From a virus, in the UHGV virus genome UHGV-1558314: 64,000 nucleotides of DNA. The stretch is one strand, 5' to 3'. The notes beneath the pieces are model-generated. The model was not told the origin of the DNA. It saw only the letters and a program-made list of their open reading frames with translations, and searched no databases. Below are positions 1 through 64,000 of the stretch, piece after piece. The translations under genes and the position numbers were made by a program. The stretch's first letter is position 1; the number at the start of each line of letters is the position of its first letter.

Positions 1-643
1 TCCACTCCCATCTACCAAGGTCAAGATGCGCCTCGATGTATGTAAAGTGTTCAGACTTACGACATTTGCTGACTTTTGCATCATCATGTCGACCCATATT
101 GTCATACCAGCAAATTTCAAGTTTTTTGCCATCTTTTGCTGTGATGACTTTGAATGACTTAGACATCACATTGACAAGTGATGCACCAAGCCCATTAGTG
201 CCAGACAATGCGCCGCGGTCAGCAACAAAATTTGAACCAGACCTCAATGAGCCAAACACCATCTGCGGTATGTACTCATTGTACTCTGGATGCATCACTA
301 CAGGAATACCACCGTTGTCCCATACTGCAAGCTTGCCTGTTTTAGGATTGACTGTGACTGATATGCGATTGACTACTTCTTGTGCATGACTTTGAATGTT
401 ACGTTGACGCTCATCAAAACTGTTATTTATGCACTCATTAAACATTGTGTTCAAGCCAATTGACTGATATGTGTCATAGACACGTCGAATCGGTCTTTCA
501 GCATCTTCATATGGACGATACAACTCACATTCTTGTTCCGCAAGAAATTCAAGCGAACCTATGTACATGCCAGGCTTCAGTAGACAATGCTCGCGCGATG
601 AAAGTTTTTTGAATTTTTCTGTCAGATTGTTTATGTCAGACAT
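1..643 (-). CDS. Type II DNA topoisomerase ATPase subunit (GyrB / T4 gp39-like), 5' complete, 3' end beyond window
   Basis: Hand translation from ATG at 641-643 (minus) gives MSDINNLTEKFKKLSSREHCLLKPGMYIGS...; GHKL motifs seen: PGMYIGS, ECINNSFDE (N box), WDNGGIPV (G1), SGTNGLGASLVNVMS (G2); frame open to position 1; not in ORF track because it runs off the edge. Confidence 0.85.
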   Translation of the reverse strand, partial: MSDINNLTEKFKKLSSREHCLLKPGMYIGSLEFLAEQECELYRPYEDAERPIRRVYDTYQSIGLNTMFNECINNSFDERQRNIQSHAQEVVNRISVTVNPKTGKLAVWDNGGIPVVMHPEYNEYIPQMVFGSLRSGSNFVADRGALSGTNGLGASLVNVMSKSFKVITAKDGKKLEICWYDNMGRHDDAKVSKCRKSEHFTYIEAHLDLGRWEW

Positions 644-673
644 ATCTGTAAATTGAGATGTTTGTATATGTAT

Positions 674-702
674 ATTGTACAACAAGAATGCAAAACTTGC
701 AC
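674..702 (-). promoter_or_regulatory. Sigma70-like promoter (GTGCAA -35 / N17 / TACAAT -10 within GTTGTACAATAT)
   Basis: Plus-strand attgtacaac at 674-683 and ttgcac about 17 nt beyond; about 30 nt upstream of topoisomerase start. Confidence 0.5.
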
Positions 703-830
703 TGAAAATATACACATTTTCACATAACAGCAAGCATAATGCCAAGCACTACTGCAAGACATATCAAACCTATGCCAAGAACAATAAAGTCCAGTATAGA
801 ATACGTGTCATTAGACTGTTTCATAAGTAG

Positions 831-1757
831 TTATCGCAATTGATTCTTTGCAATGAATGCATTGATGTGCTCTGGCTTGCATACAGCACGATAGTAGAGT
901 TCAAATACTCGTTTAGCAGATGGCAATTTGCATGCAGTCAAATCTTTATCTTGCATTACAACACCAGTAATGTACTTAATGTCATGCAGCTCAATGTCTG
1001 AACAATGATGCTTTGCTGCAAACTCAAATGCTTGCTTAACAATTTTTGAGCATTCTGCTGTAGTACATTGCTGAAATGCTGCACAAAACTCTGCATAAGT
1101 GCTGCAGTCATTTTGCAGATGTAATGTAACAGATGATTTCAACATTGCTTCTGTTAAGTACTTTGGCAGCTTGCACAAAAATTTGACATATCTGCACTTG
1201 TCATCTGTCACATGCACATAGCCAGACACTGCAAGCATTCTAACATATCGAACAAGTTCTCTATGCTGTAGCACTGTGCGCAATATGACATTGTTTTGCA
1301 GCAAAATCTCATTGTCAACTGTGCAGTTAAGTGGCAATGTATTGTATGCTACTTTAAGATATGATAGCTTCGTTAATTGTTGTAAGCCATCATAGCCAAC
1401 AAAATCTGCTGGCACAATCAGTGGCAGACTGGCAACAACTTGTCGATTATTTCTGTCAACAATTGTGATTGCTGGGTTTTGCAAGTCAAGCACAGATTTT
1501 GAGCAAAACACTTGCATTGTGTCTTGAACTATGACAAATCCGAAGTTCTTGCACAATTGCATATTGCATGTACGAGCTTCTGCTGCGCTAATTGTTGCAA
1601 TGGGCAATCGTTTGTCGCTACACACATGCATTGGAGTTGGCCATATTGGGTCTGCTCTCAATACAAACACGTGTTTATTGCGGTCATATATTGCAGCAAA
1701 ATCTGCAAGATTGCTGATGTATCTTAAAGTAGTGTTACAAATCCCATTCATATGCAT
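831..1757 (-). CDS. Hypothetical Cys-rich protein (start uncertain; ORF track extends to 1973)
   Basis: Long minus ORF; first ATG compatible with upstream gene stop at 1735 is at 1755-1757 (MHMNGICN...); no recognised motif. Confidence 0.5.
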   Translation of the reverse strand: MHMNGICNTTLRYISNLADFAAIYDRNKHVFVLRADPIWPTPMHVCSDKRLPIATISAAEARTCNMQLCKNFGFVIVQDTMQVFCSKSVLDLQNPAITIVDRNNRQVVASLPLIVPADFVGYDGLQQLTKLSYLKVAYNTLPLNCTVDNEILLQNNVILRTVLQHRELVRYVRMLAVSGYVHVTDDKCRYVKFLCKLPKYLTEAMLKSSVTLHLQNDCSTYAEFCAAFQQCTTAECSKIVKQAFEFAAKHHCSDIELHDIKYITGVVMQDKDLTACKLPSAKRVFELYYRAVCKPEHINAFIAKNQLR

Positions 1758-2568
1758 TGTCTTGTACAGGTCCGCTAATTTGAACATCGAGGCCAAAGCG
1801 CTCAAGATAGCCATCGCAGAAATCAAGCCCATATTTGTTGCACTGTCTGAATGCATACTGGAACTTATCCAAGATTGCCCATAGATAAGGCTTTGAGCCT
1901 TCTGTGGGATATCCACCCTTTCTGTAATGCCACCAGCGCATGATATCATGAAACTCCCAATCTTCTGCTTCACATTCTACTGTAAAGCAGTCATGATATT
2001 TTGCCATCTGAGGCCAGAGTTCAGTATTGATGCGTTGACGAGTTGCTGCGCAGTCATCAAGCAACTCAAGAAACTCTTCAGGCGCATCAATCATGGGCAG
2101 ATTTGCTTCATTGACATCGATTTCTGCATCATTCGACAGCAGCTTTGTGATACGACCATTGTGCTCCGCGATGTCCTCGTAGACTTTTTTGCGTGTTGCA
2201 TCCATAGTCGCAGTCCACTTCGTGCCCTCTTCAATTTTCGGAAGTTGCTTGTCTTTGTTTTCGTTCCATTCAGGTGACTGGTCGAATATCGCCTTGCGAC
2301 GAATGTCTACAAGCTCCAAAAAGAAGGGCTTCGTCAACATAACAGCGTCACCCAGAATTTCTTTTGCTTGTTCAAAGCCCTCAATTTTGATTGAGTCTGC
2401 TGCAGCACAAATCTGCTCCTGAATTTTGTCTGCAGCTTCAAGAATGATGCGAGCTTTTGTTTTGATGTCATAAGATGCAGAATGTAAGCCAAGCTGCTCT
2501 GCGATTTCTACGGAATTTTGAAGACGAGCCTGCATGGCTTCTTCATTGTTCTTCTTTCCTCGTGCCAT
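1735..2568 (-). CDS. Hypothetical protein (277 aa)
   Basis: ORF track 1735..2568, ATG start MARGKKNNEE; acidic, Cys/His-containing C-terminal half; no recognised motif. Confidence 0.6.
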   Translation of the reverse strand: MARGKKNNEEAMQARLQNSVEIAEQLGLHSASYDIKTKARIILEAADKIQEQICAAADSIKIEGFEQAKEILGDAVMLTKPFFLELVDIRRKAIFDQSPEWNENKDKQLPKIEEGTKWTATMDATRKKVYEDIAEHNGRITKLLSNDAEIDVNEANLPMIDAPEEFLELLDDCAATRQRINTELWPQMAKYHDCFTVECEAEDWEFHDIMRWWHYRKGGYPTEGSKPYLWAILDKFQYAFRQCNKYGLDFCDGYLERFGLDVQISGPVQDNAYEWDL

Positions 2569-2843
2569 AATATTGTTGTTTTGCTATATGAGACTTGTTA
2601 TGACTTCAAGCACATGTTCTTTTGAATAGCACTTATCAAACTTATGCTTGAAGTCAATTAGTGACTCAAGCTTTGTTAAGTACCATTGATTGTCATACTT
2701 GAACCAGACTCGAGCATTTGCCGAACATATTGCATGCATTGCAGCATTCTGGTCTTCTTCAGGATTACGTCACTTAGACCCAAAGTAATATTGCAATGTA
2801 ATGCCACATTTATGAATTTCGTGCAATTTCATTTTTATGCTTA

Positions 2844-3098
2844 CTAAAATGTTAACTGTAATGACTTGATATTGACGCATTCAATTTTTAACATGACAAG
2901 CTTATCATGTGCAGCCATTGCGTCATATTTGATGTTTGCAATTTCAAGCTTCTGTGCAATTTTGTATGCAGAGACGCCATCAGTAGATATGCAGATACAG
3001 TTGCCAATGACTACATTTGCTGCATCTGTTATGTTAACTTTGCATGCATTATCATTGTTATCAATGACTTCTATGCATTTGATTGAGCTAAAGTCCAT
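2844..3098 (-). CDS. Hypothetical small protein (84 aa)
   Basis: ORF track only; no motif. Confidence 0.35.
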   Translation of the reverse strand: MDFSSIKCIEVIDNNDNACKVNITDAANVVIGNCICISTDGVSAYKIAQKLEIANIKYDAMAAHDKLVMLKIECVNIKSLQLTF

Positions 3099-3111
3099 AT
3101 TGCGAATGCTT

Positions 3112-3342
3112 TTATTGTGCTGATTTTGCTACATTTGCATATACCATGCCATGACAGCATGGGCATGTCCAATATGCTTCGGGTTCTTCATATGCAGGAC
3201 CTGGTATAGGATTGCCAAGCGTCATGTGTAAATCAGAAGCTTCGATTTCTATAATAGAATTGCACATATAGCAGACCTTTCTGCCAAGTCGTTTATCTAT
3301 TTGTTGCGTAGGTGCTTTGTAGTTGTTTTCAATGATTTTCAT
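3112..3342 (-). CDS. Small zinc-ribbon-like protein (76 aa)
   Basis: CYMC ... CPCCH four-Cys pattern; preceded by AT-rich late-type promoter and AACCTCTAC leader motif. Confidence 0.5.
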   Translation of the reverse strand: MKIIENNYKAPTQQIDKRLGRKVCYMCNSIIEIEASDLHMTLGNPIPGPAYEEPEAYWTCPCCHGMVYANVAKSAQ

Positions 3343-3420
3343 AGATGTAGAGGTTTAGTATATTTGATAGTATATTATTTATAGATATATAATACTACAC
3401 ACTTGCAGATTTTGCACTTA
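3343..3420 (-). promoter_or_regulatory. Late-type AT-rich promoter (TATAAATA-like) with AACCTCTAC leader element
   Basis: Gene-sense reads ...CTATAAATAATATACTATCAAATATACTAAACCTCTACATCT-ATG. Confidence 0.35.
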
Positions 3421-3574
3421 GTTGATAAATAATTTGTAAACATTTTCACAAACTTTTAACAGCTCTTTCGCTTATGAAAACTACTCAACTCTGGTTTGAA
3501 CGCCAGCAGTCAATCGCGGGTGGGCTCTTCGTGCTCCTATCACTACTATTGATGTCAGACTGTATGACTATGAT

Positions 3575-4225
3575 ATGCCGACAAAGGCATACACGACTGG
3601 GACTCATAGCATCGTAGTATACTATGATGGCGGAATTGTTGCAAATGGCAACACACAAAATGGGCGTTGGTACTCATCTCGACTTCAGCTTCAGCAATCA
3701 AAGGGCGCAGTTATCACTATAGCATTGCAAGATGCAAGCATTAGCGGCGTTGGTTGTGCTACTGTGTCATTTTACGCAGATGATGCAAAGATACAAAATG
3801 GCACTATGCATGTCAAACTATATTGTCGTACACAATATGAGTTTGTATGGCCACAAGCATACATGACTCAGTATGTGAATGATTTAATGTATGCTGTTTA
3901 TGTAGAGCCAAGTGACGTAAGATTTAATACAAGAGCTTTTGTCAATTGTTGCGGTTGTGGTCAAGCATTGACTGACAACTTTAATGGAGAACTCTGGGAT
4001 AATGGCTATTCAATTGAAGACACTGACATTATGCAAGCTGACGCAGACGAATGGTGGCCAATGATTAGTAATGCCTATGCAGAATTTCCATACACTGTCA
4101 TAGCATCAAACATTCCGGAAGAGTCTATGGCATCTGGACTTGCAGCTTTTCTGCAAAGTGCTGGTGTTGGCAGTGTTTTCTATGTACAAGCATTGCAGCT
4201 TGGTGAACTTGTAAGTTCATTTTAG
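3575..4225 (+). CDS. Hypothetical protein (216 aa), plus-strand island
   Basis: ORF track; followed by bidirectional terminator; short upstream ORF from ATG 3474 with hydrophobic segment overlaps its start in another frame. Confidence 0.5.
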   Translation: MPTKAYTTGTHSIVVYYDGGIVANGNTQNGRWYSSRLQLQQSKGAVITIALQDASISGVGCATVSFYADDAKIQNGTMHVKLYCRTQYEFVWPQAYMTQYVNDLMYAVYVEPSDVRFNTRAFVNCCGCGQALTDNFNGELWDNGYSIEDTDIMQADADEWWPMISNAYAEFPYTVIASNIPEESMASGLAAFLQSAGVGSVFYVQALQLGELVSSF

Positions 4226-4240
4226 ACTGTAGCATGATAC

Positions 4241-4282
4241 AAAAAGAAAGCCGAACTGAATTTCAGTTCGGCTTTCTTTTTT
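4241..4282. terminator. Bidirectional rho-independent terminator
   Basis: A5 - gaaagccgaactg / cagttcggctttc stem (13 bp) - T6 between convergent genes ending 4225 (+) and 4301 (-). Confidence 0.75.
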
Positions 4283-4300
4283 GCATACGCTTATGCTATG

Positions 4301-7300
4301 TTAGAACAGAGCAATGATGTTGTCAACAAACATAAAGCACTTTTGCAGCAATTCAGCTGTCGGCGTCATCTCATATGCTTTGCCATCATACATAAATCGC
4401 ACAGTGACAATGGGTGACACTTCGTCTTTGAATGCAAGCACAGGAACATCTACACCTGCAGTCAATTGCACTTCAACATCCTTGTCAGCTGCTACATCTT
4501 TAGCAATCACTGCAATATCTTGACAACGACCAGCAGCTACTGCATATCTAACGTTTGTCAATGTAGCAGACATGTCAGCAAGAGCTTGCATGATTTGCTG
4601 TTGAGTAAATTGCTCAACCGACTTCTTTGCAGCCTTGACAGCTTCGATATCTTGCGTATTTGCAAGAATCAATGCTACCACTGCAGGGTCAGAAGTAGTC
4701 CACCAACGACCATCAATTGCAAGCCACAGTCGATTGCCATTGACGTCAATTGCATATGCATATTGAGTGTTTGGCGCCAATGTGACTTTTCGAGTGTTCT
4801 TTAAGAACTCTGCTGCATCAGGTGCTGCAACAATGTTCTTGACAAATGACGGCAGCATTTCAGCTTCAAATGTTTGTGTAGCTTCAAAGACACCGCCACG
4901 TGCATCGTCATCAATTCTGCCTGCAAAGCGTTTGCAGATTTGAATGATTGTAGCCATGCCTACTGTTGGAACGACTTGACGTTTCATTGCAGGCATTTGC
5001 AGAGGCATTGTATCTTGCGCAATGTACAATGATGTCGCATCAACAGTGTCAAGTACTCGTGCAATGTCTGCAGTATCAACAATTACAAACCAGTCGCCAT
5101 CATGGCAGACAATGAGTTGCTTGCTGTCATTTGCATATGTCAGCAATACTGCAATGTCATTTTTGATTGAGATTGCAGGAATCCATGCTTGTTGCAGAGG
5201 TAAGTCAAGATTTGGTGTGCCGCATGGATAAAGCGCAGATGGCTGCATAATTGAGCGGCAATCAAAACCTATTGAACTTACAAGCTGCAGAACTTCGCCA
5301 CGAATGCAAGCATTACTTTGATTCTGTGTCATGTCATATGCAAGCCAACTGCAAATTGCTTTGATTGATGACACTGGAAATGCTACGCCAATTGTGCTGT
5401 ATGCAATCTTGCCGTCTGCTGACAATGACTCATCAACTGCAATGCCAGCATCATTGAACAATGACATATCAATTGAACAATGGAATTCGCCACCAGGCAT
5501 TGGACCTGCAGCAATGCCATAGCCATGACCAAGTGACAGCCATTCTTTCATTGCATCTGAATTGTATGACGAGAACTTGTACAGCACATATGACTTATGC
5601 GGGTCACTAACTGACTTGCGAATCTCCATCTTGGCGCCTGCTTTCTTTGCAATTGCTTTAATGTTATCGGCATGCTTTTTTGCCTCAGACTTGTCAAATT
5701 TGCCTTCATCAAGTTGAGCAATCTTGCCAAGCGCATAAGCAGTCCATGCAATTAACAATTGATTCAGTGCACCAACTTCTGACCACGACTTTTCTGCAAA
5801 CCATGAGCCAAGACCAGATTTGTCAAGGGTTTCTTTGCGTTCAGCTTTTGTTGTGCTGTCCCACCACTTGCCAGTCGCAGGCAATACAATGTCTTTGATT
5901 TGCTCCTTACGAAGCTCATTGACACCAATTTTGCCCTCATGAACATGCGCATTTGCATGATATGCTCTAAGAGCAGCCAACGCAGCATCATATGAGTCAT
6001 AGTCTTGCGGCCAGAATTCCCCATTCTTGCCAATGATGCCCCATACACCCTTTGACTTTTCTTGGATGACAGAGTCTTTGTCACCGGCAGCTTCATTGAC
6101 AAATGCCGTGTTAAGATATGCAATGACATGCTGAAGCTCTTTGTCGTCTGCAGACTCATTGACGTTCTTAGCGTAATCACCAAGAATTGATTCAACTTTG
6201 CCACGCAAATTGCTTGGCATATCATCAAGGTCAAGATTGCCGTACTTCGTAACTTCTGGTTGAGACAATCCAAGCAATTTCAACACCTTATCGCGGTACT
6301 TATTTGCAAGCTTCTTCCAAATCCAGCGGAATGTTACAGCGCCAATCAAGAATTTGATGAGGCCCTCATCAAGTACATGTTGTTCACGCAAATATGCTGT
6401 AATGCATGAACGTTGACCATCAGTCAAGTCAACCCACATTTTATCAAGCAATATTGAATCTGGGTTGCTTGCAATGCCAGCGCCGCTGCGGTTGTACACA
6501 TTCATTCTGTCAATTGCTGGTGTTGCGTCATTGTCCCACCAAGCTTGTGCATATGAACATCCAGCAGGATTTGAGATTGCTTCATTAATGTACATGACAT
6601 TGAAGATTTCGCAAAGACGCTTGCGACATTCAGGTGACATAACTTGCCATTGTGTTGCAATTTTGTCTTCTGACCACTGCAACAGCATGTCTGCAAATTC
6701 TTTACCTGCGCATTGCTCAACTGCACCATGTTTCGAACGCCAATAATTGTCAGGCTCAATTTGTGCAATTGCATGAACAAATGAAGTCAGATTGTATGAC
6801 GCAGATTCGCAAATGCAATGCTGTTCAATGTAGCTACGAACAGCAAGTGCAGTGTCTTCCGGCAAGTTGCTATATGGTGACTCATAGATGTTTGCTTGCT
6901 GATTGAGCATATGTGGAGCAACTTCTGCAATGATTTGTTTGCGAACATTCAATGGCCATGCATTCCATGAAGATTCTACAGATTCATCAAGATGCATGCC
7001 AATTGCATCCATAACTGCATCAGCATCTTTGCCCGACAGTTCGTCAAACAATTTGTCTACTACTGCATAATCATATCGCAAATTTGGCTGAGCCTTTGCA
7101 AGAGCGTCCATCATTGCTTTGCGTTCTTGTTTTGACGCATTATTCCATGTGCCAGCATACAATTCTGCTGTCGCGCTTTCACAGACAATATCTGCAGCAG
7201 CATATGCTTGCTTCATAATGTCCATGAAGATTGACTTCATTTTTGGATGCATCACATGATACTTTTCATTGTAGATGTCAAGTACGCCATAAACATCTTT

Positions 7301-7507
7301 CAATGGTCGAATGCTTTCTGATGAGCCGAATGATGGCTTCAAAATTGAATTGCATACACGTTCAACGGTGCCACGCATAAACTTGACATCACTTCGCTTG
7401 TCACTGATAGACATAAATGCATCAATGACAGACTTGATGTTGTCATCTGCAGCTTCATTGACAAAGCCTACTGGTCGACCGCCAAACTTGTTTGTTTGTG
7501 TTGTCAT
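4301..7507 (-). CDS. Large hypothetical protein (1068 aa) with FVNE motifs; possibly a protease-processed virion protein
   Basis: Long ORF, ATG start MTTQTNKF; contains RPVGFVNEAADD near N-terminus and TAFVNEAAGD internally; no catalytic motif recognised. Confidence 0.8.
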   Translation of the reverse strand: MTTQTNKFGGRPVGFVNEAADDNIKSVIDAFMSISDKRSDVKFMRGTVERVCNSILKPSFGSSESIRPLKDVYGVLDIYNEKYHVMHPKMKSIFMDIMKQAYAAADIVCESATAELYAGTWNNASKQERKAMMDALAKAQPNLRYDYAVVDKLFDELSGKDADAVMDAIGMHLDESVESSWNAWPLNVRKQIIAEVAPHMLNQQANIYESPYSNLPEDTALAVRSYIEQHCICESASYNLTSFVHAIAQIEPDNYWRSKHGAVEQCAGKEFADMLLQWSEDKIATQWQVMSPECRKRLCEIFNVMYINEAISNPAGCSYAQAWWDNDATPAIDRMNVYNRSGAGIASNPDSILLDKMWVDLTDGQRSCITAYLREQHVLDEGLIKFLIGAVTFRWIWKKLANKYRDKVLKLLGLSQPEVTKYGNLDLDDMPSNLRGKVESILGDYAKNVNESADDKELQHVIAYLNTAFVNEAAGDKDSVIQEKSKGVWGIIGKNGEFWPQDYDSYDAALAALRAYHANAHVHEGKIGVNELRKEQIKDIVLPATGKWWDSTTKAERKETLDKSGLGSWFAEKSWSEVGALNQLLIAWTAYALGKIAQLDEGKFDKSEAKKHADNIKAIAKKAGAKMEIRKSVSDPHKSYVLYKFSSYNSDAMKEWLSLGHGYGIAAGPMPGGEFHCSIDMSLFNDAGIAVDESLSADGKIAYSTIGVAFPVSSIKAICSWLAYDMTQNQSNACIRGEVLQLVSSIGFDCRSIMQPSALYPCGTPNLDLPLQQAWIPAISIKNDIAVLLTYANDSKQLIVCHDGDWFVIVDTADIARVLDTVDATSLYIAQDTMPLQMPAMKRQVVPTVGMATIIQICKRFAGRIDDDARGGVFEATQTFEAEMLPSFVKNIVAAPDAAEFLKNTRKVTLAPNTQYAYAIDVNGNRLWLAIDGRWWTTSDPAVVALILANTQDIEAVKAAKKSVEQFTQQQIMQALADMSATLTNVRYAVAAGRCQDIAVIAKDVAADKDVEVQLTAGVDVPVLAFKDEVSPIVTVRFMYDGKAYEMTPTAELLQKCFMFVDNIIALF

Positions 7508-7567
7508 ATATCAACTATTTTGATTGTCAATCAATTGATTTGTTTGTTATATGTATGCAACAATGCA

Positions 7568-7601
7568 AAATGAACCTGCAAATTTCTTCGCAGGTTCATT
7601 T
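7568..7601 (-). terminator. Hairpin terminator downstream of RNR gene
   Basis: aaatgaacctgc / gcaggttcattt 12-bp stem, 10-nt loop. Confidence 0.6.
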
Positions 7602-7619
7602 TGAGTGTGTCATGCAACA

Positions 7620-10600
7620 TCAATTGCATGCTGAATGTCCGCAGTTGGTGCATCGAACACAGCCGTCAAACTTGACCATGTCACCACCGCATTCAGGGCA
7701 CTTTGCATACATTTTTGAGCCATCTTGAATATGCAGTTTCAATGCACGACCAATTGCTTTGCAGAATGTTCCGACAGATGCAAAGCTTTTTGCAGTTTGG
7801 TCGACAATTTCGCCAAGGTCAATACCATTGCGAAGCATCGTTGAGTATAGTCGAGTAATTGTTTGTTGCTCATCTGAACCAAGACGTTCTGATATATTGT
7901 CATAGTGCTGCAAGAATGACAAATTGTCACCAAGCTTGTAGTGCTTCTTATCAGTCTTTGTGATTGTCGTTTGTTCAATGCCTTGCAACTTGTCGAATTC
8001 ATCTTTGTCAAGTTCAAATGCAAAGATTTCATAAGGTCGACCGTCATCACAGCCTACAAGAATACACCACTTGCGCTTATACACTGACACGCAATACACT
8101 GCAGCAGGCAATACTGGTTTTCGTTTTGAGCGATGACCAGATTGCAAGATGTGCGACTTGTCTTTTGACTGCTTGTCATCTTTTACGAGAACACCTGCAC
8201 GTGAGCCGTCTCGATAAATTGTGCAGCCCTTGCAGCCAGATTTCCATGCAGTCATATAAATTTCACGAACGAGTTCTTTTGTTGCAGAGTTTGGAATGTT
8301 GACCGTTACAGAAATTGACGAGTCAATGTATTTTTGCAATGCACCTTGCAGTTTCACCTTGCCAATCCAGTCAACATCTTCAGTAGTTGCCTTGTAGTAT
8401 GGTGATTGAACAAGCAACTCATCAATGACTGCTTGTGGAGCATTTGATAGCCAAGCTTTGATACGAGACATTTCTGCTTCTGACCATTCAATGCCAGTAT
8501 CTTTGACAAGAGTAAATTTGCCATCGCCAAGCTGCAATCGTTTACAAATCCACTGCATCAATGGGTAGTGAACTACAGCATATTCAATGAACTTGTCACC
8601 AGTAGTCTCATCAATGAAGTTGATGTCAGCTTCATTATCAACTGCAGTAGGCTTGCGACGACGTTTATGCAGCGGCATAAAGACAGGTTCAATGCCAGAC
8701 GTTGTCTGAGTCATCAAAGCTGTAGTGCCTGTTGGCGCAATTGTGGTCGTGTTAATGTTTCGACGGCCAAATTGCTGATAAGTTTTGATATGCTCATCAT
8801 CAATCGGTTCAGATAGCATACGCTGTACGAACTTTGACTGCACATCTGTGTCATAGTCGAATATTGCAAATGCGCCACGAATCTTTGCTAAGTCAATCGA
8901 TGCTTCATAAGTAGCCTTTACAAGCCATTGTTGCATAGTGACTGCGAAGTCAATTGACTCTTGTGAACCATAGCGCAAGCCAAGCATTGCCATTGCATCG
9001 CCAAGTGCAAGGAAGCCCATGCCATATCTACGAGTATTTGTCAATTTGTCATAGACTTTGTGCCACAAGTCAAGTTCAGTCTTTTTGATGTCAAAGTCTT
9101 CTTTGTCTGACTGTACCTTTGCAATGATTCGTTGCACTGCTTCAATTTCAAGCTGTACAAGGTCATCCATGATGACTGCACAATCATACGTGTCTTTATA
9201 GAATGTCTCAAAGTCAAATGACGCATCAGCAGTCCAAGGATTAAGCACGTATGCAGTCAAATTGCGATGTGACAAAATGCAGCTTGCATATGCTGCAAGA
9301 GGTTGTTCACCACAATTTAATGTATTGACTACTTGCTTGTCATTGACTGCAATAAAGAAATTGTGGAAGTCTTCTACTGTACCATTGTACACATCTGCTT
9401 TGTTCATGTGACGTGTTGCAACGACTTTGACAATTGTATCACCAGTAGTGTCAATGTCTGCATATTTGCTGCAGCCACCTAATGCTGCACAAGCTTCACA
9501 GCAATATGACTGTTCACGATTGTCATAAGAGATTTCGAATTCTTTACCACAGCACTCGCATTGTTTGATAACTGTATTTCGTTCTGTTTTTACAAGCTCA
9601 TCAGTCTTCAATGCAATTGATAGCTTATCTGCGCTTGGCATATCAATTGCCCACAACGTGTCATTTGTCGCAAGGTCAATTGCATACTTGAAATCACCAT
9701 TAGCAAGTCTGAACTCATGATTTGCTGTGCAATTGATGACATGACCATCATCAAGCACAATCTGAATGATTTGTGCATTGTGTGCAGTCAATCTTGGTCG
9801 ACGCATTGTACGCACAACAAGCTTGCCATTAGCGTCAAGACAATACACTGGAATGTCTTCGCCGTTATCAGCAAGCTCTTTGAATGTCTTCAAGCCTGAG
9901 CCATCAGCAACAAGCACTTTTGTGTCACCAGTGAAGCATGGATTTGTTGAGCGCTCTTCATACATTTTGCCGTATGCTTTCGAGTTCGACTCTTCCATAA
10001 TGCGGTCCCAAAAGAATACACCAGGTTCTGCAGATGCCCATACATTATCAACAATTTTGTCAAACAATGCTTTTGCATCTGATGTCTTATGCAGCTCTTG
10101 ACCATTAGAGCCACGCCAAACATGCTCAAACTGTTGTTCTGCAAGCACTGCACGCATAAATGCATCAGTAAGCTTGATGGAAATGTTTGCGCATGTGATT
10201 TTCGTCAAGTCCTTTTTTGCATCAATGAACTTATCTGCATCAGGATGCTCAATTGACAATGACAACATCAATGCGCCACGCCTGCCATTTTGTGCAACTT
10301 CTTTTGTCGATGTTGAAAAACGTTCCATAAATGACACTACACCAGACGTCGTAACAGCACTGTTATGCACTTCTACGCCTTCTGGACGAATATGTGACAA
10401 ATCATGGCCGACACCACCACGACGTTTCATCAACTGAACTTGTTCTTCATCTATTTTGAAGATGCCGCCATATGAGTCTGCATCATTGCCTATTACATAG
10501 CAATTTGACATTGATGTGTAACCGCCAAGACCAATACCAGCCATTGGAGAACCACCAAGTACAAATCGCTTAAATGGCTCAAGCAAATATGCAAGTCGCT

Positions 10601-10841
10601 CTTTTGACAATACACGTTTGCCTGTCTGTTCTTCAAATTGTGATTCTATACGGTCAAATTCATTGACCCAGCGTTCATGCATATCAGACAATGAGTGTTC
10701 ATACAGATTGTCTTTGTCATGATGCAAGTATTTTGACATGCATATGTCAGCAGCCATTGAGTCGCCTGTAAATTCATGTGTCAGTGTAGTGTGCACTTCA
10801 GCATATTCAGGCGACCCAATTTGAATAGGACGTTTTGTCAT
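7620..10841 (-). CDS. nrdJ: Class II (adenosylcobalamin-type) ribonucleotide reductase with mini-intein and C-terminal zinc ribbon
   Basis: Motif STNP-[insert]-CGEQPL reconstitutes the NPCGEQ active-site loop; C-terminal CPECGG...CVRCTNCGH; ORF-track start at 10901 is TTG inside the promoter, true ATG (MTKRPIQ) at 10839-10841. Confidence 0.9.
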   Translation of the reverse strand: MTKRPIQIGSPEYAEVHTTLTHEFTGDSMAADICMSKYLHHDKDNLYEHSLSDMHERWVNEFDRIESQFEEQTGKRVLSKERLAYLLEPFKRFVLGGSPMAGIGLGGYTSMSNCYVIGNDADSYGGIFKIDEEQVQLMKRRGGVGHDLSHIRPEGVEVHNSAVTTSGVVSFMERFSTSTKEVAQNGRRGALMLSLSIEHPDADKFIDAKKDLTKITCANISIKLTDAFMRAVLAEQQFEHVWRGSNGQELHKTSDAKALFDKIVDNVWASAEPGVFFWDRIMEESNSKAYGKMYEERSTNPCFTGDTKVLVADGSGLKTFKELADNGEDIPVYCLDANGKLVVRTMRRPRLTAHNAQIIQIVLDDGHVINCTANHEFRLANGDFKYAIDLATNDTLWAIDMPSADKLSIALKTDELVKTERNTVIKQCECCGKEFEISYDNREQSYCCEACAALGGCSKYADIDTTGDTIVKVVATRHMNKADVYNGTVEDFHNFFIAVNDKQVVNTLNCGEQPLAAYASCILSHRNLTAYVLNPWTADASFDFETFYKDTYDCAVIMDDLVQLEIEAVQRIIAKVQSDKEDFDIKKTELDLWHKVYDKLTNTRRYGMGFLALGDAMAMLGLRYGSQESIDFAVTMQQWLVKATYEASIDLAKIRGAFAIFDYDTDVQSKFVQRMLSEPIDDEHIKTYQQFGRRNINTTTIAPTGTTALMTQTTSGIEPVFMPLHKRRRKPTAVDNEADINFIDETTGDKFIEYAVVHYPLMQWICKRLQLGDGKFTLVKDTGIEWSEAEMSRIKAWLSNAPQAVIDELLVQSPYYKATTEDVDWIGKVKLQGALQKYIDSSISVTVNIPNSATKELVREIYMTAWKSGCKGCTIYRDGSRAGVLVKDDKQSKDKSHILQSGHRSKRKPVLPAAVYCVSVYKRKWCILVGCDDGRPYEIFAFELDKDEFDKLQGIEQTTITKTDKKHYKLGDNLSFLQHYDNISERLGSDEQQTITRLYSTMLRNGIDLGEIVDQTAKSFASVGTFCKAIGRALKLHIQDGSKMYAKCPECGGDMVKFDGCVRCTNCGHSACN
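9315..9938 (-). other. Mini-intein (about 208 aa) inserted at the RNR catalytic cysteine
   Basis: Starts CFTGDTKVL, block F-like VYNGTVEDFHNFFIAVN, ends ...VVNTLN followed by +1 Cys; Cys-rich insert KQCECCGKEFEISYDNREQSYCCEAC; no LAGLIDADG domain seen. Confidence 0.7.
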
Positions 10842-10882
10842 TGTAACAGTGCATTTAAGTGTTTTAACAGTTTTATGTATAA

Positions 10883-10911
10883 ATTGTACAACAATGGGCA
10901 AAATTTTGCAT
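10883..10911 (-). promoter_or_regulatory. Sigma70-like promoter (ATGCAA-N17-TACAAT) for RNR
   Basis: Plus attgtacaac at 10883-10892, ttgcat at 10906-10911. Confidence 0.5.
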
Positions 10912-10958
10912 CAACTCAAAACAGCCAAGCAATGAATTGCTTGGCTGTTTTGAGTTGA
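10911..10958. terminator. 48-bp perfect palindrome (22-bp stem, 4-nt loop); terminator or protein-binding site
   Basis: tcaactcaaaacagccaagcaa tgaa ttgcttggctgttttgagttga. Confidence 0.65.
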
Positions 10959-10969
10959 TGCGCACCTGC

Positions 10970-11128
10970 TATTTTACTTGAACAGCTTCTGCAAGAATGA
11001 AACTGCAATCTACTACATCATCTTCTTCGCATTTAGAATTGAAGTACTGCTGAGCATCCTTGGCATTGTCAAATGCTTCATACCATCGATGGTCAATGTA
11101 GTCTACTAATACAAGATAGTGTTTCATA
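10970..11128 (-). CDS. Hypothetical small protein (52 aa)
   Basis: Hand-translated MKHYLVLVDYIDHRWYEAFDNAKDAQQYFNSKCEEDDVVDAVFILAEAVQVK; below ORF-track size cutoff. Confidence 0.3.
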
Positions 11129-11149
11129 GTTAGTTGCAGTTAGTTGTAG

Positions 11150-11605
11150 TTATTGTGCTTTGCCAGTATAATAAGTGATTGCGTCAATGTAAGGCTGTTC
11201 TTTAGACATTAGCCAATCAATGCCAAATACTGTATCTTGGCGAAATCTTCGTTGTGCAATCATTTGAACTTCTATAGGCATATCTACGTCCTTGCCAAAT
11301 CTTATTGTATTTGCAAGTTCTGTGATTGCATATCTGAGAATTTTATCAGTGCTCATTGTTAATGTACTTTCCGGCAATTGCCAGTAGCGTTCTTGGAATG
11401 CTCGATTTGCTGAGTAAGTCCAAAGTTCAAGTCTTGCATTTCTGCAATCATATGAAACAATCAGACTTAATCCTTTTGTCCAGCAATGTGCTATCTTAAT
11501 GATAGGGTTGTTGTCATTGATTGATGACATTGCTTGCAGTTTTTCGAAATCTTTAACATATCTGTTATCATTCGAAAGCTGTTCCATTATTTCACCGTAA
11601 GTCAT
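11150..11605 (-). CDS. Hypothetical protein (151 aa), late-promoter class
   Basis: ORF track; AACCTCTACTACA immediately 5' of ATG. Confidence 0.6.
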   Translation of the reverse strand: MTYGEIMEQLSNDNRYVKDFEKLQAMSSINDNNPIIKIAHCWTKGLSLIVSYDCRNARLELWTYSANRAFQERYWQLPESTLTMSTDKILRYAITELANTIRFGKDVDMPIEVQMIAQRRFRQDTVFGIDWLMSKEQPYIDAITYYTGKAQ

Positions 11606-11780
11606 TGTAGTAGAGGTTAAAATATATTAATATATAATAATTATACTACAAAGTTGCCAGATTTGCACCAGAATGTATAACAAGTTCACACAAAATTACA
11701 AACAAAAACAAGCAGACTGCAATTACAGCCTGCTTGCACCAAAACAGAAAAAGATGATAACTTAACCCAAAAACCTAACT

Positions 11781-13322
11781 TTATCTACTTACAGAATCTC
11801 GCATTGAAATCATAACTTGCTCTTGAATTGACATAGGTATGATGTTGAAGTCTGACACTTCAGCAACGTCATCAACATCAAGTGCTCTTAATGTGTCTGT
11901 GTTACAGCAAGTCACTATGATTGACTTGCGAACATACTCATCAGCAACATTCCACAACAGCTGACAAATTGCTCGATTGTCAAGACAAATTTCATTGACT
12001 GTGCGGACAAGGCTGTACCATGCAGTCACATTATTGCGCTTCAGAGTTTCAAGCATATATCGTGCAAGCCCAAAACCTGCTACATATGACCCAGTCTGCT
12101 TATTGAATGACTCAATTGCGTATGCATCAAACAATGCTTCTGTCATCAAGGGCATTGCAGCGGTCATTCGGTAGTATCGATAGTCAACACATACAATCAA
12201 CCAGTTAACATATGAATTGACTGCGTATGCATGCGCTTTGAACCCAAGGTCATTCAAGATTTTGCAGATGGCATTGTAAGTCGATTCATCAGCATTGCCA
12301 AAGTTTGCAAGCAGCTTAACTTTAAGAATGTCTTCACCAATTGCATTTCTTGTAGCAGTGAATGATGGTATGCATGCAAAGCTTCTTTTGCAGATGTCTG
12401 TGATAAGTTGCTGTGCATCATTCACAAGCTGTCTTGCAGCCTCAGCACGCTTTTCAGACTGTGCTTGATATTTTGGCCGCAACTGTGATGAGCCAGTTGC
12501 AGCACCATATCGCATAGCAGCTTGCCAGTCCTTGAGATTATTTTGCAATTCACGAACATAGTCTGCAGCGACCATTGCAGATGGAGTTCTTTGCTGTTCG
12601 ATGAGTTTGTTGATGTTTGCAAGCACATCTGATGCAAACATATCTTTTGGTTTGACTTTCGCAATTTCAGCAAGCACTGCAGGTACACGAGCAATGCCAC
12701 GAGGCTCATTTGAAACTACTACTGCATAATCTACAAGTGCCTCACATACAAGCTGTTCATCGACAAAGTACTCAGGATTCTGCACAGCGTCTTCAACAAC
12801 TGCAATCAATGTTGCTATACGATTGCCGTCAGGCTTATTGCCAAACAGCTCAATGTACAACATATCTGCTTGTTGGTCTGTCATTGAACCTGCAATGTCA
12901 ATTGACTTTGCCAGCTTATTAAGCAGTTCAGCTTGCTTACTCGACAATCTGACTTTGTATGATGACTCTACAGCTTCTTTGACTGCTTTGAGTTTTCTAT
13001 CAATGTCAAGACTACTTTCATTGACATTCATACCAACAATGCCAGCAGCGTCAGTGTTAAATTGCTCAACAGTTTCTGCTGCAGTTATTGGCGATGACAC
13101 AATAGATTGTTTTGCATTTGCTGCAAGCTGATTGAGTCGAGTGACTGCTTCAGAATCTTGCGCAACTGCAAGATATCTTACGCACAGCTCATCAATCTGT
13201 GAAAGATAACTTTGGGTCATGTTTATCGAAAAATTGTTGTTTCTTGACGAATAGCTGTTGGATGCAATTTGCAGAAACACTTCGACATTTCTAAGTTCCG
13301 ATGATGACAACAATGTTTCCAT
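11781..13322 (-). CDS. Hypothetical protein (513 aa) with one VNE site; possible virion component
   Basis: ORF track; GMNVNESSLD motif. Confidence 0.7.
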   Translation of the reverse strand: METLLSSSELRNVEVFLQIASNSYSSRNNNFSINMTQSYLSQIDELCVRYLAVAQDSEAVTRLNQLAANAKQSIVSSPITAAETVEQFNTDAAGIVGMNVNESSLDIDRKLKAVKEAVESSYKVRLSSKQAELLNKLAKSIDIAGSMTDQQADMLYIELFGNKPDGNRIATLIAVVEDAVQNPEYFVDEQLVCEALVDYAVVVSNEPRGIARVPAVLAEIAKVKPKDMFASDVLANINKLIEQQRTPSAMVAADYVRELQNNLKDWQAAMRYGAATGSSQLRPKYQAQSEKRAEAARQLVNDAQQLITDICKRSFACIPSFTATRNAIGEDILKVKLLANFGNADESTYNAICKILNDLGFKAHAYAVNSYVNWLIVCVDYRYYRMTAAMPLMTEALFDAYAIESFNKQTGSYVAGFGLARYMLETLKRNNVTAWYSLVRTVNEICLDNRAICQLLWNVADEYVRKSIIVTCCNTDTLRALDVDDVAEVSDFNIIPMSIQEQVMISMRDSVSR

Positions 13323-13334
13323 GTGATATGTATT

Positions 13335-13850
13335 TTAGCCTGCAAACTCATTGATTTTTAGGTCATTTGTCGTAACTGCAAAGCAATCAATGTGCAGCCA
13401 TGTGACGTCTTTTTCTATACGACAACGATGCGGCAATTCATCTGCATGTTCTTTAATGAGCTTTCGCATTTCTGCAGCAGTCATATCTGCAGACTGACAA
13501 TCAATTGCTGCACCATTACAATGTGCACTCAAATAAAGCTTGTTTGCAAGTGTCTTGTCTTTTGGGATTTGACAGATATTGCATCGTAAGCCACGTTGAC
13601 TCATTGTGCCGCCTTTAGCCCAATTATTGACACATAACGGCACTTTCAGCACAAATTTGCGTAATGCAAGCAGCAAGTCAAGCAGTTCTCTGTCAAGAAA
13701 CTGCCAAGAATTATCGCCAAACTTGTCATAGCAATGTTTGCATACAAGTTCTTTTATGCTGAAATATTGCTTAAGCTCTGCAATGACAGAGTCTCTTGAA
13801 GCACTTGCAATATCTGCAATGTTAGCTATGCTGTTGTTGCTGTTGTTCAT
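13335..13850 (-). CDS. Peptidase M15-type endolysin (L-alanyl-D-glutamate peptidase-like)
   Basis: Zn-ligand motifs LSAHCNGAAIDC (SxHxxGxAxD) and TWLHIDC; start set at ATG 13848-13850, overlapping holin-like ORF by 29 nt. Confidence 0.7.
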   Translation of the reverse strand: MNNSNNSIANIADIASASRDSVIAELKQYFSIKELVCKHCYDKFGDNSWQFLDRELLDLLLALRKFVLKVPLCVNNWAKGGTMSQRGLRCNICQIPKDKTLANKLYLSAHCNGAAIDCQSADMTAAEMRKLIKEHADELPHRCRIEKDVTWLHIDCFAVTTNDLKINEFAG

Positions 13851-14133
13851 GTTGTCTATCAAGTTCTTTGCATTTGCACTCATTTCGTTCACCCATGACT
13901 TTTGTAATGCCCGCAGTTGCAAACATGCCTGCGACTGCGCCAATTATGCCTGCAACTGCGCCAAGTTGCTCAGTTGTTTTGCCAGTTGCTACGACTTCCC
14001 ATATGATAGCAAAACAAACAACGAGCAATATAAAGATGCCTATAAAAGTCACAGCTACAACAAAAAATGATTTGACTGACACACCAGTGTCATTCGTCAC
14101 TAAGTTGCGCATTGTAAATTTGTTGTTATTCAT
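13822..14133 (-). CDS. Holin-like small membrane protein (2 TM helices, charged C-terminus)
   Basis: FFVVAVTFIGIFILLVVCFAIIW and LGAVAGIIGAVAGMFATAGI hydrophobic segments; directly upstream of endolysin. Confidence 0.55.
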   Translation of the reverse strand: MNNNKFTMRNLVTNDTGVSVKSFFVVAVTFIGIFILLVVCFAIIWEVVATGKTTEQLGAVAGIIGAVAGMFATAGITKVMGERNECKCKELDRQHEQQQQQHS

Positions 14134-14146
14134 ATGGATGGCGAAC

Positions 14147-14173
14147 TGTACACATTGTACACATTGTACACAC
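14147..14173. repeat. Tandem 9-bp repeat TGTACACAT x3 (three -10-like TACAAT units on minus strand)
   Basis: tgtacacat tgtacacat tgtacacac, 14-40 nt upstream of holin-like start. Confidence 0.7.
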
Positions 14174-14234
14174 TTATATTGTATGTGTTTGTATATGTAT
14201 TTTAACAGGCATTAGCAAACAATACAAAAATGCA

Positions 14235-14276
14235 AAATGAAAGTGGCTCAGATGTATATCTGAGCCACTTTCATTT
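14235..14276 (-). terminator. Hairpin terminator (19-bp perfect stem)
   Basis: aaatgaaagtggctcagat gtat atctgagccactttcattt. Confidence 0.65.
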
Positions 14277-14293
14277 GTCATATGAGTTGTCTA

Positions 14294-15949
14294 TTATGCA
14301 AGCAATGTTTGCAGCATGTAGCAGCCTTTTGCATATGCGACAATTGCTTTTGCAGGATTGTTCTTGATGTATGCAGGCAACTTGAGCCAAATCAGTGCTA
14401 CAAGAACTTTCTGTCGCAGCGTTAAATCAAGTTCATCAATGTTGTAGCCAATGACTTTTGCTCTGACATCGCCATCAACATAATCGAATTGCTGATATGC
14501 TGACTGATTGAATGCATCATAGCCAGACAAGCCATATGCAAACTTTGCAATGTCATAATCGATGTCACCAGTCATCTTGACGTCACCAAAGTAGCCTCTT
14601 GGGTCAATGAACATGCATTTTGATGAATCTGCACTGAACATTGTATTTGACGTATTCGGGTCACCATGAATGAATGACCAATTTTCGCATGCATAGTCAA
14701 TTGAATCTTCTTGTGACAAGAAGAATCTTAACTTGCTCATCAGTTCATCGAATGGCATCAATGCAATACCATTGAATGATTTGATGCCTGCTACAAGTGA
14801 CTTGACTTCAGCATATCTTGCAATAGTAGTCTCAATGTACTCTTTGCGCATTGCGTCAATCATTTGCTGTCTGCTAACTGGCCAAATCTCGTCATTGTCA
14901 AGATTACTTGCATGCAATTCATTGATTGACTGTTTGAATGTTGTCATGCAGCCACGAGCAATTGCAGCATATCTACGCTCAATATCAACTTTGTTGAGGA
15001 ACTGATGTACAGTCACTCCGTTAATTTTCGACATTTTGATGAAGTCTTCACCAGTTTCAAATATCGATGGAATGACTGTCGATTCTGCATTCATAGCATG
15101 ACGATACCATTCTTGTTCTTTCTGAATGAGTGCCAAACCACGAGCATTTGTAGCAGATTTCGTAACAATATCGCCATCAATGCTAATGCTATTGAAATAC
15201 CGCACTTCATTATCACGTGCAGCCTTGACTGCTTCACTGACAAATGCTCCGCGTTCGCCATATGAATGACAGCCAGCAATTTCATATCTGTCTACAAATG
15301 TAACGTTGGTCATTAAATCAGCAAAATCAGCATTGTTATCATTATGCTGCATATCAATGACATTGTTATGAAACGCTGCAGGTACATAATATGCGCCAAC
15401 AATGCCACTATGATATGTAGACTCATACAAATGGTCGAGCACATATGCTTCTGCATCTGCATAAGACCCTACTTTGTAGAATGCATCAGTAGGAATGAGA
15501 TGCAGTCTGCAATCAATGTCATTTGACGTGCAACAAGTTATGCAGCCATTTTTGAATTCTGCAAACGGCAATTCAATATCGCCAAGCCACACATCAGACC
15601 AATGATAGAATACATTGCAATCACCAATGTTGTTAGCAACAAACATTGCTACATCTGCGCATGCTTTTGCTGAGCCATCAGCTTTGTCATGCACAATAGT
15701 TGATAACTTGATATCTGGTGCAAATGCTGCAGCATGTTCATGAATCATTGCTACATGAGTGTCATTTGCACATGCAACAATGACTTCATCAAACTGTCGA
15801 GCATAGGATGTCAAAATCTTTGCAAGCACTGTTTGTTTGCCTGCATTTACAAGAGTTTTAGGGATGTAATTGTTGCCGGTCATTGTTGACATGCGAGTGC
15901 CCAACCCACATGCAATGATTGCTAACACATTTGGATATTGATGAGACAT
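14294..15949 (-). CDS. Bifunctional sugar-phosphate nucleotidyltransferase / APH-family kinase
   Basis: N-terminal VLAIIACGLGTRMSTMTGNNYIPKTLVNAGKQ (NTP-transferase G-loop); C-terminal FIHGDPNTSN and CMFIDPRG (APH/choline-kinase Brenner motifs); ATG at 15947-15949. Confidence 0.8.
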   Translation of the reverse strand: MSHQYPNVLAIIACGLGTRMSTMTGNNYIPKTLVNAGKQTVLAKILTSYARQFDEVIVACANDTHVAMIHEHAAAFAPDIKLSTIVHDKADGSAKACADVAMFVANNIGDCNVFYHWSDVWLGDIELPFAEFKNGCITCCTSNDIDCRLHLIPTDAFYKVGSYADAEAYVLDHLYESTYHSGIVGAYYVPAAFHNNVIDMQHNDNNADFADLMTNVTFVDRYEIAGCHSYGERGAFVSEAVKAARDNEVRYFNSISIDGDIVTKSATNARGLALIQKEQEWYRHAMNAESTVIPSIFETGEDFIKMSKINGVTVHQFLNKVDIERRYAAIARGCMTTFKQSINELHASNLDNDEIWPVSRQQMIDAMRKEYIETTIARYAEVKSLVAGIKSFNGIALMPFDELMSKLRFFLSQEDSIDYACENWSFIHGDPNTSNTMFSADSSKCMFIDPRGYFGDVKMTGDIDYDIAKFAYGLSGYDAFNQSAYQQFDYVDGDVRAKVIGYNIDELDLTLRQKVLVALIWLKLPAYIKNNPAKAIVAYAKGCYMLQTLLA

Positions 15950-15971
15950 TGTGTAGTATTGTTTATATGAA

Positions 15972-16000
15972 TATTGTACAATATGCATTGCTATTTTGCA
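15972..16000 (-). promoter_or_regulatory. Sigma70-like promoter (TTGCAA-N17-TACAAT)
   Basis: Plus attgtacaat at 15972-15981, ttgcaa at 15995-16000. Confidence 0.55.
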
Positions 16001-16248
16001 AGATGACAATGCTTACGCCATACTGCAATTTCAACATCTGTAGCAAAATCAAAGTGCAAGCCATGCAATTGTTTCATGTCATATTGACGTCTTGCAATAT
16101 ACTTATTGCCAACTCGCTCAACAACAGAACCAATTTCTACTACATTTTTAGAATGTCGTGGCTCATGTAATGGCACTCTGAATATGTATCTGCCATCTAA
16201 TGTTGACATTATGTCACCATTGTCAATTATGCCTGTTTGCCTGCTCAT
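15991..16248 (-). CDS. Hypothetical small protein (85 aa)
   Basis: ORF track only. Confidence 0.4.
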   Translation of the reverse strand: MSRQTGIIDNGDIMSTLDGRYIFRVPLHEPRHSKNVVEIGSVVERVGNKYIARRQYDMKQLHGLHFDFATDVEIAVWRKHCHLAK

Positions 16249-16263
16249 TGTTAAAGCATCAAG

Positions 16264-16938
16264 TTATTTTTGAATGTCTACAAGTTCTGCTGCAATTCTA
16301 TCATATGCTAGCATGTGCTTAATTGCGTCATCAAGCAGCTTGTTAAATTCAAGATACTGCTGCAGCACTTTGTCATTCTGCAATGACTGCTCAAGCGCAG
16401 CATAATCACCTGCAAACGGGCGATTCATTGACAGGCCAAAGTTCTTCGCACATTTAGCATAAAATGCATTGTACTCTGCAGCATCAATTGGTGTCGCGTC
16501 ATGAGCTTTAAGCGCACTTTCACTGAGCAACGGGATGGTTTGCTTTCTGCAACGAGTAAACTCGTCTTTGTCAACATACAACACAGAACAACGAACGACA
16601 TTGTCTTCTGCATTCATACCACCTGTCAACAAATCCATTTCCCAATCGAAGCAAATGTTGTAGATGTACAGCATCACAGTTCGATGCTTGTTATCAACAA
16701 ACTTCCAATATCGAGACTTTTTGCAGATAGCTTTGATATGCTGCAAGTCATGCATAAACTTATCATGCGATATCGCATCAAAGCGAGGCAATGATTTGTT
16801 GTCAATGAATGTGTTTGCTGCATCTGCACAACGTTTGAATTCTGCTTGATGCATATTCAGCTCTTCTATGCGCTTTGCTACAAGCGCTTCATATTCTGCT
16901 TTTGCAAGAGCAAGTCTTGCTTCATACAAACTTTGCAT
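16264..16938 (-). CDS. Hypothetical protein (224 aa)
   Basis: ORF track; no motif. Confidence 0.6.
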   Translation of the reverse strand: MQSLYEARLALAKAEYEALVAKRIEELNMHQAEFKRCADAANTFIDNKSLPRFDAISHDKFMHDLQHIKAICKKSRYWKFVDNKHRTVMLYIYNICFDWEMDLLTGGMNAEDNVVRCSVLYVDKDEFTRCRKQTIPLLSESALKAHDATPIDAAEYNAFYAKCAKNFGLSMNRPFAGDYAALEQSLQNDKVLQQYLEFNKLLDDAIKHMLAYDRIAAELVDIQK

Positions 16939-16963
16939 ATTTGTGTATGTTTATGAGTTTCTG

Positions 16964-17420
16964 TTAAAATTTGCCATCTGCTACTTGAAAACATTGATAG
17001 CCAAGCTCTCGCCATTTAGCGACCATGGAATCGCGGTCTTCAAGCACAAATGCAATTTGTTGCAGTTCGTCTTCAGACAATGTTTCTACAAGCAATTCAG
17101 GTTTGACAAGCGTATCATGACGTTTATCACCATCTTTTCGCATAAGAATTTGCGGATTGACGATTCTGCCATCTGTATGCTGTGCAAGCCAAACTTCTGT
17201 CATCTGTCTGCAGCTTTCACGACGACCTGTGCAGAATATGATTCTGTAGCCAACTTGCTGCAAATCGCAAAGCAAGTCAAGCACAGTCATAATAGGCTTG
17301 TCTTCATAACAGTGTGCATAAAATGCATCCCCAATCTTTGTTTGATTGTTGAAGATATTTTAGACGGTCGCCAACTTTTGAAATTGTTCCGTCAATGTCG
17401 CATATGATGATATTTGCCAT
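16964..17420 (-). CDS. HAD-superfamily phosphatase interrupted by an apparent frameshift (two ORF fragments)
   Basis: N-fragment from ATG 17418-17420: MANIIICDIDGTISKVGDRLKYLQQSNKDWG... (DxDGT motif I); C-fragment 16964-17290 has IIFCTGRRE, RKDGDKR, EDRD; frames differ, shift localises to C4 run at 17329-17332. Confidence 0.6.
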
Positions 17421-17439
17421 GATATGTATGCTTATGAAA

Positions 17440-17463
17440 GGAAGAGCTCAATTGAGCTCTTCC
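17440..17463 (-). terminator. Palindromic hairpin ggaagagctcaattgagctcttcc
   Basis: 24-nt perfect palindrome downstream of gene 17495..18367. Confidence 0.5.
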
Positions 17464-17494
17464 TGATAGTCAACTTGATAAACCTCTACGAAAA

Positions 17495-18367
17495 TCAAGC
17501 CTGACTACTTTTGTTGATTACGAGATACTTGTATCGTTCTTTGATTGTGATGTTCTTTGATTTTGCTGCCTCGAGTTCTTTACGTTCCTTGGAGGAATAG
17601 TTGAACTTGATGTAGTCGGAGAACAATTCGGGCTTATCTGCTACTTCATTGTTCTTGACTTCTTTTACAAGAGTTTGCTGAAACTCATTGATTGTAGTGA
17701 AACCAAGGAATGACTGGAACTTGTTAAGCGGAAACAACTTATCTGTGTTGTCCTCGAATGTCGGGAATTCGTCGGAATACGTAATTTCGATTTGGTCTAC
17801 GAAATATCTAAGTTTTTCCCAAGGTTCCTTGCCAATGAGGAGAATGTTCTGATGGTCAAGTTTTTCCTCGAACATTTCCAGGAGGCATTCGTATGATTTT
17901 ACGAGACGAACTCCAGGATATGTAATTGATGCAATTGAACGAGGTTTGTGAGTTGTCTTGACTTCTTTATTGTACGTTTCCTCATCAATGCAATAGATGT
18001 ATCGCTTGACCTTGTCGTATTCTTTCGGAAGATAGTTGTTGTCAAGGAATTGCTTGTCAACTACAATGAAACTGAAAGGATAGAGTTCATTGAATCGTTG
18101 ACGAAGCTGTTCTGTTGCAAGGAAGAAATGCGAGCCATCTTTTGCTGCAAATTCCATATTTGAATTGCATCCTGCATATGCAATGTATCTGTTTCGCTTC
18201 CATTTAAGGAATCGACTTACCAGATTCTTTTCGAAGATATCCTTGTATTTGAAGTTAGTGTCCCAGTACTCCTTAACAATTCCATCTTGCATTTTTCTTG
18301 ACAATTTTGAATTGTCTACCGGCCTATCAGTAAAAACTGAAGGTTTGTTTGCATTGTATAATCCCAT
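17495..18367 (-). CDS. Hypothetical Lys-rich protein (290 aa), late-promoter class
   Basis: ATG at 18365-18367 (MGLYNANKPSVF) preceded by AACCTCTACTACA; ORF-track N-terminal extension crosses the promoter. Confidence 0.7.
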   Translation of the reverse strand: MGLYNANKPSVFTDRPVDNSKLSRKMQDGIVKEYWDTNFKYKDIFEKNLVSRFLKWKRNRYIAYAGCNSNMEFAAKDGSHFFLATEQLRQRFNELYPFSFIVVDKQFLDNNYLPKEYDKVKRYIYCIDEETYNKEVKTTHKPRSIASITYPGVRLVKSYECLLEMFEEKLDHQNILLIGKEPWEKLRYFVDQIEITYSDEFPTFEDNTDKLFPLNKFQSFLGFTTINEFQQTLVKEVKNNEVADKPELFSDYIKFNYSSKERKELEAAKSKNITIKERYKYLVINKSSQA

Positions 18368-18461
18368 TGTAGTAGAGGTTTTTGTTAAATTTATTATATA
18401 TGTATATATTACAACGACAGTGCAAAATTTGCACTGTCGTAGCATAAAAGTTTACACATTT

Positions 18462-18806
18462 TTACAAATATGAGTACAGTTTGTTCATAACTCGTTCAAT
18501 TGCAAATTCAACACCATATTGCAACAACTGTTCAGTGCTAAATGTCTTTGCTGCATGTGCATGCGCAACAATATGCTTTGTCTGTGCATATAATATCCAA
18601 GTATCAGTTGGCCTGTCATAAGTTACTGTCAGTCTACATGTTTGCAACACAAACTCTTGACTAAAGTATTCTCTTCGCCAAAACTCTGGTTCTGCAATAT
18701 GCAAATCAAGCCAAGCAAACTCAAACAGAATTTGTTTAAGTTGACGTTGATGCTTACGTTCAGCACGATATGAGTTGCTGAATAGCCATTTAATGATGTT
18801 CATCAT
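18462..18806 (-). CDS. Hypothetical protein (about 114 aa)
   Basis: ATGA start/stop overlap with upstream SIS gene. Confidence 0.5.
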   Translation of the reverse strand: MMNIIKWLFSNSYRAERKHQRQLKQILFEFAWLDLHIAEPEFWRREYFSQEFVLQTCRLTVTYDRPTDTWILYAQTKHIVAHAHAAKTFSTEQLLQYGVEFAIERVMNKLYSYL

Positions 18807-19519
18807 TTGCAATCATTATGCTGAGTATGAATTGCGTTGCCCTGTGAATCCAAGCGAATCGCAGTTTGCATTGCGACTTCAGATTGTGTTTGTTCTGCTT
18901 GACGAGCTCTTTGAAGTCCACCTCCAGGGTGACATGTGTAAAATCTATCAAAGTCAGTGCCAAGCTGTTCAGCAACAGACAACATGATGTTATCACCAAT
19001 GAGCTGAGATGCTAGCAGAGAATTCGTCGGAATTCGTGGATTGCGTGAGTCCTCGTCAATTGCTGGCAATGATACAAGCAAGTCTGCCCAAGCATTCATA
19101 TCAGTGACCTTGCCACCAGCAAAGTTAATGCCGATGATTTGGCAATTCGGTGCAAGCAATTCACGATGTTCACGAAGATATGTCATTGCAGTTGCAAGTT
19201 CAGATGTGTTGCCTGTTTTGCTGAATGCTACAATAACATCATTGTTTCGAATCATACCAAAGTCACCATGCATTGCATGTACTGCATCAAAGAACGCAGC
19301 ATCAAGTGAAATTGAATAGCATGTTGCAGCAAGTTTTTCACAGCAATGCACATTTTTGCCAATGCCAGTGAACAATACTTTGCCATCAGACTTCAATGCA
19401 TTTGCAATAATGTCTGCTGCAATGCCAAGAACATCATATTGCGCATCTGAAATGTTGTTGTGCCATGCTACAAGCGACTCGACTGATGCAGCAATGCCTT
19501 TGTGTACAAGTGTTTTCAT
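18803..19519 (-). CDS. SIS-domain sugar-phosphate isomerase (arabinose-5-phosphate isomerase KpsF/GutQ-like, no CBS domains)
   Basis: GKVLFTGIGKN...KLAATCYSISLDAAFFDAVHAMHGDFGMI...DVIVAFSKTGNTSEL matches the KpsF/KdsD SIS signature. Confidence 0.8.
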   Translation of the reverse strand: MKTLVHKGIAASVESLVAWHNNISDAQYDVLGIAADIIANALKSDGKVLFTGIGKNVHCCEKLAATCYSISLDAAFFDAVHAMHGDFGMIRNNDVIVAFSKTGNTSELATAMTYLREHRELLAPNCQIIGINFAGGKVTDMNAWADLLVSLPAIDEDSRNPRIPTNSLLASQLIGDNIMLSVAEQLGTDFDRFYTCHPGGGLQRARQAEQTQSEVAMQTAIRLDSQGNAIHTQHNDCK

Positions 19520-19537
19520 TTTGTGATGTTTGAAGGT

Positions 19538-20221
19538 TCAAAGAAACTTGAGTTTTGACAGCATTTCAGTGTCTTGTTCTGTGTTGATGCCAAGCTCTTG
19601 CATGACATCAAGCAACGCAGACCATAATTGCTCATATGATTGCCCACCCCCATTCATGACAACTGCATCAACGAACAACTCGTCGATGTGCTGCTCACTT
19701 GAATGATTGATGTTTTGCATGACATCATCATTAACAATCTTTATGAGTTTGAAGCCTCTTGAGCGCAATGCGGTCGCTTCATTTGGATATCGACAGTCAC
19801 CAACACAAATGAGAGCTTCATTATGACAGTTGTCAAGTCGATACAACAAACTATTGACAAAGAAGTCTTCACCATACAGTTTCTTGAGCACATCTGAAAC
19901 ATCAAGATGCACATTGCGAATCGATGAACCTGCAAACTCTACAAAGTGTTTTTGTTTGAATGCATTGTTATGCAAGTCTTGCAAATTGTAGCCCAGTGTA
20001 CTTGCAATAAATGCTTTCAGTGGCTTTGCAAAGCACTCATATGCAAGATTGCAGCCACATGACCAGTATGGATTTGCTTCAATTTGCTGCAAAGTTGATG
20101 TGTAAATGCTATCAATTACAGTGAACTTGCATTTAGTCATGACTCGAATCATCGCCCAAGCCAAATCTTTGCCTACGCCTGCATGACCAACAAGCGCAAT
20201 TTTTGTTATGTCATCATTCAT
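19538..20221 (-). CDS. P-loop kinase, deoxynucleoside monophosphate kinase-like
   Basis: Walker A-like IALVGHAGVGKD at N-terminus; size and position resemble T4 gp1-type dNMP kinases; function tentative. Confidence 0.6.
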   Translation of the reverse strand: MNDDITKIALVGHAGVGKDLAWAMIRVMTKCKFTVIDSIYTSTLQQIEANPYWSCGCNLAYECFAKPLKAFIASTLGYNLQDLHNNAFKQKHFVEFAGSSIRNVHLDVSDVLKKLYGEDFFVNSLLYRLDNCHNEALICVGDCRYPNEATALRSRGFKLIKIVNDDVMQNINHSSEQHIDELFVDAVVMNGGGQSYEQLWSALLDVMQELGINTEQDTEMLSKLKFL

Positions 20222-20603
20222 TGCACCACTGTTTAAGAGTCACAAAATTGTTGAAGTCTGCATAAAAGTCATCGCCACCGTTAAGCATTGCGACATTCTC
20301 AAGTTCATTGAGAATGATTTGCTTATCAATGACTATTGCAAGAGCGTCAAAGTCTTCTTTTGATTGCAAATCAAGTAGCACAGGATGACCTTTGAGTCTT
20401 GTAGTTAATGTTGTTGGCAGTCTATGCACAGACTTCTTTTTCTTTGACTGCGTAGGATGTTTTGAGCGCTTTCTTGTAGCAGTCAGCTGAATATCATAGT
20501 CAATTTCAAGCAAACCTGCATCTTGCATTACAAAGTTGAGATTGACATACACAGGATGCTTTTGCTGAATGTCTATGAATTCTTGTAATTTGTCGTTTAT
20601 CAT
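20214..20603 (-). CDS. Hypothetical protein (129 aa)
   Basis: ATG at 20601-20603 (MINDKLQEF) downstream of promoter; ORF-track start crosses hairpin and promoter. Confidence 0.5.
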   Translation of the reverse strand: MINDKLQEFIDIQQKHPVYVNLNFVMQDAGLLEIDYDIQLTATRKRSKHPTQSKKKKSVHRLPTTLTTRLKGHPVLLDLQSKEDFDALAIVIDKQIILNELENVAMLNGGDDFYADFNNFVTLKQWCNE

Positions 20604-20626
20604 TTGAAATGCATTTGTATATGATA

Positions 20627-20655
20627 ATTGTACCACGTATGCATCAACTTTGCAC
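20627..20655 (-). promoter_or_regulatory. Sigma70-like promoter (-10 TACAAT)
   Basis: Plus attgtacca at 20627 and tttgcac at 20649-20655. Confidence 0.45.
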
Positions 20656-20661
20656 ACAAAA

Positions 20662-20689
20662 CAAGACCAACTCAATTGAGCTGGTCTTG
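20662..20689 (-). terminator. Hairpin with GCTCAATTGAGC-like core
   Basis: caagacca actcaattgagc tggtcttg, one mismatch. Confidence 0.5.
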
Positions 20690-20707
20690 CGGTCATATGT
20701 AGACTTC

Positions 20708-21265
20708 TTAAAATTTGGATAGACTCGTAGTTGAATCAATGCGCAAAGAATCTGCTATAGGTGCGCAATCATCAATTGGGCGACTTGCAGGCTTAACTTT
20801 GAGCATGTACATTCTGCAGTTGCCAATATCTATAAGGGAACCAGAACGTGTCATATAATCACAACCCAAAATGCCAACAACTTCATGACCAAGTGCTTTG
20901 CTAAGCTGAACTAAAATAGGCGAAATGTCGTCAATAAACATGTCCAGCTGTACAGAACCATTTGCGATAGTAATGTCTGCATCTATTGCATGAGATACTT
21001 GAAGAGCTCCTGTGACATATGATAGTCGCTTAACTGAACGCTCTTTGCCAACCATGTCATGAGTTGCAACAAATGTGCTGTCAATCAATGACAATGATGC
21101 GCCAGTGTCAAGCAAAAGCCATGTGTCGACACCATTGACATTTGCATGCACAAATGGCAGGCTCTTCAAAACAATCGGTGACTGTGATTGCTGCAATGCT
21201 TCATTACACATTGTCAGCGTCATAATCGCAAGTAGCGATATAAGAAACAATTTGAATGTTTTCAT
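20708..21265 (-). CDS. Retropepsin-like aspartic protease with signal peptide / possible lipobox
   Basis: N-terminal MKTFKLFLISLLAIMTLTMC; active-site LLDTGAS; GILGCDYM downstream. Confidence 0.75.
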   Translation of the reverse strand: MKTFKLFLISLLAIMTLTMCNEALQQSQSPIVLKSLPFVHANVNGVDTWLLLDTGASLSLIDSTFVATHDMVGKERSVKRLSYVTGALQVSHAIDADITIANGSVQLDMFIDDISPILVQLSKALGHEVVGILGCDYMTRSGSLIDIGNCRMYMLKVKPASRPIDDCAPIADSLRIDSTTSLSKF

Positions 21266-21269
21266 AAGG

Positions 21270-23222
21270 CTACTCTGCTTTTGTTGCTTGCATCAGTTCA
21301 GCAAAGCTTACAGTGTAAGCATCTTCACCAACAGTCACATATGCTGCATCAACATTGGAGTCATTGCCTGTGTATGTAACCAAGGTGCCTGCAGGAATTT
21401 CTACACCGTCAATTGTTCGCATCGAATTGACAAGCTTATATGTCTTGTTGTCTTCGAAGTTCTCATTGACATATGCGGCAGCAATCATTGTTGAACGCTT
21501 ACGAGATGCAGACTCATTGACAAAGCTTGCGCCAACAAGTTCTGACAGCTTCTTCTTTGTTGCTGCAGAACACTTGTCATATGCAATGTCAATTGCAAGG
21601 TCTACATCGCCAAGTTCCTTTGCAATGAGTTCATCAATCTGAGACAGCTTCTTGTCATCTTTGACAGCGACAAAATTCATTGCAAACTTGCGAGCGTTGT
21701 CTGACAATGATTCATCAATGTTCCACTGTTTCATCAATGTCTGCTTCAGTACCTTGTCAAGTTCCGACCAGTCCTTATCTGCAAGAGTAGTTGCATCAAA
21801 GTCTTCATTGCTGAACTGCTTCAGCACTTTGACTTTGTCATCATGTGACAATGCTGACCACTTGTTTGCAGCGTCTTCAGCAGATTCAAGCAGAGGCTTG
21901 ATTGCATCTTTGAGTTCTTGCGGCCAAGTTTCAGGCGCTTTGAGCAGCATCTCAGATGAGTTGTACTTAAGCATGTCGGTCATGATTGCAAGCTTAACAT
22001 TGTTAGCTTTCTCCTCAGGTGACAGAGCTTTGAACTTTTCAGCCCAGTCTTCAGATTCAGTCACGATTGATACTGGCTTTGCAAAACCAGCGACAAAGAC
22101 AAGCTTATACATGATGTTCGTCATGAATGAACAAACTGCATCAATATCAGACTGAGTTGCTGCAGATTGAGCATCACGAATGTTAAGCAATGCTTGACGA
22201 AGAGACATAATGCCTACAACAGGGTCAGACCATGTCAATACAACTGAACTATCGATTGTGATGCCCTTGTCAAATCGCATATTTTCTGCAATGCGGTCAG
22301 CAAGTTCAGGCAGTTCAGTGTAGTACTGCTCAAGTGCTGCATGTGTAGCAGGAATAGAAACTTTTGCAGCATCAAATGGGTTATTGATGTGCATAACATG
22401 TGCAGTTTGAATTGACTGCATCAGCATCGACACTACTGCAGATTCTATTGCAACATCATCTGCAGCAGCTTCATCAAGATTTGCAATTTTTAGCAATGCC
22501 TTTTTGTCTGCATCTGACAATCGCAGCCAAATGTATTCCCATTGACTGTTTGCATCATAGCCACGGTCAGTAGCAAACTTGGTGAGTTCTGCAGATTTCT
22601 TTGCTGCGTCATCGTCATCAAGCCAATCCAAGAATGCTTTCAGTTTGTCGTCAAATGCTTCATTGACAAATGACGCCATCGCATTTTGCAACAAATATTG
22701 ATGGTCTCGTACTGGTGACTCAACAATTTCAAAGCCTTCAAGAGACTTTGGCGAGTCAGTTGCTGAACCAGCTTCAAGACACTTCTTTGATGCATTGTCA
22801 ATGACAAACCACATCTTTTGTGCTTTGAGTGCAATGTAAGTCTTGTCTTTTGATTGCTGAACAGTCATGTTGTCAAGAGCCAATGCACTGATTGGCAAAT
22901 TCTTGACTGCTGACTTGTCAAGTGCTTCATTGACTGCTACATTGTCATCACTCATTAACTGAGTATTTGCAGCAAATGTTGCAGAATCAATGCTAAGCTC
23001 TTTGCCATCGGGCATAGCGAACTTAACTGCATCTGCAACATCAAGCACTTGCACCATGGTGCCTGCTTCGACTTTGTCGTCACCAACAGCGAACTCAGTT
23101 ACAACCTGATATGCTTTGTTAGCTTCAACAGTCTCAACAGACTCCATAATGAACTTTGCTGTGCTGCAAGAGATTTTGTGCTTTTTCATGTTCATGTATG
23201 AATTTGAGTGTTTGTTGTTCAT
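21270..23222 (-). CDS. Acidic 650-aa protein with several xVNE sites; candidate scaffold/internal head protein
   Basis: ASFVNEAFDD, ASFVNESASR, AAYVNENFED, VAVNEALDK. Confidence 0.75.
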   Translation of the reverse strand: MNNKHSNSYMNMKKHKISCSTAKFIMESVETVEANKAYQVVTEFAVGDDKVEAGTMVQVLDVADAVKFAMPDGKELSIDSATFAANTQLMSDDNVAVNEALDKSAVKNLPISALALDNMTVQQSKDKTYIALKAQKMWFVIDNASKKCLEAGSATDSPKSLEGFEIVESPVRDHQYLLQNAMASFVNEAFDDKLKAFLDWLDDDDAAKKSAELTKFATDRGYDANSQWEYIWLRLSDADKKALLKIANLDEAAADDVAIESAVVSMLMQSIQTAHVMHINNPFDAAKVSIPATHAALEQYYTELPELADRIAENMRFDKGITIDSSVVLTWSDPVVGIMSLRQALLNIRDAQSAATQSDIDAVCSFMTNIMYKLVFVAGFAKPVSIVTESEDWAEKFKALSPEEKANNVKLAIMTDMLKYNSSEMLLKAPETWPQELKDAIKPLLESAEDAANKWSALSHDDKVKVLKQFSNEDFDATTLADKDWSELDKVLKQTLMKQWNIDESLSDNARKFAMNFVAVKDDKKLSQIDELIAKELGDVDLAIDIAYDKCSAATKKKLSELVGASFVNESASRKRSTMIAAAYVNENFEDNKTYKLVNSMRTIDGVEIPAGTLVTYTGNDSNVDAAYVTVGEDAYTVSFAELMQATKAE

Positions 23223-23268
23223 ATGATATGATATATATCAAGTGCAGCAATTGAACAGATTGCAAAAA

Positions 23269-23298
23269 CAATGCTCAGACTGTAAAGTCTGAGCATTG
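23269..23298 (-). terminator. Hairpin (12-bp stem)
   Basis: caatgctcagac tgtaaa gtctgagcattg. Confidence 0.55.
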
Positions 23299-23339
23299 AA
23301 CGACTAAATTGTGCATCTTCCACAATGATATAGAATCAT

Positions 23340-23470
23340 TGTTAATATTGTATTGATATTGTACAACATGCATTGCATATTTGCAATGATACAACATGCA
23401 AAATGCGCTTGCACTTTGATGCAAAGTGCTGCGTATACAACATGCATCGCGTATTCGCATTTGATGCAAT
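23340..23470 (-). repeat. Cluster of three tandem promoter-like repeat units (TTGCAN-N17-GTTGTA[CT]AAT variants)
   Basis: attgtacaacatgcattgcatatttgcaatg / atacaacatgcaaaatgcgcttgcac / gtatacaacatgcatcgcgtattcgcatttgatgc; related copies at 24515-24590 and 48250-48360. Confidence 0.55.
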
Positions 23471-23474
23471 GTCA

Positions 23475-24494
23475 CTATTGCTTATGCCAGCCATATGATG
23501 CCTGACCAGCATCATACACTTCTACAAAACCATGGTCGTACATAAAATCTTCATTACGAGTGCCCTTGCCCCCATTAGTACCAAGAATACGGTCTGCACC
23601 ATGCATAAGCAGCATATTATTTGTGATATGTTGCTTTGTCAGCATATTGAACCAATGTTTGCTATATGACAAGCCAAGACCATCAAAGCCCAGCTTTGTG
23701 TACACGCCACCATCAAACTTGCTCAAATCACAATACGACAACACAGATTCAGGGTCATATGTCTTGATAAAGTGCTTGAATATGCGTTCGGCGCCACCTA
23801 CGACTTTTGTTGCTGCACAAAGACGCAGTAGTTCATACTGATATCGCTTATTGTATCGTGGACGACCAAATGTCATAAGCTGATGTATGACATAGCCGCC
23901 AAGCAATTCAAGTGGATGGCCTTCAATCAACGCAAGATTGATAAAATTGCCTGAGCACTTGCCTTGCAAATGATGTTCAATCAAAAATTGATTTGCAGTA
24001 TACTTGTCAATTTCAACAACTTTAAGCTTGCGAGCATATACAATCTTTGATTTGTCTACGATTTGATGCTTGATGTGATTGATAACTTTCTTGGCGTCAT
24101 CCCAATCCCACACATGAATGCAATGAAAGCCTGCAGCTTTTGCAATGTCTGTTTTCTTTGCATGAATATCACAAGGCAAATGCGAATCTTTTGCAGCATG
24201 CATAAATAGATGCTCAAATGAATGCGTGCTATTATGTGAAAATGTGGGATTGATGTTGATGACGATGTTGTCATGTCTAAAATCGAAGACTTCATCACCA
24301 ATAACAAAGTTGCGCTCAAAATCTATACCGACATGTTTGAGTAATACTTGATGCCACACATCTTTATAGGCTGATTCAAGATTGCTTAGCTCATCACAGT
24401 TTGCAATATTTTTGTAACGTTGAATAGCAGCATCAAAGTCAAGATTGACTTCAGCGTAGTCTGCATTTTTATCGTAGTGAAATTTTGAGCTCAT
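23475..24494 (-). CDS. Homing-endonuclease-like protein, family paralog 1 (Vsr/DUF559-like nuclease motif)
   Basis: IVININPTFSHNSTHSF ... GFHCIHVWDWDD and C-terminal VEVYDAGQ shared with paralogs; ATG at 24492-24494. Confidence 0.75.
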   Translation of the reverse strand: MSSKFHYDKNADYAEVNLDFDAAIQRYKNIANCDELSNLESAYKDVWHQVLLKHVGIDFERNFVIGDEVFDFRHDNIVININPTFSHNSTHSFEHLFMHAAKDSHLPCDIHAKKTDIAKAAGFHCIHVWDWDDAKKVINHIKHQIVDKSKIVYARKLKVVEIDKYTANQFLIEHHLQGKCSGNFINLALIEGHPLELLGGYVIHQLMTFGRPRYNKRYQYELLRLCAATKVVGGAERIFKHFIKTYDPESVLSYCDLSKFDGGVYTKLGFDGLGLSYSKHWFNMLTKQHITNNMLLMHGADRILGTNGGKGTRNEDFMYDHGFVEVYDAGQASYGWHKQ

Positions 24495-24515
24495 GTGTAT
24501 AATTTGTATGAGATT

Positions 24516-24544
24516 ATTGTACAACATGCAAATGCATGTTGCAT
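24516..24544 (-). promoter_or_regulatory. Sigma70-like promoter (ATGCAA-N17-TACAAT)
   Basis: Plus attgtacaac at 24516-24525, ttgcat at 24539-24544. Confidence 0.5.
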
Positions 24545-24598
24545 TTGATGCAAAGTACTGCGTACACAACATAAAGTACAAGTTTGCTTTTGACAGAC

Positions 24599-25621
24599 TT
24601 ACTTTGTATTGCTACGCGTCATTGTTAAATGACCGCAATCATACACATCAACTTCTGTTTTGCCAAGCATGCATGTATGACAATTTATTTTGAAATCTAC
24701 TGCAGTGTAGTCAGGATAGTTTAGCGGAGATTCTTTTGACAAATCAATTTCAATTGTGTCAGTAGTTTTAAGTTGTTCAGTGCCTGCAATGATATCTGCA
24801 ATGAGATTGATAACATCTTCTTGTGAATCCCAGTCAAACACAGTTATGCAACGATAGCCTGCATCAAGCGCAAGTTTTGTTTTGTTGTAATGGTATTGCG
24901 CATCAAGTGGCTCATTTTTGTCAGACAATTTTGTTGCATATCGAAACCCAAGCGTGCTGTTATGCGATACGGTAGGATTGATTTCTACAAGCAATTTATG
25001 TGTGCCATCAATATCATATGACAAATCATATGAATAACGTTGAATTCTAACTGCGTCAAGCTGCATGTCAATGTGTAAATGACGCAATATTATTGCATGC
25101 CAATGCTTGTTGATGCCCGATATTATATTTGCAGCTTCCATGCATTTTGGATGCATTACAAAATACGGCACGCCAAAGCGTTCTTGTATTGTTTTGTATG
25201 CTTTTGCATTAGAATCTTTACCATAAATGCTGCCATAACGCTTAAGCTTTGTAGCAATCAACTTGTCTATGTCACCCATAGCATTGCCAAAGCGCTCAAT
25301 CTTATGCTGTTTAATGGCATCTTTGTCGCCAAACATATGACCATATCGAGACATCTTTGTTGCTTTGACTGCATTGATGTTGCAACCTGCACCATATCGA
25401 GCATGCATAGTTTGCATGCGTTTAGCAATGTGCTCTTGTGATTGCTTAATTTGTTCGGTGCCAAATTTGCGCAAATTATTGATACGCTTAGTAACATCTT
25501 GTTTAATGACTGAATGCGTGGTTGTTCGCTTGCCAAGTCTTACACATTCTGTAGTTTTGAGCAATGTATCTCGTTCAAACTCAATTTGTGCAATTCGTGC
25601 AACAATTTCTTTAGATGTCAT
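24599..25621 (-). CDS. Homing-endonuclease-like protein, paralog 2 (tandem K/R-Y/F-G repeats + Vsr-like nuclease motif)
   Basis: Repeats ...MSRYGHMFGD...IERFGNAMGD...LKRYGSIYGKD...; LLVEINPTVSHNSTLGF ... GYRCITVFDWD ... VDVYDCGH; ATG at 25619-25621. Confidence 0.75.
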   Translation of the reverse strand: MTSKEIVARIAQIEFERDTLLKTTECVRLGKRTTTHSVIKQDVTKRINNLRKFGTEQIKQSQEHIAKRMQTMHARYGAGCNINAVKATKMSRYGHMFGDKDAIKQHKIERFGNAMGDIDKLIATKLKRYGSIYGKDSNAKAYKTIQERFGVPYFVMHPKCMEAANIISGINKHWHAIILRHLHIDMQLDAVRIQRYSYDLSYDIDGTHKLLVEINPTVSHNSTLGFRYATKLSDKNEPLDAQYHYNKTKLALDAGYRCITVFDWDSQEDVINLIADIIAGTEQLKTTDTIEIDLSKESPLNYPDYTAVDFKINCHTCMLGKTEVDVYDCGHLTMTRSNTK

Positions 25622-25640
25622 TTTTAATAGCATATTGATA

Positions 25641-25670
25641 ATTATACAACATACAAATGAGTTTTGCATT
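25641..25670 (-). promoter_or_regulatory. Sigma70-like promoter (-10 TATAAT variant)
   Basis: Plus attatacaac at 25641-25650, ttgcat at 25665-25670. Confidence 0.4.
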
Positions 25671-25700
25671 TTTGATGTAGCAATTGCTTGCACAGTTTGC

Positions 25701-25737
25701 AAAAAAGAACCGCTTGCAATCTAATTGCAAGCGGTTC
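25701..25737 (-). terminator. Rho-independent terminator (14-bp stem + U tract on minus strand)
   Basis: aaaaaa gaaccgcttgcaat cta attgcaagcggttc. Confidence 0.7.
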
Positions 25738-25966
25738 AATGAATACGTTTGTCAGAAACTGTCAATGGTGCAATCGCTTGAAGAGTTAACTGAACAACTT
25801 GTTGATGCGATTGCTGCATTGGTGACTACCAAGCAGCCCATTGAACATTGGATTCGACATCAACGTCTTTGTGGTTGTTGTTGAACTCCCCAAGCCAGCA
25901 AGTATCATTTAGCAAGTTTCCAAACTTAACGTACTTGTCGTTCCCCGGCTTGGGTGGTGCAGGTTG

Positions 25967-27682
25967 TCAAATCCAGCCGTAGTCGCTGTGGATAGCGAAG
26001 GTGAGGTAAGCCAACTCGGGATACATACCCGTCTCCGCGAGAGCGTAATCCGACTCAATCAGCAACTTTGGCGCTGCTGTTCCTTCGGCTGTTAATTCCA
26101 CACTTGATGCAAGGTCATATGGCATGAATACACATCCCTGGTTGACATTCTCTACGTCAACACCGTCAGCAGTCTTGTTCGTACGAAGAACGAGAACAGT
26201 GTTGTCGTTCAGCGGCTGCTTAGGATTGCAATAGATTTTAATGCCAGCAAGGTCACCTGCGTAATACAGGTTTTTGTTGTCCTGTACCAGCGTATTGTCA
26301 AGAGCTGCAACAAAGTTTTTCTGAGCCTTAATTGCAACCAAGGCAATCGTATTGACCACAGCAGCATCACCAGCACCGAAACGCGACAGGTTGCCAATGA
26401 TTGCCGAAGCAGCCAGGATACGCGTTGCGATACGAGCCTGACGGGTAATCTGGTTCTCAGCCGAGCTGTTCGATTCAGCGTTCGGAACCATGCCGAATTC
26501 AGCCGTACGGTCTACACCCATCTTGTCGACAAATGCAGGAGCTTGGAATTCCGAGAATGCCTTGGCAGTCGAACCAGCGTAGCCAATGTACAAGTTCAGG
26601 TTGTAGCCCTGAGCAGCCAACAGCTGAGCATGTGTCGTAACACCAAGTGCACGCATGCGCTTCAGACCATTGTCATTGATTGACTGCGTGATTTCATTCT
26701 GCATTGCATTCTTGATGATTGCAACTGCATCCAAACCGCGAGCACGGAGGTCCTTAACCTGGCGACGAGTCAGAGCGCCCCAAGTCTGGTACGTCTTAAC
26801 TTCGATAGCCTTTGAGAAGGTGCGGAGCTCCAGCATGTTCGGGTTGCCAGCCTCAGCCTCAGAACGAGACATTGGGTTGCCGTCAAGGTCATCCATTGCA
26901 GCGAAGCCGTGGATGTGTTCGTCACCAGCCGAAACCAGGTCGAACATAACCTCAGTCATACCAGTCAGCAAGTCAGTTACAGCACCTGCAGCGTCAACCG
27001 AGTAGATTTTCGATGCAGCCATTGCAACATCAGCCAACGACTTGTCAGGAGCAACAGTCATTGCGCCACCTGCGCCTACAGTGTACACGCCCTCATTGCG
27101 AACTACGAGGTAGCCTGCAACACGCGATACCTGTACAAACGTTACTTTGGCAGCAAGCTCACCAGCAGCTGAACCGCCGATGTACAGAACTTGACCCTTC
27201 TTGAGGCCACGAACCATTGTCTGCGAAGCAACATTGTACAGTTCCTTCCACTTGATGAGGAAGTAGCGAGGACCCTTGGCAACATTCAGCTTGCCGCCAC
27301 CATACACGTAGTCTACATAGTCCAGCTGAACCAGCGGGCTGTAAACAGGAATGGTCGGGAGCAGGTCGAACAGAATCGTGTTGGCTGCGATGTTCATGTT
27401 CAGAGCCAGAACATTGGCAGCTACATCGATTGAACCACGCTTACGCGACGGGTCATGGAACTGTGCTTGCGTGCCTGGGTCAGCAGGGAAAGCGACCGGA
27501 CCTACGCCATTGAGATTCTGCGAATACGTCGACTCAAACGACTCGTTCATATACTGAACGTTCTGAGCGATTGATGCGAGCAGATACTTCTTAGCGGGCG
27601 AGAGCTTGGAGTCAAACGACTCATCAAGAACAGGGCCCCACTTTTTCAGCAATGCATCAATCTGTGTACGTTTTGCGTTCAT
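25967..27682 (-). CDS. Putative major capsid protein (571 aa) with N-terminal propeptide cleavage motif
   Basis: Markedly GC-richer codon usage than neighbours; N-terminal ...NVQYMNE/SFEST matches the recurrent xNE motif; late-type promoter upstream; family assignment not verified. Confidence 0.7.
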   Translation of the reverse strand: MNAKRTQIDALLKKWGPVLDESFDSKLSPAKKYLLASIAQNVQYMNESFESTYSQNLNGVGPVAFPADPGTQAQFHDPSRKRGSIDVAANVLALNMNIAANTILFDLLPTIPVYSPLVQLDYVDYVYGGGKLNVAKGPRYFLIKWKELYNVASQTMVRGLKKGQVLYIGGSAAGELAAKVTFVQVSRVAGYLVVRNEGVYTVGAGGAMTVAPDKSLADVAMAASKIYSVDAAGAVTDLLTGMTEVMFDLVSAGDEHIHGFAAMDDLDGNPMSRSEAEAGNPNMLELRTFSKAIEVKTYQTWGALTRRQVKDLRARGLDAVAIIKNAMQNEITQSINDNGLKRMRALGVTTHAQLLAAQGYNLNLYIGYAGSTAKAFSEFQAPAFVDKMGVDRTAEFGMVPNAESNSSAENQITRQARIATRILAASAIIGNLSRFGAGDAAVVNTIALVAIKAQKNFVAALDNTLVQDNKNLYYAGDLAGIKIYCNPKQPLNDNTVLVLRTNKTADGVDVENVNQGCVFMPYDLASSVELTAEGTAAPKLLIESDYALAETGMYPELAYLTFAIHSDYGWI

Positions 27683-27770
27683 GATTGAATTTGTTTGTTA
27701 TTGAAAGTGAAACATATATTTCTGTATAATATGTATAGAACTACTGATATTGATTGAATTGTGAAAATGG

Positions 27771-29060
27771 TCATTTTTCAATCTTTTTGAGCAATGCATG
27801 ACCGCAATCATAGACTTCGACGAAGCCTGAAGCAATCAATGAGTCAACATCTATAGAAGACGTTCGTATAATATGTTCGTGTGTCTTGATATTGTATAGA
27901 TGACACTGAACCCATGTTTTGACGACTTCATAATTTGGATACAATCGAGGGTCTTCTTTTGACAAATCAAGTTCTATGACATCATCAGTTTTGAGCTGCT
28001 CAGTTTTGTTTATGACATCTCTAATGTGCAGCAACATATCATATCTACAATCCCAGTCAAATATTGTTATACATCGATAGCCATTGCGTGCTGCAACATC
28101 TGTTTTGAATTTGTGAGCATACGCAGGTTTGGCGTCATTATCAACAGAATGCCCAGTTATGTAACCAAAGCCCTTTGTTGCATTGTGTGTAACAGTTGGA
28201 TTGATTTCAATTACAACAGCATCTTTTCGCAAATCATATAACAAGTTCTCAATAGGATGCTCAGTAACAAAATCAAGATTGCAAGAATGTTTCAAATCCC
28301 ATTGCCACGACATATTGATGTTTGATGTCAACCTTGCAGATGCTTGCGGCAATTGCAATGCATGTTCTACACCATAGCGTTCACGTAATGTTGCATGAGC
28401 CCTTTGCATATTTTGCATTGCGGGACCCCAATGCTCAAATTTTGTAGCATTTATCTTTGCAATTTTGTCTGGTAGCTTATTTGTACTATCTACACCATAT
28501 TTAATAAGACAACTGATGCGAATATTGTATTGTCGTTTTATTCGAGAATGTGACGTAGCACATCTACTAAATCGTTCAAATGGTGTTGATGCAATCAATG
28601 CATCTCGTTCTGACTCAAGAGCTTTGACATGTTCAAGCACTTCTGCTGGTACATTATCATAGTCAATCACATATTGCTGACGTGGTTGCGTTACATGAGT
28701 TTTGCCGTGTGTCTTAAGCTTATTGATTTGTATGCTATACTTTCTGCGTATATGTGGATGTCTTGATGCATCAGATTGCGCAATTTCATGCTCTCGTTGC
28801 TCTTCAAGTTTAGCTATTTGCTCAACAATAGCTGGTTCAATGTCTGGTTTGTCTGATATGACTATGTTTTTAAGCTCATCAAGACGCTTGTTGAGATATT
28901 TGACACGTCTTGTATATGTTATCTTTGCAACTTGATGGTTTGTATGATGCTTGCCTACTTGCTGTTCTGGTTGATTCAGCGTGTCATCAAGGCGTTGCTT
29001 AGCGAGCTCAAATTCATTATCAAGCCATGCTTTATGCGCATCAAATTCATCTTGTGTCAT
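27771..29060 (-). CDS. Homing-endonuclease-like protein, paralog 3
   Basis: VVIEINPTVTHNATKGFGY ... GYRCITIFDWDCRYD ... VEVYDCGHALL. Confidence 0.75.
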   Translation of the reverse strand: MTQDEFDAHKAWLDNEFELAKQRLDDTLNQPEQQVGKHHTNHQVAKITYTRRVKYLNKRLDELKNIVISDKPDIEPAIVEQIAKLEEQREHEIAQSDASRHPHIRRKYSIQINKLKTHGKTHVTQPRQQYVIDYDNVPAEVLEHVKALESERDALIASTPFERFSRCATSHSRIKRQYNIRISCLIKYGVDSTNKLPDKIAKINATKFEHWGPAMQNMQRAHATLRERYGVEHALQLPQASARLTSNINMSWQWDLKHSCNLDFVTEHPIENLLYDLRKDAVVIEINPTVTHNATKGFGYITGHSVDNDAKPAYAHKFKTDVAARNGYRCITIFDWDCRYDMLLHIRDVINKTEQLKTDDVIELDLSKEDPRLYPNYEVVKTWVQCHLYNIKTHEHIIRTSSIDVDSLIASGFVEVYDCGHALLKKIEK

Positions 29061-29125
29061 ATGTGTGTGTAGTGCTTGTTAATCATGTTATATATCATAT
29101 GACAAATTACTACTTTGCATATAAC

Positions 29126-29159
29126 AAAAAAGAAGCCAAGTCGTTTTGACTTGGCTTCA
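29126..29159 (-). terminator. Rho-independent terminator
   Basis: aaaaaa gaagccaagt cgttttg acttggcttc. Confidence 0.6.
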
Positions 29160-29189
29160 AATTATTCTAACTTATTGATAGTTAATAAG

Positions 29190-29765
29190 TTAAAATTGAG
29201 AACCTACGACACGTGGCACTGCAAGTTCGCTGGTAAGAACGGCTTGACAAGTGTAAATGTCGTCACTATTCTTGTCATGTGAATCGACTGCGCTGATAGG
29301 ACCCTTAGGGAATCCATTCTTGTACGACGTTACTCTCCAGGCTGTTCCAACCTGATTATTTTCAACGAGAATCCAAGAACCCACATAGTTTTTCTTGAGA
29401 CCCATGGCTCCCGTGAGAGGATTCCTGCGTTTCGCATTCCAACTTTGGAATGCATTGTAAATCACAGGGTCATTGGTGTCTGGTCCATGCAAGTTCAGAT
29501 TCATTGTGATAGTCAGGTTGTGAATGTTGCTGACTGTCAATGCTGAGAACTGACGAGACTGATTTTGCGCAACTTTTTGTGAAACCACATCAGGCGCATT
29601 GTCAAGTGTGCCCAAACCTGAAATTGACTGAATTTGCTCATCAATTGTATCTGGAATCACAACGCCTGCAGGTGGCATAAGTGTGAGCTCGAACAATGAA
29701 CTGAACACGGGTTCAGCATATTCGGCAGTCACTTCGCTGTTTTTGATATGCGGTAACTTCGGCAT
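29190..29765 (-). CDS. Hypothetical protein (191 aa); possible tail tube protein
   Basis: Size and position near sheath-like gene; weak FELTLMPPAGVV resemblance to gp19-type tubes; tentative. Confidence 0.55.
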   Translation of the reverse strand: MPKLPHIKNSEVTAEYAEPVFSSLFELTLMPPAGVVIPDTIDEQIQSISGLGTLDNAPDVVSQKVAQNQSRQFSALTVSNIHNLTITMNLNLHGPDTNDPVIYNAFQSWNAKRRNPLTGAMGLKKNYVGSWILVENNQVGTAWRVTSYKNGFPKGPISAVDSHDKNSDDIYTCQAVLTSELAVPRVVGSQF

Positions 29766-29806
29766 GATTGTAATGTGTTATTAAATTGTTCTTGTTTTGT
29801 TATGCG

Positions 29807-30556
29807 TCATCGTACAGTGAATGACTTATCATCATCTTCTGTAGTAGTCGGGTCATCAATTACATCGTGGCCAATGCCTGACTCTGGTTCTGGTTCTGGT
29901 TCCGGTTCCGGTTCCGGTTCTGGTTCTGGTTCCGGTTCTGGTTCCGGTTCTGGTTCCGGTTCTGGTTCCGGTTCTGGTTCCGGTTCTGGTTCAGGTTCTG
30001 GTTCCGGTTCCGGTTCTGGTTCTGGTTCCGGTTCTGGTTCCGGCTTGGGCTCTGGCTTGGGCTCTGGCTTGGGCTTCGATGAATAATCAAACATCTTATG
30101 AATCCATTTGCACCACCATTTGCGACATACATGTGTGCCATCATGATAATACGCTTGCAGCTCCATTGGAATTGCATGATATGCTTTGTCATGTGACATA
30201 CCTTTGAATACTCGCAAGTACACATAGCACAAGCAATATGCAATGTAGTACATAAGCGGTGATGCAAGCAGCCACCACCAGCTAAGCACATTGCATGCTG
30301 CAAGCACAATAAGTACAAGCAACGTCGCAAGTGTTACGAAGATGAATTGCTTTGCATGCACAGCTTCATGCTTCAATGTCTCAGAATATCTACTAAGTGT
30401 GTCATCATATGACTTATCACTTCTTATGAAGCACATTGCACACAACGACATTGCATAATAATGTGAAAATGGAATGTATGGCTGGTCGATGACAAGCATT
30501 GGTCCAGCAAACCACAGTCGCCACTGAGATTTCTTTGGCAGTGTTGCAGTTTTCAT
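29807..30556 (-). CDS. HExxH-motif membrane protein with C-terminal (KPEP)/(PE)n repeat tract
   Basis: [10 protein letters not shown] followed by hydrophobic helices; C-terminal about 60-aa PE repeat encoded by the hexanucleotide SSR. Confidence 0.7.
29884..30074. repeat. Hexanucleotide microsatellite (GGTTCY)n about 30 units plus (GGCTTGGGCTCT)n
   Basis: Direct reading of ggttctggttccggttcc...; encodes (PE)n on minus strand. Confidence 0.9.
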
Positions 30557-30619
30557 AAAATGATGTTTATTGTTGATGATGAAGACTGAAGAGCTTTGGC
30601 TCTTCAGTCTATCAATTTG

Positions 30620-33457
30620 CTACTCTGCAGATGCGCCTTGCAGTGACAATGTTGTACGATGTACACCAATTCGAATGCCTTGAGCATTGATAATTTCAGT
30701 GTCAAGTACAATGAATCCGCGAGCAATCGTTTCATCATCATTGTTGCTGCTATCACAGACATTCGTGTACGAAACTGCGCCACCGGCTGCAACGATGCCA
30801 TCCATGAAATTGTCTGCTTTAGTCTTAACCTGCAAACGAACATTTGCAGTGTTTCGCTTGTACTGGGCAGACTTCAAGTATGGCTCGATGTTGTCAGCGA
30901 CGTAGATGAGCAACTCGAGATTTTCGATGTAGCTGAATGCGCTGGTGTAAGCTACTTGTGCAGAACGAGATGTCAGCATTGTGATGACGCCTTGGTCTGA
31001 ACGAGCAAGCATATTCCAACCTGCAGGTTCAAGGTCATCCATATCAGACCCTTCACCTTGTGAGACAATCATGTCAATGTCGGTTACGCCAACACCAGAC
31101 AGTGGCCACTCATCACCAGCAACGACGTCAAAGACATGCTTGCCTGCTTCTATATGCTTTCTCATGAAGACATTCGACAAGATACCTGTTGCAGGAATCG
31201 TCATATCATCAATGCCATCATTGTAGCGAACATTGGCTACATATGTGATGAACGGTGCGCCATCAGTTTGACCTGCGAAGCTGAACAACTTGCTGTATGG
31301 TTTATCGGTGTTACCACCTGCAGCACAGTACTTAGACTCAATTGGGTCACCTGCATTGTCCTTGAAGTACGGGTCAGTTGAGCGGAACAAGTCATACTTG
31401 GTTGGCAGAGCAGAGAATGCGATTGCACGTTTTGAATCATTGCAAATCTTTGCAAACTCGTACTTTTGATTTGCTGCAATGTATGTCTTGAATGGGTCAA
31501 CTACGTAACGCCATTGACATTGATTGTGGTCCATCAAGCTACGATAAACGCCGCCTGAAATGAGAGCTTGCAGTACTTCTGTCTGACGTGCAGATGTGCC
31601 ATCAACAAATTGAGTTGCACGAAGAGCTACGCCATGCAGATATGCGCCCTTGAAGAACTTAACTTGGTCAACAAGCTTCGTCAATGACCAAACAGACGCC
31701 TGCGAGGCGTACTTCATCATTGAGCCATCTGCAAGTTCAAATTCGCCTTCAGCACCCGCAGCTTTGTATGCCAATGCACCAGTGAATTGATATTCAATCA
31801 ACACTTTGTTTTCTGCAAATGCATCGTAGACATTCTTCTTCTCAAGTGGCGACAAATCAGCTTCAGTGATTGTGATTGGCATGCCACCATACTTGAGCGG
31901 CTTATCCAACGGCAGACCATTAGAATCATATTCAACAAGGTCACCACCATATGAAATTGTCTCACCTGCAGCTCTTGCTTTACGAGCTTTCGTTGATGAA
32001 GTTTCTACATCTGCAGACTCTTCGCCGCCAATTGTGACTGTTGAGCCTTGCGGATAGATGAAGTTGCCCTTTGCATCCTGAGGGAATGCAACCTTTGCAC
32101 CTGATTCGTCAATGTACATTGGAATGCCGTCTTCCTTGCCAATGACAGGAACTGCGCGATATTCAGCTACAACTGCGCGACTTGTGCAGCGTACTGGTGA
32201 ACCATCAGCGCCAATGAAGATGTCGCCAAGTGAAATTGGCAACACTGGTGCAACAAATGAAGTCTTTGAAGCTTCACCTGGCTGCACAAATGGAACCATC
32301 ACATTAACAAACTCAGATGACACGAAGTCCTTGAGCTGTTCTTTTGTGATTGCGACATCTGTTGCTGTTGGCGTGCAGTCAATCTTTTCAGGATTGATGT
32401 CAGTTGACGGACGAGCCATGCCAAGATATTGATGTGTAGCATCATCAGCAAACAATGGACCCGCAGCTTCATCTACAGAAATGTAGTTCGAACCAAAGAT
32501 GTCCACTGCACGTTGGAAACGAGCGTCTTCAATGTCATTTGAATTGTAGAACTCGTCAACCTTGTCAGGGTCAATCTTACACATGATACCTGTCGTGTCT
32601 GACACTGCATTCACAGCAGTTTCCAATGACAGTTTGTTGCCATTGATATCAAGCAAGTCAGGAATCAATGAGCCAGATACACGACCCATGTAGCCAGATG
32701 CTGCAAGCTTTGACAGTGCCTCAGGACCATACATGCCATCAACTTGTGCACGGATGCCATCCTTTGTGAAGTACTTGCCATATACAGTCGAACCTGCAAG
32801 TGATTCATAGTTCGTCAGTTTTTCAGAGAAAAACCAAACATCAACCATATAGTCTGACACAAGGTCATTGCAGTTCACGCCGGGTACATACATTGATGGG
32901 AAGCGGTCTTGAACTGACTTGATGTCATAATCATAGCCAGTCAATGTTGTCGGCGTAATGAAGATTGTTGCAGACTTGTTTGTAAGTGTTGAGAAGTTGA
33001 GCAGCTGTACGGGGTCAGCGCCAACAGCATTGAGCAGATTCAATGGCTCAGCTTTCCAGAAGTTTGATGTATCATAGACATCCTTAAATGGAACGTCTAC
33101 AGGTGAGCCATCTTCTCCTGAGCTGTTTGCAGCAAAAGTCACTCGTGACAACACATCGCTATCATTGAATGAGCGCAAGTTCAACACAAGAATTGGGCTT
33201 GTTGCAAGCATTTGCTCTGCAATGAGACCAGCGAAACAGCCGGCACGCTCCAAACGCTTGTCACGTTGACCGAAAATTTCATGCAGCTGGTCTGCATCTT
33301 CAACAAGCACGGCGCGATTGACCGGACCGTTCTTCCACTGGCCTGGCAGCAATCGAAGTGTTTGAGCGGGCAGTGAGTCAAGGTGACTTGCGTCAATGAA
33401 CAGACGATATGTCCCGACTGACTTGAACCGTTCAAATAAAGAAGTGTTATTTGCCAT
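30620..33457 (-). CDS. Putative tail sheath protein (946 aa)
   Basis: N-terminal GQWKNGPVNRAVLVEDADQLHEIFG resembles sheath motif; ATG at 33455-33457 (MANNTSLF); late-type promoter; tentative. Confidence 0.65.
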   Translation of the reverse strand: MANNTSLFERFKSVGTYRLFIDASHLDSLPAQTLRLLPGQWKNGPVNRAVLVEDADQLHEIFGQRDKRLERAGCFAGLIAEQMLATSPILVLNLRSFNDSDVLSRVTFAANSSGEDGSPVDVPFKDVYDTSNFWKAEPLNLLNAVGADPVQLLNFSTLTNKSATIFITPTTLTGYDYDIKSVQDRFPSMYVPGVNCNDLVSDYMVDVWFFSEKLTNYESLAGSTVYGKYFTKDGIRAQVDGMYGPEALSKLAASGYMGRVSGSLIPDLLDINGNKLSLETAVNAVSDTTGIMCKIDPDKVDEFYNSNDIEDARFQRAVDIFGSNYISVDEAAGPLFADDATHQYLGMARPSTDINPEKIDCTPTATDVAITKEQLKDFVSSEFVNVMVPFVQPGEASKTSFVAPVLPISLGDIFIGADGSPVRCTSRAVVAEYRAVPVIGKEDGIPMYIDESGAKVAFPQDAKGNFIYPQGSTVTIGGEESADVETSSTKARKARAAGETISYGGDLVEYDSNGLPLDKPLKYGGMPITITEADLSPLEKKNVYDAFAENKVLIEYQFTGALAYKAAGAEGEFELADGSMMKYASQASVWSLTKLVDQVKFFKGAYLHGVALRATQFVDGTSARQTEVLQALISGGVYRSLMDHNQCQWRYVVDPFKTYIAANQKYEFAKICNDSKRAIAFSALPTKYDLFRSTDPYFKDNAGDPIESKYCAAGGNTDKPYSKLFSFAGQTDGAPFITYVANVRYNDGIDDMTIPATGILSNVFMRKHIEAGKHVFDVVAGDEWPLSGVGVTDIDMIVSQGEGSDMDDLEPAGWNMLARSDQGVITMLTSRSAQVAYTSAFSYIENLELLIYVADNIEPYLKSAQYKRNTANVRLQVKTKADNFMDGIVAAGGAVSYTNVCDSSNNDDETIARGFIVLDTEIINAQGIRIGVHRTTLSLQGASAE

Positions 33458-33560
33458 GTTCGTTATCGTATTTGTAAATTGTGAAATGTTGCTTTGTTTG
33501 ATTATAACTTGATATATGTATGTATATGATGACATCAAACATGTTGTTGACCAAAATCAA

Positions 33561-33588
33561 AAAGACCAGCTCAATTGAGCTGGTCTTT
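33561..33588 (-). terminator. Palindromic hairpin aaagaccagctcaattgagctggtcttt
   Basis: 28-nt perfect palindrome with GCTCAATTGAGC core. Confidence 0.6.
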
Positions 33589-33611
33589 CAAATGCTGTTT
33601 AACTATCATCA

Positions 33612-36600
33612 TTAGCCACGAATCAAGTCAACCAAGCGTTGCTGTTCAGGAGTCAATGACGACTTTCCACTGCCATCAACGTTTTCGTTAACGAAACCGA
33701 CTGGCTGCTTAGTCGAATATGACTTGATTGCAGCCCAGTTACGTGAACGATAGAATGCTGCGACATCTGACTCATTTACGAAAGTGCGAACTGCTGCCTG
33801 AGTAGCAATCAATGACTTCTGTTCAGGAGTCAAGCTTTCATAAATGTACTTGTATGCTGTTGGCATGTGCTTCAGATACAATGGCGTATGGTCAATTGGC
33901 TGCAGATTCTCATCCAAGACTGCCACACCTGCAGCATCATAGCGAGTTGCAAGCTGCTTTGTTTGACGACGCAATGCAGCAATTTCATGCTTGATGTTTG
34001 TCAAGCATTCATCTGTTGCTTGCGCGCCAAGATATGTGCGAAGCATATCAGACAGCATCTTCTGATTTGCGTCAGTCAAATCACCTGCGACTTCGATGCC
34101 AGTCAGCTGGTCATCCTTACTGATGACTACAGAAATTGTAGAGCCATCACGCTCAACTGTGCGGAAGTCAAAGTCATCATATGACTTATCCTTAAGAACA
34201 GCTTCACGAATATTGTCATCTACGCCTTCATTGACCATGCTCATGCATTCCTCAACATCTACGTCAAGTCCAAGCTCTTCTGCAGTTTCAGCAATCTTTT
34301 CTGCAAGTTGAGCTTTGTTTTCAACTTTGTCGAGGTCTGCTGCATCTGATACAGCATCGACAAGTTCATCTGCCTGTGCACGAGTAATCGTTGAAGCATC
34401 AACAAGGCCATCAATGATTTGCTCTACATCTGCAGGCGTCGGCTTATTGTCTTCTGTAGCTTCATTGATAAACTTAGCAGTCTTTGGCTTGTAGCTAAGC
34501 TTGCCCTCATTAACCATCTCATCCTGCAATTGTGCAGCGATGTATGCAATCAGCAATGACTTGTTGGCTTCAAGTTCATCGACTGCTTCAGCAGACTTTT
34601 GAGCTTTGATGAGTTCATCGTAAGCTGCTGCAACTTTGTCATCCATCGTAGACTTGTCAGGGTCAATGTTTTTGATGCATGTCTTGACAATGTCATCCTG
34701 ATAGAACTTGTCAATGATTGACTTGTCAGTGTCAGAGTACGTTGCATACAGCTTGTCAGCAACAATTGACTCATTGACAATCTTGCCAGGCTCAGATGCA
34801 GGAACAAGAGTCCACTTACCATCAACTTCTGCAACAATGCCTGATGTCGATTCACCATAAGTGACTGTCAGACGAGTACCAGCTTCATTGTTATCAATTG
34901 TGTTGACGACTGCTTCGAATTCATTGCCATCTGCATCATAGATTTTGATGTTGTCACCGACAGCAGCTTCATCTACTGGTGCTTCGAAGAACTCTTTGAC
35001 AAAGTTCTGAACATCAACGGGCAGACTGTCATATGGCTGTGATGCATAGTACTCTGAGTCAGCGTCAAGGTAGTTCTTTGACAGCAGCCAAGTTTTTCGA
35101 GCAGCAACATCTGCAGCATTCCAAGCATCGACTGACTCATCGCAGTCATCAACAAGTGCAAGATACTCAGGGTCTTTCTTGTCATCAAAACGAAGAGTAA
35201 ACTTTTGCTCGGGCTTGCCAGCAGGCCAAACTTCGACTTCAATTTTTGTAGTGCCTGCAACATTTTTGACTGCGCCTACAACAATCTTGTCGCCTTTGTT
35301 GATGCCATTAGACATGTCGTATGGTGCTTCAATAGATTCATCTGTCGACTGTGCTCGAATTGCAGCTGCAATAGCGTTACGAGATTCATTGTCAAACATC
35401 TCCCATGTAGCATTTGCAGCATCTTCTACGCCAATCTTGTCTTTGCCAATCTGCTCAATTAACTGATTGCGGTCAGCTACTGAAGCATTGTACCACCAGT
35501 CTGCTGCAGGGTCAGAAGCTTCATCAAGCGCTTTGACAGTTTCATATCGACCGTCATACAGCATGTACTTATCACCTTCTTTGATGGCTACAGACTCCTT
35601 GCCATTGTACTTGAATGACACTTTGTCTTCATTGAAGCCAGTCAATTCAGCTGTGATTTTGTCACCGTTCTTGTCATAAACTTCGACAGTTTGTGCTTCA
35701 TCAATGTTCAAGTGCTTCTTGAGTGCATCTACAAGTTCTTTGCCAAGTGCATCTTCATTGTCATGAGCATGTTGGAAGCAATCTTCATCTGACTTATCAG
35801 GCTGAACAGCTTTCAATGCTGTGGCACGATTGAGCATTGACATTGTGCCCCAGATTGATACGAAGCTTTTGCCCTCATTGTCTTGTGCTTTGGCTTCGTC
35901 AATTGCATCAATGTCTTTCTCAAGCATTGCATGATGAGCAATGTCGATGCCAGCCCATTTCGTCTTTGCATTATATGGCAAACCAATATGCTTCGACAAA
36001 ATTGACTGACGCTGGTCATCTGTGAATGAATCCCAAGCTTCGCCAAGTGTTGCATGCTTTGCTTCATCAGCAGCAAATTCAGCTTCAATCTTGAGTTTGT
36101 GGTCCTTGTCAATCAGTTGCCACTTGGCATTTGGACGATAAAACTCAGACAATGACAGCTTGTCAAGAATGACTTTGCGTTCGTCATCTGACAATTCGTC
36201 CCACTTGTTGTCAGCAGATTCATCGATGTTGACGAGTTCTTTCTCAATGAGATTCTTGTCAAGCATTGCATCAATGATTGGCTGCTGGGCTTCTGCTGGA
36301 ATGTCTTTGAACGACTTAATTGCAATGACAGCGTCTTTGTCATCAACTTTAGCAGCTTCAACAATTTCTGTCTTCACTTCATCAGTCAAAGCGCCCCAAG
36401 CAGCATCGAGATAATCAAAGTTGAGAGCTTCATCACATTCAACAATGCCATACTGCTTTGCAATGTCATTGTGCTTGTCAAGATTGCTGTCGAGTTCAGC
36501 TTCAATTGCTGCTTTGATGTCATCAATTGACTTATCTTCAACTTCAAACTCAAGAGCTTTTGCAAATTCAGTCAATGCTGCATCATCAAGCTTGCTAATG

Positions 36601-37562
36601 TCATAAGGCTTAGCATCTTCATTTGTGAAGTCAATGCCAAGCAAAGACATTGCTTGTTTTTTGTTTTCTTCTGAGAGTGCATCGAATGCAGTTGCAAGAC
36701 CGACATCGGTATAGTCACACCCAACTTCGTCAAGCAATGCTTCGACTTTCTGGATGTTTTCTACACCAACTTCATTAGCATCAGCATTGTTGTATGCCTC
36801 AATAAAACGTGATTGGTTTGTCATGGTAGTGAAATCTTCTATTGATTCGTTTATGAGTTGCTGTTTGAGTGCATCCAATGATGCTGAGCCAATCAATGCA
36901 TCAGGGAATAGCTTCTGCAACATGCCTGTACGTGCAAGCTCAATCAATTGGAGCATCAATGAGTTTGGCGAGTCTTCGTCATCTACAGATTCACAAATGA
37001 GAGTGTCTTTTGATTCATTAACTGAACCGACAAGATTGAACTCTGCTTCAGGAAATGACGGCTCGCATACTAAATCGTATGTAATCAACTTTAGTAGAGT
37101 CGTTGCACCTGTAGTAGGATTAACTATACCAAGAGCTCGACTTGATACAAACAATGGTGAGCCTGCAGCCACAACTGCCCATGCAATACGACCTGCTGGC
37201 GTATCAAGAATAGTAATCCAGCCTTCAAATCGTTGCTTATCAGGATTCCATTCAATACTGTCAATGCGGTGTGATACATTCCCATACTTCACAGTACGTC
37301 GCTTAACATGCTCAAGCTCGCCAAATAGACGCTTAGCTTTGATTGCTGATTGCAATGTTTGTACTTGCGCAAAATAATTTTCGAAATTGTATGTTCGACC
37401 ATTACGATTACGCTCGCCAATAGTTGCATATGTACCGAACAATCTACCAAGCGCGCCACTTGGCACATGTTCATCTACAGCTTCAGCAACAAATTGACAA
37501 TCCTGGCGGCTTTCTATAATAAGCTGCGCAGGCTTGCCTTTGTATGTTATTGGTTTTGCCAT
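33612..37562 (-). CDS. Prohead protease (T4 gp21 / S77-like) fused to a long acidic scaffold/internal-protein-like region (1316 aa)
   Basis: N-terminal NGRTYNFENY ... LFGELEHVKRR ... SHRIDSIEW ... ILDTPAGRIAWAVVAAGSPLFVSSRALG ... YDLVCEPSFP; downstream GSVNE, LINESIED, MSMVNEG, KFINEA, KIVNES, TFVNES, GFVNEN. Confidence 0.8.
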   Translation of the reverse strand: MAKPITYKGKPAQLIIESRQDCQFVAEAVDEHVPSGALGRLFGTYATIGERNRNGRTYNFENYFAQVQTLQSAIKAKRLFGELEHVKRRTVKYGNVSHRIDSIEWNPDKQRFEGWITILDTPAGRIAWAVVAAGSPLFVSSRALGIVNPTTGATTLLKLITYDLVCEPSFPEAEFNLVGSVNESKDTLICESVDDEDSPNSLMLQLIELARTGMLQKLFPDALIGSASLDALKQQLINESIEDFTTMTNQSRFIEAYNNADANEVGVENIQKVEALLDEVGCDYTDVGLATAFDALSEENKKQAMSLLGIDFTNEDAKPYDISKLDDAALTEFAKALEFEVEDKSIDDIKAAIEAELDSNLDKHNDIAKQYGIVECDEALNFDYLDAAWGALTDEVKTEIVEAAKVDDKDAVIAIKSFKDIPAEAQQPIIDAMLDKNLIEKELVNIDESADNKWDELSDDERKVILDKLSLSEFYRPNAKWQLIDKDHKLKIEAEFAADEAKHATLGEAWDSFTDDQRQSILSKHIGLPYNAKTKWAGIDIAHHAMLEKDIDAIDEAKAQDNEGKSFVSIWGTMSMLNRATALKAVQPDKSDEDCFQHAHDNEDALGKELVDALKKHLNIDEAQTVEVYDKNGDKITAELTGFNEDKVSFKYNGKESVAIKEGDKYMLYDGRYETVKALDEASDPAADWWYNASVADRNQLIEQIGKDKIGVEDAANATWEMFDNESRNAIAAAIRAQSTDESIEAPYDMSNGINKGDKIVVGAVKNVAGTTKIEVEVWPAGKPEQKFTLRFDDKKDPEYLALVDDCDESVDAWNAADVAARKTWLLSKNYLDADSEYYASQPYDSLPVDVQNFVKEFFEAPVDEAAVGDNIKIYDADGNEFEAVVNTIDNNEAGTRLTVTYGESTSGIVAEVDGKWTLVPASEPGKIVNESIVADKLYATYSDTDKSIIDKFYQDDIVKTCIKNIDPDKSTMDDKVAAAYDELIKAQKSAEAVDELEANKSLLIAYIAAQLQDEMVNEGKLSYKPKTAKFINEATEDNKPTPADVEQIIDGLVDASTITRAQADELVDAVSDAADLDKVENKAQLAEKIAETAEELGLDVDVEECMSMVNEGVDDNIREAVLKDKSYDDFDFRTVERDGSTISVVISKDDQLTGIEVAGDLTDANQKMLSDMLRTYLGAQATDECLTNIKHEIAALRRQTKQLATRYDAAGVAVLDENLQPIDHTPLYLKHMPTAYKYIYESLTPEQKSLIATQAAVRTFVNESDVAAFYRSRNWAAIKSYSTKQPVGFVNENVDGSGKSSLTPEQQRLVDLIRG

Positions 37563-37707
37563 ATTGTTAAATGTGTTATTTGAAAGTTTGCAACATTTTT
37601 GTTGTTATTGATTATATATGCAAGGCAGACTTGTGTGTTGAAAAATTGCAAATTTTCAGTAATTTGTACATACATAAAATACAAAACCATCCAAATCAAT
37701 TCATTGT
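37563..37707. promoter_or_regulatory. Divergent promoter region between minus protease gene and plus RuvC-like gene
   Basis: AT-rich, contains atatatgcaagg (late-like, minus) and taatttgtacatacataaaat (plus). Confidence 0.35.
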
Positions 37708-38376
37708 ATGTCAACAAACAATCATGGCAAGCTCAGATTACTTGAGCTCAAAGAAGCACAGCCATATGATACACTCAAAATTGGCATCGACGTATCAGTA
37801 GATGCTACTGGCATGTGCATGATATTTGGCAAGACTGTCGCATTGTTCAAATTTACACCACATTTGCCGCCAGAAGATGACAGTTCAGATGATGTGAACT
37901 TTGTGCAGTTCAACAAAATCTATCTGCAAACATCATCTTCTGCAAGAGAACGCTCAAAAATGCATACTCGACATACGCTTGCAAATAAGATTGTTGATGC
38001 TATTGACATGTTCATGCAGGAAATCTGGCCGAACAGTCCAGCAAACATTCAAATTGTCACAGAAGGGTCTGCATATGGCTATGCTGCGCATAACTCTAAC
38101 AGCTTAGTTGAACTTGCTGAATTTAGAAGCGTGATTTTAGAAAGAGTCTATCATCGTTGGCCTCTTGGTACACATCTAAGTCTTGATGTCATTGCGCCAA
38201 AATCATTGAAGAAACACGCGACTGGTGATGGCAAAGCAGACAAACTAAAGATGATTGAAGCTGCAATCGCTAAGTTGACACGCATTCATTGGGCAGGCAA
38301 AATTGACGATGAATGTGACGCATTGCATCTTTGTATGTATGAGCCATTAAGCAATCCTGAACCACGACTTTGGTGA
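37708..38376 (+). CDS. RuvC-like Holliday junction resolvase
   Basis: LKIGIDVSVDATGM (first Asp), VTEGSAYGY (Glu), DDECDALHLCMYE (Asp/His). Confidence 0.8.
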   Translation: MSTNNHGKLRLLELKEAQPYDTLKIGIDVSVDATGMCMIFGKTVALFKFTPHLPPEDDSSDDVNFVQFNKIYLQTSSSARERSKMHTRHTLANKIVDAIDMFMQEIWPNSPANIQIVTEGSAYGYAAHNSNSLVELAEFRSVILERVYHRWPLGTHLSLDVIAPKSLKKHATGDGKADKLKMIEAAIAKLTRIHWAGKIDDECDALHLCMYEPLSNPEPRLW

Positions 38377-38497
38377 CATTACATCATACAACATAAGTTT
38401 CATTTCAAAAACTCAATTCATATGCAAATCCCTCGTAACTGGGGGAGGGGCACAACAAGCCCTCCAAAGCAAGTCAAAGATTCTTGCAAAAGTTGAC

Positions 38498-38773
38498 GTG
38501 TATTTAATGCCAAGCGCAAACATTGACACGCTTATCAAACAAGGCTTTAAGTACATTGTGTATCGCAACACTAATACAATGTCAGCGTATCAATACACGA
38601 ATAGAATGTTTGCTGATTCGTCAACAATGGCAATGCTAACATTGACAGACGTTGAAATTGGCGACATGCATTCGTTTGGCTTGCATAACACAACAAATAA
38701 TACAACAAAGCCTATGCAAATGCGTCAAGTAACAATTACACCAACCTCCACTGTTGTAACTGTGCAATGGTGA
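38498..38773 (+). CDS. Hypothetical small protein (91 aa)
   Basis: ORF track; followed by hairpin terminator. Confidence 0.4.
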   Translation: MYLMPSANIDTLIKQGFKYIVYRNTNTMSAYQYTNRMFADSSTMAMLTLTDVEIGDMHSFGLHNTTNNTTKPMQMRQVTITPTSTVVTVQW

Positions 38774-38794
38774 GCGCTCATTAGCATATGCATC

Positions 38795-38829
38795 AAAAAA
38801 ACTCCGACAGAATTGTTCTGTCGGAGTTT
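38795..38829 (+). terminator. Hairpin terminator ending the plus-strand island
   Basis: aaactccgacag aattgtt ctgtcggagttt. Confidence 0.6.
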
Positions 38830-39111
38830 GCTGTTGTTATAAACAGTTATCTTAACAACACTGTTATCTCAAAATGTTTTGCAATCTACTGCATGATTCA
38901 ATTTTGTGTGGCACTGTCATCAGATGTTGCAAAGTCAACTTCACCAGTAGACTTTACTGCAGACTTAAATGCATTCAAGCCGCATGTAACAATGCAGATA
39001 ACTACAATTTTTAATGCCAAACAGCTTATAAACTGTTACGACACCATTGTCAATCTTGCGGTTATACGTAATTATTTTCTTAAAAAGTGCATGCTTCGTT
39101 TTCATATGTCA

Positions 39112-40908
39112 TTAGCTTTGTGATGTTTTGGCAGGTTCATCATCAATAGGCTCATCATCAACTGACTCATCATCACCTGTATCAATGCCAGAAGCCGCAG
39201 CAAGTGAAACATCATTAGCGACGCCTTGCTGTTCAAGTTGTTGTTGAGCTTGTTTTGTTTGAATTGCGACAAGTCTTGCAGCTTCCATTGCAAGCTTAAG
39301 ATTCTCTTGAAGTTCGATATCAAGCTGTTCAGCATTAGCTTGCATGTCTTCTTTGCTTAAGCCAAGGTACTTGTTGATAAGCCAATTGCTCGAGAAGAAC
39401 GGGCGTTCAGTGTCAGACATGTTAAGTGAACGAACAAGTGAACTGCGAATATCTTCGATTGTATGTATACGCTTCTGAAGCAATGTGAGCTCCATTTGCG
39501 TTTGGAAGTGATTGTATCGATTGAACTTAAGTTTTAGTGCATTCAACACATCATTGTCACCAATGTAGTTATTGTTTTTGATGCACATCAAAACATACAC
39601 AGGCTTCAATATGATTGCAACGCCAAATCTACGCATCAAAGCTGAAATGAAGATAGCAAAGCGCCGCTCATCACGTTGAATTGACTCTTCAGAAACATTC
39701 CACATGCCACCGCCGTCATCGAATCTGCTTAGAGGCAGCTTTGACAAGCGTTGCAAGTTATTGCGGAAATATGTGACTGCTGAAGTGTCAGATAAGTCAG
39801 GCATGCCTGTGCCAATTGTTTGAATGTTGGGTTTGCCTGCATTAGTATCAGCCAGCCAAAATTCGCTATTGAAGGGCACAGATGCTTCACCGTTAACTTG
39901 GAGTTCGCCGGTTTGATTGTCGAATTCAATTTTTTCGTGGTACTTATTCATTGCTTTACGCAATGTTTCCTGTGCAGCAGCTTTCAGTTTACCGCCAGTA
40001 GGAATTGTGATAAGTGAACGAAAACGAGCAGCTGTCGTAGCATATGCAATGCGGCTTCGCTCCAAAATTCTAAGTAAGTTAAACGCACGAACAAGACGCT
40101 CAAAGTATGACATAGACCCAACCATGTCATCATTCCACTGCAAATATGCTACTTGCGAATCAAGCAAGTTGATTTTTTCTGAATTATTAGACACAAATGC
40201 TGGTGCTTTAACATCAAACATTGTATGTGTCTTAAACATATCTTGTTGAGACTTATCATACTGCCAGAAGAACATGTCGCCCTTCTTCATAGGTGTCAAT
40301 GCAAACGCGTTCAACTTTCTGATGCCAACAACATCAGTTGGCTCATCTGCATTATCAAACACAATCTCATAGCCAAGTCTACCTCGTACAAGATATTCAC
40401 GCAACAATGCTTTGACATCTTGTTTACGAGGTTCTGAGTTCAACCCATTGAATGCATACATCAAATAGACTTGCTTGAATGCATCCATAAAGTCATCTTT
40501 GATTGTCTGCTTTGTTGCGTCATCTATCTCAAGTTTATCGATGTCGCAAAAATCAGGCTCGCAAAAGAAATTGCTATCAGAATTGAACACGATGCACTCA
40601 TCAATCATGCGGTCAAGAATGTCATCGAGTTCCGGTTCTGCACTTAAGATGTCATATTTTTTGGCTCGAAGATAACTTGTCAATCCAAAAAGATTCTTTT
40701 TAGGTGACTCTTTCTGATTGAACACGTCATCAGTAGACAACACAACAACTTCTTGGTCATTGATGTTATGCTCACCTGTATATGCTGCTTTCTCCAAATC
40801 TGCATCAGACCCAGACTTGTGCACGTTCAATTGCTGCAATGGGCTGTCTTTTGGAATTGAGCGCAATGCATCAGTCCCCAGATATGTTCGTTTGGTCTTT
40901 TTAGCCAT
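39112..40908 (-). CDS. Hypothetical protein (598 aa) with acidic C-terminus; possible portal protein
   Basis: Size and acidic C-terminal tail DDESVDDEPIDDEP; no Walker A, so not terminase; function tentative. Confidence 0.65.
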   Translation of the reverse strand: MAKKTKRTYLGTDALRSIPKDSPLQQLNVHKSGSDADLEKAAYTGEHNINDQEVVVLSTDDVFNQKESPKKNLFGLTSYLRAKKYDILSAEPELDDILDRMIDECIVFNSDSNFFCEPDFCDIDKLEIDDATKQTIKDDFMDAFKQVYLMYAFNGLNSEPRKQDVKALLREYLVRGRLGYEIVFDNADEPTDVVGIRKLNAFALTPMKKGDMFFWQYDKSQQDMFKTHTMFDVKAPAFVSNNSEKINLLDSQVAYLQWNDDMVGSMSYFERLVRAFNLLRILERSRIAYATTAARFRSLITIPTGGKLKAAAQETLRKAMNKYHEKIEFDNQTGELQVNGEASVPFNSEFWLADTNAGKPNIQTIGTGMPDLSDTSAVTYFRNNLQRLSKLPLSRFDDGGGMWNVSEESIQRDERRFAIFISALMRRFGVAIILKPVYVLMCIKNNNYIGDNDVLNALKLKFNRYNHFQTQMELTLLQKRIHTIEDIRSSLVRSLNMSDTERPFFSSNWLINKYLGLSKEDMQANAEQLDIELQENLKLAMEAARLVAIQTKQAQQQLEQQGVANDVSLAAASGIDTGDDESVDDEPIDDEPAKTSQS

Positions 40909-41053
40909 TTTTGTATTGCTTTGAATATCTATACACGTCTTGTCAATTTGACATGACCGCAGTCATCTGCAATTATTTAGTAGTGTGTATATGCGTAATT
41001 TGCGTTGCAATTTGTAGTCAAATCACGAACTTCATATGTTGTAGCAGACTCAT

Positions 41054-42172
41054 TCATAGTAATGATGCTTGTAAAATGTCTATAATGTGCTCATCAGTTT
41101 CACATAAATCTGTATCACTTATTATGCAATATGCAGACAATTCAGTAGATGCATTAACATATGCAGTCATTGCAGCAGCTTTTGCTATGACTATATCATC
41201 ATGCAGCCATTTAGCAGGCTTTATTTCAACAACAATTTGCGCGTTATTAAAATGCACAACAAAATCCGCGATATATACATGTGTAGCACTATTGAACACA
41301 TACTTACACCTTGCAGTTTCTATTGAATAGTGTAACTTATTGCGTTCACAAAAGTGTATAAATTTGCGTTCATTGTTTGAACGAAACGACGCTTTAGCTG
41401 ATAAACAGTATTTTGCAGTTTGAACATAGCCTCTCATGCAGTTCATAAATGGCTGCAATGACATTATGTCTCGACCATTTAACAATGCTCTATGCTGTGC
41501 TTCTGCACGTCTACGTTTAACTTCTGGTTTAGCATCTGTAATTTTGCGAGTAGCACGTATACGTTCTTTAACACCAGGTCGAGCCATGATTGCTTTTGCA
41601 GAAGCACTTCGATGCGCATGTGTTTCAGGCCTTGCGTTAGCAATTAGCATCCCATGCAATTGAGTGTCTTTAACTTCTTGACGCTGCATTGCTATTCGAG
41701 TGCTCTGTGAAATCTTTTGCCTAACTGCAGGATTTGACATTGCACGTTTTGCGCGTTCTGACGCCTTTACACGTAGTTCTGTATTATTTGCATACATGGC
41801 ACGTTGAGTATTACTAATTTTGGTGCCAATGCGTTGTTTATATTCTGCATCTGCAAAGTATTTTGCATTTCTGCATGCATGACTGCAAACATCGCCGTCA
41901 CCATAGCCACGTGTTACACACCACCATGTTAATTGCTTGCCACATATAGAACATGTTGGGATATCTGAGTCATCTTTAATTTCACATAGATATTTGTCAT
42001 ACCATTGCTTCAATGAATAGCCTACAATAGGTTCAGCCTTTCTACTAAAATACGTGCTAAATATCCATGTATCAAGTTCAGGCACGTATAACTGAAACTT
42101 TGTACGTGTTATTTGCTTAACAAATTTGTCCCAATTCTTAGCGGCATTGCGCTTAGCGTCTTCAGCAGTCAT
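41054..42172 (-). CDS. Zinc-finger / tandem-repeat DNA-binding protein with C-terminal PD-(D/E)xK nuclease domain (homing-endonuclease-like)
   Basis: CSICGK...CSHAC; four to five about 17-aa repeats (KISNTQRAM, KASERAKRAM, KISQSTRIAM, SASAKAIMA); YIADFVV...QIVVEIKP. Confidence 0.7.
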   Translation of the reverse strand: MTAEDAKRNAAKNWDKFVKQITRTKFQLYVPELDTWIFSTYFSRKAEPIVGYSLKQWYDKYLCEIKDDSDIPTCSICGKQLTWWCVTRGYGDGDVCSHACRNAKYFADAEYKQRIGTKISNTQRAMYANNTELRVKASERAKRAMSNPAVRQKISQSTRIAMQRQEVKDTQLHGMLIANARPETHAHRSASAKAIMARPGVKERIRATRKITDAKPEVKRRRAEAQHRALLNGRDIMSLQPFMNCMRGYVQTAKYCLSAKASFRSNNERKFIHFCERNKLHYSIETARCKYVFNSATHVYIADFVVHFNNAQIVVEIKPAKWLHDDIVIAKAAAMTAYVNASTELSAYCIISDTDLCETDEHIIDILQASLL

Positions 42173-42179
42173 TAGAGCA

Positions 42180-42926
42180 TCAAATCATTCTGTTATCACT
42201 AACTGCAAAGTTGATATTGTTGTCTTTCAGATATTGCATGTACATTGCAAATACTTGTTCTGCTGTCATTTTGTTGTACTTTGATGATGGTATGAAAATT
42301 GCTTTCGACCAGTTCTCATAAGTTATTTCAATCAAACCTGTAATGCGTTCTGGAATGTATTCACGAAATGCAAACGCGCCGCCATATGGCTGTACAATTG
42401 GCGCGATTTTGTGCCAATCAACAAACACAGGTGTTTGTTCTGTTCTATAAAGCTCGCCTTTATATTTTGATGCAAATGCTCTAAAAATTGCTTCTGCAAT
42501 CACAAAGCGAACTTCAAGTGGCACAAAGTGTAAGCTTAAGCCAACAGAACGCCATTCACCAGATTGTGTGTAAAAGCCGCCCATACAAAAACATAGGGGC
42601 GTTTCGTCCCACACTGCAAGCCAATCTTTTGTTTTAGGGTCACTGTATACAAACATATACAGCTTCCCAGGCTCCATGTACTTTCTGCGAATCTGCACAT
42701 CAGGATTCGTAGCATATGATTTGAACCATGCAGCAGCTTCTCTACCACCGTTTGGCATTTTGTACCACGGATTGCTTCGAATTTCTTTGCCAAGGTCATA
42801 TTGACCAGACTTTACCAAACGATTGAATAATCGTTGTGCTGCAGTCAATATTGAACGTCCTACTGACTTCGCTTTGTCAATAAAAGACGTTTTTGCTTGT
42901 GTATCTAATGAATTAAACTTTGCCAT
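42180..42926 (-). CDS. Hypothetical protein (248 aa)
   Basis: ORF track; no motif. Confidence 0.65.
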   Translation of the reverse strand: MAKFNSLDTQAKTSFIDKAKSVGRSILTAAQRLFNRLVKSGQYDLGKEIRSNPWYKMPNGGREAAAWFKSYATNPDVQIRRKYMEPGKLYMFVYSDPKTKDWLAVWDETPLCFCMGGFYTQSGEWRSVGLSLHFVPLEVRFVIAEAIFRAFASKYKGELYRTEQTPVFVDWHKIAPIVQPYGGAFAFREYIPERITGLIEITYENWSKAIFIPSSKYNKMTAEQVFAMYMQYLKDNNINFAVSDNRMI

Positions 42927-43073
42927 ATCATCATCGTTTCGGCTTTGTGACTACGTGCCAAGCATTGCATTCTTGACACCACACAGCTCTCTTTGTTTGT
43001 TTAGCATTTAGCACTGCTTGCTTAGCTACTTCTGCATTTGCAGCAATCTTATCATAGCATTTCTTTGTGCAAC

Positions 43074-43523
43074 TCATTTGAAGAATCGTTCAGTTATGAT
43101 TTTGAACTTAACATTTTGTTGTTTGCAATATGCAATTGCGGCATTCCACTTTGCGACATTTTTGCAATATGTTTCTTTCGCATAATTTGACGCAGACCGA
43201 CTTGGGCATTGCGTTTCATGCCATGGTTTCACCTCAACGACATATGTAGAATCTGCGGTTTTGAACAAAAAGTCGGGCCAATATGTGTGCGTTACGCCAT
43301 CAAGCTCATATGCAATTGGCAGTGTCTCAGATGACCAAGCAAGAACCTTTGAACTCATATCGCAAAGCTTGCAAAATCTGAATTCAAGTGAACTGCGGTA
43401 TATGATTGTCTTGTCTGTCGCGTCTTTGCCTTTGTACTTATCTGGGTTCATGCATCTGTAGTAGCCTTGCTTGTAGGGCCCTGATTTGTTTGGCTTAAGT
43501 TGCTTAATGTTCATTGCAGTCAC
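43074..43523 (-). CDS. PD-(D/E)xK-family nuclease (149 aa)
   Basis: YWPDFLF ... YVVEVKP (PD ... ExK) core. Confidence 0.7.
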   Translation of the reverse strand: MTAMNIKQLKPNKSGPYKQGYYRCMNPDKYKGKDATDKTIIYRSSLEFRFCKLCDMSSKVLAWSSETLPIAYELDGVTHTYWPDFLFKTADSTYVVEVKPWHETQCPSRSASNYAKETYCKNVAKWNAAIAYCKQQNVKFKIITERFFK

Positions 43524-43765
43524 TCATTGTCAGGTTTGACGTCTTTGCAGCCAAACTTATGCACAGCGTATTCAAGACCAAGTTGTTGCAATTCTGCAAA
43601 TGTCTTATCTTGCACATATTCTTTTGGAAATCTGCCATGCCATTTACCTATCATAGGCGCACATTCTGAACACATTCGAGGCATATTCTGTAAACGTGCA
43701 GACCAATAATAGCCAAGCGCAGTGTTTTCAATTGCGCCACACTTTTCACATACAAATAAAGGCAT
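43520..43765 (-). CDS. Small zinc-ribbon protein
   Basis: CEKCG ... CSECAP; ATG at 43763-43765 just downstream of upstream gene stop. Confidence 0.5.
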   Translation of the reverse strand: MPLFVCEKCGAIENTALGYYWSARLQNMPRMCSECAPMIGKWHGRFPKEYVQDKTFAELQQLGLEYAVHKFGCKDVKPDNE

Positions 43766-43769
43766 AATA

Positions 43770-45149
43770 TTAGCTATTAACTTCCCACATATTGTCAATA
43801 TCAAGTACAGGCCACATTCTACGTTGAAGCTCAACTGTTTGTGACAGTTTGCCTGACTTTGTGTAGTTCCATTTCAATGCAGTGCTTATGTATTTGCCGC
43901 TCAATCGCAAATTCTTTGCATTTTGAGATACACTTGGCTGTCGCTTTGGCGAATCTGTAGCCTTTTCATCAGGTTTTGTTGGCTCTTCAAGCTTGTTCTT
44001 GATTGACCATATCTCAACGTTTAGTGTTTTGAATGCATATAGCTGGTTCAGTGTTCGTTGTAATGTGCATGACAAAATTACTCTATCAAGCATGCCTTGA
44101 GACCAATCATACATTGCAGCAGCTTCATAAAAATGCTCATGCACATTTGAGTGGTCTGGGTCTCGTTTAGCAAGTTGAATTGCAGTTTGCTCTGTATAAT
44201 CTGCAAAAGTGTCCCAAATCTTATCTGTAGATTCTTGTTTGATGACAGGCTGAGACGTCTGCACATTTATGCTTTGTTCACCCAAATTATGCTGCATTGA
44301 CACAACATTGACTGCCGATGGCCTACGCATAGACGCTGAATTGTATGTCATGCCATATTTTGTGAATCTTGACATCCAATTTTCACCATTGACATTGTTA
44401 TTCAAGATGAGCTTTTGCGGCTTTGGCAATTCTTTGCCATCAATGTTGTCAATTGTTATTGTGTCATCAAGCGGAGTCTCTTCCATTTCTGCAAACACAT
44501 CAACAATCGTCAAACGATACCAAGGGTCAATGAATGCTTTGACAACTTTGTTTTTGCCAAGCCACATATGTCGTAATACATGACGCCTAATGAAGCTTAG
44601 ATATGTTTCATTGCATTGCAGCCATGTCATTTTGTCATCTGTGCCATCGATATTTGTGACAAGGCCAAGACCTGTATCTTCGCAAATCTTCTTGATGACA
44701 TCAATGCTTGTCATGTCATCAAATGATTGAACCATTGTTTGCTTCAATGCATCATCAACAAACAAATGCGCAGAAATTCGAATGTTGCCATTGTCTTGTT
44801 CTGCATTATCAATCAAAAAGTCAGCTTTGATGACCTTGAATTCTGTGTCAGCAGTATTGCCAATGTAAAGTGTTGCAATGTCGTGTACAAGTGGAAAGTC
44901 ATTGAACATAAAGTTTGCATTGTCATTAAATGACAACTCAAATTGTGGCAAAAAGTCCTTGCCATATGACAGCTCAAAGTACTGAATTGACCCAAAGGGC
45001 ACATTCGTGTTGCACACATACACAAGTGGCACAAGTTTACCTGCAGACTTCAGCACAGATTTTGTCGAGTCTTCATTGACAGGGTCATAATTGACCATTA
45101 TGTCTCGCACTTCATCAATCAAAGTGCCCTTCAGAACTTCTTTGAGCAT
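43770..45149 (-). CDS. Hypothetical protein (459 aa), possibly structural
   Basis: ORF track; no motif. Confidence 0.7.
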   Translation of the reverse strand: MLKEVLKGTLIDEVRDIMVNYDPVNEDSTKSVLKSAGKLVPLVYVCNTNVPFGSIQYFELSYGKDFLPQFELSFNDNANFMFNDFPLVHDIATLYIGNTADTEFKVIKADFLIDNAEQDNGNIRISAHLFVDDALKQTMVQSFDDMTSIDVIKKICEDTGLGLVTNIDGTDDKMTWLQCNETYLSFIRRHVLRHMWLGKNKVVKAFIDPWYRLTIVDVFAEMEETPLDDTITIDNIDGKELPKPQKLILNNNVNGENWMSRFTKYGMTYNSASMRRPSAVNVVSMQHNLGEQSINVQTSQPVIKQESTDKIWDTFADYTEQTAIQLAKRDPDHSNVHEHFYEAAAMYDWSQGMLDRVILSCTLQRTLNQLYAFKTLNVEIWSIKNKLEEPTKPDEKATDSPKRQPSVSQNAKNLRLSGKYISTALKWNYTKSGKLSQTVELQRRMWPVLDIDNMWEVNS

Positions 45150-45150
45150 A

Positions 45151-45639
45151 TCAAAAGATGATTTTGCCTGCTTGCTGATTGATAATTACATGTGATGTGC
45201 TTCGCCTGTTTGCAACAATTGATGCATTTGACGCTTGTGCTTCAACTTTATCAGTTGTAGTTTTGTTGACTGTTTGCGGAACCGTTTTTGCATCTGCATT
45301 CTGCTTGTATGTCAGCACTGTTATGGCATCATATACAGAAGTCTCAGGCACAAGTAAGATGTCATCAGGCTCAAAATCAAAGGGCGATTTGCGATTATTG
45401 AATGTCATCAATTGCTCAATGCCACGTTTATGCGCATACACATATTCAGATAAGCCAATGGGATTTGCTGCATACACAGGATGCACAAGAGCAACGCCAC
45501 CAACGCCTACTGTGTCAAATTGTCTTGATTGTGTAGCTGTTATGCGTTCATCTGAGTGCAATGTAACATTGTCAAGCAATGGCATTGCAATATCATCATA
45601 ATTATCTGTGACCATTGTTGTGATGATGTTTATGTTCAA
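45151..45639 (-). CDS. Hypothetical protein (about 150-162 aa; start uncertain)
   Basis: ORF track; N-terminus overlaps lipoprotein gene end. Confidence 0.55.
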   Translation of the reverse strand: MNINIITTMVTDNYDDIAMPLLDNVTLHSDERITATQSRQFDTVGVGGVALVHPVYAANPIGLSEYVYAHKRGIEQLMTFNNRKSPFDFEPDDILLVPETSVYDAITVLTYKQNADAKTVPQTVNKTTTDKVEAQASNASIVANRRSTSHVIINQQAGKIIF

Positions 45640-45850
45640 TCAAAATGAGTGTGCCTGCTTGCAATTTGAACAACTCTTGCATAACATGCATTTGCAAACC
45701 ATATTGAGTATGATGTTGTCTGTTTGCTTCAATGTCTTTTGCAAGCCATGCTTCTGATTCAGAACTTGTTGTCAAGTAGCATGACAGCGTCATTGTACTG
45801 CAGCCAATGCAACATAGTACACACATAAATGCAACAATGAGCTTTGCCAT
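45602..45850 (-). CDS. Small putative lipoprotein (82 aa)
   Basis: MAKLIVAFMCVLCCIGCS signal/lipobox-like N-terminus; His-rich C-terminus. Confidence 0.5.
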   Translation of the reverse strand: MAKLIVAFMCVLCCIGCSTMTLSCYLTTSSESEAWLAKDIEANRQHHTQYGLQMHVMQELFKLQAGTLILIEHKHHHNNGHR

Positions 45851-45856
45851 GACAAT

Positions 45857-46480
45857 TTACGCTTTGTTGATTTCAGATGGCATTCTGAACTTGATGTCAT
45901 TGTACACAAATGTCAATGTGAATGTCATCACGTTCTGGTCTACACGAGTTTTGTCATATGTGAGTTCAGAAATTGCAGAAAACACGACATCAATGAAGTC
46001 GATGCCAAACAATGGTTTCTTTGCACCACCATATGTTGCTACAAATCTGCAAGGCTGAAAGTAGATAGTTTCACGTTTATCATTAGCGTACACAAACAGC
46101 GACTCCAAGCAACAAAAATAATTGAGCCCACCATTCGTCAATCTGCATGTCACTTGGATTCGCTTATCAAGTGCTTGATGAATTGTTTTGCTGCCCTTAT
46201 GAAACTGTGTAATCGACTTCTTCATGCCGCTGTCATCAAGAACTTTATTGACATTTTGAGTGACAATGGGCATTGATATGCCCATCAATGACACAGACTG
46301 AATTGAATCATGCAACAAGTCATTGATGTCATAAATGATTTGTGTTGGTTGTTGCACAAACACTTTATTGTATGTCTCAGCAATGTCTTGCGGAATCAAA
46401 TCAATTGGCAAGTCAAAGCGAAACTGGTCAGAACGTGTATCGAGAATGAGCATATTTTTGATAATTTGTTTATGTACCAT
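45857..46480 (-). CDS. Hypothetical protein (207 aa)
   Basis: ORF track; no motif. Confidence 0.65.
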   Translation of the reverse strand: MVHKQIIKNMLILDTRSDQFRFDLPIDLIPQDIAETYNKVFVQQPTQIIYDINDLLHDSIQSVSLMGISMPIVTQNVNKVLDDSGMKKSITQFHKGSKTIHQALDKRIQVTCRLTNGGLNYFCCLESLFVYANDKRETIYFQPCRFVATYGGAKKPLFGIDFIDVVFSAISELTYDKTRVDQNVMTFTLTFVYNDIKFRMPSEINKA

Positions 46481-47736
46481 TAACTGTCATACGACCAGTG
46501 ACCACAGTCATACACTGGCACAAATCCAGTGTCAAGCATTTCTTGCTCATTAAAGTCATCATCAAGCAAGTGTTCACCCGATTTTGTATTAACCCAGTGC
46601 TTCTTAATTGTGCATTCATCAACCGCAAAGGGATTAAGTACATTGTCAGTACAGTCAATGAACGCATCATTCAAATGCGCTTCAATGATATGAAGCACAA
46701 TTTCTTGGTCGTGCCAATCAAATATCATGAGTGGCGTGTAGCCACATGCAATTGCAAGTTGTTGCTTCCACCAATGATAGTTTGGCTATTTTGCTTCTGC
46801 AGCATTTCGTTTAAAGCCATACACGCTATTATGAGTATGCGTCGGGTTAACGTCAATTAGCAGATTGCCATAATACAGGTCATATGACGTTATGCCAACA
46901 CCATGTTCAAACTCAAAATGCACACCAAGATGTTCTTCAATGTATGATTGCCACCATCTGTTTGGCGCAGATATGATTTGCCCATTTGCTTGCATACATT
47001 TATTTGTCATGCAAAACCATGGCACACCGTAACGTTCCATACAGGTTTTTGAAATTGCAGCAAGCCATTCATCTTTGTCTCTATGCGGCCATGCATAACC
47101 ATAACGCAGACGGCATGTTTGTTGAGCTTTAGCAACGATTGGCGCTAAACGTTCACCGTATATTTCACGTTTAGTTGCGATGGCTTTGCGTGGATTAGTC
47201 CATCCAGCATCACCCCATCGCTCAAGCTTCGTTTGCTGAGATTTTTCAACAATCAGTTCAAGATTCTCACCATATTTTTGACGACGAGTTTGCATTGCTG
47301 CAACATAATCTGTAATGCATCTATGGCCATACAAACGTTCTTTTGTCGCACATTGAACATCTACTGGACCTTGTGGATAGCCATAGCGTTCCATATTCGT
47401 TTGACGAATATGTGCTTTATCGCCATATGAACTGCCGTAGCGTGCAACTTTAGTGGCAATTGTTTGCTTGATGTTGCCTGCTTTAGAACCATAACGAGCT
47501 TCTTTAGTTGCTACGCATTTTTGTTTGACTTCTGCTCTGTTCCAATTATGCTCAACGCCATGTTTACGAAGATGGCCAATTTTCATGTTGTACACGTTTT
47601 TGATATGACCATGAGATGTCTTACGTGGTGCATATCGTACAAATGGTGTTTCTGCAAGCAACTTATCTCGTTCAGCTTCAAGCTCTTTAATTCGAGCTTC
47701 AAGAGCTTCACCAGTCAAAGGCTCTACATGTTTCAT
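46480..47736 (-). pseudogene. Homing-endonuclease-like paralog 4 interrupted by a single in-frame TAG (46786-46788)
   Basis: ORFs 46786..47736 and 46480..46728 are in the same frame; intervening codons read *PNYHWWKQQLAIACGYTPLMIFDW and align with intact paralogs. Confidence 0.7.
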
Positions 47737-48233
47737 TCGTGTTTGCCAGTTTGAAATAACGAATCAATTGGGATGTGAATACCAGGTTTGGATTGAATGT
47801 TCCATCCGCGCGCCAAACCATTAAGTACGCAGCTCGTAAGGTAAGAAAACGCGTTTTGAGTTACTGTTGGGTCAAACATTTGCCACTTTGACGCCAAAAT
47901 TAGCATGGCTTCTGCTGCGACATCTGCTTGCAAGTCTTTGTCTCTGTAGTATAAACGTCTCTGCACATGTTTGATAAGCAACTCAAACATGTGTATAAGT
48001 TTATCTGACAGCTGCCCAGATACTTTGCATGCGCATATTTCTGCACAAAGTTCTTTGTTGTTAATGTAATAGTTTGATGGCTGACCACGTTTCTTTGTGT
48101 TTGCTGCTTCTTCACGAAGTTGGTCTTCAAGCTGTGTCAACATGTCATCATCTGACACATATTGAATATGCTTATCTTCTGGCAGTTTAGATTCTATTGG
48201 TTGTAAGTTTTGCAGTGGCATAACAGTGAGCAT
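47733..48233 (-). CDS. Late-transcription sigma factor, T4 gp55-like
   Basis: PSNYYINNKEL matches T4 gp55 N-terminal KYNYVNNKEL; QNAFSYLTSCVLNGLARG region similar; ATG at 48231-48233. Confidence 0.7.
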   Translation of the reverse strand: MLTVMPLQNLQPIESKLPEDKHIQYVSDDDMLTQLEDQLREEAANTKKRGQPSNYYINNKELCAEICACKVSGQLSDKLIHMFELLIKHVQRRLYYRDKDLQADVAAEAMLILASKWQMFDPTVTQNAFSYLTSCVLNGLARGWNIQSKPGIHIPIDSLFQTGKHE

Positions 48234-48249
48234 TAAAATTCCTATATAA

Positions 48250-48360
48250 ATTGTACAACATGCAAAATGTTTTTGCACCATTTTGATACAACATGCATTG
48301 CATATTTGCAATGATGCAAAGTACGATGTACACAACATGCATTGCATATTTGCAATCATA
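48250..48360 (-). repeat. Three tandem promoter-like repeat units (about 35-40 bp each)
   Basis: attgtacaacatgcaaaatgtttttgcacc / gatacaacatgcattgcatatttgcaatg / gtacacaacatgcattgcatatttgcaatc. Confidence 0.55.
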
Positions 48361-48390
48361 AAAAAGCTCAGCCAATTACGGCTGAGCTTT
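48357..48390 (-). terminator. Rho-independent terminator
   Basis: aaaaa agctcagcc aattac ggctgagcttt. Confidence 0.6.
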
Positions 48391-48437
48391 CATTGAGATG
48401 CAACTTTTACGTTGACAGCAAACCTAACTATGTTCGG

Positions 48438-49727
48438 TTATTCTTTTGGCAGAAGTTCAGCAATGCGTGACTGCAATTGCTCTTTCTGCTTCAAATAGCT
48501 GTCAAGAATTTGCTGATGAGCTGCATAGCCCTCTGATGTTGGGTCCATACTCTGCATTGTGACTTGAACTGCAGCAATGTCTGATTCGACATTGTTGAGC
48601 ACTGTCTGATATGCGTCGACTTGTGCAGATGCACGAATTGCAGCTTTCATTGCAGTGTCATAATGTTCGCGCCACATTGACTTGATGCATTCGATTTCTG
48701 GTGTGCTTACAGAAATTGACTGCAATGCTGCAATGAGTGCAACAATGCCGCCGTATACTGTAATGACGCCAGACTGAGTGTCAAGCATGTTGAAGTGATT
48801 GCCATCAACTGCGTATACAATGATAGGCGCAGATTGCAGCTTGACTGAATTGTCGAGAACTGCAAGCTTTGTGAACTGCTGCGCTACTGTAATGACTGCA
48901 TTGCAAATTGCCTCTGCAGTCTCAAATTCGCCTGCAACTTGCATGCTAACTTGATTGAGTTGCATATAAGTCTTGACTTTCTCAGCGAATTCAAGTGCAG
49001 TCATAACTTGCGAATCAAGCTCAACTGCATCTTGGCCAACAATGCGAACATGGCCGACAATTGTGTCAGCAAAGAATGCTTCAGTCTTTGGACAATACTG
49101 AACAAGAGACATCGCATCCATCAATGCAACAGATTCTGCAGATGGCTCAGATGCTGTAGCATACAGCAAATTACCATCAGATACAGTGAACCACTTGCCA
49201 ACTACAGGCAGACCCATGATGTCGCCTTCAATAATTGCAAGCACATGCTGGCAATCACCTGTAGCAATGATGTGCTCAGGATTTGCTGCATAGTAGATGT
49301 CTTTTGCCTGCTTAATGAGCGACTTCACCTCAGGGTACATGTCATAATTGTCAAGCACGCCATCAACTGCAATTGCTCGAATGATTGGCTCATCAGTTGA
49401 TGCAACATCTACTGCATCTTCGATTGCTGACGCAGCCCTTTGCATATTTGCAGAGCCATCACTCATCAAATCTTCCATGACAAGTGACGCCTTGAAACCA
49501 AAGCCATCTGCGCCAATTGCTGCTTTCTGTGATTTTGCAAATGCGCGTACAGCAGCATCTTTGCTATTTGCAGCGCTTTCCAAAATCATTGCAGCTTTTC
49601 GAAGAGTCAGACCAGACTTTTTGATTTGTGCAAGTGACTCATTGACAAAGTTTGCACCGCCAAAAGTCAATGCTTTGATGCCTTTGATACCTTGAACAAA
49701 TGCATCAACGTTTACAGTATGTTTCAT
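48438..49727 (-). CDS. Hypothetical protein (429 aa) with N-terminal FVNE site; candidate processed virion protein
   Basis: GGANFVNESLAQ about 27 aa from N-terminus. Confidence 0.75.
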   Translation of the reverse strand: MKHTVNVDAFVQGIKGIKALTFGGANFVNESLAQIKKSGLTLRKAAMILESAANSKDAAVRAFAKSQKAAIGADGFGFKASLVMEDLMSDGSANMQRAASAIEDAVDVASTDEPIIRAIAVDGVLDNYDMYPEVKSLIKQAKDIYYAANPEHIIATGDCQHVLAIIEGDIMGLPVVGKWFTVSDGNLLYATASEPSAESVALMDAMSLVQYCPKTEAFFADTIVGHVRIVGQDAVELDSQVMTALEFAEKVKTYMQLNQVSMQVAGEFETAEAICNAVITVAQQFTKLAVLDNSVKLQSAPIIVYAVDGNHFNMLDTQSGVITVYGGIVALIAALQSISVSTPEIECIKSMWREHYDTAMKAAIRASAQVDAYQTVLNNVESDIAAVQVTMQSMDPTSEGYAAHQQILDSYLKQKEQLQSRIAELLPKE

Positions 49728-49734
49728 AGTCTAC

Positions 49735-51225
49735 TTATGCCTTTTTAGATTTACGCTTTGCAGCAACTACGACTTCTGCTACGATAGCTTCTACAGTAGC
49801 TTCAGTTACAACAGACTTGTCTGCAACTTTTACAAGAGCTGCATGCAACTTGTAGTTGCCGACTTTGCTGAAAATGCACTTGAATTCTGTTGTTGCATTG
49901 TATTCTGCAGGTACTGCAAAACCACTGTCAGGACCCCATACACCACTATCTTCGAATGTCCAAGGCTGACCCTGTGAATCTGTTGCAGTGAATGTCACAT
50001 GACCATCTTCAGGTGCTTCTACAATTTCATATTGCAGCTGAACGCCATCAACACCAGCTGTGCCAACTACTTCAGTTGCAAGTGTTGCATTGATTGCAAC
50101 TTCTGTTGCAGGCTGAATGCTTGCAGGGACATCTACAGAAATCTTGTATTCTGATACTTCAGGCTGAACTGGCTCAGCAACAACTACTGTAGACTCTGTT
50201 TCAACAACTACACTGTCATCAGCAACCTTGGCAAGAACTGCATGCAATTTGTATGTGCCTGCCTTGCTAAAGATTACAGTGAACTTTGTAGTTGCATTGT
50301 ATTCTGCTGGAATGTCAAAGCCTACTGCAGGACCCCATGTGCCATTGTCGACAAACGTGTATTCCTCGCCAGTTGTGTCAGTAGCCTTGAATGTCACATG
50401 GCCATCTTCAGGTGCTTCGTCTACACCATAGCGGAACTGAACTTTGTCAACACCGACATCACCAACAGTCTTCGTTTTGAATGTTGCATCAAGCTCAACT
50501 TCAGTGTTTTCGATGATTGTTTCAGGCGCAGACATTTCAAACTCATACTCAGATACTGTTTGCACAGCTTGTTCAAGTTTGATGTTCTTTGTCTTGTTTG
50601 AAATCATAGTTTCACGACCAGCCTGGCTAACGTAGCCCTCTTTAGACACTTCCCAGACAATTTCTTCGCCTGACAAAACAGTCAACGAATTGCGAACTTC
50701 ACCATTCATCTTGACAACTGCATCTGCAGGTTCTACATTGATTGTCAGTGTAGCTTTGCTGAGCTCAACAAGCTCCACTACTTGAATGACATCATGGTTT
50801 GTGAGCGTGATTGTGCCCTCCTGAGATTCATAGCCCTCTTTCGACACTTCCCACTTAATTGGAATGCCTGCAGGCACATTCTCAAGCATCTTTGTAGCCT
50901 CACCATTGATTTCTACGTGAGCATCTTCAGGCACAGGCTGAATTGTGATGCTGAACTTATCTTTGCCAGGTTCAGGGTCTGGTCCTGGTCCTGGGTCATC
51001 ACCAGTAATTGCAGGGATGATAGTGTTTTCGATGACTTTCTGAGCTTCTGCAGTTGTGCCATAGAATTTGAGCGTTTTCTTGGCTTCTTCTACAGACATT
51101 TTCTCAAGATTGTCTGCAAGATATGTCAGACCAGTGACTGCAGCAATTTTCTGCCGCATTTCTGGGCTAATGACTACACCAGTAGATTTGACTACTGGAG
51201 CAGCTTGTTTTTGTTTCTTTGCCAT
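49735..51225 (-). CDS. Ig-like-repeat protein (about 496 aa); possible capsid decoration protein
   Basis: Two about 110-aa repeats (VSEYEFEMSAPETI...YKLHAVLAKVAD and VSEYKISVDVPASI...YKLHAALVKVAD) plus two shorter repeats; ATG at 51223-51225 (MAKKQKQ). Confidence 0.7.
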   Translation of the reverse strand: MAKKQKQAAPVVKSTGVVISPEMRQKIAAVTGLTYLADNLEKMSVEEAKKTLKFYGTTAEAQKVIENTIIPAITGDDPGPGPDPEPGKDKFSITIQPVPEDAHVEINGEATKMLENVPAGIPIKWEVSKEGYESQEGTITLTNHDVIQVVELVELSKATLTINVEPADAVVKMNGEVRNSLTVLSGEEIVWEVSKEGYVSQAGRETMISNKTKNIKLEQAVQTVSEYEFEMSAPETIIENTEVELDATFKTKTVGDVGVDKVQFRYGVDEAPEDGHVTFKATDTTGEEYTFVDNGTWGPAVGFDIPAEYNATTKFTVIFSKAGTYKLHAVLAKVADDSVVVETESTVVVAEPVQPEVSEYKISVDVPASIQPATEVAINATLATEVVGTAGVDGVQLQYEIVEAPEDGHVTFTATDSQGQPWTFEDSGVWGPDSGFAVPAEYNATTEFKCIFSKVGNYKLHAALVKVADKSVVTEATVEAIVAEVVVAAKRKSKKA

Positions 51226-51315
51226 AAGATATTGTGAATTTGGTTGTTTATTCTTAACAAAATATGTACATACAGATGCAACAGATGATATGTCAGATAC
51301 ACAAAGCTGCATAAA

Positions 51316-51355
51316 ATGACCAGACTTGCAAATAAATTTAAGCAAGTCTGGTCAT
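51316..51355 (-). terminator. Hairpin terminator downstream of polymerase C-part
   Basis: atgaccagacttgc aaataaatttaa gcaagtctggtcat. Confidence 0.6.
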
Positions 51356-51369
51356 CAGTTTTGATTGCA

Positions 51370-52662
51370 CTACAACAATGACGGCACTCGTTGAGTTTCA
51401 AGTGGGTCGCTGACATTGATGCCTGTGTATGCAACAAGTCGTTGTATTGGGCCAAGTACGAGTTTTTCGAACATGAGTCGTTTGTTCATTGGCGGCACAT
51501 CTGGCATATACTTCGGTGTCGGCATTTCGCCTGGTGCAAAGCCAAATGCATCGCAATATTGACGAGAGCCAATTGGGATATTTGACAAATCTGACTTTGC
51601 TCTGTCAACAAAGTAGTAGAACACTCGACCGCCTTCAATCAATGGGTATCGTGTTTCCAATCCATGAGCTTTTACAAGACGATTATGCCAACAACATGCC
51701 CTGTACTGAGGCAGTACACCTTTTGCTAACTGCCATTCGCCATCATAGCTTAACACATAGTCATGATACTTGTTTGCATTGACATATGCACAAAGTTTTT
51801 CCAAGTCTTGCTCAGCTTCAAAGCGTTTCCATAATTTCTGTATGAGCTTTGGATATGTCGCAGAAGTCAATTCACCTCTGAACATTTTTTTGAATGCATA
51901 ATCAAGCATTTGCCTAACAAGCATTGATGAGCCTGTTTGAATAAGTTCGATGCCCTTACCTTGAATATGCTCAGTAGGGTCTTCAAATACTCGACCATCT
52001 ACATATATTTGAGACTTCAAATACTTTTTCTTTTGGGCAAATAATGCAGTATCAGAAATCGTCTCAAGGTCGAACATTAGCACAGAATCTCCATGACGCT
52101 TTGCAAGGTCATTTGCATATGACCTATTGAACAGTTCTTCCATACGATATTTGAATATCGCAAGAATCAAGTCATACCAATTTTTGCCTGTGTAACCAAT
52201 TGACTTAACTGTCGGCTCAAAGTGAATGTACAAAGAGTCTGTGTCAATATACAGCACTTTGTCTTCATAGGGTTCTTGCTTTGGCGACACAGACAAATCA
52301 AAATTGCCTTTCAATTTGGGGTCATTGCGCAGCTTTTCATGCAATTCATAATCACACCACCATTTATTGTTGAGATAGTCATTTGCTACTCGTTCGCCAA
52401 AGTGAATGAAGTTACGCCCTTCTGCAGTAATTGATTCTGCAACTGCCATATTGAAGAAGTGATAGAATCGATTACTTGTCGCACCATAAATACTGTTCCT
52501 TAGTGTTTTGAACGTCACCTGCAATGACGCATGTTTAAGCGACTCTTGTATTGCAAAGCCACGTAATTCAAATAGACGCTCAGTAGACAACTGACTCAAA
52601 TCGCCAGTTAAATCTACTCCATCTATTTCAATTTTTGACATGTCTATCTGAGCTTCTGCCAT
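51370..52662 (-). CDS. Family-B DNA polymerase, C-terminal part (motifs B and C)
   Basis: FKTLRNSIYGA (KxxxNSxYG) and LYIDTDSLYI (DTDS). Confidence 0.9.
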   Translation of the reverse strand: MAEAQIDMSKIEIDGVDLTGDLSQLSTERLFELRGFAIQESLKHASLQVTFKTLRNSIYGATSNRFYHFFNMAVAESITAEGRNFIHFGERVANDYLNNKWWCDYELHEKLRNDPKLKGNFDLSVSPKQEPYEDKVLYIDTDSLYIHFEPTVKSIGYTGKNWYDLILAIFKYRMEELFNRSYANDLAKRHGDSVLMFDLETISDTALFAQKKKYLKSQIYVDGRVFEDPTEHIQGKGIELIQTGSSMLVRQMLDYAFKKMFRGELTSATYPKLIQKLWKRFEAEQDLEKLCAYVNANKYHDYVLSYDGEWQLAKGVLPQYRACCWHNRLVKAHGLETRYPLIEGGRVFYYFVDRAKSDLSNIPIGSRQYCDAFGFAPGEMPTPKYMPDVPPMNKRLMFEKLVLGPIQRLVAYTGINVSDPLETQRVPSLL

Positions 52663-52683
52663 AAGGTATCTTATTTAATTATT

Positions 52684-52712
52684 ATTGTACAACACACATT
52701 GCAATTTTGCAA
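52684..52712 (-). promoter_or_regulatory. Sigma70-like promoter (TTGCAA-N17-TACAAT)
   Basis: Plus attgtacaac at 52684-52693, ttgcaa at 52707-52712. Confidence 0.55.
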
Positions 52713-52726
52713 TATGTGTGTTAAAC

Positions 52727-52762
52727 AAAAATGCAGCAGCAGAACATCTGCTGCTGCATCGG
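52727..52762 (-). terminator. Rho-independent terminator
   Basis: aaacaaaa atgcagcagcag aacat ctgctgctgcat. Confidence 0.6.
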
Positions 52763-52801
52763 CAGGTATCTTCACATGTATTTGAGTTGATTACGATGTG
52801 A

Positions 52802-53629
52802 TTAGAATGGCAGGTCACCATCGTCACCTGCAGCGCCAAATTCAGCTGCAATGTCATATACCAACGTCATTGCGATTCGCAAATCGCGCTTCTTAGACTT
52901 CAGGCGCATGATATCATGACCAGAATTGTTTGTGATGACTGAACATTCAAACTCTTCATTGCCATCAATAAATGACAACATTGATTTGTGAATTGTGATT
53001 GGCGATAAATCAGATGGGTAATTTGCATCAATCACATATTCAAAGTTGTTGTTCTTGGCAATTAGTCCTCGTTCAGTCGTACGAATCTCAATGCCGGGCA
53101 ATTCCTTATCACCAGTATTCAATGAGCCATACGATGACATGATGCCAAAGTGATTTGACGTCAAATCGAGTTTTCTTAGATTTGTTGTGCTGTCAAACAA
53201 CATTGACATATCATTGTCAGACAGCTCAAAGTAGCCAAGTGATGGCATTGAACAAACCTGATTGATTTTGAGCTGATTGTTTGAGATTACAATGAGCTCT
53301 GCAATTGTATCTGTGCCAATTTGTTTGACATAGATTTCAATCATTGCAGATGAGCCAAATGCAGCAAGTACTCGATTGTTAAACTGTGTGCCGTTGTAAA
53401 TGAGCGCCTTGACTGTGACATCTTTGAGCGTCGACTCATAATGCTCACAAATATCAAGAACATTGAGCGTCTGTGATTTTACAAAGCTGCTGTTGCCAGC
53501 ATCAGTTCTGATTCGCTGGTCATTAAGTGAAAAGCTAAGCTTGCCATCGCACTTTAATGATGATGCAAACAATGCTCGCAGCATATCAATGTTTGCATTG
53601 CGTAACGTAATTTTGTTCAAAGTTTCCAT
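52802..53629 (-). CDS. Hypothetical protein (275 aa) with SSB-like acidic C-terminal tail
   Basis: C-terminus ...GAAGDDGDLPF resembles the DDDIPF SSB tail; body not recognisably OB-fold; function unknown. Confidence 0.65.
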   Translation of the reverse strand: METLNKITLRNANIDMLRALFASSLKCDGKLSFSLNDQRIRTDAGNSSFVKSQTLNVLDICEHYESTLKDVTVKALIYNGTQFNNRVLAAFGSSAMIEIYVKQIGTDTIAELIVISNNQLKINQVCSMPSLGYFELSDNDMSMLFDSTTNLRKLDLTSNHFGIMSSYGSLNTGDKELPGIEIRTTERGLIAKNNNFEYVIDANYPSDLSPITIHKSMLSFIDGNEEFECSVITNNSGHDIMRLKSKKRDLRIAMTLVYDIAAEFGAAGDDGDLPF

Positions 53630-53697
53630 CTTGTATCTATGTTGTTGATTTTCAATTTAATATATTGAACAACATTTGTTGACATTTTGCAACATTG

Positions 53698-54072
53698 TCA
53701 TCGATTGTCGCCTGACCCATGCAGTACGCCTCGTAATTTTCGAGACTGTAGTTTCTGAATGTTAAGCTGACAAATGTCAGTTAAGCTGTAGCCCAAATCA
53801 TGTGCAAGAGTTGCAGCATACCACATGACATCGCTAAGCTCTTTTGCGATTTCCTTGCGAATGTCTTCATTGTCAAAATCACCATTCTTGTCTCGAATGA
53901 CTTTTTTGACTTTGTCTGCAACTTCGCCTGCTTCACCCGTCAAGCCAAGCGTTGGATAGACAATTGCAGCTGATTTAGGATACACTGCGCTATCAAGTGC
54001 AGCAGTCTGATATTCATCAATGGTTGAAATACAAGTGTGGTCAATTACACCATGTTCATCTCGTTTAAGCAT
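53698..54072 (-). CDS. mazG: MazG-like nucleotide pyrophosphohydrolase
   Basis: LTGEAGEVADKVKK ... KELSDVMWYAATLAHDLGYSL. Confidence 0.75.
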   Translation of the reverse strand: MLKRDEHGVIDHTCISTIDEYQTAALDSAVYPKSAAIVYPTLGLTGEAGEVADKVKKVIRDKNGDFDNEDIRKEIAKELSDVMWYAATLAHDLGYSLTDICQLNIQKLQSRKLRGVLHGSGDNR

Positions 54073-54073
54073 A

Positions 54074-54565
54074 TCATTTACGTTTTTGTTTGACTCTTAA
54101 TCGTTTTTGCATAAATGCTCTTGTAGCTTCACCAAAAGCCATCTCGTCTCGTTCGCCACCACAAAGCTTTGCAAGCTTATTGAATGTGTCTTGGTCAATC
54201 ATTGTGTACGTTGAGTTGTTGACCACATGCAATGCAAACTGAATCAGCGGTGCGCCTGGCTGCAAGCAGAACGGCTCTTTGCCCGCATTGTACACTGCAA
54301 GATGAATCTCGCCATGATAGTCTGAATCTACAAACTCACTTGTTTTGATGATAAGATGATTTCGTGAAATGCCCGACTTATTGTAGGCAATCAATGCATG
54401 ACAGGCAGGCACAAGTGCTTTGATGCCAGATGGAATTGCAATGCCCTCACCAGGTTGCAGCATTGTTTGCACAAAATCATTGGGTATGCAAAAGTCCCAT
54501 GCGCCAGATTCTGCTGTTGACTTAAAAGGACTTTCTACATTTCTGCATTTTGCAAAGAATAACAT
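54074..54565 (-). CDS. dUTPase / dCTP deaminase superfamily protein
   Basis: GAWDFC (motif 1-like), IAIPSGIKAL, VDSDYHGEI (motif 3), PGAPLIQFAL (motif 4-like). Confidence 0.75.
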   Translation of the reverse strand: MLFFAKCRNVESPFKSTAESGAWDFCIPNDFVQTMLQPGEGIAIPSGIKALVPACHALIAYNKSGISRNHLIIKTSEFVDSDYHGEIHLAVYNAGKEPFCLQPGAPLIQFALHVVNNSTYTMIDQDTFNKLAKLCGGERDEMAFGEATRAFMQKRLRVKQKRK

Positions 54566-54588
54566 ATTAAGTATGTGTTTGTATGTTG

Positions 54589-54939
54589 TTAGTACATTTC
54601 TCGTTTAACAAGAGCTTTGCGTTTTGAGCGTAACCCTGCCCTATTACGTAATTCTACTGACCAATCACGAATCATTTGCCATGCAATCCCACCACGTTGA
54701 ATACCACCGTGCTTGAACATTTCATTGCAAATACCTTGAATAAACACCGCATCAGACTTTGTCAATGCGTCAACAATTTGACCATGGTTGTCTTCTGTCT
54801 TGACATCATTACAGAGCTTAAGTTCATCTACTGAAAGTTCGCCAAGCAGCTCATAGTAGTATATGAGAGCTTTGCGTGCGGCAATTGCTTTTCTTGAATT
54901 GCCAGAATAAGACAAAGTTACATGTTTGCTCATATTCAA
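54589..54939 (-). CDS. Hypothetical protein (116 aa)
   Basis: ORF track; no motif. Confidence 0.55.
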   Translation of the reverse strand: MNMSKHVTLSYSGNSRKAIAARKALIYYYELLGELSVDELKLCNDVKTEDNHGQIVDALTKSDAVFIQGICNEMFKHGGIQRGGIAWQMIRDWSVELRNRAGLRSKRKALVKREMY

Positions 54940-54959
54940 TTATTGTTATTATATGTTGA

Positions 54960-54988
54960 TATTGTACAACATGTGTTAACTTTTTGCA
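54960..54988 (-). promoter_or_regulatory. Sigma70-like promoter (ATGCAA-N17-TACAAT)
   Basis: Plus attgtacaac at 54960-54969, ttgcat at 54983-54988. Confidence 0.5.
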
Positions 54989-56175
54989 TGACCACAATCA
55001 TACACCGCAACATAGCCAGCATCAATCATCTCTTGCTCATCTTGTCCGCAATCTTCAATATGTTCTTTTGTCTTCAAATGACACCAGTGTTTGCGAATTG
55101 TTGACTTGTCATCTGACAATTGCGGATTGAGTGCGAAGTCAGTTGAGTCTACTGGTTCACCTGCAAGATGCTTTCTAATGACATCAATGACAACATCAAA
55201 TGGCATCCAGTCAAACACTGTAATGCAAGTGTAGCTGTGTTTGATAGCAAGTTGTGTTTTGTTAAAATGGTTGTCATATGGTCGTTGCCAATTATGATTT
55301 GCATTGAACACAATATTTGCAAAACTACGCGTGCTATTATGAGAAATAGTTGGGTTAAGTTCAATTAGCAACTTATGCGATTTGCAAACAATGTCATATG
55401 ACAATGACGTGTTCTCAAATGTAAATTCTTGCTCAAAATGCACATCAAGGTTATCAAATAGCATGTTAAGCCTTGTGCATATTTTTGTATTGTGTGCAGA
55501 CTTTGCTTTAGATTTTGCTCTGCATTGAGGCAATTGGCATGGCCACACTACACCATGACGTGACAATGTTGTTGCACGAATTGCGTCAAGATTCGTTGAT
55601 GGATTGCCATATCGAGCTATTCGAGTTTGCCTTGCTTTGTCTATATTGCCTGGGCCTGCATTGCCCCATCGCTGCAACTTTGTTTGTCGAGCTTGTTCAT
55701 GATTGCTGTAATATGGGTCTCCATATCGTTCAAGCTTTGTTTGCTTTAACTTACTCATGTCGCCAAGCCCATTGCCATACTTAGCACGCTTTGTTTCTAT
55801 GCCTTTCTTTAGATTGCCTCGTTTGTTGCCATATTTTGCAATGTTGTGTGCATTACGTTTTTCAATGTCACCAAACCCATTGCCATATCGTGCAAATTTT
55901 GTTGCTTGCGCTTTTTCAAAATTGACTGCTAATGTGCCATAACGAGCATACTTAGTTGCTTTGCCCTTATCAACGACTTCTTTACGATGCAATGCAGCTT
56001 CAACACCATATTTTCGCAAATTTGTAATTTTTGCATTGTATCGTCGTCTAATTGTTGCATGAGTGTTGTTACGAGACCCTGTTCTGACATATTCAGTTGC
56101 AGCAAGTTCAGCATCACGTAACTGCTCAAGTTCTGCAATTCGTTGTTCAAGTTCAGCGCCTACAAGTGGTTTCAT
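54976..56175 (-). CDS. Homing-endonuclease-like protein, paralog 5, between the two polymerase ORFs
   Basis: Seven about 17-aa repeats with (K/R)YG core; LLIELNPTISHNSTRSF ... SYTCITVFDW ... VAVYDCGH. Confidence 0.75.
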   Translation of the reverse strand: MKPLVGAELEQRIAELEQLRDAELAATEYVRTGSRNNTHATIRRRYNAKITNLRKYGVEAALHRKEVVDKGKATKYARYGTLAVNFEKAQATKFARYGNGFGDIEKRNAHNIAKYGNKRGNLKKGIETKRAKYGNGLGDMSKLKQTKLERYGDPYYSNHEQARQTKLQRWGNAGPGNIDKARQTRIARYGNPSTNLDAIRATTLSRHGVVWPCQLPQCRAKSKAKSAHNTKICTRLNMLFDNLDVHFEQEFTFENTSLSYDIVCKSHKLLIELNPTISHNSTRSFANIVFNANHNWQRPYDNHFNKTQLAIKHSYTCITVFDWMPFDVVIDVIRKHLAGEPVDSTDFALNPQLSDDKSTIRKHWCHLKTKEHIEDCGQDEQEMIDAGYVAVYDCGHAKS

Positions 56176-56183
56176 GTGTTGTT

Positions 56184-57689
56184 TTACAATTTGATTGCGC
56201 CTCTACGAGCAAGCTCTTCTTCAATCAATCGAACATGATTGTTAGAATACCAGAACTGAATTTTTTTGTGATAATTACGCTTGTCTCCAAGTTCTTCCTG
56301 TACTGCTTTGTACATGCTTTTTTCATGATTGTCATACAAGCAGTCATTAACGGACACAAAGTACTCTGGCAATGACTTGTAATGCGCAATTTCATCAGGA
56401 TTTGTCAGACGTCTGATAAAGTTATCCGGTGATACATTGCATGATTTCATTGAACTTGGATAGAGTGAATTTGCATCAACACAAACAACTTTATGAGCCC
56501 AATGGTTAAATGGTTGCTTCACAAAGCCACCTTCAAATGCATGCACAACATTTTCTGGACCGCCTTGAGCACATACGACTTTGCCACCATATTTGTTGTA
56601 CAAATATGTCATCATGACGCCCTCAGATTGCTTAACTGGGCCTTGACAGTGGTTCATATCAATGTTTGACACATTTGACAAGCCCATCACATTTGATATC
56701 AAGTCAGTTTTTGCAGCAATCATCGCATTGACCATCGTATCGACAGCATTATATGCAATGAACGTGCATGGATGATACAAATACAGCTCTTTAAGTGTAC
56801 AATCATAGGGCAGCTTACCTACACCGAACATACGATGTGCAATATAGTCAAGTCGCAATGACTCTTTTTGCCACACTGAATAGTCGTATGTGTCCATGAG
56901 CTGCATGTAGTCATCAATGTACTTGTGATATGGCATACCATTGCCCCAGACAGTTCTGCCAACTGGAGATGCCAATGCTAAATCAATATTGTGCATTGCG
57001 CATCGATTTTTGACATAGATGTTGTCGAAGCCATTGATGTTCCAGCCTGTCAATGCAGGAATGTTTTTGAAGAGCTTAGTCACCCAAAAATGCAACAATT
57101 CATGCTCATTTGCATGTTGAAAGATTTTGACAGTTGGATGTTCTTTCAAATACGCAGCAAAGCAATGTTGACCCATGTACTCTTGAATGATGCCATTGAC
57201 AAACTCAAATGCATCATCCAGTGTTGGGTTTTGTTTGCCACAGCTTTTGCGCAAATCATCATCATTCAACAAGTCAACAGTAGTCTGAATGACACAATTG
57301 CATTGTTCATCGCATGTACTTATTGCATTAATGGGCATTTCAGCTTTGTCAGGCTTTGGAAAGCCATTGCCAATTTCAGTCTCAATATCGTAAAAGTATA
57401 ACTTTGGTCTACGATAAGCAAACAATTCAACTTTGTCAGCTTCAGGCAATTCAAATAAGAATTGCAGCAAGTCAAATTGATTGAATCGTTTTGCTGTGAC
57501 TCGAGTCACAGGCAATTTGCGCCAATCTTGAATATCTGCATATTGCGGCTCTACATGGTCTGATATTTGCCATACTGGAAATTGATATGGCTGTTCACAG
57601 ACTGGGTATGTTTTGATGTCAATGCCACCTTGCTCATTAACGTATGAAACTTCAATGCCATGTGACAAATATGCTACGTCGACAATCAT
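56184..57689 (-). CDS. Family-B DNA polymerase, N-terminal part (3'-5' exonuclease motifs + polymerase motif A)
   Basis: LYFYDIETE (Exo I), NINGFDNIYV (Exo II), YNAVDTMV (Exo III), VCVDANSLYPSS (motif A); ATG at 57687-57689. Confidence 0.9.
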   Translation of the reverse strand: MIVDVAYLSHGIEVSYVNEQGGIDIKTYPVCEQPYQFPVWQISDHVEPQYADIQDWRKLPVTRVTAKRFNQFDLLQFLFELPEADKVELFAYRRPKLYFYDIETEIGNGFPKPDKAEMPINAISTCDEQCNCVIQTTVDLLNDDDLRKSCGKQNPTLDDAFEFVNGIIQEYMGQHCFAAYLKEHPTVKIFQHANEHELLHFWVTKLFKNIPALTGWNINGFDNIYVKNRCAMHNIDLALASPVGRTVWGNGMPYHKYIDDYMQLMDTYDYSVWQKESLRLDYIAHRMFGVGKLPYDCTLKELYLYHPCTFIAYNAVDTMVNAMIAAKTDLISNVMGLSNVSNIDMNHCQGPVKQSEGVMMTYLYNKYGGKVVCAQGGPENVVHAFEGGFVKQPFNHWAHKVVCVDANSLYPSSMKSCNVSPDNFIRRLTNPDEIAHYKSLPEYFVSVNDCLYDNHEKSMYKAVQEELGDKRNYHKKIQFWYSNNHVRLIEEELARRGAIKL

Positions 57690-57700
57690 ATTATTATCTT

Positions 57701-58111
57701 TTAGAATAGAGATATTGTACAACAATTTGATTCAGGTTGCCATTCTACAATATGCGCATCAAAGTGTTTGTTAAGCCAATGTGCAAGTATGTGTCTATGA
57801 CAAAATGCAGATGGTCTGCACCAACATAACAATACAATGTCTCGTTCGCCTGCAAAAATCTTTATGCGATGCAGCATCAAACTTATCTGTGACAATGCAG
57901 CGTCAAGTTTTGCTGCATATTGCTCTGCATATTGTGCATTGTCAAGCAAGCCTGCTTTATGCAAACGAACAAGTGACATGTAATCAGGCATGACGTCAGT
58001 CCATGTAAAATCTGCTATGAAGCCCTTAGGCTTTGTTGCAGACACTTGAACAAGAAATGCGTTATCAGGCAGATGCCTGCATGCATAATATGAAGTCAAG
58101 ATTCTTGTCAT
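57701..58111 (-). CDS. Hypothetical protein (136 aa), DUF488-like
   Basis: DIVLLCWCRPSAFCHRHILAHWL resembles the conserved DUF488 core; tentative. Confidence 0.55.
   Translation of the reverse strand: MTRILTSYYACRHLPDNAFLVQVSATKPKGFIADFTWTDVMPDYMSLVRLHKAGLLDNAQYAEQYAAKLDAALSQISLMLHRIKIFAGERDIVLLCWCRPSAFCHRHILAHWLNKHFDAHIVEWQPESNCCTISLF
57714..57742 (-). promoter_or_regulatory. Sigma70-like promoter (-10 TACAAT) for polymerase N-part
   Basis: Plus attgtacaac at 57714-57723; -35-like ttgcca at 57737-57742. Confidence 0.45.
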
Positions 58112-59031
58112 TCTACAGTAATTGTTGCAAGTTTGTTAATTGGCTGTATGAACACATCAAAGCTTTTAACAGTGCCAAACGCATTTCGTTTAACTGCATA
58201 TAACATTGTAGTGTTCACATCATGCTTTGCATAGCGAGTTTCAATGACTTGACTGATGTAGCCTTTTGAATCTCGAATGTATTCTATGCTTGTAGCAATT
58301 TTGTTTGCTTTGATAGAGTTTACTGTAATCAATGCGCCATTCTGACCATATGCATATTGCATTGTTGCTGTAGATGGCTTTGCAGCATTCACACTTAACT
58401 GCTGAATGACTTGCATTTTGCGACCATGCGAATCATAGTAATATGTGAATGTGCATGGAAACTTGCCAACCAAACTGTTCAAATGACGCAACTGCTCATA
58501 ATGATAGCTGAACTGCACTACACTACTATTAGATTCACAAATGCTGCTTGGTCTGTAGTAGCCATTGAAGCACCCATACTGAATTGTGTATGTTTCAAAA
58601 TGACCTCTACGATACAAACTAAGCAAACTAAGCATAGTCGTAGCCTCATCAACATGCAAGAACTTAATGTCTGCGCATGCATTGCTCTTGGCATAATCAG
58701 CTGCATTCCACTTATCAACGACTTTCCAAGAGTAGCATTTGATGCTTTGATTGCGCTCATTGACAAAGTGTATGCCATTTGACTGCACCTTTACAATGTC
58801 ATAGCAATTCAAATGACCATTACTGTCAATGAATTTTTGCAGCCAGTTTAAGGCCATAATATTTGTTGCAAATGTCTGTGCAAATGCAATTTGACCATCT
58901 GCAAATGCTGCTGTGTATGTCTTGTTCTTATCGTAGATTGGCAATGTTGCATCTGCATATGATGCTGCTACAAACGCATAGCCAATCACATTATTCTCAG
59001 AACTTAAATTAGAATGTCTCAACTGTTCCAT
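58108..59031 (-). CDS. Hypothetical protein (307 aa)
   Basis: ORF track; no motif. Confidence 0.65.
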   Translation of the reverse strand: MEQLRHSNLSSENNVIGYAFVAASYADATLPIYDKNKTYTAAFADGQIAFAQTFATNIMALNWLQKFIDSNGHLNCYDIVKVQSNGIHFVNERNQSIKCYSWKVVDKWNAADYAKSNACADIKFLHVDEATTMLSLLSLYRRGHFETYTIQYGCFNGYYRPSSICESNSSVVQFSYHYEQLRHLNSLVGKFPCTFTYYYDSHGRKMQVIQQLSVNAAKPSTATMQYAYGQNGALITVNSIKANKIATSIEYIRDSKGYISQVIETRYAKHDVNTTMLYAVKRNAFGTVKSFDVFIQPINKLATITVE

Positions 59032-59240
59032 GTGCCATTACGCTTACGACGTTCAATTTCTGCCTCAACGTCATCAATGTCATGATTTATTTGAGCAAGA
59101 CGAATGTCATTGTCATACTCTTTAAGTAGCTGTTCAAACAAATCTTCTTTGAACTGCTTCAAACGTTCATTTGAAAATGCTCTTACGTTCATATCAAAGT
59201 CTACATTCTTTTTCAAGTTTCTTGTCATTGATGACAACAT
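59019..59240 (-). CDS. Hypothetical small protein (73 aa)
   Basis: ORF track only. Confidence 0.4.
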   Translation of the reverse strand: MLSSMTRNLKKNVDFDMNVRAFSNERLKQFKEDLFEQLLKEYDNDIRLAQINHDIDDVEAEIERRKRNGTWNS

Positions 59241-59763
59241 TCAACAAATAGTTGACATGTTTGCATGAATGACGATACATAAAGCCTGGGCAATCACAAT
59301 ACGCTTGCATTGATTCAGGATATAACACAAGTACATGTGAATTGCCTCGTGAGCCAAAGACTTTGTACTTGACCGGTACTGTCGGCAAGCCAATCAAATT
59401 ATTGACGTCTTGTGAATGTCTGATGTTATGCAGCTGTTTAAGTGAAACCCAGTGTTCTGCGGCTTCAGTAGCAGACATCAAATTAATGCCAAATGCTTGT
59501 TTATATTGCTGTTTGCAAAACAACTGCCATTTGTGTGCATATACAGAGTTCTTTTGCAGTATCTCTTTATGCAACAAATACTCTTCAATATATCTTGGTT
59601 GCCAACGAGTCGACCATGACGCAAATTCAGGCACAAACTGAATGTCTTCAAGAGTTGTGCCTGCTGGTACAGAATGCCAAGCATCACCTGTACATGCATA
59701 AGTGCCTGTTGTTGTTACAATTATTGCCGGATTACATTTGCCAATGATTTGAATCTTGTCCAT
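59194..59763 (-). CDS. SWIM zinc-finger protein (189 aa)
   Basis: CDCPGFMYRHSCKHV (CxC...CxH). Confidence 0.65.
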   Translation of the reverse strand: MDKIQIIGKCNPAIIVTTTGTYACTGDAWHSVPAGTTLEDIQFVPEFASWSTRWQPRYIEEYLLHKEILQKNSVYAHKWQLFCKQQYKQAFGINLMSATEAAEHWVSLKQLHNIRHSQDVNNLIGLPTVPVKYKVFGSRGNSHVLVLYPESMQAYCDCPGFMYRHSCKHVNYLLNVVINDKKLEKECRL

Positions 59764-59806
59764 CTTATTTATGATTTGATGTCTTGTATTTATATTATAT
59801 GTTGAT

Positions 59807-59834
59807 ATTGTACAACGCTAAGTGTCATTTTGCA
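59807..59834 (-). promoter_or_regulatory. Sigma70-like promoter (GTGCAA-N16-TACAAT)
   Basis: Plus attgtacaac at 59807-59816, ttgcac at 59829-59834. Confidence 0.5.
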
Positions 59835-59975
59835 CTGTCGTCACCAATTGTTATTGATGGTGTTGCAAACAATGCAAGCAAACACCAACCACTTTTAGTA
59901 ACTGCACAAGCAACTGCTATTGCAGCAAAGAAGCTTGCATAAATGATTGCTGCAGCAAGCCAACTTGTTTTATCG

Positions 59976-60266
59976 CTATATTTGTTGTTCGATGAGTTCT
60001 CCATTGATAATGTCTTTTCTGATGTAAACGCCCTTTAATGTTGGATGCTGCTGTACAAACGTCATGTGACCAATAACATGCACTTTGTGATTTTTAGGCA
60101 GTACAATGCCATGCTCAAATATAGCATGAGTATCTGTAAATTGCAACAGTTTCACCGGTGCTGTAATACAATTGACAAAGTACAACTTGCCAACTTGCGC
60201 ATCTGCTGCTTTGATTTTGTCTTTCATTGTTATGCAATTTGAGTACTGGCGTATTTTACAAGCCAT
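59976..60266 (-). CDS. Hypothetical protein (96 aa)
   Basis: ORF track. Confidence 0.5.
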   Translation of the reverse strand: MACKIRQYSNCITMKDKIKAADAQVGKLYFVNCITAPVKLLQFTDTHAIFEHGIVLPKNHKVHVIGHMTFVQQHPTLKGVYIRKDIINGELIEQQI

Positions 60267-60508
60267 GCATACACATCATAGTGAAAAATCTTCACATAAT
60301 GCGGCATGCTAAAGCATTCACCACAACTGCAATGCGCATCAATGTTGCCTGTAATAACGTTGTATGTTAGCCGAACAATTTCATATGACTCAGAGCCCAT
60401 TTGACAATGCTGCTTAATGTCAATTGTTCTGCCAAATCGTTTGCGAAACCATATAACAAGTTGTGCATACAAATCATCAATGTTTGATGTCATTGAGCAG
60501 TCTTTCAT
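60230..60508 (-). CDS. Hypothetical protein (92 aa), Cys/His-containing
   Basis: ORF track; HCSCGEC motif. Confidence 0.45.
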   Translation of the reverse strand: MKDCSMTSNIDDLYAQLVIWFRKRFGRTIDIKQHCQMGSESYEIVRLTYNVITGNIDAHCSCGECFSMPHYVKIFHYDVYAWLVKYASTQIA

Positions 60509-60532
60509 ATGCGTAAGGATAGTCGGGATTTG

Positions 60533-60979
60533 TCAGCAAACGCTTAATAAACTGTTGAGCTCAAATTTGCTGTCAAATGATTGAACTGCAGGCCTGCCAA
60601 CAAATTTGAGATATTTGATTGCTTCTTTAGCAAATTTGCCTGCAGAATTACTGTCAAGCATTATGTATGATGTCAAAGTGTCAATCATAAAAATGCTTCG
60701 CCAACTTGGTGCGCCACAAATGACTTCTACTGCATTCCTGTTAGGAATGCGTCGTACACGTACATTAAGAATGGTCATCAAGTCATTCCAAGATGCGTCT
60801 CTGCATGTACATGGCTGCAAATTCCACTGACGTGTCATATGACACCAATATAGAATTGTGTTTGCAGGCAATTCTGCTCGTTCAGCTTTGCTAAGCTTAT
60901 GGCCATCTGCTGCATAGACAGCTTGTCTGCTAATCTGAACAGAGCTAAGCTTGCCTCGTTTGTGTGTAACTGCTACCAT
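60533..60979 (-). CDS. Hypothetical protein (148 aa)
   Basis: ORF track. Confidence 0.55.
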   Translation of the reverse strand: MVAVTHKRGKLSSVQISRQAVYAADGHKLSKAERAELPANTILYWCHMTRQWNLQPCTCRDASWNDLMTILNVRVRRIPNRNAVEVICGAPSWRSIFMIDTLTSYIMLDSNSAGKFAKEAIKYLKFVGRPAVQSFDSKFELNSLLSVC

Positions 60980-61371
60980 GTCTTTGCATAGTTAATGAGC
61001 TGCTTAACATCAAAGAATGCAGGATTGTCGTACGTAGACTTGCTGTAGTCAAAGATGACACAAATGTTGTTGCCAAGCAATCTGCAGTTGCCATAGATTT
61101 TTGCAATCTTTGTGTTACGTTTCTTGTCAACGCAAATATTGATTGCTTGTACTTTCATGACATCAAGCCACTGACCAGTGTATTCATTCTGAACTGCAGA
61201 TGGTTCACAAGTTGGCAATGCAAGCACATATGTCTTACCACTGTCAAGTCGTTCAATGACTTCACCATGATATTGAGGTTCAAGAATGTTGACGCCATTG
61301 ACATCAGGATTTGCTGTTCGTAATGCAACTTTCAATTCTTCTGTAGTTGCGTTGTAATTTATTCTGTACAT
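60973..61371 (-). CDS. Hypothetical protein (about 132 aa)
   Basis: ATG at 61369-61371 (MYRINYNATTEELK); ORF-track extension overlaps upstream membrane protein gene. Confidence 0.5.
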   Translation of the reverse strand: MYRINYNATTEELKVALRTANPDVNGVNILEPQYHGEVIERLDSGKTYVLALPTCEPSAVQNEYTGQWLDVMKVQAINICVDKKRNTKIAKIYGNCRLLGNNICVIFDYSKSTYDNPAFFDVKQLINYAKTW

Positions 61372-61387
61372 ATCTATTGATATTTTG

Positions 61388-61618
61388 TTATTCGAAATCC
61401 GTGTCATCTGCATTTTCATTAGGGTCATAGATAAGCCATACAAATGCTGCACAGCCAAGTATGAATAAGCCTCCGCCAATGATTGTAGTGAAGATTGAGC
61501 CAATGTAGTGTTTTACAATATCGCCAAGCGGATTCAGTGTTTCGTAACCCATCATAAATGCGACAAATACAACTATTATTGCTGCTATTGCTTTGTTTGT
61601 CGTGTTTCGTTTTATCAT
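61388..61618 (-). CDS. Small membrane protein (2 TM helices)
   Basis: AIAAIIVVFVAFMMG and IIGGGLFILGCAAFVWLI; ATG at 61616-61618 preceded by AAAACCTCTACAA. Confidence 0.5.
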   Translation of the reverse strand: MIKRNTTNKAIAAIIVVFVAFMMGYETLNPLGDIVKHYIGSIFTTIIGGGLFILGCAAFVWLIYDPNENADDTDFE

Positions 61619-61741
61619 TATTGTAGAGGTTTTAGTGTTCTGTATATTATGTTCGAATATATGGGGGCATATATTATATATAGATATATTACAACACACA
61701 AATCATTTTTGCACACTTTTATAAACCAAAATTTCACAAAA

Positions 61742-62050
61742 ATGCAAACACAAGAAGTTTTAACGGATGTCATTGACATGTCACAATCAGCTCGCAATTA
61801 TGCGCTTGGCACTGTATGTGACGCAGAAGAGCATGAAGATGCTGTTGACGCAGTTATCGAAGATTACATGCAAGGCGCAAGAGAAATGTACGTCAAGTTG
61901 ACTACATTTGTCAATGTCAATGATGCAGTGCCTACAAATAACTACCCAGTCATTGCAAAGCTTGCAAATGATTCATATGCAATTGCAACATTTGAAAATG
62001 ACATGTGGTCAGTTGACCATATTGTTGCGTGGCGCAAGTTGCACATTTAA
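61742..62050 (+). CDS. Hypothetical acidic protein (102 aa), plus-strand island
   Basis: ATG at 61742 (MQTQEVLTDVIDMSQ); followed by bidirectional terminator. Confidence 0.45.
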   Translation: MQTQEVLTDVIDMSQSARNYALGTVCDAEEHEDAVDAVIEDYMQGAREMYVKLTTFVNVNDAVPTNNYPVIAKLANDSYAIATFENDMWSVDHIVAWRKLHI

Positions 62051-62064
62051 GATTACAGCACAAC

Positions 62065-62095
62065 AAAAAAGTCCGAGCAATGCTCGGACTTTTTT
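62065..62095. terminator. Bidirectional rho-independent terminator
   Basis: aaaaaagtccgagc aat gctcggactttttt. Confidence 0.75.
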
Positions 62096-62111
62096 GTTGT
62101 GCACTGATTGT

Positions 62112-63995
62112 CTATCGAACAATCGATGTAATTGATGCTACTGGTATCGTACCAATGATTGATGTAGTTGAGCGGAAGTCTGCATAGACTTTAATGTCAA
62201 ATGTGAACTCCTTGCCACCAATGTAGCATATGAAATTCATTGTTTTTGTGTATGACAACTTGTTTTGTTGAGTATTGCTGTCAATGTCAGATGAACCAAC
62301 TGCATCAGTCATACGAGCCTGGAACAACAATGGTATCAGCAATGCATTGTTTTCACCAGGCTTAACTACATAAGCTGCAGAATCAGTACTATTCGAAACT
62401 TGCATTTGATTGACTGTTGTCGGATTCAACAGCAAGAATGCGCCACGACTATTTGCGCCGACTGCATAGACGTCGTTGTCTGTGAATGCGCATTTAGGTG
62501 CGTTTTCTGCAGTAAGTTCAAGTGGCAGAATCTGCTGATACTTTGACTTAATAACAGAATTGAACTTAGCAAGTTCTGCAAATGCAGCAGTCAATGCTGC
62601 TTTTGTTTGTTCATTCTTATTTGCTGAGTATGCAATCCATGCAGGATGCTGAACAGACAGCAGATTATATGCGTCTGGTGATACTGTCGACTTCAATGCA
62701 ATCGCTTCATAATCATCGTCATTCTTATGAACAAATTTGCGATTTGCTGCTTGTGCAGAAGTGTCAATGTTTTGTGTTTCTACAGTAGACGATGATGGTG
62801 TTTCTGCAGCAATGTACAGCTTTTCTGTGCCTGTTACGTTTTTCAAACCAGCATACAATGCTTGTCCCATGTATTGACGAGTGCCATACGGCGCCAAGAT
62901 GTCATTGCTGTCATATGCATCGCTGTTAAGCACTACAGGCACATCATAGACATCTGCAAAATCTTGTAGCTTGTCTGTAATATGCTGTGACAAGTCACCA
63001 TGATATCGTGGGTACAATGAAATGTTTTCTGCACCAATGTTGTAGAACTTCAGCCAATATTGTCGAGTAAGCACTTTACCATAGTTGTCTGCTGAAGTGA
63101 TGTCAAACTTATCTGCATAAGTGCCAGCAAACAAAACATTGCTTGAGCCATTCAGAATTTCTGTTTGATTGCCTTCGTCATCTATGATTGCAACTCGAAG
63201 CATCGAGCCTTGATTCAGAATGATGTCTTTGAGCTGCGCGACTTCATTGCTAAGTGACAACAGTTTTTCGTATGTCGTCACTTTTGCAAGCTCTGATGTA
63301 AAGAAGCCTGATGCGATGTTTTGAGCATTGTGAGCATAGTAGATGTTGTTTTCTGAGAATGCATCTGCAATATGCTTGATAAGACCTTTGTTCTCAAGCA
63401 TATTTTCAAGAGCTACATTTTGCTTATCAATTGCAAGTTCATCTTTAAGTGTGACAAACATTGCAGAAGCTGCAAGACTTTCTGGGAATTGAATGCTAAC
63501 AATATTCGACCACTCAGATTCATTGAGTACATTTGGATAGCCTGCTTCGCCAATCGCTTTAACACGGAACTGAACAATCTCATTAGCAGAAATTGGAATT
63601 TCAAGCTGATTGCATGAGATTGCATCAATGGATTCTGAATTGATTGGTTCCCATTGAATGCTACCATCGACAATGATTTTGCGACGAAGTGGCGTAAATA
63701 CTTCATTCCATGTGCTAAATGCTGCTGTCGTAATTGTGCCTGCTGCGTTTTCGATGTCAAATGTGTCTGCCTTTGCTACTGTGCCATTCAATGATGCATA
63801 TCTGTACTGCACCTTGAATTGCACAATGTTTTGTGCTGCAGTAAACCTACTGATTGCAGGGTCTTGTACCGGTAAGAAGCCTCGAACTCTGAACTTTGGA
63901 TTGTACAATGCGTCATATGCAGCACCATTGATATTCAGCATCTCATCAATGATATTTGTGAGTGTTTGCAGTCGTTCTGCTCTTTGCTGAGTCAA
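62112..63995 (-). CDS. Hypothetical large protein (627 aa), probably structural
   Basis: Long ORF with ATG start MTQQRAERLQ; no catalytic motif; NVLNESEW motif. Confidence 0.8.
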   Translation of the reverse strand: MTQQRAERLQTLTNIIDEMLNINGAAYDALYNPKFRVRGFLPVQDPAISRFTAAQNIVQFKVQYRYASLNGTVAKADTFDIENAAGTITTAAFSTWNEVFTPLRRKIIVDGSIQWEPINSESIDAISCNQLEIPISANEIVQFRVKAIGEAGYPNVLNESEWSNIVSIQFPESLAASAMFVTLKDELAIDKQNVALENMLENKGLIKHIADAFSENNIYYAHNAQNIASGFFTSELAKVTTYEKLLSLSNEVAQLKDIILNQGSMLRVAIIDDEGNQTEILNGSSNVLFAGTYADKFDITSADNYGKVLTRQYWLKFYNIGAENISLYPRYHGDLSQHITDKLQDFADVYDVPVVLNSDAYDSNDILAPYGTRQYMGQALYAGLKNVTGTEKLYIAAETPSSSTVETQNIDTSAQAANRKFVHKNDDDYEAIALKSTVSPDAYNLLSVQHPAWIAYSANKNEQTKAALTAAFAELAKFNSVIKSKYQQILPLELTAENAPKCAFTDNDVYAVGANSRGAFLLLNPTTVNQMQVSNSTDSAAYVVKPGENNALLIPLLFQARMTDAVGSSDIDSNTQQNKLSYTKTMNFICYIGGKEFTFDIKVYADFRSTTSIIGTIPVASITSIVR

Positions 63996-64000
63996 TGTAA

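What the first reader, a model, noticed from the sequence alone, without database searches (positions are those of the whole stretch)
53698..54565. Adjacent MazG-like and dUTPase-superfamily genes inside the polymerase split
Two nucleotide pyrophosphohydrolase-type genes sit side by side. In phages that replace a canonical base, such enzymes often remove the canonical dNTP (for example dCTPase in hmC phages), which would fit the sugar-module hypothesis.
Basis: inference. Interest (0 to 1): 0.45.

Follow-up and report, generated by a model that had tools for sequence, protein, structure and literature searches.

The report
Polymerase-linked dUTPase variant plus phage MazG
Two small nucleotide-cleaving enzyme genes lie between the two halves of a giant phage's DNA polymerase gene: one is an ordinary, recently acquired phage MazG, and the other is a conserved, remodelled offshoot of dUTPase with an unknown substrate that may help keep a normal base out of sugar-modified DNA.

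Summary
ORF 53698-54072(-) is a MazG and ORF 54074-54565(-) has a trimeric-dUTPase fold. They are 1 nt apart and sit inside a split family-B polymerase.

The two genes have different histories. The dUTPase-like gene holds this position in five sister lineages. MazG is present only here and in the closest relative.

The dUTPase-like protein keeps motif III (D80-x-D82-Y83), S64, Q109, D24, R139 and F144. Its triphosphate-binding positions are remodelled: motif I AG[IL] to GAW, motif IV Lys/Arg to Pro, motif V FGSTG to FGEAT, plus an extra C-terminal helix. Two sister lineages also carry a canonical dUTPase, on contigs I infer to belong to the same genomes, so the variant is probably not the housekeeping dUTPase.

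The window also carries a dNMP kinase, an arabinose-5-phosphate isomerase and an AfhE-like nucleotidyltransferase-kinase. These are homologous to the RB69/DLP3 cytosine-arabinosylation pathway, which needs a dCTPase. No thymidylate-synthase homologue or gp56 homologue is visible in the 64 kb.

Rating: new variant of a known kind, moderate interest.

The parts
54074..54565 (-). 163-aa protein with a trimeric-dUTPase fold, a derived member of the 'NKSG' subfamily. Kept: D24, K63-S64, D80-x-D82-Y83, Q109, R139, F144-G145. Changed: motif I GAW, motif IV Pro106, motif V FGEAT, and an extra basic C-terminal helix (146-162).
   Evidence: Pfam, PHROG and NCBIfam scans. Alignments and motif census. AF2 model with pLDDT 69, whose top 50 PDB fold matches are all trimeric dUTPases. 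Conserved position in relatives. dN/dS well below 1, with dS saturated.
53698..54072 (-). 124-aa small phage MazG (all-alpha NTP pyrophosphohydrolase). The acidic metal ligands E47, E50, E78 and D81 are present. It starts 1 nt after the dUTPase-like stop codon.
   Evidence: PF03819 and phrog_229. It is 43-57% identical to MazG of roseophage SIO1, mycobacteriophage L5 and Streptomyces phages, and 31-40% identical to cyanomyovirus MazG. Among relatives it is found only in L008.
56184..57725 (-). Family-B DNA polymerase, N-terminal/exonuclease half, extending through motif A (…DANSLYPS…).
   Evidence: PF03104 and phrog_2062. The same split is seen in MA9V-2, PTm5 and metagenomic relatives.
51370..52662 (-). 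Family-B DNA polymerase, C-terminal half (motifs B and C onward).
   Evidence: PF00136 and phrog_1918.
52802..53629 (-). Conserved 275-aa protein of unknown function that lies between the polymerase halves in every member of the wider clade.
   Evidence: BLASTP to L003, L006, L009 and L011 (39-44% identity), and to PTm5_ORF-235 and MA9V2_194. No Pfam, PHROG or NCBIfam hit. hhalign against the RB69 gp45 clamp was negative.
54589..54939 (-). 116-aa ORF of unknown function upstream of the dUTPase-like gene. It is shared only with the closest relative, L008.
   Evidence: BLASTP, 57% identity to L008_558. No family hit.
54976..56175 (-). 399-aa homing-endonuclease-like ORF (DUF7487, 'KYGN/RYGN' repeats) inserted directly after the polymerase N-terminal half. 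It is absent at this site in L008.
   Evidence: PF24308 and phrog_3339. L008 gene order.
52730..52760 (-). Terminator-like hairpin (14-bp stem) with a T-run, between the 275-aa gene and the polymerase C-terminal half.
   Evidence: Consensus scan. This is a pattern match only.
14294..20221 (-). Context module: dNMP kinase (19538-20221), arabinose-5-phosphate isomerase (18803-19519), conserved unknown 316-aa protein (17495-18445), HAD/PNK-phosphatase-like 108-aa ORF (16964-17290), and AfhE-like NTP-transferase+kinase (14294-16009).
   Evidence: Pfam, PHROG and NCBIfam scans. tblastn and phmmer to RB69 ORF052/053/055, JS98, Thanatos, MA9V-2 and PTm5. Literature: PMC13326640.

Best explanation
Shown. 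ORF 54074-54565 encodes a trimeric-dUTPase-fold deoxynucleotide pyrophosphatase. It is a derived offshoot of a large, uncharacterised phage subfamily with the motif pattern NKSG / K[IL]xQF / RGxGGFGSTG. It is a fixed resident of the split polymerase operon in a clade of large phages. That clade is related to the ~220-kb phages MA9V, PTm1 and PAU, which infect Bacteroidota. Clade members also carry an AfhE-type sugar-nucleotide module and a dNMP kinase. The protein keeps the base/sugar-binding and catalytic residues. Selection has fixed a new arrangement at the positions that select the triphosphate (motifs I, IV and V), plus an added C-terminal helix.

Inferred. Two sister lineages also keep a fully canonical dUTPase elsewhere in what I infer to be the same genome. 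The variant is therefore probably not the housekeeping dUTPase. I think it most likely hydrolyses another deoxypyrimidine nucleotide during replication. The best candidate is dCTP/dCDP to dCMP, which would make it a functional analogue of T4/RB69 gp56. In that role it would keep unmodified C out of the DNA and feed the modification pathway.

MazG. ORF 53698-54072 is a typical small phage MazG with intact metal ligands. It entered this lineage recently and sits 1 nt after the dUTPase-like stop, a spacing compatible with translational coupling. It most likely adds broad (d)NTP pool cleaning. It may cover dUTP, since no canonical dUTPase is visible in this window.
For: - Fold and family.
- Retained residues: D24, S64, D80, D82, Y83, Q109, R139 and G145 are invariant in 13 homologues.
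- Clade-specific changes: A-G-[IL] to G-A-W, K(94%) to P106, S(88-90%) to E146, G to T148. All are invariant or nearly invariant within the clade.
- Selection: dN/dS is 0.08-0.33, although dS is saturated.
- Position: the gene lies between the polymerase N-terminal half and the 275-aa gene in loci L003, L006, L008, L009/L010 and L011/L012. An NKSG-type dUTPase also abuts the polymerase N-terminal half in the 462-kb phage LR756500.
- Coexistence with a canonical dUTPase: L025 and L022 each carry a dUTPase with all five motifs. L025 comes from the same samples as L006. Their GC contents are 32.7% and 32.6% and their tetranucleotide correlation is r=0.993. L003 and L022 correlate at r=0.991, and the within-window control is 0.985. 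The two canonical dUTPases are 60% identical to each other, and the two variants are 71% identical to each other. This suggests long-term coexistence.
- Sugar module: it is homologous to the cytosine-arabinosylation pathway, which requires a dCTPase. A DNMK gene is clustered with AfhE and the 316-aa protein in three lineages.
- Cytosine-type enzyme in a relative: MA9V-2 has a second thymidylate-synthase homologue with the cytosine-type N177D change.
- MazG.
Against: - No substrate can be read from the sequence.
- Uracil selection in dUTPases uses main-chain atoms of the motif III hairpin (PMC12524310). Motif III is conserved here, so dUTP may still be the substrate.
- The remodelled positions concern phosphate handling, not obviously base handling.
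- No thymidylate-synthase homologue, DNA glycosyltransferase or gp56 homologue was found in the 64 kb. Base replacement in this phage is therefore itself unproven.
- Assigning the canonical dUTPase and the variant to one genome rests on composition and sample co-occurrence, not on a contiguous sequence. The two samples may be two assemblies of the same material.
- MA9V-2 has the sugar module and no dUTPase-like gene at all.
- I know of no trimeric-fold dCTPase (my own knowledge).
- The AF2 model is only moderately confident (pLDDT 69).
Confidence: 0.4

Rival explanations
1. Both genes are ordinary housekeeping auxiliaries. The 163-aa protein is simply this phage's dUTPase (dUTP to dUMP + PPi) with unusual but tolerated motif variants. 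MazG is a generic house-cleaning NTP pyrophosphatase. Neither is linked to base replacement, and the gap between the polymerase halves is just a permissive insertion site.
For: - Pfam and PHROG assign the protein to dUTPase.
- The best PDB sequence and fold matches are all dUTPases.
- The motif III Asp and Tyr, the motif IV Gln and the motif V Arg and Phe are retained.
- The parent NKSG subfamily has a canonical motif V and also sits next to the polymerase N-terminal half in LR756500.
- The gap between the polymerase halves holds variable cargo: a homing endonuclease here, TnpB in MA9V-2, and Vsr in PTm5.
- This MazG family is common in phages not known to carry modified bases.
- No canonical dUTPase is seen in this window.
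Against: - A canonical dUTPase coexists with the variant in two sister lineages, by inference.
- Motifs I, IV and V show coordinated, clade-invariant remodelling rather than drift.
- The NCBIfam dut score is 48 bits against a cut-off of 102.55.
Confidence: 0.35
2. MazG, not the dUTPase-like protein, removes the canonical dNTP (dCTP or dGTP). This would match the all-alpha enzymes T4 gp56, DCTPP1 and MazZ. The dUTPase-like protein would then be the ordinary dUTPase.
For: - T4/T2 dCTPase belongs to the same all-alpha superfamily as MazG (PMC12524310).
- RB69 and DLP3 dCTPase models resemble MazG-like pyrophosphatases (PMC13326640).
- S-PM2 MazG prefers dGTP and dCTP (PMC6850273).
- MazZ is a (d)GTP-specific MazG in Z-genome phages (PMC8342488).
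- MA9V-2, which has the sugar module, carries a MazG-like gene and no dUTPase.
Against: - This MazG is absent from four related lineages that carry the AfhE module.
- It is only 31-40% identical to cyanomyovirus MazG.
- It shows only weak local similarity to RB69 gp56 (pairwise E=0.007).
- phmmer finds no relationship to MA9V2_260.
- No PurZ-like or DatZ-like hit appeared among the 48 window ORFs scanned with Pfam.
Confidence: 0.12
3. The dUTPase-like protein has lost efficient catalysis. It acts as a nucleotide-sensing or structural partner of the split polymerase or replisome, or as a regulator, like the moonlighting Duts of staphylococcal and T5-like phages. The new basic C-terminal helix would be the interaction surface.
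For: - The motif IV basic residue is lost, and the motif V Ser and Thr that contact the gamma-phosphate are replaced.
- There is a lineage-specific basic C-terminal helix.
- The gene is strictly linked to the polymerase genes.
- Phage Duts with non-enzymatic roles are known (PMC12524310).
Against: The catalytic Asp80, Ser64, Gln109, Asp24, Arg139 and Phe144 are all invariant. That pattern is what one expects of an active hydrolase. No interaction data exist.
Confidence: 0.1

Closest known systems
Homotrimeric dUTPase (EC 3.6.1.23; E. coli Dut, phage T5 Dut)
   Same: The predicted fold is the same jelly-roll. Motif III (V-D-S-D-Y-H-G), the motif II Ser, the motif IV Gln, the motif I Asp and the motif V Arg/Phe/Gly are retained. 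The best sequence and fold matches in the PDB are dUTPases.
   Different: - Motif II has Lys in place of Arg, which is true of the whole NKSG subfamily.
- Motif I is AG[IL] to GAW.
- Motif IV is Arg/Lys to Pro.
- Motif V is FG(S/H)(T/S)G to FGEAT.
- There is an insertion of about 8 aa before motif V and a C-terminal helix of 15-23 aa.
- The NCBIfam score is below the cut-off.
- It probably coexists with a canonical dUTPase in sister lineages.
T4/RB69 gp56 dCTPase-dUTPase
   Same: It would play the same role in the proposed pathway: removing a canonical pyrimidine dNTP and supplying dNMP in a phage with an RB69-like arabinose module. The MazG ORF shares the all-alpha superfamily with gp56.
   Different: gp56 is all-alpha, whereas the conserved candidate here has a beta-rich trimeric-dUTPase fold. 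The window's MazG shows only weak local similarity to RB69 gp56 (E=0.007). phmmer with RB69 gp56 as query found no homologue in the related loci or in MA9V-2.
Small phage MazG (phrog_229; roseophage SIO1, mycobacteriophage L5 gp37, cyanophage S-PM2 MazG)
   Same: ORF 53698-54072 is a full-length member of this family, 43-57% identical to the SIO1, L5 and Streptomyces phage proteins. The E-x-x-E … E-x-x-D metal ligands are present.
   Different: Nothing notable apart from its location inside a split polymerase, 1 nt after a dUTPase-like gene. The substrate preference of S-PM2 MazG (dGTP/dCTP) cannot be transferred at 31-40% identity.
MazZ of Z-genome phages (S-2L, PhiVC8)
   Same: It is a MazG-fold enzyme that reshapes the dNTP pool for base replacement.
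   Different: [quoted passage not shown] No such genes were detected among the 48 window ORFs scanned with Pfam, and this MazG is not conserved in the clade.
dCTP deaminase / bifunctional DCD-DUT
   Same: It belongs to the same superfamily, and there are weak Pfam and NCBIfam cross-hits (PF22769 1e-6; TIGR02274 2e-6).
   Different: Motif III is the dUTPase type (D-S-D-Y-H-G), not D-P-G-W-x-G. The position of the catalytic Glu138 is Ala. None of the top 50 fold matches is a deaminase.
RB69/DLP3/HY126 arabinosyl-5-hydroxycytosine pathway (PMC13326640)
   Same: The window has homologues of the arabinose-5-phosphate isomerase and of the bifunctional AfhE-type kinase/nucleotidyltransferase. It also has a HAD-like fragment and a T4-type dNMP kinase in one cluster.
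   Different: No thymidylate-synthase homologue, GT-B arabinosyltransferase or gp56 homologue is visible in the 64 kb. The conserved partner of AfhE here is an unknown 316-aa protein. The phage backbone is a jumbo myovirus related to phages of Bacteroidota, not a member of Straboviridae.

Membership tests
Homotrimeric dUTPase | Jelly-roll beta fold of trimeric dUTPases | tested here: met
   The AF2 model (pLDDT 69) has trimeric dUTPases as all of its top 50 Foldseek PDB matches, with probability 1.00 and TM about 0.6-0.7. The trimeric state itself was not modelled.
Homotrimeric dUTPase | Pfam PF00692 gathering score | tested here: met
   40.2 bits against a cut-off of 22.
Homotrimeric dUTPase | NCBIfam dut (TIGR00576 / NF001862) curated cut-off | tested here: not met
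   48.1 bits against 102.55, and 46.8 bits against 103.
Homotrimeric dUTPase | Motif III with catalytic Asp and deoxyribose-gating Tyr (I-D-x-D-Y-x-G) | tested here: met
   V79-D80-S81-D82-Y83-H84-G85. D80, D82, Y83 and G85 are invariant in 13 homologues.
Homotrimeric dUTPase | Motif II Arg-Ser and motif IV Arg…Gln, which bind the triphosphate | tested here: not met
   Motif II is N-K63-S64-G, with Lys in place of Arg, as in 95% of the NKSG subfamily. The motif IV basic residue is replaced by Pro106 throughout the clade, and Gln109 is kept.
Homotrimeric dUTPase | Motif V, R-G-x-x-G-F-G-S/H-T/S-G | tested here: not met
   The sequence is R139-D-E-M-A-F144-G145-E146-A147-T148. Arg, Phe and Gly are kept, and Ser, Thr and Gly are replaced. 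It is followed by a 15-aa basic helix.
Homotrimeric dUTPase | Specific hydrolysis of dUTP to dUMP + PPi | not testable with these tools
   This needs an enzyme assay.
dCTP deaminase / DCD-DUT | D-P-G-[WF]-x-G motif and catalytic Glu (E. coli Glu138) | tested here: not met
MazG (all-alpha NTP pyrophosphohydrolase, PF03819) | Pfam gathering score and the four acidic metal ligands (E-x-x-E … E-x-x-D) | tested here: met
   36.1 bits against a cut-off of 22 and phrog_229 at 1.4e-35. E47, E50, E78 and D81 were read directly from the translation.
T4-type gp56 dCTPase | Sequence membership in the gp56 family | tested here: not met
   The window's MazG against RB69 gp56 gives only a 70-aa local match at 21% identity, pairwise E=0.007. 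phmmer with gp56 as query found no hit in the related loci or in MA9V-2.
MazZ (Z-genome cluster) | Co-conservation with purZ and datZ | tested here: not met
   No adenylosuccinate-synthetase-like or HD dATPase hit among the 48 window ORFs scanned with Pfam. The rest of the genome was not seen.
Afh-type cytosine arabinosylation system (context) | Arabinose-5-phosphate isomerase plus bifunctional kinase/nucleotidyltransferase (AfhE) | tested here: met
   phrog_5670 at 2e-28 and KpsF/GutQ at 3e-21. phrog_4098 at 3e-76. RB69 ORF055 at 4e-17 and ORF052 at 6e-30. Relatives carry NTP_transferase with an APH or ABC1 kinase domain.
Afh-type cytosine arabinosylation system (context) | Thymidylate-synthase homologue making 5-hydroxy- or 5-hydroxymethyl-dCMP (N177D, D169N) | tested here: not met
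   phmmer with RB69 gp48 and with the MA9V-2 thymidylate-synthase homologues found none in the window. It could lie outside the 64 kb. MA9V-2 has a homologue with N177D and D169 retained.
Afh-type cytosine arabinosylation system (context) | DNA arabinosyltransferase (GT-B) | tested here: inconclusive
   No glycosyltransferase hit among the scanned ORFs. The conserved 316-aa partner of AfhE has no Pfam or PDB match, and its AF2 model is unusable at pLDDT 44.

The most novel reading that the evidence does not exclude
The 163-aa protein would be the first trimeric-dUTPase-fold enzyme repurposed as a dCTP/dCDP pyrophosphatase. It would be the missing gp56 analogue of an arabinosyl-cytosine DNA hypermodification pathway in a clade of large, split-polymerase phages related to ~220-kb phages of Bacteroidota. 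It would be hard-wired into the polymerase operon and would work alongside a separate canonical dUTPase.
Probability: 0.22. Interest if true: 0.7.

Novelty: new variant of a known kind. Interest (0 to 1): 0.5.

Why it matters
Phages that fully replace a base must remove the canonical dNTP. The only well-known solutions are all-alpha enzymes (gp56, MazZ) and HD hydrolases (DatZ). A conserved, remodelled trimeric-dUTPase paralogue is tied to the replicative polymerase in a clade that also carries the RB69-type arabinose module. It is a concrete, cheaply testable candidate for a new solution.

It would also extend cytosine glycosylation from Straboviridae to large, uncultured jumbo phages. That matters for restriction and CRISPR evasion and for sequencing bias in viromes.

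Even if it proves to be a plain dUTPase, it would show which 'essential' phosphate-binding residues of dUTPase can be replaced.

Tried and rejected
- **Near-identical DNA.** Megablast of the polymerase locus against 50,697 phage records gave no match. An exact 38-mer from the window edge was not found in IMG/VR.
- **Reaching beyond the window.** Exact-protein look-ups of the two edge ORFs failed. The rest of this genome, and therefore any thymidylate-synthase or gp56 homologue outside the window, could not be inspected.
- **dCTP deaminase reading of the 163-aa protein.** Rejected. Motif III is the dUTPase type, the catalytic Glu is missing, and all top fold matches are dUTPases.
- **MazG as a gp56 or MazZ family member.** Rejected for membership (no purZ or datZ).
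- **MazG and the dUTPase-like gene as a conserved functional pair.** Rejected.
- **The 275-aa gene between the polymerase halves as the sliding clamp.** Not supported. hhalign against RB69 gp45 gave probability 0.7%.
- **Identity of the 316-aa partner of AfhE.** No Pfam or PDB hit, and the AF2 model has pLDDT 44, so it remains unknown.
- **The 224-aa ORF at 16264-16938.** No hit.
- **Sigma-70 promoter scan.** Uninformative. It found 32 sites against 21 expected, and Bacteroidota promoters are not covered by the scan.
- **DUF488 literature search.** Nothing usable.
Full report
**Observation**

The stated interval holds two minus-strand ORFs.
- ORF 53698-54072 (124 aa) passes the Pfam MazG threshold (36.1 bits against 22) and matches phrog_229 'MazG-like pyrophosphatase' at 1.4e-35.
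- ORF 54074-54565 (163 aa) passes the Pfam dUTPase threshold (40.2 bits against 22), has a weaker dCTP-deaminase cross-hit, and matches phrog_135.
- The dUTPase-like stop codon and the MazG ATG are 1 nt apart.

Both ORFs lie between the two halves of a family-B DNA polymerase. The N-terminal/exonuclease half is 56184-57725 and the C-terminal half is 51370-52662.

**The phage**

No phage record shares DNA with this locus at megablast level. Almost all genes in the window are on the minus strand. The window also encodes a T4-like portal, a gp23-like capsid protein, a sheath-like protein and an intein-containing ribonucleotide reductase.

The polymerase N-terminal half is closest to:
- Chryseobacterium phages MA9V-1 and MA9V-2 (36% identity);
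- Tenacibaculum phages PTm1 and PTm5;
- 'Sphingomonas' phage PAU;
- several metagenomic huge phages.

In MA9V-2 and PTm5 the polymerase is split at the same place, and variable cargo sits between the halves. A gene of about 275 aa (window 52802-53629) lies between the halves in every member examined. The split locus is therefore ancestral, and its interior is a site where genes come and go.

**Different histories of the two genes**

The dUTPase-like protein has only a handful of close relatives in a 5.8-billion-protein collection. I looked at the contigs that carry them. The gene lies between the polymerase N-terminal half and the 275-aa gene in five related lineages: L003/4/5, L006/7, L008, L009/10 and L011/12.

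MazG follows it only in the window and in the nearest relative, L008. In L008 the dUTPase-like protein is 77% identical to the window's, and the partial MazG is 62% identical. The other four lineages have unrelated small ORFs or nothing at that position. A six-frame search of all these loci found no other MazG.

The window's MazG is 43-57% identical to MazG of roseophage SIO1, mycobacteriophage L5, Pelagibacter phages and Streptomyces phages. It is 31-40% identical to cyanomyovirus MazG. It carries the four acidic ligands E47, E50, E78 and D81. It is an ordinary member of a widespread phage family and was acquired recently here.

**Anatomy of the dUTPase-like protein**

The best PDB sequence matches are E. 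coli Dut and relatives, and the alignments stop before motif V. An AF2 model (pLDDT 69) has trimeric dUTPases as its 50 best PDB fold matches, and no dCTP deaminase among them.

An exhaustive search of 1.84 billion cluster representatives found 1857 relatives. The 150 best were listed, and most of them carry the pattern N-K-S-G / K-[IL]-x-Q-F / R-G-x-G-G-F-G-S-T-G. The window's clade collapses to a single 50%-identity cluster.

I compared the clade with 140 outgroup sequences.
- **Kept:** D24, K63-S64, D80-x-D82-Y83-x-G85, Q109, R139, F144 and G145.
- **Motif I:** A-G-[IL] becomes G-A-W in all clade members.
- **Hairpin:** a Gly becomes T75.
- **Motif IV:** Lys (94% of the outgroup; Arg in E. 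coli) becomes P106.
- **Motif V:** Ser (88-90%) becomes E146 (Asn in one of seven members), Thr becomes A/M/C, and Gly becomes T148.
- **Additions:** an insertion of about 8 aa before motif V, and a C-terminal helix of 15-23 aa.

A recent review (PMC12524310) assigns roles to the motifs. Uracil and deoxyribose selection come from the motif III hairpin (main chain plus the Tyr). Triphosphate selection comes from motifs I, II and IV, and motif V clamps the beta- and gamma-phosphates and the base. The conserved part here is therefore the base, sugar and catalytic core, and the remodelled part is the phosphate-handling shell.

Pairwise dN/dS values are 0.08-0.33, with dS saturated, which indicates purifying selection. 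The protein falls far below NCBI's dUTPase naming cut-off, at 48 bits against 102.55. It lacks the dCTP-deaminase motif and the catalytic Glu. In the window's copy, C55 replaces a Gly that is nearly invariant, even in the 99%-identical protein P0001.

**The sugar module is real and has a named homologue**

Window 14294-20221 encodes five relevant genes:
- a T4-type dNMP kinase (phrog_139, 4e-25);
- an arabinose-5-phosphate isomerase (phrog_5670, 2e-28; KpsF/GutQ, 3e-21);
- a conserved unknown 316-aa protein;
- a HAD/PNK-phosphatase-like 108-aa ORF;
- a 571-aa NTP-transferase with a C-terminal kinase-like domain (phrog_4098, 3e-76).

The 571-aa protein aligns over its full length with proteins of JS98, Mosigvirus, Shewanella phage Thanatos, Acinetobacter phages, MA9V-2 and PTm5. 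RB69 ORF052/053 and ORF055 match it and the isomerase.

A 2026 NAR paper (PMC13326640) shows that this gene set makes UDP-arabinose in RB69, DLP3 and HY126. The steps are the isomerase, the bifunctional AfhE, and the HAD phosphatase AfhF. The UDP-arabinose is used to glycosylate 5-hydroxycytosine, which completely replaces cytosine. That pathway also uses a thymidylate-synthase homologue, a dNMP kinase, GT-B transferases and the gp56 dCTPase.

Several further observations bear on this.
- Some metagenomic homologues fuse NTP-transferase, HAD and SIS domains in one 905-aa protein.
- In three lineages the dNMP kinase clusters with the 316-aa protein and AfhE. This argues for a nucleotide- or DNA-directed role.
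- The complete genome of MA9V-2 contains a normal ThyA. It also contains a second thymidylate-synthase homologue with the cytosine-type N177D change and D169 retained, located next to a thymidylate-kinase-like gene.
- I found no thymidylate-synthase homologue, glycosyltransferase or gp56 homologue in the window, and I could not reach the rest of this genome.

Base replacement in this particular phage therefore remains an inference.

**The variant coexists with a canonical dUTPase**

Two AfhE-side contigs of relatives carry a dUTPase with all five canonical motifs: L022 10193-10855 and L025 14237-14689.

L025 comes from the same two samples as the polymerase-side contigs L006 and L007, although those may be two assemblies of one sample. 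L025 has GC content 32.7% and L006 has 32.6%. Their tetranucleotide correlation is 0.993. L003 pairs with L022 at 0.991. The within-window control is 0.985, and non-paired loci reach at most 0.965. The contig ends are also compatible: both polymerase-side contigs stop a few kb before the capsid gene, where the AfhE-side contigs begin.

The two canonical dUTPases are 60% identical to each other. The two variants are 71% identical to each other. A canonical dUTPase and a variant are only about 24% identical. I infer that both genes have coexisted in one genome since before these two lineages split. That is hard to reconcile with simple redundancy.

The window itself has no canonical dUTPase or remnant of one. 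It has MazG instead.

**Most likely mechanism**

Shown:
- The 163-aa protein is a trimeric-dUTPase-fold enzyme under purifying selection.
- It is fixed in the polymerase operon.
- Its catalytic core is intact and its phosphate site is rebuilt.

Inferred:
- It is not the housekeeping dUTPase.
- It hydrolyses another deoxypyrimidine nucleotide during replication. dCTP/dCDP is the best candidate, because the only characterised homologues of the sugar module serve cytosine replacement, which requires such an activity, and because no gp56 homologue is visible.
- MazG is a recent add-on for broad pool cleaning.

I put about 0.4 on this overall reading. Within it, I put about 0.22 on the specific dCTPase claim.

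The main rival is a plain dUTPase with tolerated motif variants plus a generic MazG, at about 0.35. Two other readings are less likely. The first is that MazG is the dCTPase. This is supported by the all-alpha precedent of gp56 and MazZ and contradicted by MazG's absence from four sister lineages. The second is that the protein is a non-catalytic replisome partner or regulator.

**Comparison with known systems, and novelty**

The MazG is already known biology. The dUTPase-like protein is a new variant of a known kind. It passes the fold and Pfam tests, and it fails the motif IV, motif V and NCBIfam tests for a standard dUTPase. It is not a dCTP deaminase.

It may work like gp56, but it is not a member of that family. 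The context (an Afh-type arabinose module in a jumbo phage related to phages of Bacteroidota) is not mentioned in the sections of the 2026 paper that I read, which concern Straboviridae, Pootjesviridae and selected metaviromic thymidylate-synthase homologues.

**Verdict**

Interest is moderate (0.5). Enzyme assays and complete genomes would settle the question quickly.

Noticed in passing
window 14294-20221 (-): Cluster of a dNMP kinase, an arabinose-5-phosphate isomerase, an unknown 316-aa protein, a HAD-like 108-aa ORF and an AfhE-like NTP-transferase+kinase. It is homologous to the RB69/DLP3/HY126 UDP-arabinose module used for cytosine hypermodification. No thymidylate-synthase homologue or glycosyltransferase was recognised nearby.
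   Followed up: partly
window 17495-18445 (-): A 316-aa protein (the true start is probably about 26 codons downstream). It is the most conserved partner of the AfhE-like gene in L021, L022, L024, L025 and MA9V2_230. It has no Pfam, PHROG or PDB match, and its AF2 model is unusable (pLDDT 44). It is a candidate for a new transferase or synthase in this pathway.
   Followed up: partly
window 51370-57725 (-); L001, L002: The family-B polymerase is split between motif A and motif B. The split, with a conserved gene of about 275 aa between the halves, is shared with MA9V-2, PTm5 and metagenomic relatives. The 275-aa protein has no detectable family, and hhalign against the gp45 clamp was negative.
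   Followed up: partly
window 54976-56175, 46786-47736, 27771-29060 (-): Three DUF7487 homing-endonuclease-like ORFs with 'KYGN/RYGN' repeats. The one after the polymerase N-terminal half is absent at the same site in the closest relative (L008). A similar repeat protein follows the polymerase N-terminal half in the 462-kb phage LR756500 (L023 8446-10389).
   Followed up: partly
window 57701-58111 (-); L021 7985-8419: A DUF488-N3a ('active DUF488-N3 subclade') gene sits immediately upstream of the polymerase N-terminal half. In relative L021 its homologue sits next to the 316-aa/AfhE cluster instead. This suggests a link to the same nucleotide or DNA-modification function.
   Followed up: no
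window 7620-10901 (-): Ribonucleotide reductase large subunit interrupted by an intein (PF14890). Relatives L022 and L025 have the same gene downstream of the AfhE region.
   Followed up: no
L025 14237-14689; L022 10193-10855: Fully canonical dUTPases (all five motifs) lie near the AfhE-like gene in two sister lineages. Sample co-occurrence, GC content and tetranucleotide composition indicate that those lineages also carry the derived dUTPase-like gene in the polymerase split.
   Followed up: yes
MA9V-2 (OR513085.1) 116922-118265; 213378-213878: MA9V2_146 is a 447-aa thymidylate-synthase homologue with the cytosine-type N177D change, D169 retained and a long C-terminal extension, next to a thymidylate-kinase-like gene. 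MA9V-2 also has a different MazG-like gene (MA9V2_260), and a search with the window's dUTPase-like protein found no homologue. This isolate may carry modified cytosine.
   Followed up: partly
P0033-P0037: 905-aa proteins fuse NTP_transferase, HAD, SIS and HAD domains. They look like single-chain versions of AfhE, AfhF and the arabinose-5-phosphate isomerase.
   Followed up: no
window 54403-54405 (codon 55 of the dUTPase-like ORF): The window's copy has Cys55 where all relatives have Gly, a nearly invariant position, including the 99%-identical P0001. This is either a strain variant or a sequencing error.
   Followed up: no
window 20708-21265 (-): A retroviral-type aspartyl-protease-like ORF (PF13650) is conserved next to a DUF5856 protein, just downstream of the capsid gene, in all relatives (L021, L022, L024, L025). 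This is unusual for a myovirus head module.
   Followed up: no
L008 914-1231: The closest relative has an extra 105-aa ORF between the homologue of the window's 116-aa ORF and the dUTPase-like gene. The window lacks it. Its N-terminus ('SYQKQA…') looks vaguely MazG-like, but no similarity was detected.
   Followed up: partly
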